A stretch of 64,000 nt of DNA from the NCBI GenBank assembly GCA_963770895.1, contig CAVYRF010000002.1, positions 5,504,001 to 5,568,000 on the forward strand, in the 5' to 3' direction. Of this stretch, positions 1-64,000 are shown one piece after another; position 1 is the stretch's first letter; every line of letters begins with the position of its first letter. A model generated the notes under the pieces. It saw only the letters and a list, made by a program, of their open reading frames with translations. It ran no database searches and was not told the origin of the DNA. A program made the translations under genes and the position numbers. The stretch comes from an uncultured Acidobacteriota bacterium. Lineage in GTDB: Bacteria; Acidobacteriota; Thermoanaerobaculia; Multivoradales; UBA5704.

Positions 1-2
1 CG

Positions 3-662
3 GGCACCGTCGAGATCGACGGCGTGGCGATCGAGCGGCTGGGCAACCGCGAGATCACCGAATTTCGCCGCCGCTTCGGCATGGCGTTTCAAGAGGGCGC
101 GCTGTTCGATTCGATGAACGTGTTCGACAACGTGGCGTTCCCCCTGCGCCGGCTGTCGCGCAAGTCGGCGGGGGAGATCCGCCAGCGGGTGGAGGAGTGC
201 CTGGCGCTGGTGCGGCTGGAAGGGCTGGGCCCGAAGGACATCTCGGAGCTGTCGGGCGGCATGCGGCGGCGGGTCGGCTTCGCGCGCGCCATCGCGCACG
301 AACCCGAGATCCTGCTGTTCGACGAGCCGACGACCGGTCTGGACCCGGTGACCACGGCGCTCATCGGGGAGGTCATCCGCGACATCGGCGAGCGGCTCAG
401 CACCACCATGGTGACGATCACCCACGACATGCAGGTGGCGTTTCGCGTCGCCGACCGCATCGCCATGCTGGATCGTGGCAAAATCATCGCCGAAGCGCCG
501 CCCGAAGAGTTCAAGCAGCTGGAGGATGCGCGCGTCCGGCAGTTCATTCACGGCGACGCGGAAGGACCGCTGTCCAGAGACATGCAGACAGGCAGGGAGG
601 ACGCGCCGGGCGCCAGGGATGGGGCGGCCGGCGCCGCGGAGGCCGGCGGCGACCGCCGCTGA
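3..662 (+). CDS. mlaF: ABC transporter ATP-binding protein, MlaF/Mkl type (5' partial)
   Basis: GMAFQEGALFDSMNV, LSGGMRRR signature, LLFDEPTTGLDP Walker B, ITHD; frame open to the window edge; precedes an MCE gene. Confidence 0.85.
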   Translation, partial: GTVEIDGVAIERLGNREITEFRRRFGMAFQEGALFDSMNVFDNVAFPLRRLSRKSAGEIRQRVEECLALVRLEGLGPKDISELSGGMRRRVGFARAIAHEPEILLFDEPTTGLDPVTTALIGEVIRDIGERLSTTMVTITHDMQVAFRVADRIAMLDRGKIIAEAPPEEFKQLEDARVRQFIHGDAEGPLSRDMQTGREDAPGARDGAAGAAEAGGDRR

Positions 663-722
663 CAAACACCAGGTTGGCGGCCGGCCGCACAAGGCCGGGT
701 CCGCTCGCTCGCGGGAGAGGTT

Positions 723-2192
723 ATGGCGCAAACGATCAAGGTCGGGCTCTTCGCAACCCTTTGCCTGGCCATTCTTGCGGTCTTGATCTGGAAGGTCGAA
801 GACATCGATCCGTTCCACAAGGGCGGGCGGCGCATCTACGCCATCTTTCCGTCGGTCGCCGGCCTGGACGACAAGTCGGCGGTGCGCATGGCCGGCGTGC
901 GCGTCGGCCGCGTGGACGGGATCACCCTGGCTTCCGACGGCCGCAGCGCCAAGGTGCGCCTGCAGCTGGAGCAGCCGGTGACGCTGACCGAAGGGGCCTC
1001 GGCGCGCATCGCCAACCTGGGCCTGCTGGGCGACAAATACGTCGAGCTGGTGCCGGGACCTGCCGGCGCGCCGGCGCTGCCGGCCGAAGCCGAGCTCAAG
1101 GGCACCACGCCGGTCAGCTTCGACGACGCCATGGCCAAGCTCGACAACATCGGCAGCTCGATCGAAAAGATGACCGGTTCGTTCGGCGGCGGCAACCTGG
1201 GAGGCAACATCAACAACCTGGTGCAGGATCTCCAGCTGACCAGCGCCGAGATCCGCGCCCTGGTGGCCGAAAACCGTGCAAACCTGGCTTCGACGGTGCG
1301 CAACTTCGACGCCTTGAGCGCCACGCTCGCCCGCGAGCTGCCGATGATCTCCGCCCAAACCCAGCGGGCGCTCGACCAGATCGCTTCGGTGATCGCCGAA
1401 AACCGCGGCGACCTGTCCGCCAGCATGGGCAACGTCAAGGAGATCACCGGCAGCCTGCAGACCTCGGTGGAAAACCTCAACAAGATCACCGGCGAGATCG
1501 CCAGCGGCCACGGCACGGTCGGCAAGCTGGTCAACAGCGAAGAGGCCTACAACAGCGCCGTCTCGACCCTCGACAGCATCAAGTCGGGCGTCGAAAGCCT
1601 GAGCGGCACGATCGGCGCCATCCAGCGCTTCAAGATGGACCTGGATCTGCAAGGCTACCTGTTGCAGCGCCAACCCAACACCTTTTCCGCCTCGCACAGC
1701 GCGTTCTCGGTGGTCATCGATCCGCAGGACAACCAGCGCCTGTACAAGGTCGGCATCGTCACCACCCCCGAAGGCACCACGCGCAACCGCATCGACACCG
1801 TCGCCTACACCTCGCCCACCGGCCAGACCTACAACGCCGTGGTCAACGACGTCATCACCGAAGACCACCTGCAATACGACGCCCTGCTGGGCTTTCACAC
1901 CGACAACGACCTGCGCTTCTGGGGCGGCATCATCGAAAGCACCGGCGGCGTACAGGTCGAATATCCCTTCCTGCGCCGCTACTGGCTCTCCTTCGAAGCT
2001 TTCGACTTCAACCGCCCCAACAACGAGCGAGCCCACCTCCGCCTGACCGCCAAGTGGCAGTTCCACCCCAACCTCTACGTCATCGGCGGCTACGACGACC
2101 CCCTGCAGCAGCGCGCCTTCTTCATCGGCGCCGGCATCCGCTGGAAGGACGACAACCTCAAGTACCTGCTGGGGGCGGCCTCCAAGTTCTAG
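723..2192 (+). CDS. MCE/MlaD family lipid transport substrate-binding protein
   Basis: N-terminal TM anchor (KVGLF...), MCE motifs AGL..VRMAGVRVGRV and GLLGDKYVEL, coiled-coil region, C-terminal beta-rich region; GGGAGAGG RBS. Confidence 0.9.
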   Translation: MAQTIKVGLFATLCLAILAVLIWKVEDIDPFHKGGRRIYAIFPSVAGLDDKSAVRMAGVRVGRVDGITLASDGRSAKVRLQLEQPVTLTEGASARIANLGLLGDKYVELVPGPAGAPALPAEAELKGTTPVSFDDAMAKLDNIGSSIEKMTGSFGGGNLGGNINNLVQDLQLTSAEIRALVAENRANLASTVRNFDALSATLARELPMISAQTQRALDQIASVIAENRGDLSASMGNVKEITGSLQTSVENLNKITGEIASGHGTVGKLVNSEEAYNSAVSTLDSIKSGVESLSGTIGAIQRFKMDLDLQGYLLQRQPNTFSASHSAFSVVIDPQDNQRLYKVGIVTTPEGTTRNRIDTVAYTSPTGQTYNAVVNDVITEDHLQYDALLGFHTDNDLRFWGGIIESTGGVQVEYPFLRRYWLSFEAFDFNRPNNERAHLRLTAKWQFHPNLYVIGGYDDPLQQRAFFIGAGIRWKDDNLKYLLGAASKF

Positions 2193-2257
2193 CGGCACTT
2201 TCCATGACTCCTGCAAGCAGGCGAGGCGTCGAATTGGCATAGACTAAGAAGCCAATC

Positions 2258-3619
2258 ATGCCTTACCCCCTGCCCGAGAGGGACTGGCGCGATCTGCTGC
2301 GCCGGGTCCACCATCGCCAGGTCATCCCGGTGGTGGGGCCCAGCCTTGTTACGGTGCCCGACCCGGCGAGCGGCGAACTGGTTCCCCTGCACCGGCACCT
2401 CGCGCCCTCGCTCGCTCGCGGGCTGGGTCTGGCCGCGCCTGAGAGCTTCACGTCCTGGAACGACGTCGCGCGCGCCCACCTTCTGGGAGGTGGCAAGCGC
2501 GAGCTCGTTTACGACGAGCTGCGCGCGCTCCTCGACCAGGTGCCGGCCGACCCGCCCCCTGCCTTGCTGGCGCTGGCGAGCATCACCGACTTCGATCTCT
2601 TCATCAGCAGCACTCCGGACGGCCTCCTCGCGCACGCGCTCAGGCGCCAGAGACCGGAATTCTCGCCGAAAACGGGCGTCATCCGCTTTCATCCACGCGG
2701 TCTTGGCGGCGAGTCTTGCGATCTGCCGGCGAAGTTCAATGGTCCGCTCCTGCACCACATCCTGGGCGACGCCGACACCTACCCGGACTTCGCGGTGTGG
2801 GAAGAGGACTACATGGAGTTCATCTGCGGCTTGCTCGAACAGGCAGATACGCTCGAGAATCTCTTTCGCGTCCTCAAGAGCCGTCACCTCCTGCTGCTGG
2901 GCGCCCCGTCGGAGGACTGGATCGTGCGCTTCTTCCTGCGAGTGGCACGCCAGCAGCGGCTGTCCGAGTGCAACCAGCACGACTACCTTGCCGATCAGGC
3001 CGCGAGTCTGGGCGATCCGATGATCCTCTTCTTCGACCAGGCGGTGAAGGCGGCGCGCGTGATCGCCGGTCCGCCCGCGGCATTCGTCCAGACCTTGGAG
3101 TGCGCTTGGCGCGAGAAATACGGCGCGGCAGGCAGCGACGAGGAGTTCCTTGGTCGGATGCCGGCAGAGATTCCCCGCGGCGCCGTCTTCATCAGCTATG
3201 CGCGCGACGATCTCGGTGCGGCCGTCAAGCTCGCGCGGGCGCTTGAGAGCGCCGGTGTGCCGGTGTGGCTGGACAGGATCCGCCTGGAGGTTGGCGCCAA
3301 CTACGAGCGCAGCCTGCAGCACGAGGTCAAGGACGCCTGCAGCTTCTTCATCTCGCTCATCTCCAAGGCGACGGAAGCCGATCCGTTACGGTATGTCCAC
3401 CGTGAACGCGCCTGGGCAGCACAGCGGCACGTCGACGGATTCGTTTTCTACCTGCCCCTGGTGCTCGACCTGGACGAAGCGACGCCGGCTCGCCTCGAGC
3501 CCGAGTGCATCCGCCAGAGCCACTACGATCGGTGGAACGATACGACCCTCGGCAACTTCGTGCTGCGCGTGCGGGACCTGGTGGACGAGTTCCGGCGCGC
3601 GGGGCGGCCTCGGGGTTGA
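2258..3619 (+). CDS. SIR2-like domain + C-terminal TIR domain protein
   Basis: N-terminal VIPVVGP / LHHILG / LLLLG..DW..RFFLR SIR2_2-like pattern; TIR motif VFISYARDD..VWLDR..FISLIS..YVHRE. Confidence 0.8.
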   Translation: MPYPLPERDWRDLLRRVHHRQVIPVVGPSLVTVPDPASGELVPLHRHLAPSLARGLGLAAPESFTSWNDVARAHLLGGGKRELVYDELRALLDQVPADPPPALLALASITDFDLFISSTPDGLLAHALRRQRPEFSPKTGVIRFHPRGLGGESCDLPAKFNGPLLHHILGDADTYPDFAVWEEDYMEFICGLLEQADTLENLFRVLKSRHLLLLGAPSEDWIVRFFLRVARQQRLSECNQHDYLADQAASLGDPMILFFDQAVKAARVIAGPPAAFVQTLECAWREKYGAAGSDEEFLGRMPAEIPRGAVFISYARDDLGAAVKLARALESAGVPVWLDRIRLEVGANYERSLQHEVKDACSFFISLISKATEADPLRYVHRERAWAAQRHVDGFVFYLPLVLDLDEATPARLEPECIRQSHYDRWNDTTLGNFVLRVRDLVDEFRRAGRPRG

Positions 3620-6240
3620 TGCCGATGGCCGAAAGAGGCTCAGACCCGAAGGTCGATCCAGAGCTGCCCTGGCTCGGCCTGCTGCCGTTCACCGAGGCAA
3701 CCCAACGCTTCTTCTTCGGCCGCAACCAGGAGATTTTGGAGGGTTTCCTGCGCGTGCGCGAGCACCCGCTGACGGTGCTCTACGGCCCGTCGGGTCTGGG
3801 CAAGAGCTCCCTGCTCGGCGCCGGACTGATCCCCAAGCTGCGCGTCGAGGGCTACCGGCCCGTCCTCATCCGGCTGCGCTTCGAGGATGGCGATCCGCCG
3901 CTTCTTGCACAGGTCGAGGGGGCGCTTGCCGCGCTGCTGCAAGCGCGCGGCGATGCAGTGGCGGTCGGCAGGGGAGAGGCGGGCCGATCCACGGATCCGA
4001 CCCTGTGGGAGCGCTTCCACCACCTGGCGACACGGCCACCCGATCTGGCCGCCGCGCCGCCGGTGCTGCTCTTCGACCAGTTCGAAGAGGTGTTCACCCT
4101 TGCCGAGCGTTCGGCCGCGCGCCAGGGCGAGGCCAAGGCTCTCTTCGACCAGCTGGCCGACCTGATCGAGAACCGGCCGCCCGCCCCGCTCCAGGATCGC
4201 CTGCGGGTGCAGCGCGAGCTGGCGCGGGATTTCGACTTCGCGGCCAGCCCCGTGCGCGTCGTGCTGACGCTGCGCGAGGACTACCTGTCGCAGCTCGAAG
4301 CCTGGAAGAAAGTGCTGCCAGCGCTGATGCGCAACCGCATGGGCCTGCGCCTCCTCGACGGAGTCAACGCCCTGGCCGCCGTCGTCGAGCCCGGACGCCT
4401 GGGCGATCACCAGCTGGTCAGCCGCAGCGTCGGCGAGCGCATCGTGCGCTTCGTCGCCCGGCGTCCCGAAGGCACCCCGCTTGCGGAGATCGGCGCGGTC
4501 CCCCCCTTGCTCAGCCTGCTCTGTTACGAGCTCAACGCAGCGCGCATCGCAGCGGGGGCAGCAGTCGTCGGCGCCGAGCAGGTGGACCAGCAAGGCACCG
4601 ATATCCTGCAAAATTTCTACGACCGCAGCTTCACCGGGTTGGGCCCAGCGGTCCGCAGCTACGTCGAAGACCGCATGATCACCGTCGGCGGCCACCGCAA
4701 CGCGGTGGCTCGCGAGGACGCCGTTGCCGCTCTTCTCGATGCCGGTGTCGAGCATCCCGCGGCTGCCCTGGACCAGCTGGTGGATGGGCGCCTGCTGGCG
4801 GCGGAAGACTTGGGAGGGCTCCAGCGGCTGGAGATCAGCCACGACGTGCTGGCGCCGCTCGCGGAGCGCTCGCGCGAGCAGCGGCGGGCGCGGGAACGCG
4901 CCGAGCGCGCCGAGGCCGAGGAGCGCGAGGCGGCGGCGCGCGAGGCGGCCGCCCGGCGTCAGCGCGCCCGCCTGCGCTGGATTGTCGTGGCCATGTCGGT
5001 CCTTGCCCTGGCCGCATTGATACTCGCCGGCGCCGCCTATCGCGCCGGCCAGCGGGCGGCGAGACTGCTTGAAGAGGCTTCGCGCAAGGCGACAGGGAGC
5101 GCCCTATCGAGCTTCGACCGGCAGGACCCTCGCGCCGGCATGGCCTACCTGGCGGAGGCCATCCGTTATCGCCCCGACGACGTTTTTCCGCGAACCGCTG
5201 CAGCTTCCTACCTGCTCAGGCTGCCGACGATCGCACCCATGCTGGTGGGCGAGCCCCTGCACCACGACGGGTGGGTGACGGCAGCGAGCTTCAGTCCCGA
5301 TAGCCGCTTGGTGGTGACGGCGAGCACGAACAATACGGCGCGAGTATGGGAGGTGGCGAGCGGTCGACCGGTCGGCGCGTCCCTGCGCCATGCCGACACG
5401 GTCTGGGCTGCGAGCTTCAGTCCCAATGGCCGCTGGGTGGTGACGGCGAGCGCGGACAAGACGGCGCGGGTGTGGGATGCGGCGAGCGGCCGACCGGTCG
5501 GCGAGCCCCTACGCCATGCCGACAGGGTGACGGCTGCGAGCTTCAGTCCCGATGGTCGCTGGGTGGTGACGGCGAGCGATGACCATACGGCGCGAGTGTG
5601 GGATGCGGCGAGCGGCCGACCGGTCGGCGAGCCCCTACGCCATGCCGACAGGGTGACGGCAGCGAGCTTCAGTCCCGATAGCCGCTTGGTGGTGACGGCG
5701 AGCGATGACCATACGGCGCGAGTATGGGAGGCGGCGAGCGGTCGACCGATCGCGAAACCCCTGCGTCATGGCGGCACGGTACTGGCAGCGAGCTTCAGTC
5801 CTGATGGCCGCTGGGTGGTGACGGCGAGCGATGCCGGCACGGCGCGAGTATGGGAGGTGGCGAGCGGTCGACCGGTCGGCGAGCCCCTGCGCCATGACGG
5901 CGCAGTCTGGGCAGCGAGCTTCAGTCCCGATGGTCGCTGGGTGGTGACGGCGAGCGATGACCATACGGCGCGAGTGTGGGAGGCGGCAAGCGGTCGTCTT
6001 GTCGGCGAGCCCTTACGCCATGGCGACAAGGTGGGGGTTGCGAGCTTCAGTCCCGATGGTCGCTGGGTGGTGACGGCGAGCGATGACAAAACGGTGCGAG
6101 TGTGGGAGGCGGCTAGCGGTCGACCGGTCGGCGAGCCCCTGCGCCATGGTGGGAGTGTGCTGGCTGCGAGCTTCAGTTCCGATGGTCGCTGGGTGGTGAC
6201 GGCGAGCGCGGACAAGACGGTGTGGATGTGGGAGGCGGCG
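3619..6240 (+). pseudogene. NLR-like STAND (nSTAND1-type) NTPase-TM-WD40 protein, 5' part, interrupted by IS4
   Basis: ATG overlaps the upstream stop (TGATG); PWLGL..F..FFGR, Walker A GPSGLGKSS, Walker B LLFDQFEEVF, LREDY, EISHD; TM helix WIVVAMSVLALAALILAG; 8 WD40 repeats before the IS. Confidence 0.88.
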
Positions 6241-7685
6241 CAGTAATGTCCGGTTAGAAGTCGAACAGAATGAGTTGGTTAGCCGCAGTGCGCAGTTCTC
6301 GCTGGGACCGGTCAGGCTGGAAAGCGCATGAAACCTCGGTTTTCTCGAAGACCGAGACCGACAAGATCTGTAGACATGTGTAGAGCGAGGCATCGAGTTG
6401 AAGCTCCTTCTTAAGGATGGCAATCAGCACGTAGGTCGCGACGGCGCACCAGATTTGCGTCTTCACGGCGTTCTCGCTGGTGCCCAGGAATCGCTTGATG
6501 CGCAGATGTTGCTTGATCCACTTGAAGAACAGCTCGACCTGCCATCGGCTCTTGTACAAGGCAGCGATCGCCAACGGTGGCAAAGTCGTGTTGTTTGTCA
6601 GGAAAACAAGCGTCTTGCCCGAAAAGGGGTCCTTGAAACGGACGCGCCGCAAATGCTCCGGGTAGGCCTTGGCCGAGTAGAAGCCATTGAGCATCACGCG
6701 CTGGTCGCAGATCACGCCAGTGGCGCGTTGCGTCTCAAACGAATACACCCGCCGGGCGGCCATTCCATGCTTGGCGCGGGTGACGAAGAAGGCTCCGGTC
6801 TGATGCATCGCATAGAGCCGCGCGAAGTCGACATAGCCGCGATCCATGACGTAGAAGGCTCCAGCCTCGACGGGCAGGATGTCGAGCACGTTCACATCGT
6901 GAAGTTTGCCGTCGCTGATGAGGATGAACGTTGGAATCGCGCCGCGCAGGTCCAGAAGCGTATGCAGCTTGACCGCCGCCCTGGTCGATTGAAACGGCGC
7001 CCAGTCGAACAGGCTCAGGCACAGATCGATGGTGGTGGAGTCGAGGGCGTAGACGCTGGTGTCGAGATCGAGGACCGAAGGCTCTTGCGCATAGAGTGCT
7101 CTGGCGCGCACGATCAGCCGCTGAGCCAGCGCCTGATAGATACGCCAGTCGCGACGCTCGAGCGCGTCGGCCAGCGTCGAGCGGGCGGGCGCTGCCTTGA
7201 TTCCCATGTGGAAGAGCTTGCCTTGATTGGCAGCGAGGCAAGCCTCGATGTCGCGCAGAGACTCGCGCCAAGTGAGCTGCGCGAAGGCCATGATACGGAA
7301 CAGGTCGGCGCAACTGAGGGTACGAACGCCAGCATCGCCCTTGTGTCGCTCGATGATGCGTCCGAAGGTCTTCCAGGGGACGAACTCCATCACCTGTGCG
7401 AACAGCGTCTTGCCCACGTTCATGCGTCACCTCGGATCGGTCTGACCCGAGAGCATCGCAAATCGTCTGCTCAAGATGGGGCATCGCGGTGAAGTGCGGG
7501 GAGCGTGCCTCAGGCCTCAACCGCGGTCTCGAGCCGTCGAGCTCGGAGCCGCCCTTTGCACCGGACTCCAGGTCATCCTGTACGCAAGGCCAGGAATTCA
7601 AATCGTGGACACCCATCGGAGGCCGCAAGTGCCAGTCACTGCCACGTTTGTGGCAACAGGTCGCCAAAACAACCGGACACTACTG
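6241..7685 (-). mobile_element. IS4-family insertion sequence (1445 bp)
   Basis: IRs CAGTAATGTCCGGTT (6241-6255) and AACCGGACACTACTG (7671-7685), 14/15 match; 9-bp target duplication GAGGCGGCG at 6232-6240 and 7686-7694. Confidence 0.95.
6254..7423 (-). CDS. IS4 family transposase (DUF4372 + DDE)
   Basis: MNVGKTLFAQV start, ALDSTTIDL, MDRGY, YKSRWQVELFFKWIKQHLRIK. Confidence 0.95.
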   Translation of the reverse strand: MNVGKTLFAQVMEFVPWKTFGRIIERHKGDAGVRTLSCADLFRIMAFAQLTWRESLRDIEACLAANQGKLFHMGIKAAPARSTLADALERRDWRIYQALAQRLIVRARALYAQEPSVLDLDTSVYALDSTTIDLCLSLFDWAPFQSTRAAVKLHTLLDLRGAIPTFILISDGKLHDVNVLDILPVEAGAFYVMDRGYVDFARLYAMHQTGAFFVTRAKHGMAARRVYSFETQRATGVICDQRVMLNGFYSAKAYPEHLRRVRFKDPFSGKTLVFLTNNTTLPPLAIAALYKSRWQVELFFKWIKQHLRIKRFLGTSENAVKTQIWCAVATYVLIAILKKELQLDASLYTCLQILSVSVFEKTEVSCAFQPDRSQRELRTAANQLILFDF

Positions 7686-7694
7686 GAGGCGGCG

Positions 7695-9266
7695 AGTAGT
7701 CGACCGGTCGGCGAGCCCCTGCGCCATGACCGGAAGGTGAGGGCAGCGAGCTTCAGTCCCGATGGCCGTTGGGTGGTGACGGCGAGCGCGGACGGTATGG
7801 CGCGAGTGTGGGAGGCGGCTAGCGGTCAACCGGTCGGCGAGTACCTGCGCCATGAAGGCTCGGTTTTGGCAGCGAGCTTCAGTCCCAATGGCCGCTGGGT
7901 GGTGACGGCGAGCGCGGACGGGACGGCGCAGGTGTGGGAGCCGGTGAGCGGTCGTCGGGTCGGTGCGCCCCTGCGCCATGACTCCACGATCTGGGCTGCG
8001 AGCTTCAGTCCTGATGGCCGCTGGGTGGTGACGGCGAGCGCGGATCATACGGCGCGGGTGTGGGAAGCGGCGAGCGGTCGCCTTGTCGGCAAGCCCCTGC
8101 GCCATGAAGGCTCGGTTTTGGCTGCGAGGTTCAGTCCCGATGGCCGCTGGGTGGTGACGGCGAGCGATGATCATACGGCGCGACTGTGGGAGGCGGCGAG
8201 CGGTCGAGCGGTCGGCGAGCCCCTACACCATGGCGGCAAGGTGACGGATGCGAGGTTCAGTCCCGATGGCCGTTGGGTGGTGACGGCGAGCGCGGACGGG
8301 ACGGCGCGGGTGTGGGAGGCGGCGAACGGTCAGGCGGTCGGTAAGCCGCTGCGCCATGGCTCCTTCGTGCTGTCTGCGAGCTTCAGTCCCGATGGCCTCT
8401 GGGTGGTGACGGCGAGCGCGGACGGGACGGCGCAGGTGTGGGAGGCGGCGAATGGTCAGGCGGTCGGTAAGCCGTTGCGCCATGGCTCCTTCGTGCTGTC
8501 TGCGAGCTTCAGTCCCAACGGCCTCTGGGTGGTGACGGCGAGCGGTGACCGTACGGCGCAAGTGTGGGAGGCGGCGAGTGGTCGACCGGTCGGCGAGCCC
8601 CTGCGCCATGGCCGCACGGTCTGGGCAGCGAGCTTCAGTCCCGATGGCCGCTGGGTGGTGACGGCAAGCGATGACCAGACAGCGCGGGTGTGGGAGGCGC
8701 CGAGTGGTGATCTGGGTAAGGCCGCGTCCTCTGCGCTGATGGCGGTCGCAGGCCGCCGGGTTTCCGACGATGGCTTGCTGGTAGACGTGCCCCTCAAGGA
8801 CCGCTTGGAGTGGCGCGAACGGCTTCGGGCCAAACCCCAGGACGGCGCGGAGGGGGATCGCATCCTGCGTTGGTATCTGGCTCAACCGCGCACGCGCCTA
8901 ATCTCGCCACGCGCCACGCTCACAGTGCCGCAGCTGATCGAGCGCGAGATCGATTGGGGAATGGCTCACCTGCTGGAAGACCCCGACAGCGTTTTCAACG
9001 CTGCCTACGACCTCGACCCCGCTCATCCGCTGATCCTCTTCGCCCTGAGTGCGATCGAGCACAACCCGGCGACTCTCAAGCTGTATCGCGACCTCGGCCT
9101 GAAGCGCCTGCCCGCGGATGCGCGCCTCTGCACCCGCGCCGCGGAGATCCTGAAGGCCGCGGGCGACCGGCCGCGCGCCGCCGCCGCTGCCGAGAAGGCG
9201 CTTGCCCTCGATCCGCGCTACCCCCCGGCTCTGGCCGTGCGAACCTGGGCTGCCGCGGGCCATTGA
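7695..9266 (+). pseudogene. 3' part of the STAND-WD40 gene: 8 WD40 repeats + helical/TPR-like C-terminus
   Basis: Removing the IS and one TSD copy rejoins the frame (..WEAA|SSRPVGEPLRH..), giving about 1397 aa; C-terminal AAEKALALDP TPR-like motif. Confidence 0.88.
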
Positions 9267-9639
9267 AGAGCAGGAAGCCCACGCCGCGCGAGAAGCACCG
9301 CGGCTCGAGCCAGCGCCTACCCCTCGCATTGCGCCGCCTTCTTCTTTTACAGGAAATCGGCTGAGTCGCGGGCTGGTGCGGCTCAGGATACTCACCGGCG
9401 CGACTGCCAGGTCGAGCGCAGCCCGCGGTGTTGCGGAAGGGAGATGGGCTCGGAAAGGGCGTTGCGGCGGCGCGGGCAGGTTGTGGCGAGGAGGCGTGCG
9501 TCAGCTGGGTGGGTGACGAGCCGCCTGCGGCGCTGCGCTCCACGCGGCCGTGGCAGTCCCGCCGGCGTTTGCCGGTGCGGGAATCCTCCAACCATGTCCG
9601 TCCACTATGGTGACGGGGAGTCACGCCGACAAGGAGAGG

Positions 9640-10629
9640 ATGCCCATGGCCGGACCGCTCAACTTCGCCCAGATCAAGACCGAGATCGCCGACAAGCTCG
9701 ACATCCTTGACCGCACGCACGCAGCGCGGATGGCGGTGAGGGGCTACAACGCCGCTCCCGTCCCCCAACAGGCTGTGGAGCTTGCCGCCGTGCCTGCACT
9801 CGGCGCGGCGCCGGCAGCGCCGGGTCGCCGCACCTTTTCGCTGCTGGCACAGGGCGACTCCTGGTTCGATTATCCGCCGGGCACGGATCTCATCGACTGC
9901 TTGCACTCGAATCACGGCCATCGCATCACCAATATCGCCGTGGCCGGATCCACTTTAAATGACGAAGCCTACGGGCCGGTCCCGCGTGAGCTCTTCGGAC
10001 TGCCCTTCGGCTCGCCGCAGTCCGACGACCCATCGCGAATCGTCGAGTTGGTGCATCGCATCCAGACCGACAGGCCGCAGGGACTCCTGCTTTCCGCCGG
10101 GGGCAACGACGTGGCTGGCGACCCATTCTTCTCGTTCCTCAACAATTCCGAATCAGGCCTCAACCCGCTCAACCCCCAGGTGCTGCAGGGTGTTGTCACC
10201 GAGACGTTCCAAGCTGGCTACGAATACATCATTGATCATGCTCTGGCCGCCGCCCAGGAGGTCCACATCACCCTGCCGATCTTCCTCCACGGCTACGACT
10301 ATCCCTGGCCCGATGGCCGCGCGGTCATCTCTTTCCTTGGCTGGGGAGTCGGTCCCTGGTTCGATCCCGTGTTCAAGGTCAAGAACTTCCCCAACAACAA
10401 CGCGCAGGACCTGCAGCGGCGCCACGACATCCTGATACCGCTCATCGATGCCGTGAACGCGATGCAGCTGGCCCTGGCGCAGAAATATCCTGGGCAGGTC
10501 TTCCACGTGGACCTCACCCACACGCTCCAAACCCAAGGCGATTGGGCTAACGAGCTGCATCCGGGCAACCCCGGATTTGCCGCCCTCGCCGCCAAGATCG
10601 ACGCCAGCCTGCAACAGCACATGCCCTAG
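9640..10629 (+). CDS. SGNH/GDSL hydrolase family protein
   Basis: GDSWF block I, SAGGND block III, HGYDY, WANELHP catalytic His motif; [12 protein letters not shown]. Confidence 0.8.
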   Translation: MPMAGPLNFAQIKTEIADKLDILDRTHAARMAVRGYNAAPVPQQAVELAAVPALGAAPAAPGRRTFSLLAQGDSWFDYPPGTDLIDCLHSNHGHRITNIAVAGSTLNDEAYGPVPRELFGLPFGSPQSDDPSRIVELVHRIQTDRPQGLLLSAGGNDVAGDPFFSFLNNSESGLNPLNPQVLQGVVTETFQAGYEYIIDHALAAAQEVHITLPIFLHGYDYPWPDGRAVISFLGWGVGPWFDPVFKVKNFPNNNAQDLQRRHDILIPLIDAVNAMQLALAQKYPGQVFHVDLTHTLQTQGDWANELHPGNPGFAALAAKIDASLQQHMP

Positions 10630-10842
10630 AGTGATCGTCGCGGCTGGTTGCGGACGCGGCCGCCGGCTTAGGCCGTTGGCCGTGGTGGCGCCGGGGAGGG
10701 CTCGGGCTGCCGGTGGCCGACGCACCGCGGCGGGTGCAGTGCCAGCGCGGTCGAGAAGGTGCCATCTGAGGTCTTAACTGGGCTCCCAGCCTGGCCGCAG
10801 CGGGATTCGGCTATCATCAGCCCGAGGACAGCAGAGGGAGGT

Positions 10843-11320
10843 ATGGACTTTGCGGAGGCGAAACAGATCCTGCAGGCCCTGGAACGGGAGCACGTTCGGT
10901 ACGTGCTCGTCGGTTCGATGGCCATGGCCGCACAGGGTATCGTGAGAGCGACCCGGGACATTGACCTCTTTGTAGCTCCGGATCACGAGAACGTGGAGCG
11001 TCTCCGCCGGGCGCTCGGCAGCGTCTTTGACGGCGACCCGAACCTCGATCAGATCACCGCCGACGACCTGGGTGGCGACTATCCGGCGATCGAGTATGTG
11101 CCACCTCACGGCGCCTACTCGCTCGACATTCTCGCTCGGCTCGGTGACGCTTTCAGCTACGATCAGATCGAGTTGGAGGTAACTGGTCGTTGACGGGACC
11201 CGCGTGCGTGTCGCGACTCCCCAGATGCCCCACCGCATGAAGCGCAATACCGTCCGTCCGCTTGACAGGGCCGATGCGGCGGCGCTCCGCGAACGCTTCA
11301 GTCTTTCCGAGGACGGTTGA
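10843..11320 (+). pseudogene. Nucleotidyltransferase (AbiEii/DUF6036-like), apparent +1 frameshift near 11180
   Basis: YVLVGSMAMAAQG..RATRDIDLF NTase motif; the C-terminal VRVATP..MKRNTVRPLDRADA motif lies in another frame ending at TGA 11320; GGGAGG RBS. Confidence 0.7.
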
Positions 11321-11556
11321 TGGGGGTACGGAAGTTCCGGTCGGTCGCCGACATGCCCGGACCGGCTCCACGGGCGCCATTGGACCCCGAAAACCTGCGG
11401 ATCGGCGTGGGGCTCATGGATCTCGCCTGCCGGCTGAGCGGCTTCCGCCACACTCCCGGCGTGCGCAGGTTCCGCTCCATCGAGGAGGCGAACGCCCATC
11501 GCCGCCGCTGGGAGGAGGACGAGACGCGGCGCCTCCACGGTAGACCCCGGGTTTGA
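11320..11556 (+). CDS. Small hypothetical protein, putative antitoxin-like partner of the NTase
   Basis: TGATG overlap with the NTase stop; internally repeated motif VRKFRSVADM / VRRFRSIEEA. Confidence 0.65.
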   Translation: MGVRKFRSVADMPGPAPRAPLDPENLRIGVGLMDLACRLSGFRHTPGVRRFRSIEEANAHRRRWEEDETRRLHGRPRV

Positions 11557-11838
11557 CCGTCGAAGGAGTCGCGTTGGCCTTGGACGCTACCTCGTGTCGA
11601 ACTGTGTTGCTGCTGGACTTTGCTGCCTCGTGGCCAATGCGCCGGTTCCGCAGAACTTCTTGACGAGGCGCGCTTGGGAGCTTGCTTGGCCACCTCACTT
11701 CTTATTCTCCCGCGCTTCGCCAGCCCTGATGTTGCCGCGAGACACGCACCGGCGGCCACGGGCGTTTCCACCTGGGCCCACTCACGCCGAGCTGAAGCGG
11801 CGCCGGCGTGAGCGGGGGAGGAGAACGCTAGAGGATCC

Positions 11839-12042
11839 TCAACAGGTACCGGTCAGAACGCATTCGACGACACCGGTGGGATCGCCGGTGCCACCACCAC
11901 CACCCGTGTTTCCACAGGCCCCGGAGCAACCGTTCTGGCAAGGCACTGCGGTATTACAGGCCATTCCAGGTGAGCTGGCGCATGCCGTCAATGGGGTTGA
12001 AGCCGGTTGAGCTTTGCCTCCAACCACGCGGTCCAGATTCAT
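11839..12042 (-). CDS. Cys/Thr/Ser-rich small peptide with double-glycine motif (RiPP precursor-like, possibly 5'-truncated)
   Basis: MNLDRVVGG followed by a core with 7 Cys and 12 Ser/Thr; composition unlike the shadow ORFs of this GC-rich window. Confidence 0.55.
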   Translation of the reverse strand: MNLDRVVGGKAQPASTPLTACASSPGMACNTAVPCQNGCSGACGNTGGGGGTGDPTGVVECVLTGTC

Positions 12043-12260
12043 CACACTGCGCCCCGCCACGGTGGTGGGGCCCCCCGAGCGGCGCGAGAGGCACCGGTCG
12101 CCCGCCCGCGGCCTGCGGCCAGGCGTCGACGATTTTGCGCTGGCTCGGGCCGGAACGACGGTATAGCCTTAGAGCAACCCTTGGCACTCGGCTGGGGCGG
12201 CGGCGCCGGCCTCATGTCCTTGTTGCTGCCCTGCATTGCCTGGCCAGAAGATAGGCACCT

Positions 12261-14231
12261 ATGGGAAAAACCGCAGCAGAGGCTGATTTCGCTCTTGCGG
12301 CACGAAGGGTCGCCAACGCGCTTCAAAACGAGCAGCCCGTTGTCTTTTTCGGCGCCGGGGTGTCACGCGCGTCAGGACTCCCCATGGCGGCCGACCTCAA
12401 GAACTTCGTGCTGCGGGCGCTCTGCCCTGTAGCGGCCGATCGAAAAGTCATAGCTGAGGCGCAGCTGCCGTTCGAGGCGTTTATCGAGAGCATCGCTGCA
12501 CATGTGGACATTGGCGGACTCATCTGCGTGTATGAGCTTGGCGAGCCGGACGCTGCGCATATGTTCATGGCAAGACTCGCGCGCGCCGGCCTGGTCAAGC
12601 TGTTTGTGACCACCAACTTCGATCGGCTCCTTGAAGATGCGTTACTTGACCAGAAAGTCAGATTTGCCGTGCATGCCACGGACCGCCAGCTCGCCTCAGC
12701 GAGCGGTGCCGCTCGGACTGTGGCTGTTCTCAAGTTGCACGGGAGCATCGAGAACAAGCCCAGCATTCGGGCGACGCTCAGGTCAGTGGCAAGCAGGGAG
12801 TGGTCAGTCGGCAGAGAACGAGCAATCCACCATGCCCTTCAGCGTCGCGTGCCGGTCATCGTAATGGGCTATAGCGCTTCTGACGCGTTCGATATCACGC
12901 CAATAATCAAGGGCGCTGGCAGATCAGCCACAGTTCTCTACATAGACCACGCAGACGGCCGGCTACCGCGTGGTACGCGACTGAGCGAGCTCCCGCGGAC
13001 GAATCCCTTCCGCGACTTCGCCGGAGTACGAATCCACGGCGACACGGACCAGCTGGTTCGCGAAGTCTGGCGACGGCTGCGGCCCACCCTGGGAGAGGAG
13101 CGCAGGTCGACGTGTGCCGCCAACTGGAGGCAGCATGTGGAGCGATGGCTTGCGGACATGCCGGTTGGAATTCGTAACTTGATTGTCGCGACGCTGCTCT
13201 TCCAGATATCGCAATCTCGTAAGAGTCTTCGTTACAGCCAGGCTGCGCTGGAGTCCCTTCCTCGCCCGCAGTCCGTGGCCCGTGCGTCCTGCTGGACGCT
13301 GAGGGCTCAGGCGTACCACACGCTCGGCGACTTCGAGGAGAGTATCAGGTGTTGCCGTGCCGCATTGAGAATGATCAAGAGCTCCGATCATCAAGCCCGT
13401 GCATCGGTGCACGAAAAGTTAGGTGGGGCTGCGCACAGTCTTGGAAGGTATGCGCTTGCGCGCTCTCAGTACGAGCACGCCTTACACCTGGCGAAAGGCG
13501 ACCGTCGTCGTCAGTCACTGTGCTATTCCGGGTTGGGTAGCATCGGATACCGTCTTCAGGACTTTGGATCAGCGATCGTGAACTATCGCAAAGCAACTAG
13601 ACTGGCACGGCGGATCGGTTTCAAGGTCGGTGAGGCAGCCTACCTGATCAACCTCGCGAATGTCGCCGCCGCTCAGCACTCCTATGAGGAGGCACGCCGG
13701 GCGTATGTGCAGGCCAGCGAGGTGGCTACACAAGTGGCTTACGCCGCGGGCGAAATCACCGCTCGGGTCGCATTGGCCGACCTTGATTTGGCTGTCGGGA
13801 AGTACGGTGACGCGTGGGATTCTTACAACGCCGCGCTCTCGCGTGCACGGGAGCTACGATATGTCGTCCGCGTAGTGAATTGCCTGATCGGCTTGGGGAG
13901 AGTCAGCATTGCCCGGCAGCGTTCTTTCGAAGCACTCAGATATCTCCGGCGGGCTCGTGCGATCGCGAGACGACATGCGAAGCGCGCCGAAGAGGCAGAG
14001 GCATGCGAGGGGCTCGGTGACACCCACTTCGCTGCTCAGCGGCCGAGATTCGCAATACAGTACTACTTGGATGCCGCGGCAATCTACAGACAGACGCGGC
14101 AATATAGAACTCTGGTCGCAGTGCTCTCGAGGGTGGCGATGTGCTACGAACTCTTGGGAGATGGGCGTAGGCGTGGCGCCGTTGCTCGGCAGATGAAGTC
14201 GTTGCAGCGAAGGCTTGGCGCTGCGCTATAG
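12261..14231 (+). CDS. SIR2-like domain + TPR repeat protein
   Basis: FFGAGVSRASGLP, VTTNFDRLLE, LKLHGS, MGYSASD sirtuin-like motifs; C-terminal TPRs (..LG.A.HSLGRY..A...YE.AL); less GC-biased codons. Confidence 0.85.
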   Translation: MGKTAAEADFALAARRVANALQNEQPVVFFGAGVSRASGLPMAADLKNFVLRALCPVAADRKVIAEAQLPFEAFIESIAAHVDIGGLICVYELGEPDAAHMFMARLARAGLVKLFVTTNFDRLLEDALLDQKVRFAVHATDRQLASASGAARTVAVLKLHGSIENKPSIRATLRSVASREWSVGRERAIHHALQRRVPVIVMGYSASDAFDITPIIKGAGRSATVLYIDHADGRLPRGTRLSELPRTNPFRDFAGVRIHGDTDQLVREVWRRLRPTLGEERRSTCAANWRQHVERWLADMPVGIRNLIVATLLFQISQSRKSLRYSQAALESLPRPQSVARASCWTLRAQAYHTLGDFEESIRCCRAALRMIKSSDHQARASVHEKLGGAAHSLGRYALARSQYEHALHLAKGDRRRQSLCYSGLGSIGYRLQDFGSAIVNYRKATRLARRIGFKVGEAAYLINLANVAAAQHSYEEARRAYVQASEVATQVAYAAGEITARVALADLDLAVGKYGDAWDSYNAALSRARELRYVVRVVNCLIGLGRVSIARQRSFEALRYLRRARAIARRHAKRAEEAEACEGLGDTHFAAQRPRFAIQYYLDAAAIYRQTRQYRTLVAVLSRVAMCYELLGDGRRRGAVARQMKSLQRRLGAAL

Positions 14232-14432
14232 ATCACAGGCCACGCGCTCGCGATCGCACAAGCGAGGTCGAATGTAGGCCGGAACGCGATTGGGAGAGTC
14301 ATTGGCGGTTCGCCAGCTGCTGCCGGCCAGGCAGGGGCTCGGATTGACCGATATCCCGAGGGACGAACCCTGACGCACGGAGAGGTCAAGCGGCGCTTTA
14401 CCTCGGCGTGACCGTGCCGGGGCCCGGCTTAG

Positions 14433-15935
14433 CTCTACTTTGTCAGATTCGTCGACGAGGTGGAGGCCCTGGATTGTTGCTGTCGGCGAGAGGCAGAGTC
14501 GATAGCGGCTTGACGTTGGCGGTGCCGGTTCTGCACCTGACGGATCGACTCCTCGATGTCGAGGTCCCGCCGGGGTAAGAGCCGAACGAGAAGATGCTTC
14601 ACGTCGGCAGCACTCAGGAGAGGAAGAGCCTCGCTCTGCAAGTGCTTCTCTTTCAGAATGAAAAGCAGCGCCATCATGACGAGGGCCATGTGGTGATACC
14701 AAGCTTGCCAGCTTCGCGCCTGGTATTCGTCCATGCCGGCCTCGTTCTTGGCTTCCTGGAAGGTACGTTCGACCCAGTAGCGCTGCCGCTGCATATAGGC
14801 CAACCGTTGCAAAGAGGTCTGCTCGACGGCATTGCTGAAGCTGTACTTGGTGGTGTCGGGCGCACCGATCTCGCGCGTCACGATCAACTGCCAACAGCGG
14901 GCTTGTGTCTCCGTGGCTTCGCGCACCCAGACGCGGCAACGCAGGGCTTGAACATGAAGCTCCCCTTGGGTCCCGCGCCGGACCCATACTTCTTGCCACG
15001 CTGCGGCCGGTTGGCGAGCAACCCATTCGTCCACGCGCACGTCTTCAGCGCGAGACTCCGGTGTCGCCCGACGTCGTTTGGCCCGACGCGGGTTGTCGAG
15101 AAAGACTCGTTGGTCTCGGTGAACATCGATGACAAACGTCTCATCGGCGTCGTCGAGGGCGCGCAGAAGAGCGCGATCCTGACCATACGTCCCATCCGCC
15201 GCTACCCAGGCAAAGTGCACTCCGTTGCGTCGTGCTCGTCGAACAAGATCCAGAGCCAACGCTGGCTTCGTCTTCATCACTCGGCGCTCAACCGGCACAC
15301 CCGCCGCGGCACATCGCGTTGGATCCTCGACCCACTCCCGCGGCAGGTACAGTTCGGCATCGATCAGGCTGACCCGCTTGCCTCGCGCCAATGCGGCGAA
15401 GACCGCCACCTGGCAGTTATCCGTCTTGCCCTGCAAGCCGAACCACTGCCGAGCTACGCCCACCGACCGAACGCCTTTCTTCGCAAAGCAGGTCTCGTCC
15501 AGCAGCAGGCAGGTGTCCTGATCACCGCCCAACAGCCCGCCGACCTCCTTCGCCACTTGATCCATGACGGCTCTCGCATCCCAAGGCGAGTGAGCGAGAA
15601 AGTGGTGCAGTGCCTGAGCCTCGGTGCCGGGCACCACCTCGGCCATCCGCTGGACGTTGCGCTTTGCGGCCTGCAACAAACCGCTCAGATACGCCCGTGC
15701 TTGCAAGTTCACGTCTCGGGTCCGCAGGCGGAAAAGAAGCGCAAATCCCTGCTGAAAGGCCAGGAATCGCGCTCCCAGCTCTTGCAGGGGAGCTGGGGCA
15801 TGGCGTCTCTCCTTCCGACTATGGTCCTTTGAGGGGAGGAAGCATCTGGTCTCGGCGAGAAATCATACTTTCTAGCCCAATTCTACGAGCTAACTGCCTT
15901 GGAATCAACTGCTTCCGAAGTCTGACAAAGTAGAG
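14433..15935 (-). mobile_element. IS701-family element, copy 1 (intact)
   Basis: Perfect 15-bp IRs CTCTACTTTGTCAGA (14433) and TCTGACAAAGTAGAG (ending 15935). Confidence 0.92.
14435..15712 (-). CDS. IS701 family transposase
   Basis: LLLDETCFAKKG..SVGVARQW.G..GKTDNCQ, ADGTYG, RYWVERTFQEAKNEAGMDEYQARSW; start codon uncertain. Confidence 0.93.
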   Translation of the reverse strand: MNLQARAYLSGLLQAAKRNVQRMAEVVPGTEAQALHHFLAHSPWDARAVMDQVAKEVGGLLGGDQDTCLLLDETCFAKKGVRSVGVARQWFGLQGKTDNCQVAVFAALARGKRVSLIDAELYLPREWVEDPTRCAAAGVPVERRVMKTKPALALDLVRRARRNGVHFAWVAADGTYGQDRALLRALDDADETFVIDVHRDQRVFLDNPRRAKRRRATPESRAEDVRVDEWVARQPAAAWQEVWVRRGTQGELHVQALRCRVWVREATETQARCWQLIVTREIGAPDTTKYSFSNAVEQTSLQRLAYMQRQRYWVERTFQEAKNEAGMDEYQARSWQAWYHHMALVMMALLFILKEKHLQSEALPLLSAADVKHLLVRLLPRRDLDIEESIRQVQNRHRQRQAAIDSASRRQQQSRASTSSTNLTK

Positions 15936-16088
15936 TCAACCAGCTGTGCCGGGGCGCTGACCGAGCGGCTGGACTTCCAGGAGGCTTCGGGCCGGCCGCG
16001 GCGGCACTTCGCGTAGAGTTTTTGCATTGGCCCTCCGGCGCAGATGATCCTGATCCCAAGCCAAGCGAGCCGTCGCCAGACCGGCTTG

Positions 16089-16117
16089 TTGACGCGCTGC
16101 GCTTAACTCGCTAAACT
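16089..16117 (+). promoter_or_regulatory. Sigma70-type promoter
   Basis: TTGACG (16089-16094), 17-bp spacer, TAAACT (16112-16117), followed by AAGGAAAGGA/GGAG RBS and ATG 16147. Confidence 0.65.
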
Positions 16118-16146
16118 ACATACCACGCTAAGGAAAGGACGGAGCA

Positions 16147-16308
16147 ATGACGGAATCTGGTAAGCGCGGCGAGCGTCGGGAGCAACCCAGCGGGGCCGCA
16201 AGCGAGAAAAAGCGCATTGACGAAAGCACGCGCACGGAAATCCGCAAGCGATTGGACGGCGACCCGACGACACACGCACCCGACCCTAAGCCCAAGCCTA
16301 ACAAGTGA
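16147..16308 (+). CDS. 53-aa charged peptide with Pro/Lys tail (MTESGKRG...APDPKPKPNK)
   Basis: Read by hand (not in the ORF track); has a promoter and RBS upstream; stop lies 3 nt before the next ATG. Confidence 0.6.
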   Translation: MTESGKRGERREQPSGAASEKKRIDESTRTEIRKRLDGDPTTHAPDPKPKPNK

Positions 16309-16311
16309 ACG

Positions 16312-17277
16312 ATGGTCGACCTACCCAAGCTCTTTGATCGCAACTTTGTCATCGGATTTTTTCTCCCGCTTGCAGTATTTTTAGCCGCTGCCGCTTGGTT
16401 CGCCGAAGCTCTTGGTGTATATCGCGGAGGGAAGGCACTTGTAATTGCAAATCCTTTTTTAAGCGGATTTCTTGTGTGGCTAGGCGCTGTTCTCCTTTTA
16501 GGCGTGAATCGCCAGATTGTGCGAGCGCTTGAAGGCTATGGCAGGTACAACCCCATTCGCCTCTGGCACGTAGTCGAAGTGCGACGCTATAAGTCCTTTC
16601 ACAAGAGGCTCGATGATCTCAATGATAGATTTTTTTGCGCCAGCGAGGAAGAGAAGGAACTGATTCGTAGCAAGCGCAGCAAGCTGCTTGCGGTTCTATC
16701 CGAGCGGTTTCCCGGCTCTTTGGAACATGTGCTGCCGACAGCATTTGGAAATGTTCTTAGGGCGTTTGAGTCATATCCGCGAATTATTTATGGGTTTGAG
16801 GGTGTCTGTGGTTGGAGTCGACTCTTGGCTGTCGTTCCGAAGGACTACCGCGACTTAATTGACAGTGCTAGAGCGCAGGTTGATTTTTGGCTGAACGCTT
16901 GGGCTCTATCCTCGTTCTTCTGTTTTGTATCAATAGGTGCAATTGCCAGCTCGCGCGCGTACCGCTTGGCGCCGTTCGCCGCTGGAGCTGCCTTGGTTTG
17001 GTGGATTTCATCTCGCTGTTCGAGGACTGCAGCCGCAGGATGGGGTGAGATGGTTAAGGCAGCCTTCGATGTCTTCTTGCCTACTCTCCGAATACAACTC
17101 GGCTATAAGGAGGAAATGACCCGGGCTGAGGAGCGAGAGCTCTGGGTCGGATTTAGTAACGTAATGACCTTCCGCTTACAAGAGTCACTCCCAGAGGCGC
17201 AGAAATCTCACGAGAAGAAGCCTATTCTGATAGAAAGACTATGGACTTGGCTTAACTCTACTTTGTCAGATTCATAG
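16312..17277 (+). CDS. Uncharacterised multi-pass membrane protein (low GC); last codons supplied by IS701 copy 2
   Basis: About 4 hydrophobic helices; conserved-looking LPTAFGNVLRAFESYP..YG..W.RL and GEMVKAAFD..LG..EERELW motifs; AT-rich codon usage. Confidence 0.75.
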   Translation: MVDLPKLFDRNFVIGFFLPLAVFLAAAAWFAEALGVYRGGKALVIANPFLSGFLVWLGAVLLLGVNRQIVRALEGYGRYNPIRLWHVVEVRRYKSFHKRLDDLNDRFFCASEEEKELIRSKRSKLLAVLSERFPGSLEHVLPTAFGNVLRAFESYPRIIYGFEGVCGWSRLLAVVPKDYRDLIDSARAQVDFWLNAWALSSFFCFVSIGAIASSRAYRLAPFAAGAALVWWISSRCSRTAAAGWGEMVKAAFDVFLPTLRIQLGYKEEMTRAEERELWVGFSNVMTFRLQESLPEAQKSHEKKPILIERLWTWLNSTLSDS

Positions 17278-18420
17278 ACGCGGTGGAGGCCCTGGATTCC
17301 TGTCGGCGATGGGCAGAGTCGATGGCAGCCTGACGTTGGCGGTGCCGGTTCTGGGCTTGACGGATCGACTCTTCGATATCGAGGTCCCGTCGGGGTAGGA
17401 GTCGAGCGAGGAGCAGCTTCACGTCGGTGGCGCTGAGCAGGGGGAGTGCTTCGCTCTGCAACTGTTTTTCTTTCAGAGTGAAGAGCAGCGCCATCATGAC
17501 GAGGGCCATGTGGTGGTACCAGGCTTGCCAGCTTCGCGCCTGGTATTCGTCCATGCCGGCCGCGTTCTTGGCTTCCTGGAAGGTCCGCTCGATCCAGTAG
17601 CGCAGCCGCTGCATATAGGCCAGTCGCTGCAAAGAGGTCTTCTCGGCGGCATTGGTGAAGCTGTACTTGGTGGTATCAGGCGCCCCGATCTCGCGCGTCA
17701 CGATCACTTGCCAACAGCGGGCCTGCGTTTCCCTGGCTTCACGAACCCAGACGCGGCATCATAATTCGGCGCTCCTCCGGTACTCCCGCCGCTGCGCATC
17801 GAGCCGGATCCTCGACCCATTTCCGCGGCAGATACAGCTCCGCGTCGATCAGGCTGACCCACTTGTCTCGCGCCAGCGCGGCGAAGACTGCCACCTGGCA
17901 GTTATCCGTCCTGCCTTGCAAGCCGAACCACTGCCGAGCTACACCCACCGACCGAGTGCCCTTCTTCGCAAAGCAGGTTTCGTCGAGCAGAAGGCAGGTG
18001 TCTTGATCACGGCCGAGGAGCGCGCCGACCTCTTGTGCCACCTGGTCCATCACCGCCCGCGCATCCCACGGCGAGTGAGCCAGAAAGTGATGCAGCGCCT
18101 GAGCGTCGGTGCCAGGCACCACCTCCGCCATCCGCTGAACGTTTCGCTTCGCAGCCTGCACCAAACCGCTCAGATACGCCCGTGCTTGCAGGTTCACCTC
18201 TCGGGTCCGCAGGCGAAAAAGAAGCGCAAATCCCTGCTGAAAAGCCAGGAATCGCGCTCCCAGCTCTTGCAGGGGAGCTGGCGCATGGCGCCTCTTCTTC
18301 TGACTACGGTCCTTTGAGGGGGGAAAGCATCTGGCCTCGGCGCAAATTCATACTATCCACGCCAATCCTACGAGCTAACTACCTTGGAATCAAATGCTTC
18401 TGAAGTCTGACAAAGTAGAG
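17256..18420 (-). mobile_element. IS701-family element, copy 2, with internal deletion (transposase pseudogene)
   Basis: Same 15-bp IRs at 17256 and 18406-18420; 1165 bp versus 1503 bp for copy 1; transposase split into 17739-18197 and 17258-17707. Confidence 0.92.
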
Positions 18421-21090
18421 TTAGAAGCCGACGTAGACGCGCTGGATGCGGGGGCCCAGGCGAGCGAGGAGCTCGTAGGGGATGGTGTTGGCTTGGGCGG
18501 CGACGGATTCGGGGCGGAGGAGGGCGCCGTGGTGGGTGCCGAAGAGGAGGGCTTCGTCGCCGGCGGTGGCGGCGGGGGCGTTGGTGAGGTCGACGACCAG
18601 GGAATCCATCGAGATGCGGCCGAGGATGGGGGCGGGGTGGCCGGCGACCAGGGCGGCGCCGCGGTTGGAGAGGGACCAGGGGATGCCGTCGTGGTAGCCC
18701 AGGGGCAGGATGCCGGCGCGGACGTGGTCGCGATCGACCAGGTAGGTGCCGTTGTAGCCGACGCGGTCGCCGCGGGTGAGGGTGCGCACCTCGGCGATGC
18801 GGGATAGCAGGGTGACGGCGAGCTGGAGGGGCAGGGCCTGGGCGACGGCGGGGGAGGGGTAGAGGCCGTAGAGGCCCAGGCCCAGGCGCACCATGTCGTA
18901 GCGGGCTTGGGGGACGCGGGCGGCGGCGGCGGTGGCGGCGGCGTGGGTGAGCAGGGCGTGGAAGCCGGCGGCAGCCAGGGCGGCGCGCGCGGTGTCGAAG
19001 CGGGCCAGCTGGCGGCGGGTGTCGTCGTCGGCGCCGGGATCGTCGGCGCTGGCCAGGTGGGTCATGACTCCGGTGACGCGCAGGCCGGCGGCGACGGCGG
19101 CGCGGGCCAGCGGGACGGCCTGGTCCGGTGCGACGCCGACGCGGTGCATGCCGGTGTCGAGCTTCAGGTGGACGGTCAGCGGCAGGTCCGCCGGCCGCAG
19201 GGCGCGCGCTGCCGCTGCCAGCGGGGCGACCAGGGCGAAGGAGTAGAGGGCCGGGGTGAGGTCGAAGCGGGCCAGCTTTTCGGCTTCCTCGGCGGTGGGC
19301 AGGGTCACCAGGATGGGCAGGCGGATGCCCGCGCGGCGCAGCTCGGCTCCTTCGTCGGCGGTGGAGACCCCGAGGTGCTCGATGCCCGCTTCGGACAGCC
19401 AGGACGACAGGCGCACCAGGTCGCTGCCGTAGGCGACGGCCTTGACCATCGCCATGATGCGGGTCCGCGGGCCGCAGGCGCGGCGGAAGGCGGCGATGTT
19501 GCCCGCTACCGCGGCCAGGTCGACGATCAGGCGGTTGGGCGCCATCGCATCCACCAGGTCGAGCGCCGCGGCGTCGATGCCGCTGTGGCGCGGCCCCTTG
19601 AGCAGCAGGGTGTCGCCCGGGGCCAGGCGCCGCCGCAGCTCCTGCCGCACCGCGGCGACCGAATCGACAGCCAGCGCTTCGCCCTGCGGATAGGCTTCCA
19701 GGTAGGCCTGGCGGGTCGGCTCCATTTCGCCCGCGGAGGGGGGCGCGGCCAGGGCCTGGGGCTGGACCAGCAGCAGGGTGTCGAAGCGGTATTCGCCGGC
19801 GAGCGCGCCGACGGCGGCGTATTCGGCGGCGGCGCGCTGGCCCAGGTCGCGCATGCCGCCGAAGACGAAGAGCTTGCGGCGGTCCGGACGGGACAGCTCG
19901 GAGGTGGTGCGCAGCGCGGCGCGGACCGAGATCGGATCGGCGCTCACCAGGTCGTTGACCAGCGTGATGCCGCTGGGCGAGCGCCACACCTCCAGCCGGG
20001 TCGGCGGCGGGGCGTAGTCCTGCAGGCTGGCGACGATCTGGTCGTCGCTCACCCCCAGCAGGTGCGCGGCGCCGATCGCCATCATCAGGTCGTCGACGAT
20101 CTCCGCCGAGCGCGTGCGCACCCGCACGCGGTGGCGGGCGCCGGAAGGAAACAGGATCTCCAGCCGCTCGCTGAGGCCGCCGCCGGCGGGCCCGCCGGCC
20201 GGCAACAGGTCCGCCGCGCCGTCGGCGGGGTCCGCGCTGTCTGCGCCATCGGGCAGGCGGCCGGCCAGGCGGGGCAGCAGGGGGTCGTCGGGGTACGGCA
20301 CCAGCCGGCAGGCCAGGTGGGCGGCCTGGGCGGCGATCTCGGGATCGCCGCCCGGCAGCAGCAGCCAGCCGGCCATGGCGGCGAAGAGCGACAGCTTTTC
20401 GCGCGCCAGCTGGGCGCGGCCGGTGAAGGCGGCGATGTGCGCCAGGCCGACGTTGGTCAGGATGCCGCAGTCGGGGGCCAGGATGTCGGCCAGCGTTGCC
20501 ATCTCACCGGGAGCGGAGATACCGGCTTCGAAGACCGCGAGCGGGGTGCCCGGCGGGGCGGCGAGGACGGCCAGCGGCACGCCCAACTGGCTGTTGAAGC
20601 TGCCCGGGCTGGCGGCCACCTGGAACGTGCCGGCCAGCTGGTTGTAAAGCGCATCCTTGACCACCGTCTTGCCGTTGCTGCCGGTGATCGCCACCACCGT
20701 TCCCAGGTGGGCGCGGCGGTACCAGGCCGCCAGGCGTTGCAGTGCGGCGAGCGGCGATGCGACCGCGATCGACGGCAGGCCGGCGACCGCGGGCGTGCCG
20801 GCGGCGACCAGGGCCGCAGCCGCGCCCCCCGCCGCCGCCTGGGCGAGATACGCGTGGCCATCCACCAGCCGCCCCGGCAGCGCCACGAACAGCGACCGCG
20901 GCGCCATCCGGCGCGTATCGATGGCGATCGCTTCGACGCCGGGCCACGCCCCCGGATCGGTCGCGCCCACATCACCGGCATGGCTGGCGCCGACGGCGGC
21001 CGCCGTACCTATCCTCGCGGCATCCCCAGCGGCGGGGCGTAGTGTGCCGCCCACGATTTCCGCCACCTGGTCCGGTGCAAGGCGGATCAT
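18421..21090 (-). CDS. alr: Bifunctional MurF-like ligase / alanine racemase fusion
   Basis: N-terminal AITGSNGKTVVK, SFNSQLGVP, EAGIS (MurF); C-terminal MVKAVAYG (PLP Lys), HLKLDTGMHRVG, GYHDG, GRISMD, TIPYELL (Alr). Confidence 0.93.
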   Translation of the reverse strand: MIRLAPDQVAEIVGGTLRPAAGDAARIGTAAAVGASHAGDVGATDPGAWPGVEAIAIDTRRMAPRSLFVALPGRLVDGHAYLAQAAAGGAAAALVAAGTPAVAGLPSIAVASPLAALQRLAAWYRRAHLGTVVAITGSNGKTVVKDALYNQLAGTFQVAASPGSFNSQLGVPLAVLAAPPGTPLAVFEAGISAPGEMATLADILAPDCGILTNVGLAHIAAFTGRAQLAREKLSLFAAMAGWLLLPGGDPEIAAQAAHLACRLVPYPDDPLLPRLAGRLPDGADSADPADGAADLLPAGGPAGGGLSERLEILFPSGARHRVRVRTRSAEIVDDLMMAIGAAHLLGVSDDQIVASLQDYAPPPTRLEVWRSPSGITLVNDLVSADPISVRAALRTTSELSRPDRRKLFVFGGMRDLGQRAAAEYAAVGALAGEYRFDTLLLVQPQALAAPPSAGEMEPTRQAYLEAYPQGEALAVDSVAAVRQELRRRLAPGDTLLLKGPRHSGIDAAALDLVDAMAPNRLIVDLAAVAGNIAAFRRACGPRTRIMAMVKAVAYGSDLVRLSSWLSEAGIEHLGVSTADEGAELRRAGIRLPILVTLPTAEEAEKLARFDLTPALYSFALVAPLAAAARALRPADLPLTVHLKLDTGMHRVGVAPDQAVPLARAAVAAGLRVTGVMTHLASADDPGADDDTRRQLARFDTARAALAAAGFHALLTHAAATAAAARVPQARYDMVRLGLGLYGLYPSPAVAQALPLQLAVTLLSRIAEVRTLTRGDRVGYNGTYLVDRDHVRAGILPLGYHDGIPWSLSNRGAALVAGHPAPILGRISMDSLVVDLTNAPAATAGDEALLFGTHHGALLRPESVAAQANTIPYELLARLGPRIQRVYVGF

Positions 21091-21296
21091 GCGCGCATCG
21101 TATCGCGACGGAGGGTTGGGCCAGTCCGCGCCGGGCGCCGCCGCGGCGGGGCCGCGGGGCGGCGCGCCGGCGGGCGGCGCTTTCGTGTCGCGGCTCCAGG
21201 CTGCGCAGCGGGAGACGGTGGGATCGCGCGGTCGCCTACAATACGGGGCGGCGCGAACCCCCGACGGGTGGCGGGTTCGTGGGGAGGAGATCGTCC

Positions 21297-21815
21297 ATGA
21301 CGAAGGGCTTTATCGTCGGTTTTGTGTCCGCGCTGGTGATCCTGATTGGCGGCGGCTACCTGTTTCTGGTCGGCGGCGGGCTGTATGGCGGACAGGACGT
21401 GAAGCCTGGCGGCCTGGAGAAGTGGGGCGCCAGGAGCATGCAGCATGCGACGATGCGCGGGGCCGGCGCGCTGAACAGCCCCTTGCAGCCGACGGACGAC
21501 AACCTGACGGCCGGCATCGCGCTCTACGACCGGCACTGCCGGGTGTGCCATGGCGGGTCGGACGGCGCCGCGTCGTCGATCGCCAAGGGCCTGACGCCGG
21601 AGGCTCCGCAGCTGGCGAAGGACGGCGTCGAAGACGATGCGGTGGGGATCACCTACTGGAAGATCGCCCACGGCATTCGCTTCACCGGCATGCCCGCCTT
21701 CCGCGACAGCCTCAGCGACCAGCAGATGTGGCAGATCGCGCTGTTTGCCGCGCACATGAGCTCGCTGCCCCCCGGTGCGCAGCGTGCGTGGGCGGCGCAG
21801 ACCGCGGCGCCCTGA
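21297..21815 (+). CDS. c-type cytochrome (monoheme, membrane-anchored)
   Basis: N-terminal TM, CRVCHG heme motif, YWKIAHGIRFTGMPAF; GAGGAGA RBS. Confidence 0.88.
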   Translation: MTKGFIVGFVSALVILIGGGYLFLVGGGLYGGQDVKPGGLEKWGARSMQHATMRGAGALNSPLQPTDDNLTAGIALYDRHCRVCHGGSDGAASSIAKGLTPEAPQLAKDGVEDDAVGITYWKIAHGIRFTGMPAFRDSLSDQQMWQIALFAAHMSSLPPGAQRAWAAQTAAP

Positions 21816-21901
21816 CCTGTCCGCCGGGGTCGGCGAGCAGCCGAACAGGAGGGCGCCGCGGCTGCTTGCCGCGCCGCGGATTTGTCCCGCGCCTGGGCCC
21901 T

Positions 21902-23473
21902 CTACGGATGCACGACGGAATCGTAGAAGGCGGCGATGTCGGCCTTGAACTGCTGGAGCGACGGCTGGTGGACGTACATCATGTGGCCGGCCTGGTAGTA
22001 CTTGAGGTGGACGTGGGAGCGCAGCTCCGGTTCCAGGCCCAGGTGGTCGAAGGTCGATTCGGTGCCCAGGAAGGGCGTCGCCAGGTCGAAGTAGCCGTTG
22101 AGCGCCAGGACCTGCAGGTTGGGGTTGTAGCCCATGGCGTGGGCCAGGTCCAGGGCGGTGTCGGGGATGGGCAGGGGGAAGGGGAAGCCGGGCGGCCGGT
22201 GCTTGAAATCCCAGCCCATGAAGTCATCGGCGACCGCGGCCTGCACGTTGTAGGTCTTGCCGAGGCCGAATTTCAGCTCGCCGTGCAGGTAGTCGAGCCA
22301 GGCGGCGGTGAAGGCGGCGCTGATGGCGTTGGACTGCGGGTCGTCGTCGGTGGCTTCGGCCAGGCGGTCGAAGGACACGCCCAGGAAGCGGGCGTCCAGC
22401 CGGCCCACGGTCTTGTGCTGCCGGCGCAGCAGCTCCTGGGTGAACTGCGCTTCCCGCACGCGCAGGTTGGCCAGCTTGATGTAGTCGACCGAAAGACCGG
22501 TGTACTGGTGGAGCTTGGCGGCCAGGGCGTCCCTTTCAGCTTCGGTCAGGGTGTCGCCCTTGAGCAGGGCGGTGGCGTACTCGCCCAGGGCGAACCGGCG
22601 CACCTCGGCCAGGAACGGCTCCAGGTCCGCCGGCTGGCTGGGCAGCGCGTGGTGGTACCAGGCGACCGCGGCGAAGGTGGGCAGGAAGTAGACGTACGTC
22701 CTGTCGTTGCCGGGCGACTCGAAGATCGATTCGAAGTCGAGCGCCACCGACACCAGGATGACGCCGTTGAACGCCATGTTTTCGCGGGTCTGCAGGTATT
22801 CGACGACGCCTGCCGAGCGGGTGGTGCCGTAGCTTTCGCCGAGCAGGAACTTGGGTGAGTTCCAGCGCAGGTTGTCGCTGACGTATTGCTTGATGAAGCG
22901 GCCGATCGAATCGATATCCTGATCGGTGCCCCAGAACTCGCTGTCCTTGTGGTCGCCCACGGCGTGGCTCAAGCCGGTGCCGATGGGATCGATCATCACC
23001 AGGTCGGTCTTGTCCAGGATGCTCCAGGCGTTGTCGACCACCTGGTAGGGCGGCGGCGGGGTCGGCCCGGCGTCGCTGGTGACGATGCGTCGCGGGCCCA
23101 AGGCGCCCATGTGCAGCCACAGCGAGGCGGAGCCGGGCCCGCCGTTGTAGGCGAAGGTGACGGGGCGCCTGCCCAGGTCGCGCACGTCGCGCTCGGTGTA
23201 GGCGACGTATTCCATCGCCGCGGTGGGCTTGTCCTTGGCGTCGCGCAGGATGAGCGTGCCGGCGGTGGCGGTGTACTGGACGGTCTTGCCGCCGATCACC
23301 ACGCTGTGCTGGGTGACCGACTGCTCGGGTTTGGGCGCTTCCTGCTGCGCCGGCTTGCTGCCGGCGGCGGCGTCCGGCTTGTCGTCCGCGGCGGTGGCGC
23401 GGGCCGCGCCGGCGCCGGCGGCCAGGGCGGCCACGGTGAGCAGGGCGATCAGACCTGTGGGTGCTTTGTTCAC
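21902..23473 (-). CDS. Peptidase S10 (serine carboxypeptidase), secreted
   Basis: Signal peptide; FAYNGGPGSAS, IDPIGTGLS, GESYG nucleophile, GYFDLATP, AGHMMY; AAGGAGG RBS. Confidence 0.93.
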   Translation of the reverse strand: MNKAPTGLIALLTVAALAAGAGAARATAADDKPDAAAGSKPAQQEAPKPEQSVTQHSVVIGGKTVQYTATAGTLILRDAKDKPTAAMEYVAYTERDVRDLGRRPVTFAYNGGPGSASLWLHMGALGPRRIVTSDAGPTPPPPYQVVDNAWSILDKTDLVMIDPIGTGLSHAVGDHKDSEFWGTDQDIDSIGRFIKQYVSDNLRWNSPKFLLGESYGTTRSAGVVEYLQTRENMAFNGVILVSVALDFESIFESPGNDRTYVYFLPTFAAVAWYHHALPSQPADLEPFLAEVRRFALGEYATALLKGDTLTEAERDALAAKLHQYTGLSVDYIKLANLRVREAQFTQELLRRQHKTVGRLDARFLGVSFDRLAEATDDDPQSNAISAAFTAAWLDYLHGELKFGLGKTYNVQAAVADDFMGWDFKHRPPGFPFPLPIPDTALDLAHAMGYNPNLQVLALNGYFDLATPFLGTESTFDHLGLEPELRSHVHLKYYQAGHMMYVHQPSLQQFKADIAAFYDSVVHP

Positions 23474-23620
23474 GATTCCTCCTTGCGGTGAGAGAGACCA
23501 GCCTGATCCGCCGCCTCGGCACGTGGACGGAGATCCAGCCCTGAAGTACGGCCCGCCCGCGATGGAGGTTGCGCCAGGCGCGGCTCCGGGCGTGGCTGCC
23601 GGGTGCGCCTGCCGGAGCGG

Positions 23621-24532
23621 CTACAGCTGGGGGTCGCGGCCGGTGAGGCGGCGGAACGCTTCGACGTAGCGGTCCTGGGTGCCGCGCACGACGTCGGGCG
23701 GCAGCTCGGGAGGGGCGGACTGGTGGTCCCAGGTGGTGGAGTCGAGCCAGTTGCGGACGAACTGCTTGTCGAAGGAGACCGGCTCGGTGCCGGGCTGCCA
23801 GTGGGCGGCGTCCCAATAGCGCGACGAATCCGGCGTGAGGGCTTCGTCGATCAGCAGCACCAGACCGTCGGACAGCAGGCCGAACTCGAACTTGGTGTCG
23901 GCCAGGATCAGGCCGGATTGCGCGGCCAGCGTCGCGGCGCGCCCGTAGAGCTCCAGGGTGAGGGTGCGCAGACGGGCGGCCAGCGGATCGCCGGCGCCGG
24001 CGGCCATGGTGGCAAAGTCGATGTTTTCATCGTGGCCGACGTCGGCCTTGGTGGCGGGGGTGAACAGCGGCTGCGGCAGGCGGCTGGCGAGGGCCAGGCC
24101 GGGGGGCAGCGCGATGCCGCAGACGGCGCCGTCGCGGCGGTACTCGCGATAGCCGCTGCCGGCCAGGTACCCGCGCGCCACGCATTCGAACGGCACCACC
24201 TGGGTTTTGCGCACCAGCACGGCGCGCCCCGCGAGCAGCGCGGCGTGCGGGCGCAGCGCGGCGGGGAAGTCGGCCGGGTCGGTCGCCAGCAGGTGGTGCG
24301 GCGCCAGGTCGGCCAGGCGCTCGAACCAGAAGCTGGACAGCTGGGTGAGGATCTTGCCCTTGCCGGGGATGGCGGGGCGCAGCACGTAGTCGTAGGCGGA
24401 CAGGCGGTCGCTGGCCACCAGCAGCAGGACGTCGCCCAGGTCGTAGACGTCGCGCACCTTGCCGCGGCGCGGCGGCGGCAGCCCCGGCAGGTCGGTGCTC
24501 CACACCGCTCCGGCGTCCGAGGTGGCGGTCAT
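23621..24532 (-). CDS. purC: Phosphoribosylaminoimidazolesuccinocarboxamide (SAICAR) synthase
   Basis: GKVRDVY, SDRLSAYD, ECVARGYLAGSG, ADTKFEFG, DEALTPDSSRYW, SFDKQFVR. Confidence 0.97.
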   Translation of the reverse strand: MTATSDAGAVWSTDLPGLPPPRRGKVRDVYDLGDVLLLVASDRLSAYDYVLRPAIPGKGKILTQLSSFWFERLADLAPHHLLATDPADFPAALRPHAALLAGRAVLVRKTQVVPFECVARGYLAGSGYREYRRDGAVCGIALPPGLALASRLPQPLFTPATKADVGHDENIDFATMAAGAGDPLAARLRTLTLELYGRAATLAAQSGLILADTKFEFGLLSDGLVLLIDEALTPDSSRYWDAAHWQPGTEPVSFDKQFVRNWLDSTTWDHQSAPPELPPDVVRGTQDRYVEAFRRLTGRDPQL

Positions 24533-26547
24533 CGGGCGTCCCGCTGGGTGAGCGGCCGGGAGAATTCGCGGTCGGCGGCGGCGATCAGGCGCTCGCCGCG
24601 CAGGGCGCGCAGCGAGTCGGGATCGAACTTGGCGCCGTCGACGATTTCATAGACGGCCAGCTGTTCCAGCCCCTTGAGGCGGGCGACGCCCAGCCGGCGC
24701 AGGCCGCACGACAGACGCTCGGAGCCGTCGTCGACCGGGAAGACGACGTAGGTGCGGTCGCCGTCGGCGCCGCGGGCGAGGGAGCGCTGGCCGATCTCCT
24801 TGTCCAGGCGCTCGACGTAGGCGCCGGTGGCGACCAGGCCGTTGTTGTGCAGGGTACCGTTGCGGTTGATGTAGGCGTAGAAGCGCCGCGACTCTTCCTG
24901 CTTGTCCACCACGTCGAGGTTGGTGGCGGCCAGCGGCGCGAAAAAGCGGTGGACGGTCGGCTCGGGGTAGCCCTGGGCGATCAGCATGGTTTTCACTTCG
25001 TCGATCTCCTGGGTCGCCTTGCCGGTGACCAGCCGCGACAGCTCGACCATGCCGTGGCCGAAGAATTCGTAGCGTTCGCCTTCGTGGCTGCCGCCGCTGC
25101 CCATGGGGATCAGCCGGTAGGCGCCGAAGTTGAGGGCGATGCGCATGCCGCGGTCGAAGACAAAACCCTCGCGCAGCGCCTGCTCATAGTACCGCTGCAG
25201 GTGGATGGCGCACACCAGCAGGTTGACCGCTTCGCGGCTGGAGTAGAAGGCGCCGTCGCCCAGGTACTTTTCGAGCTTGACGCGGCGCGCGCCGGCCAGA
25301 CGGTTGACCCGCCGCTGGAAGCGGAACATGGCGCGAAACGCTTCGTCCTGGCTCTCCGCGCCGGAGCGCTGCAGGTAGCTGACGGTCTGCGAGAACTCGC
25401 TGATGTCGTAGATCAGGCCGAAGCGCTCGACCCGCGGATCGACCACCCAGGGCTCCATGAAGTCGAGCGGCCGGGTCACCGGCGACAGCACGATCGACGC
25501 CCGCATGCCGCCGCGGCTGCCCGGCACGTCGTGCGCCACCATGGCGCCGTCGGGCTGGCGCTCGACGCGCAGGATGGTGCGCCGCACCGCGTGCATGAGC
25601 TCGAATTCCTTCAGCTTGATCAGCAGGTTTTCCCACACCTGCACCAGGATGGGCGGCAGCAGGCGCACCAGGTTGTAAGCCGGTCGCGTCGCCAGGAACG
25701 AGACGTAGCCCGGCCGGTTGAGCAGGTCGCGCGGGTCGCCCTTGGGATCGGCGTGGTAGATGTTGGCGGCGACTGAGCGCAGCTCGTGATCGGTCGCGAG
25801 CTGCTCGACGTGCCAGCGCGCCAGCTCTTCGAGCCGCTGGCGGATCTCGCGGCCGTCGATCTTGAGGTAGCCGGCGAAGTAGCCGCCCAGTTCCGCCAGG
25901 TCGGGGCTGATGTGGTCCTCGGTGAAGATCAGCACGTTGTCCCGCATGCGCGTCAGCAGGCGGGGGAACAGCTCTTCTTCGACCTCTTCGGTGGCGCCGG
26001 CGACCTTTTGCACCAGGTCGTAGACGGTCGAAAAGGTGCGGTCCAGGAAGCGCTCGAGCACCCGGTACTTCATCGCGTCGCCCAGCCGGCGGCCGATTTC
26101 AAGGTCGGCGCGCAGGATGCGCTTGGGAGTGTCCTTGAGCAGGCGCGCCAGGTCGAACGAGTGGTGCAGCCAGAAGATCGCCGGGTAGAGCCGGCCATAG
26201 TTGGAGATCGTGGCGTTTTCGACGGCGCGCGTCAGCAGGGTGCGGTACCGCTCCCATGCAGTATTGTATAATTTTCGATCATAGGTGTCGCGCCGGTGGA
26301 TGGCCAGCTGGACCGCCTCCTCGCACAGGATGTACTGGCGCAGCGCCGCGGCGAGCGCCGCCATGCCTTGCGACAGCAGCACCGGGAAGCCGTGGAGCGG
26401 GGTGGCGCCTTCGTCTTCCAGGAAGACCGGCTGCGGCGCCGGCAGAGCGCGGTGCGGGTCGAGCGCCAGGCGGGTCAGCTCTTCGGGGTCACGCCGCAGG
26501 AAATTGAACGGTCCCGGTAGCAGGGGCAGGAGCGACGACGAGTTCAT
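24529..26547 (-). CDS. Conserved hypothetical protein with C-terminal class III nucleotide cyclase-like domain
   Basis: Real coding part of the 1323-aa ORF begins at MNSSSLL; motifs IYDISEFS, EKYLGDG, MRIALNFG, FFGHGMVELSRL; ATGA overlap with purC. Confidence 0.7.
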   Translation of the reverse strand: MNSSSLLPLLPGPFNFLRRDPEELTRLALDPHRALPAPQPVFLEDEGATPLHGFPVLLSQGMAALAAALRQYILCEEAVQLAIHRRDTYDRKLYNTAWERYRTLLTRAVENATISNYGRLYPAIFWLHHSFDLARLLKDTPKRILRADLEIGRRLGDAMKYRVLERFLDRTFSTVYDLVQKVAGATEEVEEELFPRLLTRMRDNVLIFTEDHISPDLAELGGYFAGYLKIDGREIRQRLEELARWHVEQLATDHELRSVAANIYHADPKGDPRDLLNRPGYVSFLATRPAYNLVRLLPPILVQVWENLLIKLKEFELMHAVRRTILRVERQPDGAMVAHDVPGSRGGMRASIVLSPVTRPLDFMEPWVVDPRVERFGLIYDISEFSQTVSYLQRSGAESQDEAFRAMFRFQRRVNRLAGARRVKLEKYLGDGAFYSSREAVNLLVCAIHLQRYYEQALREGFVFDRGMRIALNFGAYRLIPMGSGGSHEGERYEFFGHGMVELSRLVTGKATQEIDEVKTMLIAQGYPEPTVHRFFAPLAATNLDVVDKQEESRRFYAYINRNGTLHNNGLVATGAYVERLDKEIGQRSLARGADGDRTYVVFPVDDGSERLSCGLRRLGVARLKGLEQLAVYEIVDGAKFDPDSLRALRGERLIAAADREFSRPLTQRDAR

Positions 26548-26624
26548 GCGCTGGGCCGCGGGTACTTGGAGGGTTGGCGATGAAGTGGCACGTATACCAT
26601 ATACCGTTCGCTTCTGGGCATACC

Positions 26625-26633
26625 TGCTAAACT
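26625..26633 (+). promoter_or_regulatory. Candidate extended -10 promoter for pepA operon
   Basis: TGcTAAACT about 35 nt upstream of the pepA ATG, in a divergent intergenic gap. Confidence 0.4.
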
Positions 26634-26667
26634 CTGCCGCCGGTACGGCATTCGAGGAGATCGTGCG

Positions 26668-28158
26668 ATGAAGGAAATACCGTCGCTGGCGGTGGCAGCC
26701 GATGGGCGCACCAGGGCAGATTTGCTGGTGGCCGGCTGCTTTCAGGGCGCGCCGCCCGACGTGGAGCTGCTGCCCGAGGCGGCACGCCGCGCCGTGCTGG
26801 GGGTGGCCGCGCGCACCGGCTGGAGCGGACGCGACGAGCAGGTGGGGCAGACCGCCGGCGAGGGCGGCCAGGTGCTGGCGCTGTACGGCCTGGGGCCGGT
26901 CGCCGAGCTGACCTTCGCCAAGCTGGCGCGCTGGCTGGCGCGGGTGGCCGAGGACGCCCGCATGGCCGGGGTGCGCCGCCTGGCGGTGGCCCTGCCGCGG
27001 CACGCCGAAACCCTGGGCGAGCCGGCGGCGCTGCGCATCACGCGGGCGGTGGCGCTGTGCGGCTACCGCTTCGAGCGCTACCGGAGCGACCCCGACAACG
27101 GCCGCCTGGAATCGATCGAGCTGGTGCCGCCCGCCGGCGCCGAGGCGGCCTATCGCGCCGTCCTGGGCGTGGCCGCCAAGGTCGCCGCCGCGGTCGCCTA
27201 TGCGCGCGACCTGGCCAACGCCCCCGGCAACGAGGCGACGCCGGCATGGTTGGAGGAGCAGGCGCGCCAGCTGGCCGCCAGCCACGGCTTGAGCTGCACC
27301 GTGCTGGACGCCGCCGAGCTGACGCGCCGCCGCATGGGGGGGCTGCTGGCGGTCGGCGCCGGTTCGGCGCACCCGCCGCGCCTGCTGCGCCTGGCGCTGG
27401 GCGACGACGGGCCGGGCGAATTGCTGGCCCTGGTCGGCAAGGGCATCACCTTCGACACCGGCGGCATCTCGCTCAAGCCCGCCGCCGACATGGAGCAGAT
27501 GAAGTTCGACAAGTCCGGCGCCTGCGTGGTCCTGGGCGCCCTGCGCGCCGCGGCCGAGCTGGGTCTGCCGGGGCGCCTGCGCGCCTATCTGCCGGTGGCG
27601 GAAAACATGCTCAGCGGCGACGCCTACCGGCCGGGCGACATCGTGCGCTGCTACAACGGCAAGACCGTCGAGATCACCAACACCGACTGCGAGGGCCGCA
27701 TGATCCTGGCCGACGCCCTGGCCCTGGCGGCCGAAGAGGGGCCGCCCGACGCCATGGTCGAGCTGTCCACCCTGACCGGCGGCTGCGTCGTCGCGCTGGG
27801 CAGCCAGGCTGCCGGCCTGTTCGCTCCCGACGACGCCTTTGCCGCCGAGCTGCAGCAGGTCGCCGCCGGCAGCGGCGAGCGCCTTTGGCGGCTGCCGCTG
27901 CTGCCCGAGTTTCTCGAAGACATGAAGTCGCTGCACGCCGACCTGCGCAATTCGGCGGGCCGCTGGGGCTCCGCCTGCACCGCCGCCGCCTTTCTGTCGC
28001 AGTTCGTCGGCCGGGTGCGGCATTGGGCCCACCTGGACATCGCCGGCGTCGCCTACGCGCGTTCCGAGGACAGCCGCGGCACCGCCGCCACCGGCTTCGG
28101 CGTCGCCTCCCTGGTGGACTGGCTGCGCCATCGCGGCGGCCTGTCGCCCTCGGTCTGA
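26668..28158 (+). CDS. pepA: Leucyl aminopeptidase (M17)
   Basis: VGKGITFDTGG.SLK, MKFDKSG, ENM, NTDCEGRMILAD, TLTG, WAHLDIAG. Confidence 0.93.
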   Translation: MKEIPSLAVAADGRTRADLLVAGCFQGAPPDVELLPEAARRAVLGVAARTGWSGRDEQVGQTAGEGGQVLALYGLGPVAELTFAKLARWLARVAEDARMAGVRRLAVALPRHAETLGEPAALRITRAVALCGYRFERYRSDPDNGRLESIELVPPAGAEAAYRAVLGVAAKVAAAVAYARDLANAPGNEATPAWLEEQARQLAASHGLSCTVLDAAELTRRRMGGLLAVGAGSAHPPRLLRLALGDDGPGELLALVGKGITFDTGGISLKPAADMEQMKFDKSGACVVLGALRAAAELGLPGRLRAYLPVAENMLSGDAYRPGDIVRCYNGKTVEITNTDCEGRMILADALALAAEEGPPDAMVELSTLTGGCVVALGSQAAGLFAPDDAFAAELQQVAAGSGERLWRLPLLPEFLEDMKSLHADLRNSAGRWGSACTAAAFLSQFVGRVRHWAHLDIAGVAYARSEDSRGTAATGFGVASLVDWLRHRGGLSPSV

Positions 28159-28174
28159 GCGTGGGGGCACGTCG

Positions 28175-29302
28175 ATGAACGCGTCGTCGGAAGCGGCGGC
28201 AGCGGCCGAGCGGACGCCGGTGGCGGCATCACATGGGGCAGCGGCGCCAGCTGGGGCCGCGGTGCCGCTGCTGGCGATCGAGGACCTGCGGGTGTCGTTC
28301 CCCGGCGAGCGCGGCTGGGTGGAGGCGGTGCGCGGCGTATCGCTCACCGTCGGGCGCGGCGAATGCGTCGGCCTGGTGGGCGAATCGGGTTCGGGCAAGA
28401 GCTTGACGGCGCTGGCGGTGCTGCGCCTGGTGCCGCCGCCGGCCAGGGTCGCCGGGCGGGTGCTGCTCGACGGCGCGGACCTGCTCAGCCTGCCCCCCAA
28501 GGCGGTGCGCGCGGTGCGCGGCGCCCGCGTGGGGATGGTCTTTCAGGAGCCGATGACGGCGCTCAACCCCTACTACACGATCGGCTTCCAGATCGGCGAA
28601 GCGCTGGCGGCGCACCGGCCGCGCGCCGCGCGCTCGCGGCGGCAGCTGCGTGCCGAGGCGGCGCGGCTGCTCGACCGGATGGCGATCCCGGACGCCCGCC
28701 GGCGTCTCGACGCCTATCCCCACCAGCTGTCCGGCGGCCAGCGCCAGCGCGTGCTGATGGCCATGGCGCTGGCCGGCGGCCCCGACCTGCTGATCGCCGA
28801 CGAGCCGACGACGGCGCTCGACGTGACGCTGCAGGCGCAGATCCTGGGCCTGCTCGACGAGCTGCGCGCCGAGCTCGGTCTGGCGATCCTGCTCATCACC
28901 CACGATCTGGGGGTGGTGGCCGCGGTCTGCGACCGGGTGGCGGTCGCCTATGCGGGCCAGGTGGTGGAGGAAGCCGGCGCCGCCGATCTCTTCGGCGAGC
29001 CGCAGCATCCCTATACCCGCGGCCTGCTGGCGACCCTGCCGCGGCTGGGCGCGCCGCGGCGCCGCGGCCATCTGCCGGTGCTGCCCGGCCAGCCGACCGA
29101 GGCCGCGGCGCGCCCCGCGGGCTGCGCCTTCCACCCGCGCTGCGCCGAAGCGATGCCGATCTGCGCCACCGACGAGCCGCCGCCCTTCGGCCCCCGCCGC
29201 AACCGCTGCTGGCTGGCGGCGGGCGGCACCGACGCCGACAACGCCGGCGCCGGCGCCGCCGCACAGGGCGGCTGGGGCGGCGGCGCAGGGAGCCGGCAGT
29301 GA
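28175..29302 (+). CDS. Oligopeptide/dipeptide ABC transporter ATP-binding protein (OppD/DppD-like)
   Basis: [53 protein letters not shown]. Confidence 0.93.
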
Positions 29303-30531
29303 GCGGTGACGCCATCGGCGGCCGTGGCGGCAGCCTTGCCAAGGGTGGCGGCGGGGCGGCGGTGCTGCTGTCGGCGGTCGGGCTGGCAAAACGCTACGTG
29401 CGCCGCTCGTGGCTGGCGGGCGCCGGCGGGGGAGGCCCCGTGGCGGCCGGCGCCGGCGGCGCCGGCTCCGCCGGCAGCGTGGCCGCCCTGGCCGGCGTCG
29501 ACCTGGAGGTGCGGCGCGGCGAATGCCTGGGCATCGTCGGCGAGTCGGGCAGCGGCAAGACCACCCTGGCGCTGTGCCTGCTGCGCCTGCTGGAGCCGAC
29601 GGCGGGGCGGGTGCTGTTCGACGGCGAGGACCTGACGGCGCTGTCGCCGCGCGAGCTGCGCCGGCGGCGGCGGCACTTCCAGATGATCTACCAGGACCCC
29701 TTCGATTCGCTCGACCCGCGCCAGAAGGTCGGCGCCGCCGTGGCCGAGCCGCTGCGCGTCCGCAGCGCCTTTGCGCCGCCCGGCGAGCGCCCGCCCCGCC
29801 GGCTGCGCGGCGCCGCGGCCCGCACCGCGGCGCACGCGCTGCTGGCCACGGTCGGCCTGCCGGCCCACCTGGCCGGCCGCCTGCCGCACGAGCTGTCGGG
29901 CGGCCAGCGCCAGCGGGTGGGGATCGCCCGCGCCCTGGCGATGGAACCGCAGCTGCTGATCGCCGACGAGCCGGTGTCGGCGCTGGACATCTCGGTGCGC
30001 AGCCAGATCCTCAACCTGCTTGCCGACCTGCAGCGGCGCATGGGGCTCACCCTGTTGCTCATCGCCCACGACCTGTCGGTCGTCGAACAGATGGCAGACC
30101 GCGTGGCGGTGTTCTACTGCGGCCGGATCGTCGAGCTGGGACCCTGCCAGGCGCTGTTCGCCCATCCCCTGCACCCCTATACCGCAAGCCTGATCGCGGC
30201 GGTGCCGGCGGCACTCCCGGCGGCAGCGGCGGCGCTTGCAGGGGAGGGGGCCGCCGCCCGGCGCGTCCGCCCGCCGATTTCCGGCGAGGCCCCCAGCGCC
30301 GAAGCGCCGCCCCCTGGCTGCCCCTTCCATCCACGCTGCCCCCTGGCGCAAGATCGCTGCCGCGTCGAGCTGCCGCCGCTGCTGGCGGCCGCCGCGCCGG
30401 AGCCGGACCTCGCGGCGCCGCGGGCCGGCGACTCCACCGCGGCGGCGCCGGCGCCGGGAGAGCGGCAGGTCGCCTGCTTTTTCCCCCTGGCGCCGGGGGT
30501 GGCCCCATTGCAGGCGCTTGCGGCACCGTAA
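29299..30531 (+). CDS. Oligopeptide/dipeptide ABC transporter ATP-binding protein (OppF/DppF-like)
   Basis: GTG overlapping the upstream stop (GTGA); GESGSGKTT, QDPFDSLDP, DEPVSALDISV, GCPFHPRCP. Confidence 0.92.
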   Translation: MSGDAIGGRGGSLAKGGGGAAVLLSAVGLAKRYVRRSWLAGAGGGGPVAAGAGGAGSAGSVAALAGVDLEVRRGECLGIVGESGSGKTTLALCLLRLLEPTAGRVLFDGEDLTALSPRELRRRRRHFQMIYQDPFDSLDPRQKVGAAVAEPLRVRSAFAPPGERPPRRLRGAAARTAAHALLATVGLPAHLAGRLPHELSGGQRQRVGIARALAMEPQLLIADEPVSALDISVRSQILNLLADLQRRMGLTLLLIAHDLSVVEQMADRVAVFYCGRIVELGPCQALFAHPLHPYTASLIAAVPAALPAAAAALAGEGAAARRVRPPISGEAPSAEAPPPGCPFHPRCPLAQDRCRVELPPLLAAAAPEPDLAAPRAGDSTAAAPAPGERQVACFFPLAPGVAPLQALAAP

Positions 30532-30638
30532 ACTTTGATAGTTGTGAAACGTACATCGGCCAGGCAGGCTCGAAGTGCGGTCACGTGGCGAAATACAAGC
30601 GTAACGTCGATCGAAGCCAGATCTGAGGGGTTCTCCGA

Positions 30639-32564
30639 ATGACCAAGTCTTCCTCTTCGCAATCGCGTCCGGCACGGCCGGCAAGCGTCGCCTGCCTTGG
30701 TGCACTGCGCTCGTCGCGCTCGTTGCGCGCCGTCAACCGGGTCCTGGCCGTCATGGCGCTGCTCTCGGTCGTCGCCAACCCCCTGCCGGTGGCGGCCCAG
30801 TCCATGGGCACCGCCCAGCAGCCGCCGCCCCCCACGCCGACCCAGGCACCGACTCCGTCGGCGCCCTCTGCGGCCGTCCCCGCGGCGCCGGGTTCCGCCG
30901 GCGACGCCAACGGCCCCATGACCTCGTGGCCGAGCACCTTCGGGCAGCCGCCGGCCGCCGCGGGACCTCCCAAGCCCGCGGTCAAGCCGTCGCCGGCGGG
31001 ATCGCTGGGCAGTCTGCCGCCGACGCAAAAGGTCAAGGTGGACGTCTGGGACCTGGACCCGGAAGCCCAGGAGCTGCACCTGGACATCAAGGACAACGTG
31101 CTGTCGCTGACCCTGGAGCAGGCGGTCGATATCGGGTTGCAAAGGAACCTGTCGACCGTGCTGCAGCGCTACATCCGCAACGAGGCGCGCCTGTCGGTGC
31201 TGGCGGCCTACGGCATCTACGACCTCACCCTGACCGGGCTGGCCCAGGCTAACTACCAGAAGAGCCCTGACACCTCGCTGTCGAGCGCCGGCACCGCCCG
31301 CCAGGACAATTTGAACCTGGGGCTGTCCCAGCTGCTGCCGTCCGGCGGCACGGTCTCGCTGGCCTACAACAATCCGCGCACCGAGGAGATCATCCCGGGC
31401 ACCACCAGCTCGTTCTACGCCTTCAACGGCGTCTACTTCTGGGAGCCGTCCGCGACCTTCACCCTCAGCCAGCCGCTGCTCAACGGTTTCGGCCGCATCC
31501 CGACGGAAAAGACCATCCTCCAGGCGCGCAACGGCAGCGACAGCAACCGCTGCCTGTTCGAGTTCACGGCGATCACCAACTCCATCACGGTGATCGACGA
31601 TTACTGGGCGCTGGTCAACGCCCGCGAGCAGCTGGTGGTGGCGCAGGAAGCGCTGCAGCTGGCGCGCGACCTCAACGAGCGCAACCGCATCCAGGTGCAG
31701 GTGGGCACCCTGGCGCCGCTTGAAATGGCGCAGAGCGAAGCCGCCATCGCCACCGACGAAGAGAACATCATCACCGCCCAGGCGGCGGTCGGCGACGCCG
31801 CCGACGCGCTGCGCCAGGCGATGAACCTGCCGCCCGACCTGTGGCACCTGGACATCCTGCCGACCACCCCGCCCGAAACCGACACCATCCAGATCGACCT
31901 GGACAGCTCGATCAAGACGGCGCTGGAAAACCGGGTGGAGATCAAATACGAGGTCCTCAAGGTGGATTCGGCCAAGGTCACCGCCGCCGTGGCGCACAAC
32001 GCGGTGCTGCCCACCGTCAACTTCCTGGCCAACTACGGCCTGACCGGCGTCGGTCCCAGCTACGGCACGGCGTTCAGCCAGTTGAGCGATCTCAGCTTTC
32101 CGGGCTGGTCGATCGGGCTGTCGCTGTCCGTGCCGCTGCAAAACCGCGCCGCCCGCGCCACCGCCGTCAGCTCCGACCTGGGCGTCAAGCAGTTCAGCTG
32201 GGAGCTCGACGCGCAGCGCAAGCAGGTGCTGATCGAGGTGCGCAAGGCGGTGCGCGCCATGGAGACCGCGACCAAGCAGATCGACGCCGCGCACGCCGCC
32301 CGCCAATACCAGGAGCGCAGCCTGGACGCCGAGCGCAAGCGCTACGAAAACGGCATGTCCACCAGCTTCCTGATCACCCAGGTGGAAGAGCAGCTGACCA
32401 CCTCCAAGCAGACCGAAGTCAACGCCATCACCACCTACCGCACCGCCCTGGCCGAGTACTACCGCAGCATCGGCAAGCTCCTGCCCGAGCTGGGGGTGCA
32501 GATCCAGGACCCCAAGGAGCCGGTCAACCGCTTCGTCTGGCACAAGGCCGACTGGTGGCGCTAG
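30639..32564 (+). CDS. TolC family outer membrane efflux protein
   Basis: Signal-like N-terminus plus Pro-rich linker; LSLTLEQAV, YWAL, G.LAPLE, LSVPLQNR, RYENGMST; heads an MFP/ABC operon. Confidence 0.88.
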   Translation: MTKSSSSQSRPARPASVACLGALRSSRSLRAVNRVLAVMALLSVVANPLPVAAQSMGTAQQPPPPTPTQAPTPSAPSAAVPAAPGSAGDANGPMTSWPSTFGQPPAAAGPPKPAVKPSPAGSLGSLPPTQKVKVDVWDLDPEAQELHLDIKDNVLSLTLEQAVDIGLQRNLSTVLQRYIRNEARLSVLAAYGIYDLTLTGLAQANYQKSPDTSLSSAGTARQDNLNLGLSQLLPSGGTVSLAYNNPRTEEIIPGTTSSFYAFNGVYFWEPSATFTLSQPLLNGFGRIPTEKTILQARNGSDSNRCLFEFTAITNSITVIDDYWALVNAREQLVVAQEALQLARDLNERNRIQVQVGTLAPLEMAQSEAAIATDEENIITAQAAVGDAADALRQAMNLPPDLWHLDILPTTPPETDTIQIDLDSSIKTALENRVEIKYEVLKVDSAKVTAAVAHNAVLPTVNFLANYGLTGVGPSYGTAFSQLSDLSFPGWSIGLSLSVPLQNRAARATAVSSDLGVKQFSWELDAQRKQVLIEVRKAVRAMETATKQIDAAHAARQYQERSLDAERKRYENGMSTSFLITQVEEQLTTSKQTEVNAITTYRTALAEYYRSIGKLLPELGVQIQDPKEPVNRFVWHKADWWR

Positions 32565-32684
32565 TGTCCCGCCCGGTTAATTCGCATGGTATTCGCTTGC
32601 CCTCCGGCCCCCTGGCGGCGTTGCGCCTCCTCGACATACGTTCGACTATGCCTGCGTCGGCGCGCCAACCGGGCGGGCCACTAG
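32561..32684. repeat. Palindromic MITE/REP-like element, copy 1 (internally deleted)
   Basis: About 105 nt nearly identical to copy 2; ends CTAGTGTCCCGCCCGGTT ... AACCGGGCGGGCCACTAG; its TAG is the tolC stop. Confidence 0.85.
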
Positions 32685-32796
32685 CAATAGGCCCCCTCCC
32701 CTCAGGCGGCCTGCTGTAGGCTTGCTACCCGAGGCTGCCGGCCGGCACGCCGCCCCGCGACCCAGCGGTGCGGCGTCGCCGCCCAGAGGAACCGCC

Positions 32797-34038
32797 GTGA
32801 AACGCATCCTGATCGTCGTCGCCTGCCTGGTGTTGGTGGGTGTGGCGGTGACCGCCGCCATCCGTGCCCGCGGCGGCAAAAAAGGCGTCCGCGTCTACGT
32901 CGAGCCGGCGGCCCGCCGCGACCTGCTGCAGGTCGTCAAGGCGACCGGCGACATCGAGCCGCGCACCAAGGTCAACATCTCCGCCCACGTCATCGCCAAG
33001 ATCGAGAAGCTCTACGTCAACGAGGGCGACCGGGTGCAGAAGGGCCAGCCCTTCCTGATGCTGGAGCAGAACGTCTTCATCGCCGACCGCGACCAGTGGG
33101 CGGCACAGCTGCGCAGCGCCGAAACCGCCGTCGCCAAGCAGCAGGTGGAGCTCGACGACGCGACGGTCAAGCTGGCGCGCGCCAAGCGCCTGTTCACGGC
33201 CGGCTTCTTCACCGCCGAGCAGTGGGAAAACGCGCAGCTGGCCGAGCGCTCGGCGCGCCTGCAGCTGGAGCAGACCCGCGACGTGGTGAGCCAGGACCGC
33301 GCCAACCTGGAGCGGGCGCAGACCGACCTGGGCAAGACCGTGATCTACGCGCCGATCGGCGGCCAGGTCATCTCGCTCGCCGCCAAGGAGGGGGAGGTGG
33401 TGGTGTCGGGCACCATGAACAACCCCGCGTCGGTGATCGCCACCATCGCCGACATGAGCCAGGTGCTGGCCGAAGTGGACGTCGACGAAACCGAGATCGT
33501 GCAGGTCAAGCTCGGCCAGCGCGCCACGCTCAAGGTGGACGCTCTGCCCAAGCGCGTCTACCATGGCTCGGTGACGGAGGTGGGCAGCTCCGGCTACGGC
33601 CGCCCGTCGCAGCCCGACGTGACGTTCTTCCGGGTGAAGGTGCAGCTCGACGACAGCGACAGCCAGCTGCGCTCCGGCATGTCGGTGCGCGCGGAAATCG
33701 CCACCCAGGCCGACCGCGCGGCGCTGGTGGTGCCCATCCAGGCGGTGGTCGAGCGCGCGCCGCCGGGGCATCCGGGCGCCGACGAGATCAAGGTGGTGTT
33801 CGTGGTCGCCGGCGGGCGGGCTCACCTGCGGCCGGTGGAAACCGGCATCTCGGACGAGACGCAGGTCGAGGTGCTCTCGGGGCTGCACCCCGGCGACCAG
33901 CTGGTCACCGGGCCGTACCGGTCGCTGCGCGACCTCAAGGACGGCGACCTGCTGGACGTGACCGCCGGCGCGGCGCCCCAGGCCGGCGGCGAAGCGCAGG
34001 ACGGCCAGGACGCAGGCAAAGGGGGAGAGGATCGCTGA
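32797..34038 (+). CDS. Efflux periplasmic adaptor subunit (MacA/HlyD family)
   Basis: GTG start after AGAGGA; TM anchor; V.ATG.IEP, EGD.V.KGQ, APIGG.V, VDETEI..VKLGQ, GLHPGD. Confidence 0.92.
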
Positions 34039-34775
34039 TGCCACCGCTGATCGAGCTCGAAGAGGTCTTCAAGATCTACGACATGGGGGCGGAGAAGGTG
34101 CACGCCTTGAACGGCATCGATCTGCACATCGACCGCGGCGAATACGTGGCGATCATGGGGTCGTCGGGCAGCGGCAAGTCGACGCTGATGAACCTGCTGG
34201 GGTGCCTGGACACGCCCACCTCGGGCACCTACCGGTTGAACGGCGTCGCGGTCGAAGAGCTGGACGACAGCGAGCTGGCCGCCATCCGCAACAAGGAGAT
34301 CGGCTTCGTGTTCCAGACGTTCAACCTGCTCGCCCGCACCGACGCCCTGCACAACGTCGAGCTGCCGCTGATCTACGCCGGGGTGCCGCGCCGCGAGCGC
34401 CGCGAGCGGGCGCGCAACGCCCTGGCCCGCGTCGGCCTGGCCGAGCGCATGAGCCACAACCCCAACGAGCTGTCGGGCGGCCAGCGGCAGCGGGTCGCGA
34501 TCGCCCGCGCGCTGGTCAACGATCCGTCGCTGCTGCTCGCCGACGAGCCCACCGGCAACCTGGATTCGACCACCTCGGACGAAATCATGGAGCTGTTCGA
34601 CCAGTTGCACGCGGCCGGCAACTCGGTGGTGGTGGTCACCCACGAACCCGACATCGCCGAGCACTCGCAGCGCCGCATCAACCTGCGCGACGGCAAGGTG
34701 CTGTCCGACGCTCCGACGACGCACGCGGCGGCCGGCGGGGCCGGCGCCGGGACCGGCGCCGAGGCCGGGAGCTAG
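34038..34775 (+). CDS. MacB/LolD-type ABC transporter ATP-binding protein
   Basis: TGATG overlap; [43 protein letters not shown]. Confidence 0.95.
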
Positions 34776-34784
34776 CTCCCCAAG

Positions 34785-34950
34785 TTAGTGCCCCGCCCGG
34801 TGAATTCGCATGGTATTCGCTTGCCCTCCGGCCCCCTGGCGGCGTTCCGCCTCCTCGCCATAAGTTTCGACTATGCCTGCGTCGGCGCGCCTTGCCAGAG
34901 GACCGGATTGCGGCGCGACTACCATGCGAATTCACCGGGCGGGGCACTAG
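34785..34950. repeat. Palindromic MITE/REP-like element, copy 2 (full, 166 bp)
   Basis: Perfect 30-bp terminal IR TAGTGCCCCGCCCGGTGAATTCGCATGGTA (34786-34815 / 34920-34949); TTAG and CTAG ends. Confidence 0.9.
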
Positions 34951-34963
34951 GGCGGGGCCGCCG

Positions 34964-36190
34964 GTGATCGTCGCCGAAAACGTCCGCATCGCCGCCGCCG
35001 GGCTGCGCGCCAACGGCTTGCGGTCGCTGCTGACGACGCTCGGCATCGTCATCGGGGTGGCGGCGGTCATCGCCGTGGTGTCGGTGGTGCAGGGGCTGCA
35101 GCACCTGGCGACCGGCGTCTTCGAGGGGGTGGGAGCCTCCTTTCTGGCGGTCGAGGCGCGGCAGGCGCGCGAAAACCGCCCCGGCGTGGTGGCGCAGCAG
35201 GTGCGGCTGACGGTGGAGGACGCGCGCGCGATCCAGACCCAGGTGGCCGGCATCCGCGTCTTCACGCCGGTGCTGACCGGCAGCGCCGAGGTGCGCTACG
35301 GCGATCGCCGCCACCTGCCCGGCGCCGTGCTGGGGGTTGGCGACGCCTACCAGGAGGTGCTCAACCACACCGTCGAGCGCGGCCGTTTCCTGTCCCGCAT
35401 CGACCTCGAGAATCACCGCAAGGTCGCGGTGCTCGGCCCCAAGGTGGTCGCCAAGCTGCGGCTGGGGGGGGCGGTGCTGGGCAAGGAGATCTACGTCGGC
35501 AACCTCCCGGTGACGGTCGTCGGCATCATGGAGAGCAAGGGCGAGACGCTCGGCACCGACCTGGACGACCGGGTGTTCGTGCCGTTCGACACCGCCTTTG
35601 CCCTGTTCGGGCGCGACGCCGCCGACCGCGTGCAGTGCTACATGCAGGCGACGACGCCCGAGCGGGTGGCGGCGGTCCAGGCGGACATCGCCCAGCTGCT
35701 GCGCCGCCGCCACCACCTGGCGGCAGGCACGCCGGACGACTTCCGCATCACCGTCCAGGACGAGCTGCTGCGCCAGGTCACGCGGTTCCTGTCGGCGGTC
35801 ACCGCGGTGGTCGCCGGCATCGTCGGCATCTCGCTGCTGGTCGGCGGCATCGGCATCATGAACGTCATGCTGGTGTCGGTGACCGAGCGCACGCGCGAGA
35901 TCGGCGTGCGCAAGGCGGTCGGCGCCCGCCGCCGCGACATCCTGGCGCAGTTCCTGATCGAGGCGGTGACGCTGTCGCTGGCCGGCGGCCTGCTCGGCTT
36001 CGCGCTCGGCTACGGCCTGGGGGCGCTGGTGGTGGCGGTGGTGCCGGCGCACCTGCCGCCGGCGCACGTGCCGCTGTGGGCGGCGGTGCTGTCGCTGGGA
36101 TTCTCGGCGGCGGTGGGGATCTTCTTCGGCATCTATCCGGCCGGCAAGGCGGCCCGTCTCGACCCCATCGAGGCGCTGCGCTACGAGTAG
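34964..36190 (+). CDS. MacB-like ABC transporter permease
   Basis: RSLLTTLGIVIGVAAV, VGGIGIMNVMLVSVTERTREIGVRKAVGA, PAGKAARLDPIEALRYE; GTG start inferred by comparison with the paralog. Confidence 0.92.
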   Translation: MIVAENVRIAAAGLRANGLRSLLTTLGIVIGVAAVIAVVSVVQGLQHLATGVFEGVGASFLAVEARQARENRPGVVAQQVRLTVEDARAIQTQVAGIRVFTPVLTGSAEVRYGDRRHLPGAVLGVGDAYQEVLNHTVERGRFLSRIDLENHRKVAVLGPKVVAKLRLGGAVLGKEIYVGNLPVTVVGIMESKGETLGTDLDDRVFVPFDTAFALFGRDAADRVQCYMQATTPERVAAVQADIAQLLRRRHHLAAGTPDDFRITVQDELLRQVTRFLSAVTAVVAGIVGISLLVGGIGIMNVMLVSVTERTREIGVRKAVGARRRDILAQFLIEAVTLSLAGGLLGFALGYGLGALVVAVVPAHLPPAHVPLWAAVLSLGFSAAVGIFFGIYPAGKAARLDPIEALRYE

Positions 36191-36193
36191 CCC

Positions 36194-37417
36194 ATGGTCC
36201 TGGTCGAAAGCATCCGCCTGGCGCTGGCGGCGCTGGCCGCCAACAAGCTGCGCTCCATGCTCACCACCCTGGGGATCGTCATCGGCGTCGGCTCGGTGGT
36301 GGCGGTGGTGTCGGTGGTGCAGGGGCTGCAGCACCTGGCGAGCGACATCTTCGAGGGGGTGGGGGCGACGTACATGTTCGTGCTGCCGCTGCGCCCCGAG
36401 CAGCCGGGGGAGGCGGGCGCCCACCAGGTCAAGCTGACCTGGGACGACGGCAAGGCGGTCCAGGAGCAGGTGCCGGGGGTGCGCTACCTGACGCCGCTCA
36501 TCGCCGGCAGCGAGGAGGTCAAGTACGGCGACCGCCGGTACCGTCCCGACTTCGTGGTGGGCGCCGCCGACAACTACCAGGAGGTGATGAACCACACCGT
36601 GGACCGCGGCCGGTTCTTCTCGCTCATCGACGTCGAGGCGCAGCACAAGGTGGCGGTGGTCGGCACCCGCGTGGTGGAGCGGCTGGGCCTGGGGAGCAAC
36701 CCCATCGGCAAGCAGATCTACGTCGGCCGCTATCCGGCGACGGTGATCGGGGTGATGGAGCACAAGGGCCAGACGCTGGGGCAGGACATGGACGACTTCC
36801 TGTTCGTCCCCTTCGGCCAGGCGCTGGCCCTCTTTGGGCGCGAGGCCGGCGACCAGGCGCAGCTGCGCCTGCAGGCCGAGCGCGCCGACCTGGTCGACGA
36901 GGTGAGGGCCGGCATCGTCCGCGTGCTGCGGCGGCGCCACCATCTTGGCGCGGCGGACCCCGACGACTTCCAGATCATCGTCCAGGACGAGATCCTCAAG
37001 CAGGTGACCGGCTTCCTGTCCGGCGTCACCGCCGTGGTGGGGGGGATCGTCGCCATCTCGCTGCTGGTGGGCGGCATCGGCATCATGAACATCATGCTGG
37101 TGTCGGTGACCGAGCGCACGCGCGAGATCGGCGTGCGCAAGGCGGTCGGCGCCCGCCGCCGCGACATCCTGCTGCAGTTCCTGATCGAGGCCGTGACGCT
37201 GTCGGGCGCCGGCGGCCTGCTCGGCCTGGCGGTGGGGTACGGGTTGGGCGCGCTGGTGACCGCGGTGATCCCCGCCACGCTGCCGCCGGCGCACGTGCCG
37301 CTGTGGGCGATCGTGCTGGCGACCGGCACGTCGATGTCGATCGGCATCGCTTCTGGCATCTACCCGGCCGCCAAAGCGGCGCGGCTGGACCCCATCACCG
37401 CCCTCCATTTCGAATAG
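36194..37417 (+). CDS. MacB-like ABC transporter permease (paralog)
   Basis: Same FtsX/MacB motifs as the preceding gene. Confidence 0.94.
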   Translation: MVLVESIRLALAALAANKLRSMLTTLGIVIGVGSVVAVVSVVQGLQHLASDIFEGVGATYMFVLPLRPEQPGEAGAHQVKLTWDDGKAVQEQVPGVRYLTPLIAGSEEVKYGDRRYRPDFVVGAADNYQEVMNHTVDRGRFFSLIDVEAQHKVAVVGTRVVERLGLGSNPIGKQIYVGRYPATVIGVMEHKGQTLGQDMDDFLFVPFGQALALFGREAGDQAQLRLQAERADLVDEVRAGIVRVLRRRHHLGAADPDDFQIIVQDEILKQVTGFLSGVTAVVGGIVAISLLVGGIGIMNIMLVSVTERTREIGVRKAVGARRRDILLQFLIEAVTLSGAGGLLGLAVGYGLGALVTAVIPATLPPAHVPLWAIVLATGTSMSIGIASGIYPAAKAARLDPITALHFE

Positions 37418-37598
37418 CGCCCCAGGGGGCGTCCTGGACCGGCCGACGGCGGCCGGCAGCCAGCGGGCGGTGGAGTTGGCTCGGGCGTTGCAACGGTTCC
37501 CGGCGACCGCCGCACCTCCGGGCTCGTCTACCCAGCGGCTGATGGCCATGTGGCCAGCCGCGGGTCCGGAGGCACGCCGCGCCGGAGCCCGAGATCCT

Positions 37599-40500
37599 GT
37601 GAGCGACCCGACCGTCCAGCTGCCTTCGTTCAGCGACCTGCCCGAACCGATCCGCGAAGACCTCTGGAGCGTCGAGCGCCTGGAGCATCACGCCGAGGCT
37701 CTGGCGGCGTCCCATCACACCCGGCGCCGGCGCTGGGGCGACCGCCGCCTGCGGCCGCGGGTGTGGGACAACGGCAAGGTCCTGCTGGCTTCGTATCGCG
37801 CCATCGCCGGCGCGATCCGCGACGAGCGCGCGATCACGCCGGCGGCCGAATGGCTGGTCGACAACTTCCACCTGGTCGAAGAGCAGCTGCGCGAGATCCG
37901 CGAGGACCTGCCGGCCGGCTTCTACCGCCAGCTGCCGCGCCTGGCGGACGAGCCGTGGCGCGGCTATCCGCGCGTCTACGCCCTGATCTACGACTTCGTG
38001 GCGCACACCGACAGCCGCTTCGATCCCGATGCCCTGCGCCGCTTCGTCGCCGCCTACCAGCGCGCGCAGCCGCTGGCGGTCGGCGAGCTGTGGGCGGTGA
38101 CCATCTCGCTGCGCATCGTGCTGGTGGAAAACCTGCGCCGCCTGGCCGAGCAGATGGTGCGCTCGCGGGTGGCGCGGGAGCGCGCCGAAAGCCTCGCCGA
38201 TACGCTGCTGGGCGGCGCCGCGGAGCAGGCCGGCGCGGCGCTGCAACGGCACGAGCAGGGGCCGCTCGACATCGCCTTCGCGGTGGTGCTGATCGGCCGG
38301 CTGCGGGACGAAGACCCGGCGGTGACGCCGGCGCTGGCCTGGCTGGATCGCCGCCTGGACGAGCAGGGCACGACGGCGGACGCGATCGTCGAGCTGGAGC
38401 ACCAGCGCCAGGTGGCGATGAACTCGACGGTGCGCAACATCATCACCAGCATGCGCTCGATCTCGGCGTTCGATTGGGCGGGGTTCTTCGAAAGCGTCAG
38501 CCTGGTCGACGCGGCGCTGGGCGAGTACGCGGGCTACCGGGCGATGGAGTTCGCCACCCGCGACCGCTACCGGCACGCGGTCGAGGAGCTGGCGCGCGGC
38601 GCGCCGGCGAGCGAGGCCGACGTCGCCCGGCGCGCGGTGCGGTGCGCGGCGGCTGCCGCCGCTCAGGGCGCCTCCGGGGATGCAGGCGGCGCGGTCACGG
38701 CGCGGTCGGTGGTGGCGGGGGCGCCGGCGGCGGGGGGGCCGGCGCCGGCGGAGCAGGCTGCCGCCGCCGGCGCGCTGGCCGCGGCGCTCGCCACCGACCG
38801 GCGCGCCGATCCGGGCTACTACCTGGTCGGCGGCGGGCGCGCCGCCTTCGAACGCCAGGTGCGCTACCGCCTGCCGCCGTGGCTGGGGGCGCGGCGGGCG
38901 TTTCTGGCCCACCCGACGGCCGGCTACCTGGGGTCGCTGGCCGTCGTCACCGCCGCGGCGCTGGCGGCGCCGGTCTGGGCGGCGCAGGATCGCGGCGTGG
39001 GGTGGCCGCTGCTCGCGGCGCTCGCCGTGCTGGCGCTGGTTCCCGCTTCGGACCTGGCGGTGCAGCTGCTCAACGCCTGGGTGATGGAGCGGCTGGGGGC
39101 GCGGGCGCTGCCGCGGCTGACGCTGGGCCCCAACCTGCCGCCGGAGCTGCGGACGCTGGTCTGCATCCCGGCGCTGCTCACCGACCCTGGCGAGATCGAA
39201 GAGCTGATCGGGCGGCTGGAGGTGCACTTCCTGGCGAATCCCGAGCCGGAGCTGCGCTTCGCGCTGCTCACCGACTGGCTGGACGCGCCGAGCGAAACCA
39301 TGCCGGGCGACGCCCCGCTGCTGGCGGCGGCGCGCGCCGGCATCGCGCGGCTCAACGCCCGCCACGGTGCGGCGCGGCAGCAGGCGCCGGCGGACGGCGC
39401 GAACGGCGGCGCGACGCGCTTTTTCCTGCTGCACCGGCGGCGGCAGTGGAGCCGCGGCGAAAACTGCTGGCTGGGCTGGGAGCGCAAGCGCGGCAAGCTC
39501 GAAGAGCTCAACCGCCTGCTGCGCGGCGCCGGCGACACCACCTTCCTGGACGCCGTCGCGGATGCCAGGGAGCTGGGCGCGGTGCGCTACGTGCTGACCC
39601 TGGACGCCGACACCCGGCTGCCGCGCGGCGCCGCCTGCCGGCTGGTCGGCACCATGGCGCACCCGCTCAACCGGGCGCGCTTCGACGAGCGGCTGCGGCG
39701 GGTGGTCGAGGGCTACGGCATCCTGCAGCCGCGCGTCACGCCGACCCTGCCCAGCGGCCGCGAGGGGTCGCTCTACCAGCGCATCACCTCGGGGCCGGCG
39801 GGGATCGACCCGTACGCCGCCGCGGTGTCGGACGTCTACCAGGACGTCTTCGGCGAGGGCTCGTTCACCGGCAAGGGCATCTACGACGTCGACGCCTTTA
39901 CCGCGGCGCTGGCCGGCCGCGTGCCCGAGGGGACGCTGCTCAGCCACGACCTGCTGGAAGGGATCTTCGCGCGTTCGGGGCTGGCAACCGACATCGAGCT
40001 GTTCGAGGAGTTCCCGGCGCACTTCCTGGCCGCCCAGGCGCGCCAGCATCGCTGGGCGCGCGGCGACTGGCAGCTGCTGCCCTGGATCGTCGGCGGCGGC
40101 CGGCGGCGGGGACCGATCCCGCTCATCGGGCGGTTCAAGATGTTCGACAACCTGCGGCGGACGCTGGTGGCGCCCGCCACCTGGCTGCTGCTGGCGGCGG
40201 CCTGGGCGGTGCCGGGGGCCGCGCCGGGGGTGTGGACCGGCTTCTGGCTGCTGACCATCGCGCTGCCAGGCTTCCTGCCGGTGCTGTACGCGGCGGTGCC
40301 GCGGCGGCGCGGCATCTCGAAGCGCAGCCACGTGCGCGCCGTCGGCCGCGACCTGGCGCTGGCCGCGGCGCGGGTGGGCCTGGCGCTGGCGACGCTGGCC
40401 TGGCAGGCGTGGCTGATGACCGACGCGATGGTGCGCACCCTGGTGCGGCTGGCCGCGACGCGCCGCAAGCTGCTCGAATGGGTGACGGCGGCGCAGGCGC

Positions 40501-43500
40501 GCAGCGGCTTGAGCCTGGACCTGGGTGCCTTCTATCGCCGCATGGCGGGTGGCGTGGCGCTGGCGGCGGCCGCCGCCGCGGCGGCGGCGTTGGGGACGGT
40601 GGCGCGCGTCGGCGCGCCGGCGGCGGCGGGGGGGCGGCGGCGGGAGCGGCGCTGCCGCCGCCCGGCGCCGTGTGGGTGTGGGCGGCGCCGCTCGTGGTGC
40701 TGTGGGCGCTGGCGCCGGCGGTGGCGCGCTGGCTGAGCCTGCCGCTGCCCGGCGCGGCGGAGACGCTGCCGCTGACCGCCGCCGAGCGCCGCACGCTGCG
40801 CCTCATCGGCCGCCGCACCTGGCGCTTCTTCGAAACCTTTGTCGTCGCCGGCGACAACGCGCTGCCGCCGGACAACGTGCAGGAGGACCCGCGGCAGGTG
40901 GTGGCGCACCGCACCTCGCCGACCAACGTCGGGCTCTACCTGCTGACGGTGGTGGCGGCGCGCGATCACGGCTGGCTGGGGACCCTGGACGCGATCGACC
41001 GGCTGGAGGCGACGCTTGCCACCGTCGGCAGGCTGGTCCACTTTCGCGGCCACCTGCTCAACTGGTACGACACGCAGAGTCTGGAGCCGCTGGCGCCGCG
41101 CTATGTCTCGACGGTGGACAGCGGCAACCTGGCGGGCCACCTGCTGACCCTGGCGGAAGGCTGCTACCGGCGCGGCCGGCTGCCGGCTTTGGATCGCCAG
41201 GTTCTGGCCGGCATCGCCGATGCCGTCGACTGCCTGCGCGAAGCGGCGCCGGCCAGCGCCGGGCTGCGCACCCAGACGGTGACCCGCCGCCACCTTGACG
41301 AGGCGCTGGCCGCGGTCGAAACCGGGCTGCGGAGCGAGGGCGCCGACCTGCCCCCCACGCCCGCCACCGCCGCCGCGTGGGCGGAGCGGCTGGACCAGCT
41401 GGCCGCCAGCCTGCACGCGGTGGTGGACGTGGCAGGGGCGCTGGCGCACGAGCAGCGCGAAGGCGCCGACGCCGCCGCCTGGGGCGAGGTGCTGGCCTGG
41501 GCCGAGCTGGCCGCCGCCTGCGTCGCCAGCCACCGGCGCGACCTGGACGCCCTGGCGCAGGCGGACCCGGCGCCCGCGGCGGCTCCCGGAGCGGCGGGAG
41601 CGGTGCCCGGGGAGCCGCTGGAGGTCCCCCTGGCCGCGGCCTCGCCGCCCTCGCCGGGGCTGCCGGCGGCGGTCGTGCGGCGGCTCGAGGCGCTGGCCGA
41701 ATCCGCCCTGGCGGCCTTTGCCGCCATGGAGTTCGGGTTTCTGTACGACCCGGTGCACAAGCTCTTTGCCATCGGCTATCGCGCCGATCTGGGCGAGCTG
41801 GACGGCAACGAGTACGACCTGCTCGCTTCGGAAGCGCGCCTGGCCAGCTTCGTCGCCATCGCCAAGGGCGACGTACCGGTCGAGCACTGGTTCCACCTCG
41901 GCCGCCAGCTGACGCCGGTGGACCGCGGCGCCGCCCTCATCTCGTGGTCGGGCTCGATGTTCGAATACCTGATGCCGGCGCTGGTCATGCGCGCGCCGGC
42001 GCACAGCCTGCTCGACCAGACCTGCCGCCTGGTGGTGCGGCGGCAGATCCAGTACGGCGAGGAGCGGGGCGTCCCCTGGGGGGTGTCGGAGTCGGCGTTC
42101 AACGCCCGCGACCTGCAGCTGACCTACCAGTATTCGAACTTCGGCGTCCCCGGCCTGGGCCTCAAGCGCGGCCTGTCGGAGGACCTGGTGATCGCCCCCT
42201 ACGCCACGGCGCTGGCGGCGATCTTCGAGCCGCGCGCGGCGATCCGCAACTTCGCCCGCCTGGCGGAGGCTGGCGCCAGCGGCCGCTTCGGCTTCTACGA
42301 AGCGGTCGACTACACCGCGAGCCGCCTGCCCGAGGAGCAGAACCTGGCGGTGGTGCGCGCCTTCATGGCCCACCACCAGGGCATGTCGCTGCTCGCCCTG
42401 GCCGACGTCCTCGATCCCTGCGACGACGGCGCCCTGCCGGCACTGTTTCACGCCGCGCCGCAGGTGCAGGCGACCGAGCTGCTGCTGCAGGAGCGCACGC
42501 CGCGCGACGTGGCGGTGGCGCGACCGCGCGCCGAGGAGGTCGCCGCCGCGGCGCAGATCGGCGCCCTGCTGCCGCCCGTCGAGCGGCGCTACGATTCGCC
42601 GCACGACACGACGCCGCGCAGCCACCTGCTGGGGCACGGCCGCTACGTGGTGATGCTGACCGCCGCGGGCTCGGGGTACAGCCGCGCCGGCGACCTGGCG
42701 GTGACGCGCTACCGCGAAGACGCCACCCGCGACTGCTGGGGGACTTTCTTCTTCCTGCGCGACATGCACAGCGGCGCCGTGTGGTCGGCCGGCTACCAGC
42801 CGAGCGGCGTCCAGGCGGACCAGTACGAGGCGATCTTCGCCGAAGACCGTGCCGAGATCGTGCGCCGCGACGGCGCGATCGCCAGCCGCCTGGAGGTGGT
42901 GGTGACGCCCGAGGACGAGGGCGAGGTGCGCCGGCTGTCGCTCTCCAACCGCGGCGCCCGGCCGAGCGAGATCGAGGTCACCTCCTACGCCGAGGTGGTG
43001 CTGGCGCCGCAGGCGGCGGACGCGGCGCACCCGGCGTACTCCAACCTGTTTGTCGAGACCGAGTTCCTGGCTCCCACCGGCGCGCTCCTGGCCTGGCGGC
43101 GGCCGCGCGCCGAGGGCGAGGCGCGGCCGTGGGCGGTGCACGTCGTGGCGGTCGACGGCGACGGGGCCGCGGGGGTGCAGTTCGAAACCGACCGCGCGCG
43201 CTTCCTGGGCCGCGGGCGCGGCGTGCGCACGCCGATGTCGGTCGTCGACGGCAGGCCGCTGTCCAACACCGCGGGCGCGGTGCTCGACCCCATCTTCAGT
43301 CTGCGGCGGCGGGTGCGCCTGGCGCCGGGCGCCACCGTGCGCGTGGTGTTCGCGACGCTGGTGGCGCCGTCGCGCGAGGCCGCGGTGGCGCTGGCGGAGA
43401 AGTACCGCGATCCGGCGGGCTTCGAGCGTGCGGCGACCATGGCATGGACGCAGGCGCAGGTGCACCTGCGCCACCTGGCCATCCTGCCCGACGAGGCCAA

Positions 43501-46471
43501 CCTGTTCCAGCGCCTGGCCAACCGCCTGCTGTACTCCGACGTGTCGCTGCGCGCCCCGGCCGAGGTGCTGCAAAAAAACGCCGCCGGGGCGCCGGCGCTC
43601 TGGGCGCTGGGCATTTCGGGCGATCTGCCGATCGTCGTCGCGCGCATCGACGAGCTCGACGACCTGGGCCTGGTGCGCCAGCTGCTCAAGGCGCAGGAGT
43701 ATTTCCGCTCGAAGCGGCTGGCGGCCGATCTGGTGATCGTCAACGAGAAGGCGCCGTCCTACTCCCAGGACCTGCAGGCGGCGCTCGAAGCGCTGCTGCG
43801 CACCGCCCAGGCGCGCCACCAGCAGAGCGACACGCAGGGGCCGCACGGCGAAACCTACCTGCTGCGCAACGAGCAGATCGACGCGACGGCGCGCGGGGCG
43901 CTGCTGGCGATGGCGCGGGCGGTGCTGGTGGCGCGGCGCGGCTCGCTCGCCGAGCAGCTGGCCCGCCGCGACCGCGGCGACGAGCGCCGGCTGGTCCAGC
44001 GTTCGCGCCGGACGACCGCGGCGCCGGCGGACGAGCCGCCGCCGCGCCCCGACCTGGAGTTCTGGAACGGCCTGGGGGGCTTCCGCGCCGACGGCCGCGA
44101 GTACGTCACCATCCTGGGCGAAGGGCAGTGGACGCCGGCGCCGTGGATCAACGTCATCGCCAATCCCGGCTTCGGCTTCCAGGTGTCCGAGTCGGGCGCC
44201 GGCTACACCTGGTCGGTCAACAGCAGCCAGAACCAGCTCACCCCCTGGTCCAACGACCCGGTGAGCGACCCGCCGGGCGAGGCGCTCTACGTGCGCGACG
44301 AGGAGAGCGGCGAGGTGTGGGGGCCGACCGTGCTGCCGATCCGCGAAGAGTCGTGGCTGTACATCGCCCGTCACGGCCAGGGCTACAGCCGCTTCGAGCA
44401 CACCTCGCACGGCATCGCCCTGGACCTGCTGCAGCTGGTGCCGCTGGCCGATCCGGTCAAGATCTCGCGGCTGACCCTGACCAATCGCGGCACGCGGCCG
44501 CGCCGGCTGTCGGTCACCGCCTACGTCGAGTGGGTGCTGGGGGTGTCGCGCAGCGCTTCGGCGCCCTCGATCGTCACCGAGATGGACGGCGCGACGGGGG
44601 CGCTTCTGGCGCGCCGCGCCTGGAACGAAGAGCTGGGGGCGGGGCGCGTGGCCTTCGTCGACCTCGCCGGCCGCCAGACCGCGTGGAGCGGCGACCGCGG
44701 CGAGTTCCTGGGCCGCAACGGCACGCTCGACCATCCGGCGGCGCTGGAGGACCGGGAGCACCGGCTGTCGGGGCGGGTGGGCGCCGGGTTGGACCCGGCC
44801 GGCGTGCTGCAGACCGTCCTTGAGCTGCGCCCCGGCGAGCAGGCGGAAGTGGTGTGCCTGCTGGGGGAGTGCGCCGGCGGCGAGGCGGCGCGGCAGCTCG
44901 TCGAGCGCTACCGCAAGGCCGACGTCGAGGAGGTCCTGGCCGAGGTCGTGCGCTATTGGGACGACGTCGCCGGCGCGCTCCAGGTGGAGACGCCCGATCG
45001 TTCGCTCGACCTGCTGCTCAACCGCTGGCTGCTCTACCAGACGCTGTCGTGCCGCGTCTGGGCACGCGCCGCGTTCTACCAGGCGGGCGGCGCCTACGGC
45101 TTCCGCGACCAGCTGCAGGACGTGATGGCGCTCACCCGCGCCCGGCGCGAGGTGGCGCGCGAGCAGATCCTGCGCGCCGCGGCGCGGCAGTTCGTGCAGG
45201 GCGACGTGCAGCACTGGTGGCACCCGCCTTCCGGCCGCGGCGTGCGCACGCACATCTCGGACGACCTGTTGTGGCTGCCCTACACCGTGCTCAACTACGT
45301 CGAGGTGACCGGCGAAAAGGAGCTGTTCGACCAGCAGGTCGCCTTCCTGGACGGGCCGCCGGTGCCGCCGGACCACGACGACGCCTACTTCCAGCCCAGC
45401 GTGACCGAGGAGCGGGCGAGCCTGTTCGAGCACTGCGCCCGCGCCCTGGACCTGCGCCTGGCGGTCGGCGCGCACGGCCTGCCGCTGATGGGTACCGGCG
45501 ACTGGAACGACGGCATGAACCGGGTCGGCCGCCAGGGCAAGGGCGAAAGCGTCTGGCTGGGCTGGTTTCTGCACACCCTGCTGTGGGAGTACGCGGCGCT
45601 GGCCGACCAACGCGGCGAATCGGCGCGGGCGGACGCCTGGCGTCAGCACCGGGCGGCGCTCAAGGAGGCGCTGGAGCGGGCCTGGGACGGCGACTGGTAC
45701 CGCCGCGGCTACTTCGACGACGGCACGCCGCTGGGGTCGGCCAGCGGCGCGGAATGCAAGATCGACTCGATCGCGCAGTCTTGGGCGGTGATCTCAGGCG
45801 CCGCCCTTCGCGACCGCGCGGTGCGCGCCATGGCGGCGGTGGAAGAGTACCTGGTGCACCGCGGCGACGGCCTGGTGCTGCTGTTCACGCCGCCCTTCGA
45901 CAGCTCCGCGCTCGATCCCGGCTACATCAAGGGCTACCTGCCGGGGGTGCGCGAAAACGGCGGCCAGTACACCCACGCCGCCATCTGGTGCGTGCTCGCC
46001 TTTGCCGCCCTGGGCGACGGCGACCGCGCCGGCGAGCTGATGTCCATCCTCAATCCCATCAACCACGCCAGCACGCGCGCCGGCATCCAGCGCTACAAGG
46101 TCGAGCCCTACGTCGCCGCCGCCGACATCTACGCCCAATCCCACCACGTCGGCCGCGGCGGCTGGACCTGGTACAGCGGCTCGGCCGGCTGGATGTACCG
46201 CGCCGGCGTCGAGTGGATCCTGGGCGTGCGCATGCGCGGCACGGTGCTGTCGATCGACCCCTCCATCCCGCGCGCCTGGCCGCGCTACCAGGTCACCTTC
46301 CGCTACCACTCGGCGACCTACCACCTGCACGTCGACAACCCGCGCGGCGCCACCCGCGGCGTCACCGCCGCGGAGATGGACGGCGCCGCCCTGCCGGTGC
46401 TGCCGCACGGCGCCGCCGACGTCGCCCTGGTCAAGGACGGCACCCACCAGATCCGCATCGTCCTGGGCTGA
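37599..46471 (+). pseudogene. ndvB: Cyclic beta-1,2-glucan synthase (Cgs/ChvB/NdvB; GT84 + GH94), split by one frameshift at ~40630
   Basis: 5' frame: AEWLVDNF, GWERKRGK, TLDADT, LSHDLLEG, RWARGDWQ; 3' frame: RTSPTN, STVDSGN, SWSGSMFEY, YQAGGAYGFRDQLQD, DWNDGMN, ENGGQYTH; adding one G to the G7 tract (40628-40634) gives about 2957 aa. Confidence 0.9.
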
Positions 46472-46618
46472 CGGGGCCGCTGTTGCCTGCACCGCCGGCG
46501 CCGCCGGCGCCGCCGAGCGAGCGACGGCACCTGATATAGGCTTGCGGCGGCGGTGCCGGCTGCCGGTGTGCCGGCAGCGCCGCCAGTGCCCGCTCGAACG
46601 CCCCGCTCGAACCGCATC

Positions 46619-48283
46619 ATGGAACCGTCTCCGGTCGTCGCCAGTGGACGCGCAACGGCGGCCGCCGGTGGCGAGCCGCCGCCGGCGGACGGGGGGAGCC
46701 GGCGCGGCGACCGGCGCGGCTGGCGCGGCTGGCGGAGCCGGGCGGCGGAGCTGGCGGGCATCGACCTGCGGTCGCTGGCGCTGTTGCGCTGCGGCCTGGG
46801 GTTGGTGATTCTGTTCGACATCGCGGGGCGGCTGCCGGACCTGGCCGCGCACTACACCGATCAGGGCATCCTGCCGCGCTGGGCGGCCCTGGTCTGGCTG
46901 CCGGTCGAAGCCCACCTGTCGGTGCGCATGCTGAGCGGGGCGGCGTGGTTTCAGGCGCTGGTCTTCGCCGTGGCGGCCGCCGCCGCCGTCGCCCTGATCT
47001 GCGGCTGGCACACGCGCGCCGCGGCGGTGCTCTCGTGGTACCTGGTGTTTGCGCTGCAAGCGCGCAACCCGGCGATCGAGCACGGCGGCGACAACGTGCT
47101 GCGGCTGGTCCTGTTCTGGGCCATGTTCCTGCCCCTGGGCGACCGCTGGTCGCGCGACCGCGCGAGCGGCCGCCTGCCGGCGCCTGCGGAGCACTCGGAG
47201 CGGGGGGCGCCGCGCGTCGTGTCGGTGGCGGCGTTCGCGGCGCGGCTCCAGGTCTGCCTGATCTATTGGACGACGGCGGCGTTCAAGTGGGGCGCGGCGT
47301 GGGTGGGGCAGGGGAGCGCGATCGCCACCGCCATGCGGCTGGACTACCTGTCGACGTCGTGGGGGCGGTACCTGCTGCGCTTCCCGCGCCTGCTGCGGTG
47401 GATGACGCGCGGCTCGCTGGGCCTGGAGATCCTGGGCCCGGCGGCGGTGTGGAGCCCGGTGGGGACCGGCCCGGTGCGCTGCCTGGTGGTCCTGGCCTTC
47501 GTGCTGTTCCACCTGTGCGGCATCGGCCCGACGCTGCGGCTGGGGATCTTCCCCTGGATCTCGGCGCTCGGGTGGTGCCTGTTCCTGCCCGGCTGGTTCT
47601 GGCAGCGCCTGCGCGGCGGCCGCCTGGGAGCGCTGATGGAGCGTCTGGACCGGGCCGACGCGCGCGGGCTGGAGCGGCGCCGGGCCGGTGCGGCGCCGCT
47701 CGCGTGGTGGACGGGCTCCGCCGCCTCCGGTGGCGCCGATGTCTCCGATGGCTCAGGTTGTCGCGGGCGGCGGGTCGCGGATGCCGTCGCCGCCTGCCTG
47801 CTGGTGTACGTGGTGCTGCTCAACCTGCGCGAGCTGGACGCGGCGCGCTTCGCCCGCCTGCTGCCTGCCGCCGGCGAGGGTGTCGAGCAGGCCCTGGCGC
47901 TCCACCAGCGCTGGAACATGTTCGCACCGGCGCCGCCCACCGACGACGGCTGGTATGTCGTCGTCGGCCGCCTCGCCGGCGGCGGCAGCGTCGACCCCTG
48001 GCGCCAGGCGCCGGTCGATCCGGCGCGGCCGGAGCGCTTCGCCACGGTGTATGGCAATGCCCGCTGGACCAAGTACCTGACCAACCTGCACCACCCCGAC
48101 TACGTGTTCCACCGCCGGCTCTTCGGCAACTTCCTGTGCCGCCGCTGGAACGCCGCCCACGCCGGCCCCGAGCGTCTGGACGGCCTGTCGCTGGTCTACA
48201 TGCTGGAGCGCACCGTGCCGCCCGACCAGGAGCTGCCCGCCCGGCCGCTGCTGCTGTTCGCCCAGACCTGCCCCGCCACCTGA
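46619..48283 (+). CDS. HTTM domain membrane protein (vitamin K-dependent carboxylase-like)
   Basis: GIDLRSLALLR, YTDQG..PR, RNP....GGD...R..LFWAMFLPLG, W..G.A, QRWNMFAP. Confidence 0.82.
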   Translation: MEPSPVVASGRATAAAGGEPPPADGGSRRGDRRGWRGWRSRAAELAGIDLRSLALLRCGLGLVILFDIAGRLPDLAAHYTDQGILPRWAALVWLPVEAHLSVRMLSGAAWFQALVFAVAAAAAVALICGWHTRAAAVLSWYLVFALQARNPAIEHGGDNVLRLVLFWAMFLPLGDRWSRDRASGRLPAPAEHSERGAPRVVSVAAFAARLQVCLIYWTTAAFKWGAAWVGQGSAIATAMRLDYLSTSWGRYLLRFPRLLRWMTRGSLGLEILGPAAVWSPVGTGPVRCLVVLAFVLFHLCGIGPTLRLGIFPWISALGWCLFLPGWFWQRLRGGRLGALMERLDRADARGLERRRAGAAPLAWWTGSAASGGADVSDGSGCRGRRVADAVAACLLVYVVLLNLRELDAARFARLLPAAGEGVEQALALHQRWNMFAPAPPTDDGWYVVVGRLAGGGSVDPWRQAPVDPARPERFATVYGNARWTKYLTNLHHPDYVFHRRLFGNFLCRRWNAAHAGPERLDGLSLVYMLERTVPPDQELPARPLLLFAQTCPAT

Positions 48284-48317
48284 CCGGCGTCCAACCGCGA
48301 TGGGACGCGCGCCGCCG

Positions 48318-49340
48318 TCAGGGGTGGGGGGGCCGCGGCGGCAGCGCCAGGATGGCCTTGGCCAGGGCGTCGGCGGCGCAGCGGTGGCCGTAGGGGGAGG
48401 GGTGGAAGTTGTCGGTGCTGATGGGGTCGGCGGGCGCGGCGTCGCGGCACTGGCTGAACGGCACCAGCAGGTCGGCCAGGGCGAAGCCGTTCTGCTGCGC
48501 CAGGCCGGCGACGTAGCGGTGCTGGCCGCCCCAGGGATAGCTCTTGAAGTTGCGGACGAAGCGCGGGATGACGGCGACCAGGACCTGAAAGTGGTCGTCG
48601 GCCGCCAGCTGGCGCAGGACGCCGAAATACGGCGCCACCGTGTCCGCCGACACCAGGTCCAGGTAGTGCTGCGGCTCGGCCGCCGGACGGCTTGCCGCCG
48701 CCAGCACGCGGAAGCGCACGAAGCGGTAGAGCGCGCTGTGCGCCATCCAGGCGTTCACCCGCGCGCCGCTCAGCCCCTCGCGGCGGCGGTCGGCTTCCGC
48801 CGCCAGCAGGGTTTTCAGGATGTCGCCGTCGACGTGCTCGCGCGAGCTCATGGTGTAGGCCACGATCACCAGGTCGGGGTGGTAGCGCAGCCCTTTCTCG
48901 CGCAGCGTCTCCACCTCCTGCTGGGTGTTGTAGCCGGACACCGCGAGGTTGATCACCTCGGCGCGCAGCCCGCGCTGGCCCAGGAGCTGTTCCAGGATCG
49001 GCGGGAAAATGTCCTGGTTGCGCTCGACGTGCAAGCCGGCGGCCACGCTGTCGCCGATGACGACGATGCGATAGACGCCGGCGGGCTTGGCGACGGTGTG
49101 CTCGCGGTCGCGGTAGCCTTGGCTGTTGCTCGCCCCCAGGTAGTCGTAAAAGCGGAGATCCTGGCCGTTGTAGACCAGCGGCGCCGGCTCGTAGCCGATC
49201 CTGGGGTTTTGCGACAGCCGGAAGCGGCCGCGCTGGATCGCGTACACCCTGGGCGCCACGCCCGCCAGCCGCACCATCGCTTCGGCGGCGAGCAGCGCCA
49301 GCAGCACGCTGGCCAGCATCAGGGCGAGGCGTTTCCACAT
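48318..49340 (-). CDS. SGNH/GDSL hydrolase family protein, membrane-anchored
   Basis: N-terminal TM ..AE..VR, NSQGYRD, IGDSVAAG, NLAVSGYN, DNFHPSPYGH. Confidence 0.88.
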   Translation of the reverse strand: MWKRLALMLASVLLALLAAEAMVRLAGVAPRVYAIQRGRFRLSQNPRIGYEPAPLVYNGQDLRFYDYLGASNSQGYRDREHTVAKPAGVYRIVVIGDSVAAGLHVERNQDIFPPILEQLLGQRGLRAEVINLAVSGYNTQQEVETLREKGLRYHPDLVIVAYTMSSREHVDGDILKTLLAAEADRRREGLSGARVNAWMAHSALYRFVRFRVLAAASRPAAEPQHYLDLVSADTVAPYFGVLRQLAADDHFQVLVAVIPRFVRNFKSYPWGGQHRYVAGLAQQNGFALADLLVPFSQCRDAAPADPISTDNFHPSPYGHRCAADALAKAILALPPRPPHP

Positions 49341-49479
49341 GGCGGCTGGCGGCTGGCGGCGGCGGGCGGGTGAGCGGCGGCTGACGGCGCTGGCGGAGAG
49401 GGCGGCGCTGGCGGCGCTGGCGGCGATTGGCGCGATGGGTAGTGACGGCCCGCCGTGTGCGGCAGGCGGGCCGGTCGGA

Positions 49480-50472
49480 TCAGGGCATGCAGGCGAAGCG
49501 CGACCGCGCCAGGGCGCGCGCGAAGATCGTCTGCGCGGCGGAGTTGGGATGGGCGTCTTCGTGGCTCACCCAGTAGCGCTCGCCCGAGCCGGCGGGGAAG
49601 TCGGCGGTGGGGTCGATGACCTCGAAGCCGGCTTCGCGGCCGATCGCCTCGACGCGCGAGAACGCTTCAGCGATGCCCGCGTCGTGCGGGTCGTGCAGCT
49701 CGGGCATGGGGAACAGCGTCGCCGCCACGTGGTCGGCCTTGAGGATCGCCCCCAGCTCCCGCAGCTTGGCCTGGGTGCGCAGCCAGCCCGGCTGCCCGTC
49801 GCGGAACAGGCCGACGTAGTAGTTGTTGTAGTTGGCCAGCTTGGGGTCGGTGATCTTCTGCATCCGGGCGCCGGCCAGCGACAGCAGCGCCGAGTTCCAG
49901 AAGAAGGGGTTGGTGTTGGGCACCGCGTCCGGTTCCGCGTCGTTGAAGGAGAAGCCCAGGATCACCCAGTCGGGGTGCACGAACGGCCGGATGCGTTGCT
50001 TGTAACGCTCCACCTCCATCGAGGTGTTGCAGTTGCCGATGCCGGCGTTGTCGACGGTCACCGCGCGCCCACCCTGGGTGGGGCAGCGCTCCGACAGGAT
50101 GCGCTCCAGGTCGTCGGAGAAGGTCTCCCCCTCGGGCACCCCCCAGCCGAACGTCAGCGAGTCGCCCAGCGCCACGACCAGCCGGTTGCCCGGCCGCCGC
50201 CGCGCCTCGGTCGCCGGGTCCGGCAGCCGGAAGCCGTGCTCTTCCGTGCGCACCCTGGCGCCCATCAGGAACGCGTTGCCGTTGGGCCGCTGCTCTTCGA
50301 CCACGCCAGGATAGGGCGAGATGACCTTGATCAGCTTGGCGTAGCGCCACATTTCCACGTCGTAGACGTACAGCCAATGCTTTGAAATCAGCCGCAGCCC
50401 CACCTCCGCCACGACGAACGTGACCACCAGGGAGACGCCGAGCACGACGGCACCCAACCAACGCTTGTTCAT
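49480..50472 (-). CDS. SGNH/GDSL hydrolase family protein, membrane-anchored
   Basis: TM ..AEVGLR, LGDSLTFGWGV, NAGIGN, FND, DAHPN. Confidence 0.88.
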   Translation of the reverse strand: MNKRWLGAVVLGVSLVVTFVVAEVGLRLISKHWLYVYDVEMWRYAKLIKVISPYPGVVEEQRPNGNAFLMGARVRTEEHGFRLPDPATEARRRPGNRLVVALGDSLTFGWGVPEGETFSDDLERILSERCPTQGGRAVTVDNAGIGNCNTSMEVERYKQRIRPFVHPDWVILGFSFNDAEPDAVPNTNPFFWNSALLSLAGARMQKITDPKLANYNNYYVGLFRDGQPGWLRTQAKLRELGAILKADHVAATLFPMPELHDPHDAGIAEAFSRVEAIGREAGFEVIDPTADFPAGSGERYWVSHEDAHPNSAAQTIFARALARSRFACMP

Positions 50473-50598
50473 GGACACCACCTGGATCGAGTTCCCGGCC
50501 AGCGGGAGGGTTGTACGGCGCCGGGCACACACGCCCCGCGGCAGCGGCGCCCGACTCTATCATCACCGCCGCCCGCCCGGGTTTGGCGCGGTCCGATC

Positions 50599-52098
50599 TC
50601 AGGTGGCGGTCGGGAGGGCTGGCAGAGCTCTGCGCTCCAGGAGGTTGAGGGCGCGACGCGCCTGGTCCAGGGTCGCGGCCTCGCGCTGCGCCGCCTCGCA
50701 GAAGAGGTGGAAGGCCACCAGGGCGTCGGGCTCCACGCGCTCCGCGGTCAGGATCGTGGTCATCGCCGCGGCCAAGTCGCGCACTTCGGCGGTGCGGCCC
50801 TGGTCGAGATAGATCAGCGCGAGATCCAGGGAGACGATGGAGGCGCACACCTTCTGGCCTTGGGCCAGGCACTCCGCTCGGGCCTGCTCGAAGGCGGCGC
50901 ACGCCTCGGCCTGGCGGCCACGGCCTGCCGCGACGCGGCCACTGAGCCAAACGACGCGCATCCGGTCCGCACCGTTGTCGAGATCGAGCGCCATCTGGCG
51001 CAGGTGCGGGAGCTGCGTCTCCGCCTGGGCATAGTCGCCCAGGTGACACTGGCAGGCGCAGAAGTTGAACTCCAGAGCGAAGCGCAAGCGAGGATCGTCG
51101 CAGCTCGCGATCTGTGGTCCCGCGGCGTGCAGGACGGCAATGGCGGCGGCAGCGTCTCCGGATGCCTGCAGGGTGGACGCACGCTTGAGCAGGATCCGCC
51201 CCGAGGCGTGAGGTGGTGCCAAGGCGGCGGCGCGGTCGAGGAGATCGAGCGCCGCCTGGAATTGCCCGGCGTCGCGGCGGAGGGACGCTTCGAGATCGAA
51301 CAGGCGCCATTCTGCGAGGAGGGAGTCGCTGTTCCCGGCCCGCCAGAGGTTCCAGGCGGTGGCAAACTCGGTCCCGGCCGCAACCAGGTCGCCGGCGATC
51401 CGGCGGGCGTTGCCGACGAAGGCCCGCGCATAGCCCTGGACGCGCAGGCGCCAGGGCTCGTCGCCCGGCACGAGCCGGGCCACCGCGACGGCGAGGTGGG
51501 CCAGGTCAAGGGCCGCGGCGACGCCCTTGGGAGCCTGCCGCGCGCTTTCCTCGCATAGCCTTTCGGCAAACGCCCAGGTCTGAAGCTCGGCACCTTGCTC
51601 GACCAGCCAGAGGCGCTCCTCGGCAGTGCAGGCTGCGATCCGTTCCCAGGCGCGCGCCGCGTCCTCGCGGTCCGCTGGCGACGGTTGCCTGGGCGTGAGC
51701 GCCGCCGTCTCGGTGGTCGCGATGGCCGCCTCAAGATTGCCCAGGACCGCGTGCATTGCCTCGCGGACGGCTGCCTCCAGCGCGGCGTCGTCTGCCGCAA
51801 AATCCTGGACGATCGGTTGGTGCTTACCAGGAGGCGGGCCTGCTGCAGCGGCGTGCGCCTGCTCGCGGGCGGAGCGCAGTACGGGCAGCAGGCGGCGGAC
51901 CACCCACGAGGGGCGCAGGCCGACGGCCGTGGCGAGCTGCGCCAGGGCTTCTGGTGAGATCGGTTCCCCGGACTCATAGCGGGAGATGGACGCCTGGCCC
52001 AATCCTGCCCGTTGAGCCAGGGTGCGCTGGTCCCAGCCGCGGAGGGTGCGGAGCAGCAGCACCAGCAGCGGTCCGGCCTCATCTACATAGGAAGGCAT
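50599..52098 (-). CDS. XRE-family HTH + TPR-like repeat protein (paralog A)
   Basis: LRTLRGWDQRTLAQRAGLGQASISRYESG HTH; helical repeats with QGYARAFVGNA.R..GD, EWRLFDLEASLRRD, GRILLKRA; GGAGGT RBS. Confidence 0.88.
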   Translation of the reverse strand: MPSYVDEAGPLLVLLLRTLRGWDQRTLAQRAGLGQASISRYESGEPISPEALAQLATAVGLRPSWVVRRLLPVLRSAREQAHAAAAGPPPGKHQPIVQDFAADDAALEAAVREAMHAVLGNLEAAIATTETAALTPRQPSPADREDAARAWERIAACTAEERLWLVEQGAELQTWAFAERLCEESARQAPKGVAAALDLAHLAVAVARLVPGDEPWRLRVQGYARAFVGNARRIAGDLVAAGTEFATAWNLWRAGNSDSLLAEWRLFDLEASLRRDAGQFQAALDLLDRAAALAPPHASGRILLKRASTLQASGDAAAAIAVLHAAGPQIASCDDPRLRFALEFNFCACQCHLGDYAQAETQLPHLRQMALDLDNGADRMRVVWLSGRVAAGRGRQAEACAAFEQARAECLAQGQKVCASIVSLDLALIYLDQGRTAEVRDLAAAMTTILTAERVEPDALVAFHLFCEAAQREAATLDQARRALNLLERRALPALPTAT

Positions 52099-52126
52099 GT
52101 CACCTCCGCTTTGGATGCCATATCCG

Positions 52127-52143
52127 TAAAAAGTGTATTTTTA
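52127..52143. promoter_or_regulatory. AT-rich inverted repeat in divergent promoter region (candidate operator)
   Basis: TAAAAA-GTGTA-TTTTTA in the 137-bp gap between paralog A and the peptide gene. Confidence 0.4.
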
Positions 52144-52235
52144 ACCACTGCCATTCGTCCCGGCGGATCCCGGAGGCTCACGCGCTCGGGCCAATACCGA
52201 CCGCGAGCGCAGCGCCCCCTGAAAGGACCCCAGTC

Positions 52236-52703
52236 ATGCGCCATCCGATCTCCCGTCGCCTTGTTGTCACCGCAGCGGTGCTTGCCCTGGCCGCCTGGGG
52301 GAGCGCTCCCCGGTCGCTCCGGGCCGCCCCAGCATCCGGCTTGAGCTTGCTGGCAAGTCAGGATGCCGACTTCCTTGCCCCGTTGCGCCAGTGGCTGCGC
52401 GCGATCTGGCCCTGGAACGGCTCTGAAGCCAGGCGCGACGGCGTCCGGCACGACGCTGCTGTGGCAAAGCCACAGAACCGCTGCACCATGGACCCGGACG
52501 GCCAGTGCACCACAGACGTCAAGCCACAGAACCGCTGCGTGATCGACCCGGACGGCCAGTGCATCACAGACGTCAAGCCGCAGAACCGCTGCGGGGCCGA
52601 CCCGAACGGCGGTCAGCAGTGCACCGCCGCCGTCACGCCGCAGAACCGCTGCACCGCGGACCCGGATGGACATGGCTGCCTGAACCGAGCGGTTTCCTGG
52701 TAA
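52236..52703 (+). CDS. 155-aa exported propeptide-like protein with four Cys-DPxG-Cys repeats
   Basis: GAAAGGA RBS; signal peptide MRHPISRRLVVTAAVLALAAWG..; Trp-rich amphipathic segment LRQWLRAIWPW; repeats PQNRCTMDPDGQC, PQNRCVIDPDGQC, PQNRCGADPNGGQQC, PQNRCTADPDGHGC. Confidence 0.85.
   Translation: MRHPISRRLVVTAAVLALAAWGSAPRSLRAAPASGLSLLASQDADFLAPLRQWLRAIWPWNGSEARRDGVRHDAAVAKPQNRCTMDPDGQCTTDVKPQNRCVIDPDGQCITDVKPQNRCGADPNGGQQCTAAVTPQNRCTADPDGHGCLNRAVSW
52467..52679 (+). repeat. In-frame tandem repeat, 4 units (54, 54, 60 bp, last truncated)
   Basis: Units start at 52467, 52521, 52575, 52635; consensus AAGCCRCAGAACCGCTGC...GACCCGGACGGCCAGTGC. Confidence 0.92.
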
Positions 52704-52811
52704 GGCGGAGCGATTGGAGAAGCCTGGTTTCCTCCGCTGCGGGGACGGAGCCCTCCCTGCCATGCCTGCCGGAGCCTCGTCCAGGGTTCCGGCGTTCCGC
52801 CAGCCGGACTT

Positions 52812-55253
52812 TCACGGTAGGCTGAAGCGGGCACGGGATGAGCGATCGAGCAGACGCAAGGCCGTGCGCGCCTGCTCAATCGTGGCGACCTCGCGATTGG
52901 CTGCTTCGCAAAACAGCTTGAGACTGGCGACGGCCTCCCGCTCGACCTTTTGGGCGGCCAAGACCTTCCATATCTTCTGTGCAAGGCGGCGCACCTCGGC
53001 CAGGCGCCCCTCCTCCAGGTAGAGAATCGCCAGATCGAGAGAGACCATTGCGCTGGCGACGCCGTTGCCGCGGTCCGCGAACTGTTCGCGCACGTGGGAG
53101 AAGGCGGCGCTAGCCTCCTGCCTGTTGCCCATGCCGGCTGCCACGCGAGCTGCCAACCAAGAGACGCGTAGCACGTCCAAGTCGTTGGCCAGCTCGAGCG
53201 TAAGGTGCCGCAACCTGGGGAGCTGAGCCGACGCATCGGCAAAGGCGCCAAGATGACAGAGAACCGCAGTCAAGGTGAATTCCAGGCCGAATTGCAAGCG
53301 CAGGTCGCCGGTCTCTATCACGAGCGGAGCCGCCTCCCGCAGCGCCGCCGCGGCGGCGGTCGCGTCACCTGCCTGCTCCAGGGTAGAGCCGCGCTTGAGC
53401 AGGATGCGACCGGCCGCAGCGCGAGGAGCCGCAGCCGCCGCACGGTCGAGGAGGTCAAGCGCGACGCCGAAGTGACCCGCGTCTCGGCGCAACGACGCCT
53501 CCAGGTCCAACAAGCGCCACTCGGGGAGAATGGCCGTCGGATCGCCCGCAGCACCGGCGTGCCAGAGCCGCCTGACCATCCGCCACTGCGCGTCCGCCTG
53601 GGGCAGGCTGCCCTGGATACGCAGGGCGTTGGCCAAAAACGCCCGGGCATAGCCTTCCAGCCGGCTGCGCCAGGCATCCGAGCCGGCGGCGAGCCGAGCC
53701 ACCGTGACGGCGAGCCCTGCCAACTCCAAGGCGGTGGTGGCGCTGCGGGGCGCGGCACGCCGGCTTTCCTCCGCGAGGCGCTCGGCGAGCGCCCAGCCCC
53801 GCAACTGCAGCAAGCCCTGGACGAGCAGCCGGCGCTGGGCAGGTTTGAATCTGGCGAGGGTTTGCCACTGCCTTCCGGCCGCGGCGCGCGCGCGGGCGAT
53901 GTGGTGCGCGGCGGAGCGCGCCTGGAGGCGGAACTGGGCAAGGGTGGCGTATTCCACGCCGAGATGGGAGGCGGTCTGCCGCGCGAGGTGATCGTCGAGC
54001 GGCGCCGCGGCCGCTGGGTGTGCGGCAGCCGCAACGGTGCCGGCGGGGGAGGGGTCGAGCGCCGCGACCGTCAGCAGGGCGACGTCCACGTCGGCCGGGG
54101 TGTATCCCATCACCTCCGACGTCAGGGTCTGGAAGCGGCGCGGGGTCAAGGGGCGATGGCCGCGCTCAAACCCCGAGATATGGCTGGTATGCACGCCGGC
54201 GGCGGCCGCCAGGTCCTGCTGCGTCCAGGCGATGCGTTCGCGCAGCCAGATGAGGGCAATGCGCGCGGTGTCCCGGGAATCGGGGAGCGCATCGCCGGCG
54301 GCGGCGTCCCCTTTCCTCTCCGGGGCAGTGCCAGGGCGCGAACTTGCACTGCCGGCCGCGGAGGGAGGCAAACCGTGCCGGTCGCCGGGCGCTGAGGCAA
54401 CCGTAGGTGCGTCCAGGCCGATGGATGCGGACAGGTCGAGCAGGCACCCTTCGGACAGGACGCCGGCCGGGTCGCCCGCGGCGCCGGCGCGCCAAAGGCT
54501 CCAGGCGGTCTGCCATTCGGCGCTGGCGGCGGCAGCGTGTCCCGCGGCCTGCAGCGCGTTGGCCAGGTAGGCCCGCGCATAGCCTTGGACACGGCTGCGC
54601 CAGGCTGCGGAGCCGGCGGCGAGCCGAGCCGCGGTGACCGCCAGCTGCGCCAGGTCGAGGGCGTCGGCGGCGCCTGCGGGCGCGGTGCGCTGGCTTTGGT
54701 GGGCAAGCAGCTCGGCCAACGCCCAGCCTTGGAACTCCTCCAACCGCTCGACGAGAAGACGGCGTTGGGCCGGACTGGCGACCTGGAGCCGACGCCAGAG
54801 ACTGGCGGCCTGGGCGCGAGCCTGCGCCAGCCGATGTTCGGCGATGCGGGGCTTCAGGCGGGGAAGCGCTAGCGCGGCGACCTCGACTGCGAGGTGCGCG
54901 ATCGCTTGGCGATGGAGCCGCGCCTCCGCGGGCGGCAGTGCGGCGGGACCGGTGGCCGCCGCATCGCCTCCCGCGGGGTCGGGACCGACGGCCGCAATGG
55001 CGAGCAGGGCCAGCTCGATTTGAGCGGGGGTGTAGGCCATCGCCGCGGCCAGCTGCAGGAACCGGCGGCGGCTCAGTGGGCGATTGCCGCGCTCGTAGTC
55101 GGTGATGAGGTTCCTGACCGTACCCGCGGCCTGGGCGAGCTGGGTCTGGCTCCAGCCGAGGCGCTCGCGCAACCAGGTCAGAGCGATGGAGTCCGGTTTG
55201 GGGATCGCCCTGGGCACCCGGTCGGGTCGCGCGGGAGGCGTCATGGGTCTCAT
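52812..55253 (-). CDS. Tandem (HTH-partial TPR)-(HTH-TPR) protein (paralog B)
   Basis: Two XRE HTHs (LRERLGWSQTQLA..TDYERG; LRERIAWTQQDLA..SGFERG), each followed by W.LAE.L..S.R.AP and GYARA.LANA motifs; start could be 55244, 55253 or 55316. Confidence 0.85.
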   Translation of the reverse strand: MRPMTPPARPDRVPRAIPKPDSIALTWLRERLGWSQTQLAQAAGTVRNLITDYERGNRPLSRRRFLQLAAAMAYTPAQIELALLAIAAVGPDPAGGDAAATGPAALPPAEARLHRQAIAHLAVEVAALALPRLKPRIAEHRLAQARAQAASLWRRLQVASPAQRRLLVERLEEFQGWALAELLAHQSQRTAPAGAADALDLAQLAVTAARLAAGSAAWRSRVQGYARAYLANALQAAGHAAAASAEWQTAWSLWRAGAAGDPAGVLSEGCLLDLSASIGLDAPTVASAPGDRHGLPPSAAGSASSRPGTAPERKGDAAAGDALPDSRDTARIALIWLRERIAWTQQDLAAAAGVHTSHISGFERGHRPLTPRRFQTLTSEVMGYTPADVDVALLTVAALDPSPAGTVAAAAHPAAAAPLDDHLARQTASHLGVEYATLAQFRLQARSAAHHIARARAAAGRQWQTLARFKPAQRRLLVQGLLQLRGWALAERLAEESRRAAPRSATTALELAGLAVTVARLAAGSDAWRSRLEGYARAFLANALRIQGSLPQADAQWRMVRRLWHAGAAGDPTAILPEWRLLDLEASLRRDAGHFGVALDLLDRAAAAAPRAAAGRILLKRGSTLEQAGDATAAAAALREAAPLVIETGDLRLQFGLEFTLTAVLCHLGAFADASAQLPRLRHLTLELANDLDVLRVSWLAARVAAGMGNRQEASAAFSHVREQFADRGNGVASAMVSLDLAILYLEEGRLAEVRRLAQKIWKVLAAQKVEREAVASLKLFCEAANREVATIEQARTALRLLDRSSRARFSLP

Positions 55254-55599
55254 GGCTTGCTGAGCGAGACGACCGGGCTTTCCGTCCGATGCAAAGTATT
55301 GCCTCTCCGTAACCAATCGCTTTCAGGAAACAAATCGTCTTCGCTGCCGCGCAGATCATTCTTACGCGAACGCTCCGCTTGCGCAAGGGCGACCTTGCCC
55401 ACGAAATCAGGTGGTTTCCTACTGGATAGAAATCGTCTCTTTGCGTACCTGTCGATCGCCCCGAACCCGATCGCTTCGTCGCGGCGGGGCCGAGACGGTT
55501 ACCAACTTGCCTGGCGCTGGATACCGGGAGCTTCTTTTGTCAATTGCGCGCACGCCATTGCCAGATCGGGCAATCTCGCCAGCGAACGAGGAGGCAAAG

Positions 55600-57789
55600 A
55601 TGAGCGCCCCTGATCCCCGAAGTCCCATCGCCGGCCATCGCAGGCACGAGGACGCCGCAGCCTGCGCAGGTGAGGTGCCGCGGTATCCCTTCCTTGCCGC
55701 GGGTGCCGACGCCTTTCCTGCGAGCGGCGCCGCGCGCATGCCCGGCAAGGGCCGACCTCTGGGAATGGGCACCGGCATGGGACCTCATCGCAACCGGTCC
55801 GGTGCTGCCCCGGCCGGAGAGGTGCAGGGGCTGAGACGCCGCCATCGTCCAGCGTTGGGTCTTGCGCTTTCGACCTTGCGGTCCATCATGGGATGGTCTC
55901 AAACCGATCTTTCCCGGGTCAGCGGCGTCGCGATCAGCCAGATATCGCAATACGAATCTGGCAAGATACGTTTGACTCGGGCTCGCTTTCATCACCTCGC
56001 CGCGGTCATGGGCGCCGGCGAGGGGCTGGCCGATTGCGCGGTAACGACCTGTGCGCTGTTGTCTGCCGTAGCCACACCGGCGGACCCGGTTCCGCCAGGC
56101 GGTCTCACCTGGGACGAGCGGCGGCAGGTCAACTCGTTTGCACTAAGAATGTTGCCTGCGCTGACTGAGCTCGTTCGGGCGCAGGCCACTGCAACGATCA
56201 TCATGCAGCGCGTCGAAGAGGCGCATCAGGAAGCAGACGCACATTGGCAGGTGCTGGTGACGCTCAGCCACAGGGAGCGGCTGCAACGATTGGAAGCCGG
56301 TCTGCATCTACAAACCTGGGCGATGTGCCTGCGCCTGGGCGACGCGAGCGTTGCCGCTGCTCACAATGTCACGGAATCCATGCAGCTTGCCGAGCTTGCC
56401 GTGCGTGCGGCCCAACTGGCGCAGGGTGACGCCGGCGGGCTGCTGCGCTTGCAGGGCTACGCGCGCGCATTCCTTGCAAATGCTCATCGGTTGAGGGGAG
56501 ATCTCACGGCGGCAGATGCCGAGTTCGCTGCGGCAACGCGACAGTGGGATGAAGGTAAGCAAGTCGCGGAATTCCCGCTGCTGGAATGGCGGTTCCTCGA
56601 CTTGGAATCATCGCTCCGCCTGGCGCAAAAATTCTGGCCCGCAACCGTCGGCCTGCTCGACCGGGCCATCGCCCTTGCTCCCGCAGGGGAAACGGGCCGG
56701 CTGCTGATCAAGAAGGCGACGGCTCTACGGCTCGCCGGCCAGGTCGACGATGCGCTCGCTGCGCTGGACGCGGCGGCGCCCCTGGTCACGTCGCTGCCGG
56801 AAGCGCAGTGGATGGTGCAGTATCACCAGATTGCGTGTTTGTGCCAGACAGGGCGCTATCGACAGGCCGGTCATTTCCTGCAGAGCGCAGGCGATGCGCT
56901 TGACGGTGAGTCCACTTTGGAAATCGTCCGGCGATTGTGGCTCACAGCCCGCGTGACCGCAGGTCAGGGCGATCGGCGACAAGCGATCGCCGATTTGCAA
57001 TGGGTGCGTAGGGAACTCATGCCGTTCGCCACTTGCTACGAGTCCGCCCTGGTGTCGATCGAGCTGGCGGTTCTTTACTTCGACAGTCGGGAGTGGAGCT
57101 CGAAGATTCGTGGCTTGGTGCAAACCACCTTGGAAATAGTCAACGCACGATGGGGTTCGCGAGGTCTGACGGCCAGCCTTGGCGAGGCATGTCAGTCGCC
57201 TGAGAAGCTACGTCAGCTTCACGAAGACCTTGAGCTTTTGAGGGTCGAGAACTGGGTCTTCGAGCCCCTGACGACGGACGGCAGCGAGCGCACCGCGTAC
57301 AGCCCCCTTTCGAAACAGACCGATACCGTCTCGCTTGGCGACGAAACGAGCCTCCTGGTGCGCCTGTTGCGCGCAGTCCCTGGGTTTAGCCAGGACGCGA
57401 TGGGCGCTAGAGCGTCGATCGATCGCACTACGATCAGCCGCTACGAGAAAGGCGACATGATCCCCTCGCGGGCGCATCTCGCGCGCCTGGGCGATGCTGC
57501 CGGTATTTCACTGCCGCTTTTGGAGGGCGTGTTGCAGCCGCTGGTCCGCCTTGTGTGTGTCAAGAGGGCCTGTTCGCACAGAGCCTGGGTGCCGGCGCAC
57601 CAAGCTGATGAGGTGGCGACCGCGTTCGATCGGCAAATGGTGGCCACCCTGCGCGCAGGCGTCGCCACGTTTGCAGCAGCTCTCCGGTGCCGTCCTGCTG
57701 TGGCTGCTCAGCCTGGCCGGCCAGCGGATTTCCCGCCGCGCGATGCGCAGCAGGCGCCGGCGAAAAACGCGGGCGAGATGGCCAGATGA
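55600..57789 (+). CDS. HTH-TPR-HTH protein (paralog C)
   Basis: GAGGAGG RBS; N-terminal HTH LRSIMGWSQTDLS..SQYESG; QGYARAFLANA, EWRFLDLESSLR, GRLLIKKA; second HTH LRAVPGFSQ..ISRYEKG near the C-terminus. Confidence 0.82.
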   Translation: MSAPDPRSPIAGHRRHEDAAACAGEVPRYPFLAAGADAFPASGAARMPGKGRPLGMGTGMGPHRNRSGAAPAGEVQGLRRRHRPALGLALSTLRSIMGWSQTDLSRVSGVAISQISQYESGKIRLTRARFHHLAAVMGAGEGLADCAVTTCALLSAVATPADPVPPGGLTWDERRQVNSFALRMLPALTELVRAQATATIIMQRVEEAHQEADAHWQVLVTLSHRERLQRLEAGLHLQTWAMCLRLGDASVAAAHNVTESMQLAELAVRAAQLAQGDAGGLLRLQGYARAFLANAHRLRGDLTAADAEFAAATRQWDEGKQVAEFPLLEWRFLDLESSLRLAQKFWPATVGLLDRAIALAPAGETGRLLIKKATALRLAGQVDDALAALDAAAPLVTSLPEAQWMVQYHQIACLCQTGRYRQAGHFLQSAGDALDGESTLEIVRRLWLTARVTAGQGDRRQAIADLQWVRRELMPFATCYESALVSIELAVLYFDSREWSSKIRGLVQTTLEIVNARWGSRGLTASLGEACQSPEKLRQLHEDLELLRVENWVFEPLTTDGSERTAYSPLSKQTDTVSLGDETSLLVRLLRAVPGFSQDAMGARASIDRTTISRYEKGDMIPSRAHLARLGDAAGISLPLLEGVLQPLVRLVCVKRACSHRAWVPAHQADEVATAFDRQMVATLRAGVATFAAALRCRPAVAAQPGRPADFPPRDAQQAPAKNAGEMAR

Positions 57790-57959
57790 CACGATCTGGG
57801 TCTGCGGTGGCCGCGCCGGGTGGGGCGCGAATGCCGCTCGCATCCAGCTCCCATACAGCATAAACTTAGAGCGAAAGCCAGAACGTAAGGTGCAAGTCGG
57901 AGCAGGCCCTTTTCGGCCTGGCTTGCGGCGCTTGTGCTTTGGGAGCCCGTGCAGACGGC

Positions 57960-60900
57960 GTGAAACGTTCGCTCGCTCTCTTCGGCCGGCCGACCTGCCG
58001 CGCTGTGGCGCTCCTTGTCCACGCGGCCGGGCTTGCCGTCACCATGTCCGGATGCGGTGACGGTTCCGATCCGGCACGCGCAGTGGAATCGATCCGTACC
58101 AACTGGACAAAGGCGTTTGCCGTCGCGCGGCCGCTGGCAGGCCGGCTGGCGGGCGTCGGATATGCACCTGCGGCGCCGGTGCCAGCGGCAGGGCCTGCGG
58201 CGCCAGTGGCACCGGCGCCGCTTGCAGCAGCGACGCTACCCGCGGCGTCGCCGAGCGAAGCCACGGTCGCCGCGGAGCGGCGCACCTTTGCCGGTCTCAG
58301 CCGGTCCGCCGTGCGGACGGCACGCACACGCTCGGCCTGGGATCTGTATGCCCTGGGGCTCGCCGCGCTGGGCGTCGGCCGGGTCGATGCGGCGGTCGAT
58401 CACCTTGCCGCGGCGGCGGCGCGAATGCCCGCCAAGCCGGAACCGTGGAGCGACCTGGCGGCCGCCTACCTGGAGCGAGGCGATCGCCGGCACCTTTCGC
58501 ACGACGACCTGCTGGCTCTGGACGCGGCGGACCGGGCGCTGCAGCTTGCGCCTGGCCTGGCGCCCGCGGCCTTCAACCGGGCTGTCGCCTTGGAGCGGCT
58601 TTTCCTCCCGGCCGCCGCCGCCTGGCAAAGGTTCCTGGCTAGCGATCGCAGCTCAGGCCGGGGATGGCCAGCCGAGGCGCGCCGCCACCTGGCCGCGGCA
58701 GGCTCGCCTGAACCGATCGATGCCTGGACGATCCAGCGCCGGCGCCTGGAAGACCTGGCGGCTGCCGGCAAACCGGAGGCCCTGGCATCGTGGGCTCGAC
58801 GGGTGCCGCAGGCGGTTCGCGAGCTGGCCGAAGACGTGGAACTGCCGGCCTGGGGCGGCGCCGTGCTCGCCGGCCGCGGGGCGGACGCCGGGCGCGCGCT
58901 GGCGATCGCCAGAGCGTTGGGCGGGGCGCTCGCCGCCGGCCGTGGCGGCACCGCGGTCGCGGATTGCGTGCGCGCGATCGACCTGGCAGGCGCCGGCCCT
59001 GGGGCCAGCGCCGGGTACGACACGTCCGCCGCGGCGCCGGTGAGTCCTGGGGGCAGGAGTGCGCTGCACGACCTGGCCGCCGCCCACGCCGTCTACGGTC
59101 AGGCGCTGGCGCTGTACGCCAGCGAGCAGTTCGCCGGCGCCCAGGTGGTTTTTGACCGCGCCGCCGCGCTGTTCGTCGGCGCCGGCAGCCCGTTTGCCGG
59201 GTGGGCGCGCTTTCAGCTGGCACGCTGTGCGTTTCAGCATCTGGATTACGACCGCGCCGTGCGCCTGCTGGAGCCGCTCACCGGCGCCGGAGCCGCCGGG
59301 CGCGATGCTGCGCTGGCGGGGCGCGCGTGGGTGCTCGACGGCCTGATCGCCGCGATCGTGGGGCGGCCTTTTGACGCGCTTGCGGCTTGGCAACAGGGCC
59401 GCGAGGTGTTCACCCGGCTGGGCGAGCGGGGGAGCTTGATCTCCCTGGACGCGGGCGCTGCCGAGGTGCTGGCCTCGCTCGGACGCAGAGCCGAAAGCTG
59501 GACCTTCCTGCTGCGCGCCCTGAGCGAAACCAGCGCCGTGGACCCGGTTGCGGACCTCGGACACGCGCTCGAGCGGGCCGCCGTGGCGGCGCAGGAAGAC
59601 GGCGCCTTTGCGGCGGCGATCGATTTTCGCGACGAGCAGCTGCGCCGCGCGCTGGCGTCGGGCTCCGCCCGGCGCACCGCGGGAGCGCTGTTCGACCGCG
59701 CCATGGCCTACAGCGGCGCCGGCAACCGCCCGCTCGCGCTGCACGACATCGAGGCAGCCAGGCGGATGGCCGCCGCCATGCCGGACAGCGGCCTGCGCAC
59801 CAGCGCGACGGCCGACATCCTGTACACCGAAGGCCGCATCCGGCGCCGCTTCGACGCCGCGTCGGCGATCCCGCCCCTGGCGGAGGCGGCGCGGATCTTC
59901 GCCGCGACCGGCTATCGCTATCCCCTGGTGACCGCCCACCTGGAGCTGGGGCTCGCCACGCTCGCGCTGCGCCAGGACGATCGCGCCGAAAGCGAGCTGC
60001 AAGCCGCCGCCGCGGCGGTCGAACACCAACGCGGCGCGATCCCGGACAGCTCCACCCGCAGCACCTACCTGGGACAGATGCGCGAGGTCTACGAAGCCAT
60101 CGTCGAGCTGGAGGCCGGCCGGCGCCGGCGGCCCGAGCCGGCACTGGCGGCGAGCGAGCTGTACCGCGGCCGCACGCTCCTCGACCTGTTGCAGGGCGGC
60201 CGCTCGCGGAGGGAGCGAGGTCTGACGCTCGGTCCCTCCGTGCAGCCCGTTCCGGCGGCAGGCAACGGCGCGTTCGCCGCCTCCCAGCCGCTGGCGCCGC
60301 GCGACATCGCGGCGGCGCTGCCCGCGGGTACCGCGGGTGTCGAGTTCGCCTTCGCCCACGGTCGGCTGTTCACCTGGGTCGTCACGCCAGGGGGGTTGCG
60401 CCTCTTCGCGTCGGATCTGGGCGCTCATGCCGAGCGCCGGATCGGGGTCCTGGCACAGCGCCTGCGCGGCGAGCTACGGACGGGCCGGGTGGGTAGAGGC
60501 TCGGCCGCCGTGCTGCTCGACGACCTGCTGCTGCAACCGATCGAGCCCGCGCTGCCCGCCGGAGCACGGCTGGTGCTGGCTCCCGACGGCCCGCTGAGCG
60601 GGCTGCCGTTTGCCGCCTTGCGCGATCGTCAGGGCCGCTACCTGATCGCGCGGCACGCGCTGCTGCTGGCACCCAGCCTTTCGTACTTCGTTGCCAGCCG
60701 GCGCTCGCACCGGTCCGTTGCGGATCGGTCTGCCGGCGGCGGTTCCACCAGCGGGAGGGCGCCGCTGCGCGTCCTTGCCGTCGGCGACCCCGCCTTCGAT
60801 CCAGCCGTCTTTGGCGATCTGCCCCGCCTGCCCGGCGCAGCGGCGGAAGCGGCGGCCGTCGCCAGGCTGCTGCCGGGCTCGGTCGCCCTGGTCGGAGCGC

Positions 60901-61412
60901 AGGCGTCCGCGGCCAACCTGCTGGCCGCCGTGGACCGGTTCCCCATCCTGCACTTCGCCGGCCATGCGATCGCCAACCCGGCGGAGCCGCTGCTGTCGTA
61001 CCTGCTGCTCGCCTCCGACGCGCCGGGCGGCGCGAGCGTGCTCTATGCGCGCGACGTGCTGGATTACCGCTTCGACCGCACGCGCCTGGCCCTGCTCGCG
61101 GCCTGCCGTACGGCGGACGACCAGAGCACCTCCGGACAGGGCGTGATGGGGCTGGCCAGCGTGTTTCTGGCCGCCGGGGTGCCCGCCGTGATCGCCACCC
61201 TGTGGGACGTCGAAGACCCGTCGTCCGGCGCTCTGCTCGACCGTTTCTATCGTCGCCTGGCGCGCGGCGTCGACGCCGCGGACGCCCTGCGCGCGGCGCA
61301 GCTGGACCTGCTGGCCAGCTCCGATCCAGCCTTACGCCAACCCGCCACCTGGGCCGGCTTCGAAATTATCGGCGATCCGCCGGCCTTTCTGCCCCAACCC
61401 GTACCTTTTTGA
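57960..61412 (+). CDS. TPR + CHAT (caspase-like) domain protease
   Basis: TPRs (WSDLAAAYL, AAFNRA.ALE.L); CHAT motifs L.PDG.L..LPFAAL, LHFAGHA (His), LAACRT (Cys), G..GL...FLAAG...V.ATLW.V.D, WAGF; possible lipobox MSGC; start uncertain. Confidence 0.9.
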   Translation: MKRSLALFGRPTCRAVALLVHAAGLAVTMSGCGDGSDPARAVESIRTNWTKAFAVARPLAGRLAGVGYAPAAPVPAAGPAAPVAPAPLAAATLPAASPSEATVAAERRTFAGLSRSAVRTARTRSAWDLYALGLAALGVGRVDAAVDHLAAAAARMPAKPEPWSDLAAAYLERGDRRHLSHDDLLALDAADRALQLAPGLAPAAFNRAVALERLFLPAAAAWQRFLASDRSSGRGWPAEARRHLAAAGSPEPIDAWTIQRRRLEDLAAAGKPEALASWARRVPQAVRELAEDVELPAWGGAVLAGRGADAGRALAIARALGGALAAGRGGTAVADCVRAIDLAGAGPGASAGYDTSAAAPVSPGGRSALHDLAAAHAVYGQALALYASEQFAGAQVVFDRAAALFVGAGSPFAGWARFQLARCAFQHLDYDRAVRLLEPLTGAGAAGRDAALAGRAWVLDGLIAAIVGRPFDALAAWQQGREVFTRLGERGSLISLDAGAAEVLASLGRRAESWTFLLRALSETSAVDPVADLGHALERAAVAAQEDGAFAAAIDFRDEQLRRALASGSARRTAGALFDRAMAYSGAGNRPLALHDIEAARRMAAAMPDSGLRTSATADILYTEGRIRRRFDAASAIPPLAEAARIFAATGYRYPLVTAHLELGLATLALRQDDRAESELQAAAAAVEHQRGAIPDSSTRSTYLGQMREVYEAIVELEAGRRRRPEPALAASELYRGRTLLDLLQGGRSRRERGLTLGPSVQPVPAAGNGAFAASQPLAPRDIAAALPAGTAGVEFAFAHGRLFTWVVTPGGLRLFASDLGAHAERRIGVLAQRLRGELRTGRVGRGSAAVLLDDLLLQPIEPALPAGARLVLAPDGPLSGLPFAALRDRQGRYLIARHALLLAPSLSYFVASRRSHRSVADRSAGGGSTSGRAPLRVLAVGDPAFDPAVFGDLPRLPGAAAEAAAVARLLPGSVALVGAQASAANLLAAVDRFPILHFAGHAIANPAEPLLSYLLLASDAPGGASVLYARDVLDYRFDRTRLALLAACRTADDQSTSGQGVMGLASVFLAAGVPAVIATLWDVEDPSSGALLDRFYRRLARGVDAADALRAAQLDLLASSDPALRQPATWAGFEIIGDPPAFLPQPVPF

Positions 61413-61423
61413 GAGGAGAAAAG

Positions 61424-62476
61424 ATGCCCACTCCGTTGACGCTGGTGTTTCAAGGTCTGATCGCCTTCGCGCCGGGAATCACTGGCACCGCTCCGGACCT
61501 GACGGCCTATGTAATCGACGCCTCACAGCAGCCCGTATATAAGTGCGCGATGACCCACACCGCAAAGATTCGCTTTGTCACGAACACTTGTAACAACGGC
61601 TGCACCACGCGGCTTAAGGATCCGACGATGGGACCAATGATCGACGCCTGCGAGTGCAGCTTGTCCACCGACCTCATCTCCGTAGGAGGAACAGTGCCTG
61701 ACCTCAGTGCGAAAGCCATTGCTCACGCTCCGCAGGACGCCATGCCTCAATCGGATACCGAATCTTTGGATCCAGCCTACGTGGTGGATATGAACAACCT
61801 GGGCGCCACTCTCGACGCGACGAAGGTCTATCCGACCAAACTGGCGGCAACGTTCAACTTCTCTTATGACGTGCTCGAATCGCACAACTTTGCCATTGTG
61901 GGGCGTTATGCCGAAGACATGCGCTTCAAGCAGGAGGGAACGATGGGTTTGACCTCTCACGTCCAGGCCGCGGCAACAACGCTGGTGGCACGGATCACAA
62001 CAATGAACCCTGTCTTGACGCTGGTTAACGTCGTCTCCGGGAATGTCCGTACATTTCCCCTCACGCCGCTGTGCCCAACGCAGCAAGGCGGAACGCAGCC
62101 ATGCGAAATCTTGATTCAAAACGAGCCCTCGATGGATGTCCCTGCTGGATGCGATGCCAGCATCGGCTACGACTTCACGCTTTTCTATCAGCTTGCCAAG
62201 GGCACTATGAACGCGCTGGAGCTCAACCTGCCTCAAGGGATGGACATCGGCAAGATGCCGGGCTGCACGTCGCCCTTCCGGGCCTTCCAAAGTCAGCTTG
62301 AGACGTTTCCGTTCTACCAAACGATCTGCGATGGCACGGCGACCGTGAAAACAACCAAGACGGTTACGACGACGACCACGATTGGTGGTGTCACGACGGC
62401 CACGACGAAGGAGACTGTCATCCCCACCGCCGTCACCACCCGGTCCATCTGCGCAATGGCGCTCTTCTCGCAGTAG
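61424..62476 (+). CDS. Uncharacterised 350-aa Cys-rich protein immediately downstream of CHAT
   Basis: GAGAGGAG RBS overlapping the CHAT stop; starts LTLVFQGLIAF; 11 Cys; Thr-rich tail; lower-GC codons. Confidence 0.8.
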   Translation: MPTPLTLVFQGLIAFAPGITGTAPDLTAYVIDASQQPVYKCAMTHTAKIRFVTNTCNNGCTTRLKDPTMGPMIDACECSLSTDLISVGGTVPDLSAKAIAHAPQDAMPQSDTESLDPAYVVDMNNLGATLDATKVYPTKLAATFNFSYDVLESHNFAIVGRYAEDMRFKQEGTMGLTSHVQAAATTLVARITTMNPVLTLVNVVSGNVRTFPLTPLCPTQQGGTQPCEILIQNEPSMDVPAGCDASIGYDFTLFYQLAKGTMNALELNLPQGMDIGKMPGCTSPFRAFQSQLETFPFYQTICDGTATVKTTKTVTTTTTIGGVTTATTKETVIPTAVTTRSICAMALFSQ

Positions 62477-62579
62477 CCGCGCCAGCCAGGCAGCAGACGT
62501 CACTGCCGGCGGGTGACGTTTCTCACAGCGGCCGGCGGGCGGGCGGGGGTAGGGTTGCCTCACCGGATAGGAGGGCACC

Positions 62580-64000
62580 GTGAGGCGCGACGCTAGCTGG
62601 TTGGCCGCTGTGGTGGGTGTTTTTGTGGTGGCGCTTGGCTTGGCCGGGGCGGGTGCCGCGGCGGGCCAGGGGATGAGCTTCTATACGGTGACGCCGTGCC
62701 GGCTGGTGGATACGCGGACGGCGGCGGGGCCGTTTGGCGGGCCGGCGCTGGCGGCGGGGACGCCGCGGACGTTCGACGCGGCGGGGCAGTGCGGGGTGTC
62801 GACGCGCGCCGTGGCGGTGGCGGCCAACGTGACGATCGTGGCGCCGCAGGCGGGCGGGTTTCTGGCGTTCCCGGCGATGAGCGGGCCGAACGCGGGGACG
62901 ATCACCACCTCGACGCTCAACTTTGCGATGAACCGGCAGGTGCTGGCCAACAACGCCGTGCTGGCGGTGGGGCCGGCGGGGGCGGTGGAGGTGCTGCCGG
63001 GCATGAGCGGCGCCGGCACGGTCCACATGATCGTCGACATCGTGGGCTACTTTGCCAACGCCGCGGCCGAGCAGACCACGGCGGCGCCGCCGGCGTTCAA
63101 TCCGCCGCCCGGCGCCTACAGCGGGCAGCAGATGGTGCAGATCGTCAGCTCGACGCCGGGGGCGGTCATCTATTACACGACCGACGGCTCGACGCCGAGC
63201 GCCACCCACGGCACGCTCTATACCGGCGCGGTGCCGCTGCCGGCGACGGCGACGCTGCAGGCGATGGCGGTTGCCACGGGGTTTGGCGCCAGCGCGGTCA
63301 CCAGCGGCGTGTATACGCTGAGCGGCACGTCGACGCTGTTCCTGGCCCAGATGGTGCCGCAGGGGGCTTCGCTGTCGCTCGGCTCGGGAGCGGCCAGCCT
63401 GGTGCTGTCCGCCGACCAGACGACCGCCGTGCTGCACTACACCTACTCCAACCTGAGCGGGCCGATCGTCGCGCAGCACATCCACGGTCCCGGCGGCCTC
63501 ATCCTGTTCGACATCGACAGCGCGACGCCCGACGCGACCGGCGGCCGGCTGTGGACGCTGGCGCCCGTCGGGGCGCTCTCCACGGCGCAGATCCTGACGG
63601 CGCTGTTTGCCGGCCAGTGCTACATCAACCTGCACACGGCGCTCTACCCGTCGGGCGAGATCCGGGGCTTCTTCAACCTGGCGACGGGCAGCGCAACGTT
63701 CACGCCGCCGCCGGTGCCGCCGGCCTTGCCGCCGCCGCCGATCACGCAGAGCGACGCGGCGCGCTTCCTGCTGCAGGCGACCTACGGGCCGGCGACGCCC
63801 GCCGACGTGACGATGATCACCGGCGACGCCAACGGCTTCGCCGACTGGCTGGCCTACCAGTACAGCCAGCCGCTGACCTCGCACCTGGCCTACGTGCAGG
63901 CTGCCGCGGCGGCGGGGGAGGACATCTCCAGCAACCAGGTGATGGAGTCGTTCTGGAAGCAGGCGGTGACCGGCCCCGACCAGCTGCGCCAGCGGGTGGC
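62580..64000 (+). CDS. Secreted multidomain protein: PCRLVDTR-type domain, Fn3-associated/chitobiase-like domain, CHRD, DUF1800 (3' partial)
   Basis: Not in the ORF track (no stop in window). AGGAGG RBS + GTG; signal peptide; FYTVTPCRLVDTR..DIVGYF; IYYTTDGSTP; HIHGP..YINLHT..PSGEIRG; AARFLLQATYGP..PDQLRQRV. Confidence 0.85.
   Translation, partial: MRRDASWLAAVVGVFVVALGLAGAGAAAGQGMSFYTVTPCRLVDTRTAAGPFGGPALAAGTPRTFDAAGQCGVSTRAVAVAANVTIVAPQAGGFLAFPAMSGPNAGTITTSTLNFAMNRQVLANNAVLAVGPAGAVEVLPGMSGAGTVHMIVDIVGYFANAAAEQTTAAPPAFNPPPGAYSGQQMVQIVSSTPGAVIYYTTDGSTPSATHGTLYTGAVPLPATATLQAMAVATGFGASAVTSGVYTLSGTSTLFLAQMVPQGASLSLGSGAASLVLSADQTTAVLHYTYSNLSGPIVAQHIHGPGGLILFDIDSATPDATGGRLWTLAPVGALSTAQILTALFAGQCYINLHTALYPSGEIRGFFNLATGSATFTPPPVPPALPPPPITQSDAARFLLQATYGPATPADVTMITGDANGFADWLAYQYSQPLTSHLAYVQAAAAAGEDISSNQVMESFWKQAVTGPDQLRQRV

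Follow-up and report, generated by a model that had tools for sequence, protein, structure and literature searches.

Among the described systems, those closest to the locus analysed here are the RRNPP peptide quorum-sensing systems. Their receptors carry different output domains, a non-HTH domain in Rap and an HTH domain in PlcR, and the Rap-Phr pairs have expanded to many copies per genome. In the arbitrium system, the N-terminal positions of the AimP peptide are variable and its C-terminal end, G-[GA], is conserved. A regulator can also be switched by the secretion of its partner, as with FlgM and ExsE, and TPR proteins are known to serve as secretion chaperones. Nine-residue, disulfide-closed loops are the reactive part of the Bowman-Birk/SFTI-type inhibitors. 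In PMC10075063, RRNPP systems are described as features of Firmicutes and phages, signalling by peptides that act on intracellular TPR receptors is regarded as typical of Firmicutes and their mobile elements, and a signature of five criteria is given: a propeptide of 10-100 aa, its secretion by Sec, a receptor of ~250-500 aa, the presence of TPRs in this receptor, and the neighbouring position of the two genes.

Here we describe P0001, a small gene found in a stretch of 64,000 nucleotides (the window, that is, the whole stretch of DNA that was analysed) from an uncultured Acidobacteriota bacterium. The source genome comprises 8.16 Mb in 3 contigs with 70.8% GC, and contains nine members of the peptide family to which P0001 belongs. 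From the analyses presented below, P0001 may be the secreted half of a cassette formed by a peptide and a TPR sensor, analogous and not homologous to RRNPP quorum sensing in Firmicutes; we hold this reading tentatively, at slightly under an even chance. The features of the gene are the following.

52221..52227, plus strand: RBS-like sequence GAAAGGA, 8 nt 5' of the P0001 ATG, kept in paralogues.
52236..52703, plus strand: P0001 gene, encoding a Cys-loop repeat protein predicted to be secreted (ATG at 52236, TGA ending at 52703, 155 aa).
52236..52334, plus strand: signal-peptide-like N-terminus of P0001 (inspection; AF2 helix at residues 4-22).
52368..52415, plus strand: conserved amphipathic W-x3-W helix DFLAPLRQWLRAIWPW ahead of the first loop (residues 45-60; AF2 helix at 47-57).
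52467..52652, plus strand: 54-nt tandem DNA repeat, source of the loop units (Tandem Repeats Finder).
52482..52508, plus strand: loop 1, CTMDPDGQC (ORF translation, motif search).
52536..52562, plus strand: loop 2, CVIDPDGQC, the sole loop modelled as a beta-hairpin (AF2, residues 100-112).
52590..52622, plus strand: loop 3, CGADPNGGQQC (ORF translation, motif search).
52650..52679, plus strand: loop 4, CTADPDGHGC (ORF translation, motif search).

The P0001 gene is real, given its codon composition (GC3 of 0.82 vs GC2 of 0.58), the conserved RBS-like site, dN/dS values of 0.29-0.49 among the four closest peptide paralogues (A-D), and the existence of 482 related cluster representatives. A scan of positions 52000-52900 returned 0 promoters and 0 terminators. 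An RNA structure in the 5'-UTR was considered and dropped, as the fold that RNAalifold gave for four paralogues was weak (-10.2 kcal/mol) and included 1 compensatory pair.

The protein is organized in a signal-like region (residues 1-33), a Trp-rich helix (45-60), four loop units (78-148) and a 7-residue tail. By eye, the N-terminus, MRHPISRR-LVVTAAVLALAAW-, includes a basic n-region (R2, R7, R8), a hydrophobic core of 13 residues and the sequence A-P-A at positions 31-33; judging by this layout, P0001 would be exported via a Sec-type signal. The RR pair at positions 7-8 is Tat-like, but Tat export of the family was rejected, since RR is present within the first 15 residues of just 66 of 153 members. 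In 100 of these 153 proteins, a loose version of the W-helix pattern precedes the first loop by no more than 16 residues. The four units of P0001 read KPQNR-CTMDPDGQC, KPQNR-CVIDPDGQC, KPQNR-CGADPNGGQQC and TPQNR-CTADPDGHGC, which can be generalized as PQNR-C-x2-DP[DN]G-x1-4-C. The underlying DNA repeat extends over 3.3 copies with 84% matches (score 206), with a core of 2.7 copies and 88% matches (score 218). Units 1 and 2 differ, as counted by eye, by 5 nonsynonymous and 0 synonymous changes, a number too small for a selection test. The AF2 model of P0001 (102 sequences, pLDDT 62.6) has no globular fold and consists of the two helices listed above and one hairpin over loop 2.

Known protein families and direct searches returned few matches to P0001: it matched 0 Pfam families at E <= 0.01 and no NCBIfam family above cut-off, its protein-atlas neighbours are unnamed Acidobacteriota clusters, a word-indexed protein search returned 5 proteins with the query included, and a pattern search from P0001 alone gave 230 pattern matches with no relative among them. 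When 1.84 billion cluster representatives were searched with a profile built from eight members, 482 were recovered at E <= 1e-3, of which 43 reached <= 1e-10. The best 150 of these 482 matches are 83-274 aa long, and therefore there are no long fused forms among those 150. In a search of the six-frame translation of the 8.16-Mb genome, of the kind foreseen in the original prediction, the motif C-x2-DP[DNS]G-x1-4-C occurred 21 times, and 19 of these occurrences fell within seven ORFs of the peptide family. Within the taxonomic family of the source genome, which belongs to the Thermoanaerobaculia, the peptide profile had matches in 21 of 24 genomes, with up to 24 per genome; it had none in 16 genomes that represent eleven other families of the order. 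When the phylum as a whole was sampled, 3 of 301 genomes were matched: the source genome, one genome of the same family, and one weak match.

The loops were analysed in a set of 153 family members with 452 loops, in which 152 members have a loop. The number of loops per protein ranges from 1 to 5, with three loops in 88 proteins, four in 29 and two in 25. The distance from Cys to Cys is 9 residues in 332 of the 452 loops, and the family consensus is [DKE]-[NEA]-G-C-x-[IL]-D-P-[NDS]-G-x-C, with G-C-x-[IL]-D-P-x-G-x-C as the invariant part; we take D-P-x-G to be an idealised type-I beta-turn sequence. The Asp is invariant in every loop and the x of DPxG is Asn, Asp or Ser in 354 of 452, and the residue preceding the Cys is Gly in 425 loops and Arg in 10, four of which belong to P0001. 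The spacers between loops are rich in Ala, Pro, Thr and Ser, and vary both in length (4-39 residues) and in sequence. The variable positions of the loop show 46% identity within one protein vs 25% between proteins. An even number of Cys is found in 123 of the 153 proteins, and in 103 of the 152 loop-bearing members the C-terminal stop is placed 2 or 4 residues past the last loop.

The original prediction had proposed a signal-bearing protein with four tandem Cys-bracketed beta-turn units generated by tandem duplication. Both points are borne out, given that the ORF was confirmed and ends shortly after the last unit, and that the repeat has a 54-nt period. It had also proposed a constant recognition spacer joined to a variable core, an arrangement that is inverted in the family, where the loop scaffold is conserved and the spacer varies. 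The sequence PQNRC is indeed invariant within P0001, but not in the family, in which Gly commonly precedes the Cys. The PQNR spacer and its Arg are thus private to P0001 and the product of a recent repeat expansion. Cleavage after Arg cannot be the family rule, because so few loops have Arg before the Cys. From the idea of a multi-core precursor the tandem units remain, whereas no maturase is encoded near the cassette and the conserved part is the core itself.

The genes placed at both sides of P0001 encode HTH-TPR proteins.

50599..52098, minus strand: R499, cytoplasmic HTH(XRE)-TPR protein of 499 aa, divergent from the peptide gene, candidate receptor/regulator (Pfam, AF2, Foldseek).
52127..52146, no strand assigned: AT-rich palindromic element TAAAAAGTGTATTTTTAACC (AAAAA-N5-TTTTT) in the divergent intergenic region, candidate shared promoter/operator.
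52812..55316, minus strand: R834, paralogue of 834 aa that combines a partial HTH-TPR copy with a full one, in convergent orientation to the peptide gene (Pfam, paralogue comparison).
55411..57789, plus strand: R792, HTH-TPR-HTH protein, start codon uncertain (Pfam, paralogue comparison).

In R499, Pfam identifies HTH_3 (5.4e-10), and the TPR matches are below the cut-offs (TPR_19, E 0.0013); TPR_12 and TPR_MalT are present in its homologues, which are mostly 480-530 aa long. Relatives of this type of regulator are titled as Thermoanaerobaculia or Acidobacteriota MAGs. The AF2 model of R499 (pLDDT 88.8) contains the HTH and an alpha-superhelix spanning residues 142-491, and no transmembrane segment or signal was seen by inspection. 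Foldseek matched this model to TPR domains at E 1e-5, the best ones being the peptide-binding TPR domains of LGN/Pins and Rap; Rap with bound pheromone is among the matches (4gyo at rank 6, in addition to 8rst, 8rsu and 8rsv), and structures of PlcR, NprR, AimR and Rgg are absent from the top 50. A phmmer search of the PDB with the regulator matched, among regulators, only the HTH region, and no homology to RRNPP receptors was detected beyond this generic HTH; Pfam and NCBIfam likewise returned HTH and generic TPR families alone. The PADLOC matches are at the HTH level only, and therefore do not indicate membership in a defence system.

The peptide gene is separated by 137 bp from R499 and by 108 bp from R834. 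All nine peptide-family members of the source genome are located ~60-235 bp from an HTH-TPR gene, and in 8 of the 9 cassettes such genes are present on both sides (the exception is C2:505101); the 38 HTH-TPR ORFs represent just 0.79% of this genome. Relatives of R792 adjoin three of the nine cassettes (the window's, C and F), and a fourth copy, C2:1822254, has no detected peptide alongside. When cassettes A and B are compared, identity is 60-65% for the peptide, 67% for the R499-type and 62% for the R834-type regulator; between A and F these values are 38%, 39% and 44%, respectively. The peptide and its flanking regulators thus diverge in step. The AAAAA-N5-TTTTT sequence occurs 4 times in the 8.16 Mb, all 4 at the equivalent position in cassettes A-D, and the 20-bp element is specific to these cassettes, where it has been kept despite dS values of 0.7-1.5.

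The remaining neighbours of the window cassette are a TPR-CHAT gene, GDSL lipases and a glucan synthase. The CHAT gene, which the original prediction had suggested as a processing protease, was rejected as a family-wide partner, as a CHAT paralogue is present within 10 kb in only 1 of the 9 cassettes of the source genome. No maturase, transporter, protease or immunity gene is conserved with the cassette, and no RiPP maturase is encoded nearby. The suggestion that the loops are signals or ligands, on the other hand, gains support from the strict linkage to TPR-domain regulators.

This linkage is also observed in other genomes. Among 11 loci, a peptide ORF with at least two loops was found in 10 and HTH-TPR HSPs in all 11. 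In another set of 20 loci, 21 peptide ORFs were recovered from 17, each of which also has an HTH-TPR HSP, mostly within ~250 bp; the other 3 had no ORF fitting the loop pattern, and one of those three also had no HTH-TPR HSP. The convergent HTH-TPR gene is the most constant partner position in these relatives, and in some genomes the peptide/receptor units form arrays (L032, L036).

A broader view was obtained with a profile of the TPR domain, which had matches in all 24 genomes sampled from the same family and in 13 of 16 genomes that belong to other families of the order; for five genomes of the latter group that were studied closely, the match was limited to profile positions ~115-489. In a sample of 16 such TPR loci from these sister families, the proteins are 445-528 aa long, and no HTH was found by Pfam in the 7 scanned. 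Their N-termini show by eye an H-x3-C-x2-C-like motif for which Pfam makes no call, and which we take to resemble zf-HC2. In 8 of the 16 loci, there is an adjacent same-strand small ORF (31-105 aa, one of them just 31 aa) in which phi-DP[DN]G is combined with a signal and a W-helix. The Cys bracket is absent in 6 of these 8 ORFs, and 4 of them end exactly in ...IDPDG, ...VDPNGG, ...IDPNG or ...NDPDG; the one in locus L056 ends in ...MDPNG after two bracketed loops. At locus L050 the signal and the helix are followed by a Gly-rich tail without DPxG, and at 7 of the 16 loci no adjacent signal-plus-helix ORF was found under the filters used. One family member of the source genome is also bracket-less and ends in ...GADPYGG. 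The Cys bracket described in the original prediction is thus dispensable in relatives.

The genes that flank these pairs are unrelated from locus to locus, therefore the unit consists of two genes; no ECF sigma gene was detected in the 10 flanking ORFs scanned beside the sister-family operons. Because the sister-family pairs persist with a non-HTH N-terminus, linkage tracks the TPR domain and not the HTH. The stable pair is thus formed by a DPxG peptide, predicted to be secreted, and a TPR domain, whatever the output domain, and this stability favours the TPR domain as the partner of the peptide over a plain regulator-and-target relationship.

The RRNPP-like reading is favoured because of the linkage, the TPR fold, the co-divergence, the multiplicity of the cassettes, the C-terminal position of the motif, the non-globular nature of the peptide, the cis-element and the agreement with most of the RRNPP signature. 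According to it, the pre-protein would be exported through its N-terminal signal, and the C-terminal region would display, or after proteolysis release, short epitopes with the idealised beta-turn sequence phi-D-P-[DNS]-G. In the taxonomic family of the source genome, a protein has 1-5 such units within Cys-Cys brackets, which would clamp them, probably as disulfides. The peptide, once re-imported, would be sensed by the TPR superhelix of cytoplasmic R499 and R834, and their XRE-type HTH may act on cassette promoters, for instance through the palindrome at 52127-52146. Cassettes duplicate as units and diverge mainly at the x positions of the loop, which would give rise to many private signal/receptor pairs per genome.

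Several observations were counted against this reading. The source organism is presumably diderm, and we know of no import route for such peptides in a diderm cell; the two SBP_bac_5 (Opp/Dpp-type) binding proteins encoded in the source genome are weak support for peptide import, since such proteins are common. Given that the loop scaffold is near-identical across cassettes, only about four variable positions are left for specificity. The 155-aa length of P0001, the absence of receptor homology and the 7 sister-family loci without a peptide ORF, with L050 as an eighth, were counted in the same sense, as was the fact that neither DsbB nor VKOR was found in the 95%-complete source genome, where one DsbA-like gene only is present. 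The complex of R499 (residues 140-499) with the peptide (residues 30-155) was predicted in three runs that scored 0.04, 0.35 and 0.17, with the median below the mark of 0.32, a result that weighs neither for nor against the reading.

With somewhat more reserve, the data could be extended to an order-wide peptide-pheromone system of Thermoanaerobaculia with phi-DP[DN]G as the signal, which would be the first with cytoplasmic TPR receptors outside the RRNPP systems of Gram-positive bacteria and phages. In such a system, the turn would have become disulfide-clamped and tandemly multiplied in one bacterial family, and the TPR module of the receptor would be joined either to the XRE HTH or to the Cys/His N-terminal domain.

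Adjacency and co-divergence are likewise expected if the regulators merely control the peptide gene. It is conceivable, then, that P0001 is a regulated exported effector, an end product located in the periplasm, on the surface or outside the cell, such as an antimicrobial, adhesive or protease-inhibitor-like string of disulfide hairpins, and that the HTH-TPR proteins control its transcription in response to another ligand. Adjacency, co-duplication and the AT-rich element fit a regulator and its target gene just as well, and the strong conservation of the loop scaffold would suit an epitope, structural or binding, that has the same target throughout. We consider this explanation unlikely, given that the linkage survives both the replacement of the HTH by a different N-terminal domain and the shrinkage of the peptide to an ORF of 31-105 aa that terminates in DP[DN]G, and that the unit has no conserved gene for immunity, transport or processing.

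The composition of the loop raises a second possibility, that of a Ca- or metal-binding, or matrix-forming, repeat protein, in which Asp, Asn and the paired Cys would coordinate ions or form cross-links in the envelope. The invariant Asp in each loop, the three residues (Asn, Asp, Ser) usually found at the x position of DPxG and the predominance of even Cys counts agree with this proposal, and since DsbB and VKOR were not detected, free metal-binding thiols are conceivable. Nevertheless, it is improbable: no known metal-binding, Ca-binding or Cys-rich repeat (e.g. thrombospondin type 3, EF-hand-like) was matched in Pfam or NCBIfam, a single acidic residue in each loop is a small number for a Ca site, DPxG is kept without the Cys pair in the sister-family homologues and in one homologue of the source genome, and the strict pairing with cytoplasmic TPR proteins would be left unexplained.

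A secretion-coupled partner switch, in which the cytoplasmic TPR protein holds the unexported pre-protein and export frees or changes the regulator, would have the advantage that no re-import is needed, because the ligand would be synthesized where the receptor is. This mechanism is quite improbable here, since a classical Sec-type signal implies rapid co-export, a tandem, Cys-bracketed motif makes little sense for a cytoplasmic interaction, and no secretion apparatus is linked to the cassette. Finally, a multi-core RiPP precursor of the cyanobactin or microviridin kind, matured by enzymes whose genes are elsewhere in the genome, would account for the tandem core-like units and for a sub-threshold match to the Cys-every-fifth RiPP CefA (NCBIfam NF038108, 12.6 bits, E 0.093, far under the 30-bit cut-off), but it is very improbable in view of the Sec-like signal, the conserved cores with non-conserved spacers, and the lack of a maturase-type gene near or conserved with the cassette.

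In the articles searched, there is no description of the P0001 family or of RRNPP-type systems in Acidobacteriota. If the RRNPP-like reading is true, a non-homologous system with the RRNPP layout would bring peptide quorum sensing into a diderm phylum, the soil Acidobacteriota, where the peptides would have two membranes to cross by some route. One soil bacterium would in that case have from 9 to more than 20 private channels, and these genomes would offer a natural collection of minimal beta-turn peptides, disulfide-clamped and each matched to a receptor. Should the signalling reading prove wrong, the analysis still defines a protein family, so far without a name, that has 482 cluster representatives, and the presence of a small ORF adjoining a TPR regulator provides an annotation rule for hundreds of hypothetical small ORFs and XRE/TPR regulators.

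The locus was compared with the five criteria of the RRNPP signature given in PMC10075063. P0001, at 155 aa, exceeds the size of the propeptide; the best 150 family matches are 83-274 aa long, and the sister-family ORFs of 31-105 aa would pass. With regard to secretion, n-, h- and c-regions and the A-P-A are recognized in P0001 by inspection, together with the AF2 helix at 4-22. R499, with 499 aa, falls within the receptor range and the duplicated form R834 lies outside it; the TPRs of R499 are supported by the AF2 superhelix and Foldseek, the Pfam TPR matches being below cut-offs. The neighbouring position is observed in the window, in all nine copies of the source genome, and likewise in relatives.

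Other known systems share some of these traits. The dominant family loop, with nine residues from Cys to Cys and a Pro, resembles the Bowman-Birk/SFTI loops, a resemblance only, since the family loops do not have the P1 Lys/Arg-Ser-x-Pro-Pro pattern and there is no homology. As in the precursors of yeast alpha-factor, PatE and microviridins, a signal or leader and a pro-region precede tandem, near-identical units derived from DNA repeat expansion. In contrast to alpha-factor, cyanobactin and microviridin precursors, the family shows no conserved dibasic or recognition cleavage sites, and has [DKE]-[NEA]-G before the Cys; unlike multi-core RiPP precursors, it has no maturase genes nearby and conserves the core and not the spacer. 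As in AimP, a conserved scaffold, here D-P-x-G, with a few variable positions could encode specificity, although AimP is a single linear hexapeptide and the units of P0001 are repeated, 9-11 residues long and probably disulfide-closed.

The cassette differs from the RRNPP systems in its Acidobacteriota host, in a 155-aa pro-protein with 4 tandem Cys-bracketed loops, in having usually two flanking receptors, one convergent and one divergent, and in that R499 has no sequence homology with RRNPP receptors beyond the HTH. It is like Rap-Phr, NprR-NprX, PlcR-PapR, Rgg-SHP, PrgX and AimR-AimP in that a small signal-bearing pro-peptide gene accompanies a cytoplasmic TPR receptor of ~450-500 aa, with a modular N-terminal output domain, a motif at or near the C-terminus of the peptide, and many diverging paralogous cassettes per genome. 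What would be new here, by analogy with these systems, is an RRNPP logic that a new phylum has assembled from non-homologous components, and whose signal is disulfide-clamped and multiplied.

Upstream of the peptide gene, a block of the form GGCCAAT..CCGCGAGCGGC (window 52190-52216) is shared by the four closest paralogous cassettes of the genome, A to D, in which it is placed between the AT-rich element and the ribosome binding site; no convincing RNA fold was obtained for this block.

In cassettes C and F of this genome, an ORF of 208-237 aa carrying the signature ...HVEIxLMARLL...CPEC... (contig C2, 1904508-1905134 and 4272508-4273221) sits between the genes resembling R834 and R792, the two HTH-TPR genes downstream of the peptide gene, and it is missing from the cassette of the window. 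To the left of cassette E1, the HTH-TPR gene (C2:493473-494864, minus strand) contains a TAA within its reading frame and is possibly a pseudogene. Downstream of the window cassette, a gene on the plus strand (57939-61412) encodes a TPR-CHAT protein of 1157 aa, whose CHAT domain was matched at 3.4e-65; among the approximately 16 CHAT paralogues of the genome, this is the only copy near a peptide cassette.

In the TPR homologues from sister-family genomes (L050-L065), the HTH at the N-terminus is replaced by a motif of the H-x3-C-x2-C type, and the C-terminal end of their partner peptides is often exactly DPDG or DPNG; one of these peptides is encoded by an ORF of 31 aa in L058 (about 1972-2064).

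Regarding disulfide oxidation, neither DsbB nor VKOR was detected in the 95%-complete genome, and a single DsbA/Thioredoxin_4 domain was found, inside a 395-aa frame (C2:1046287-1046754, minus strand).

Elsewhere in the window, three consecutive features include a transposase:

3505-6246, nSTAND1-WD40 gene
6254-7423, minus strand, DDE transposase with DUF4372
7476-9266, WD40-only ORF

This region may represent a STAND gene split by an insertion, or two separate genes. A SIR2_2-TPR protein encoded at 12261-14231 (plus strand) showed PADLOC matches to ThsA/SIR2-type defence models, and its gene is defence-like.

A gene at 18421-21090 (minus strand) encodes an 889-aa protein in which a Mur-ligase domain set is fused to alanine racemase, and the window also carries a 1323-aa ORF of high GC3 (24529-28500, minus strand) for which no Pfam family was found. 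Genes for OEP, HlyD and two MacB-type permeases (MacB_PCD and FtsX) are located at 30639-37417 (plus strand), 15-20 kb from the cassette, and constitute a system of the tripartite efflux or peptide-export type. Finally, a giant ORF at 37550-46471 (plus strand), whose start is uncertain and whose product would have at most 2973 aa, includes GH94 supersandwich, GH94 catalytic and glucoamylase domains, resembling cyclic beta-1,2-glucan synthase.
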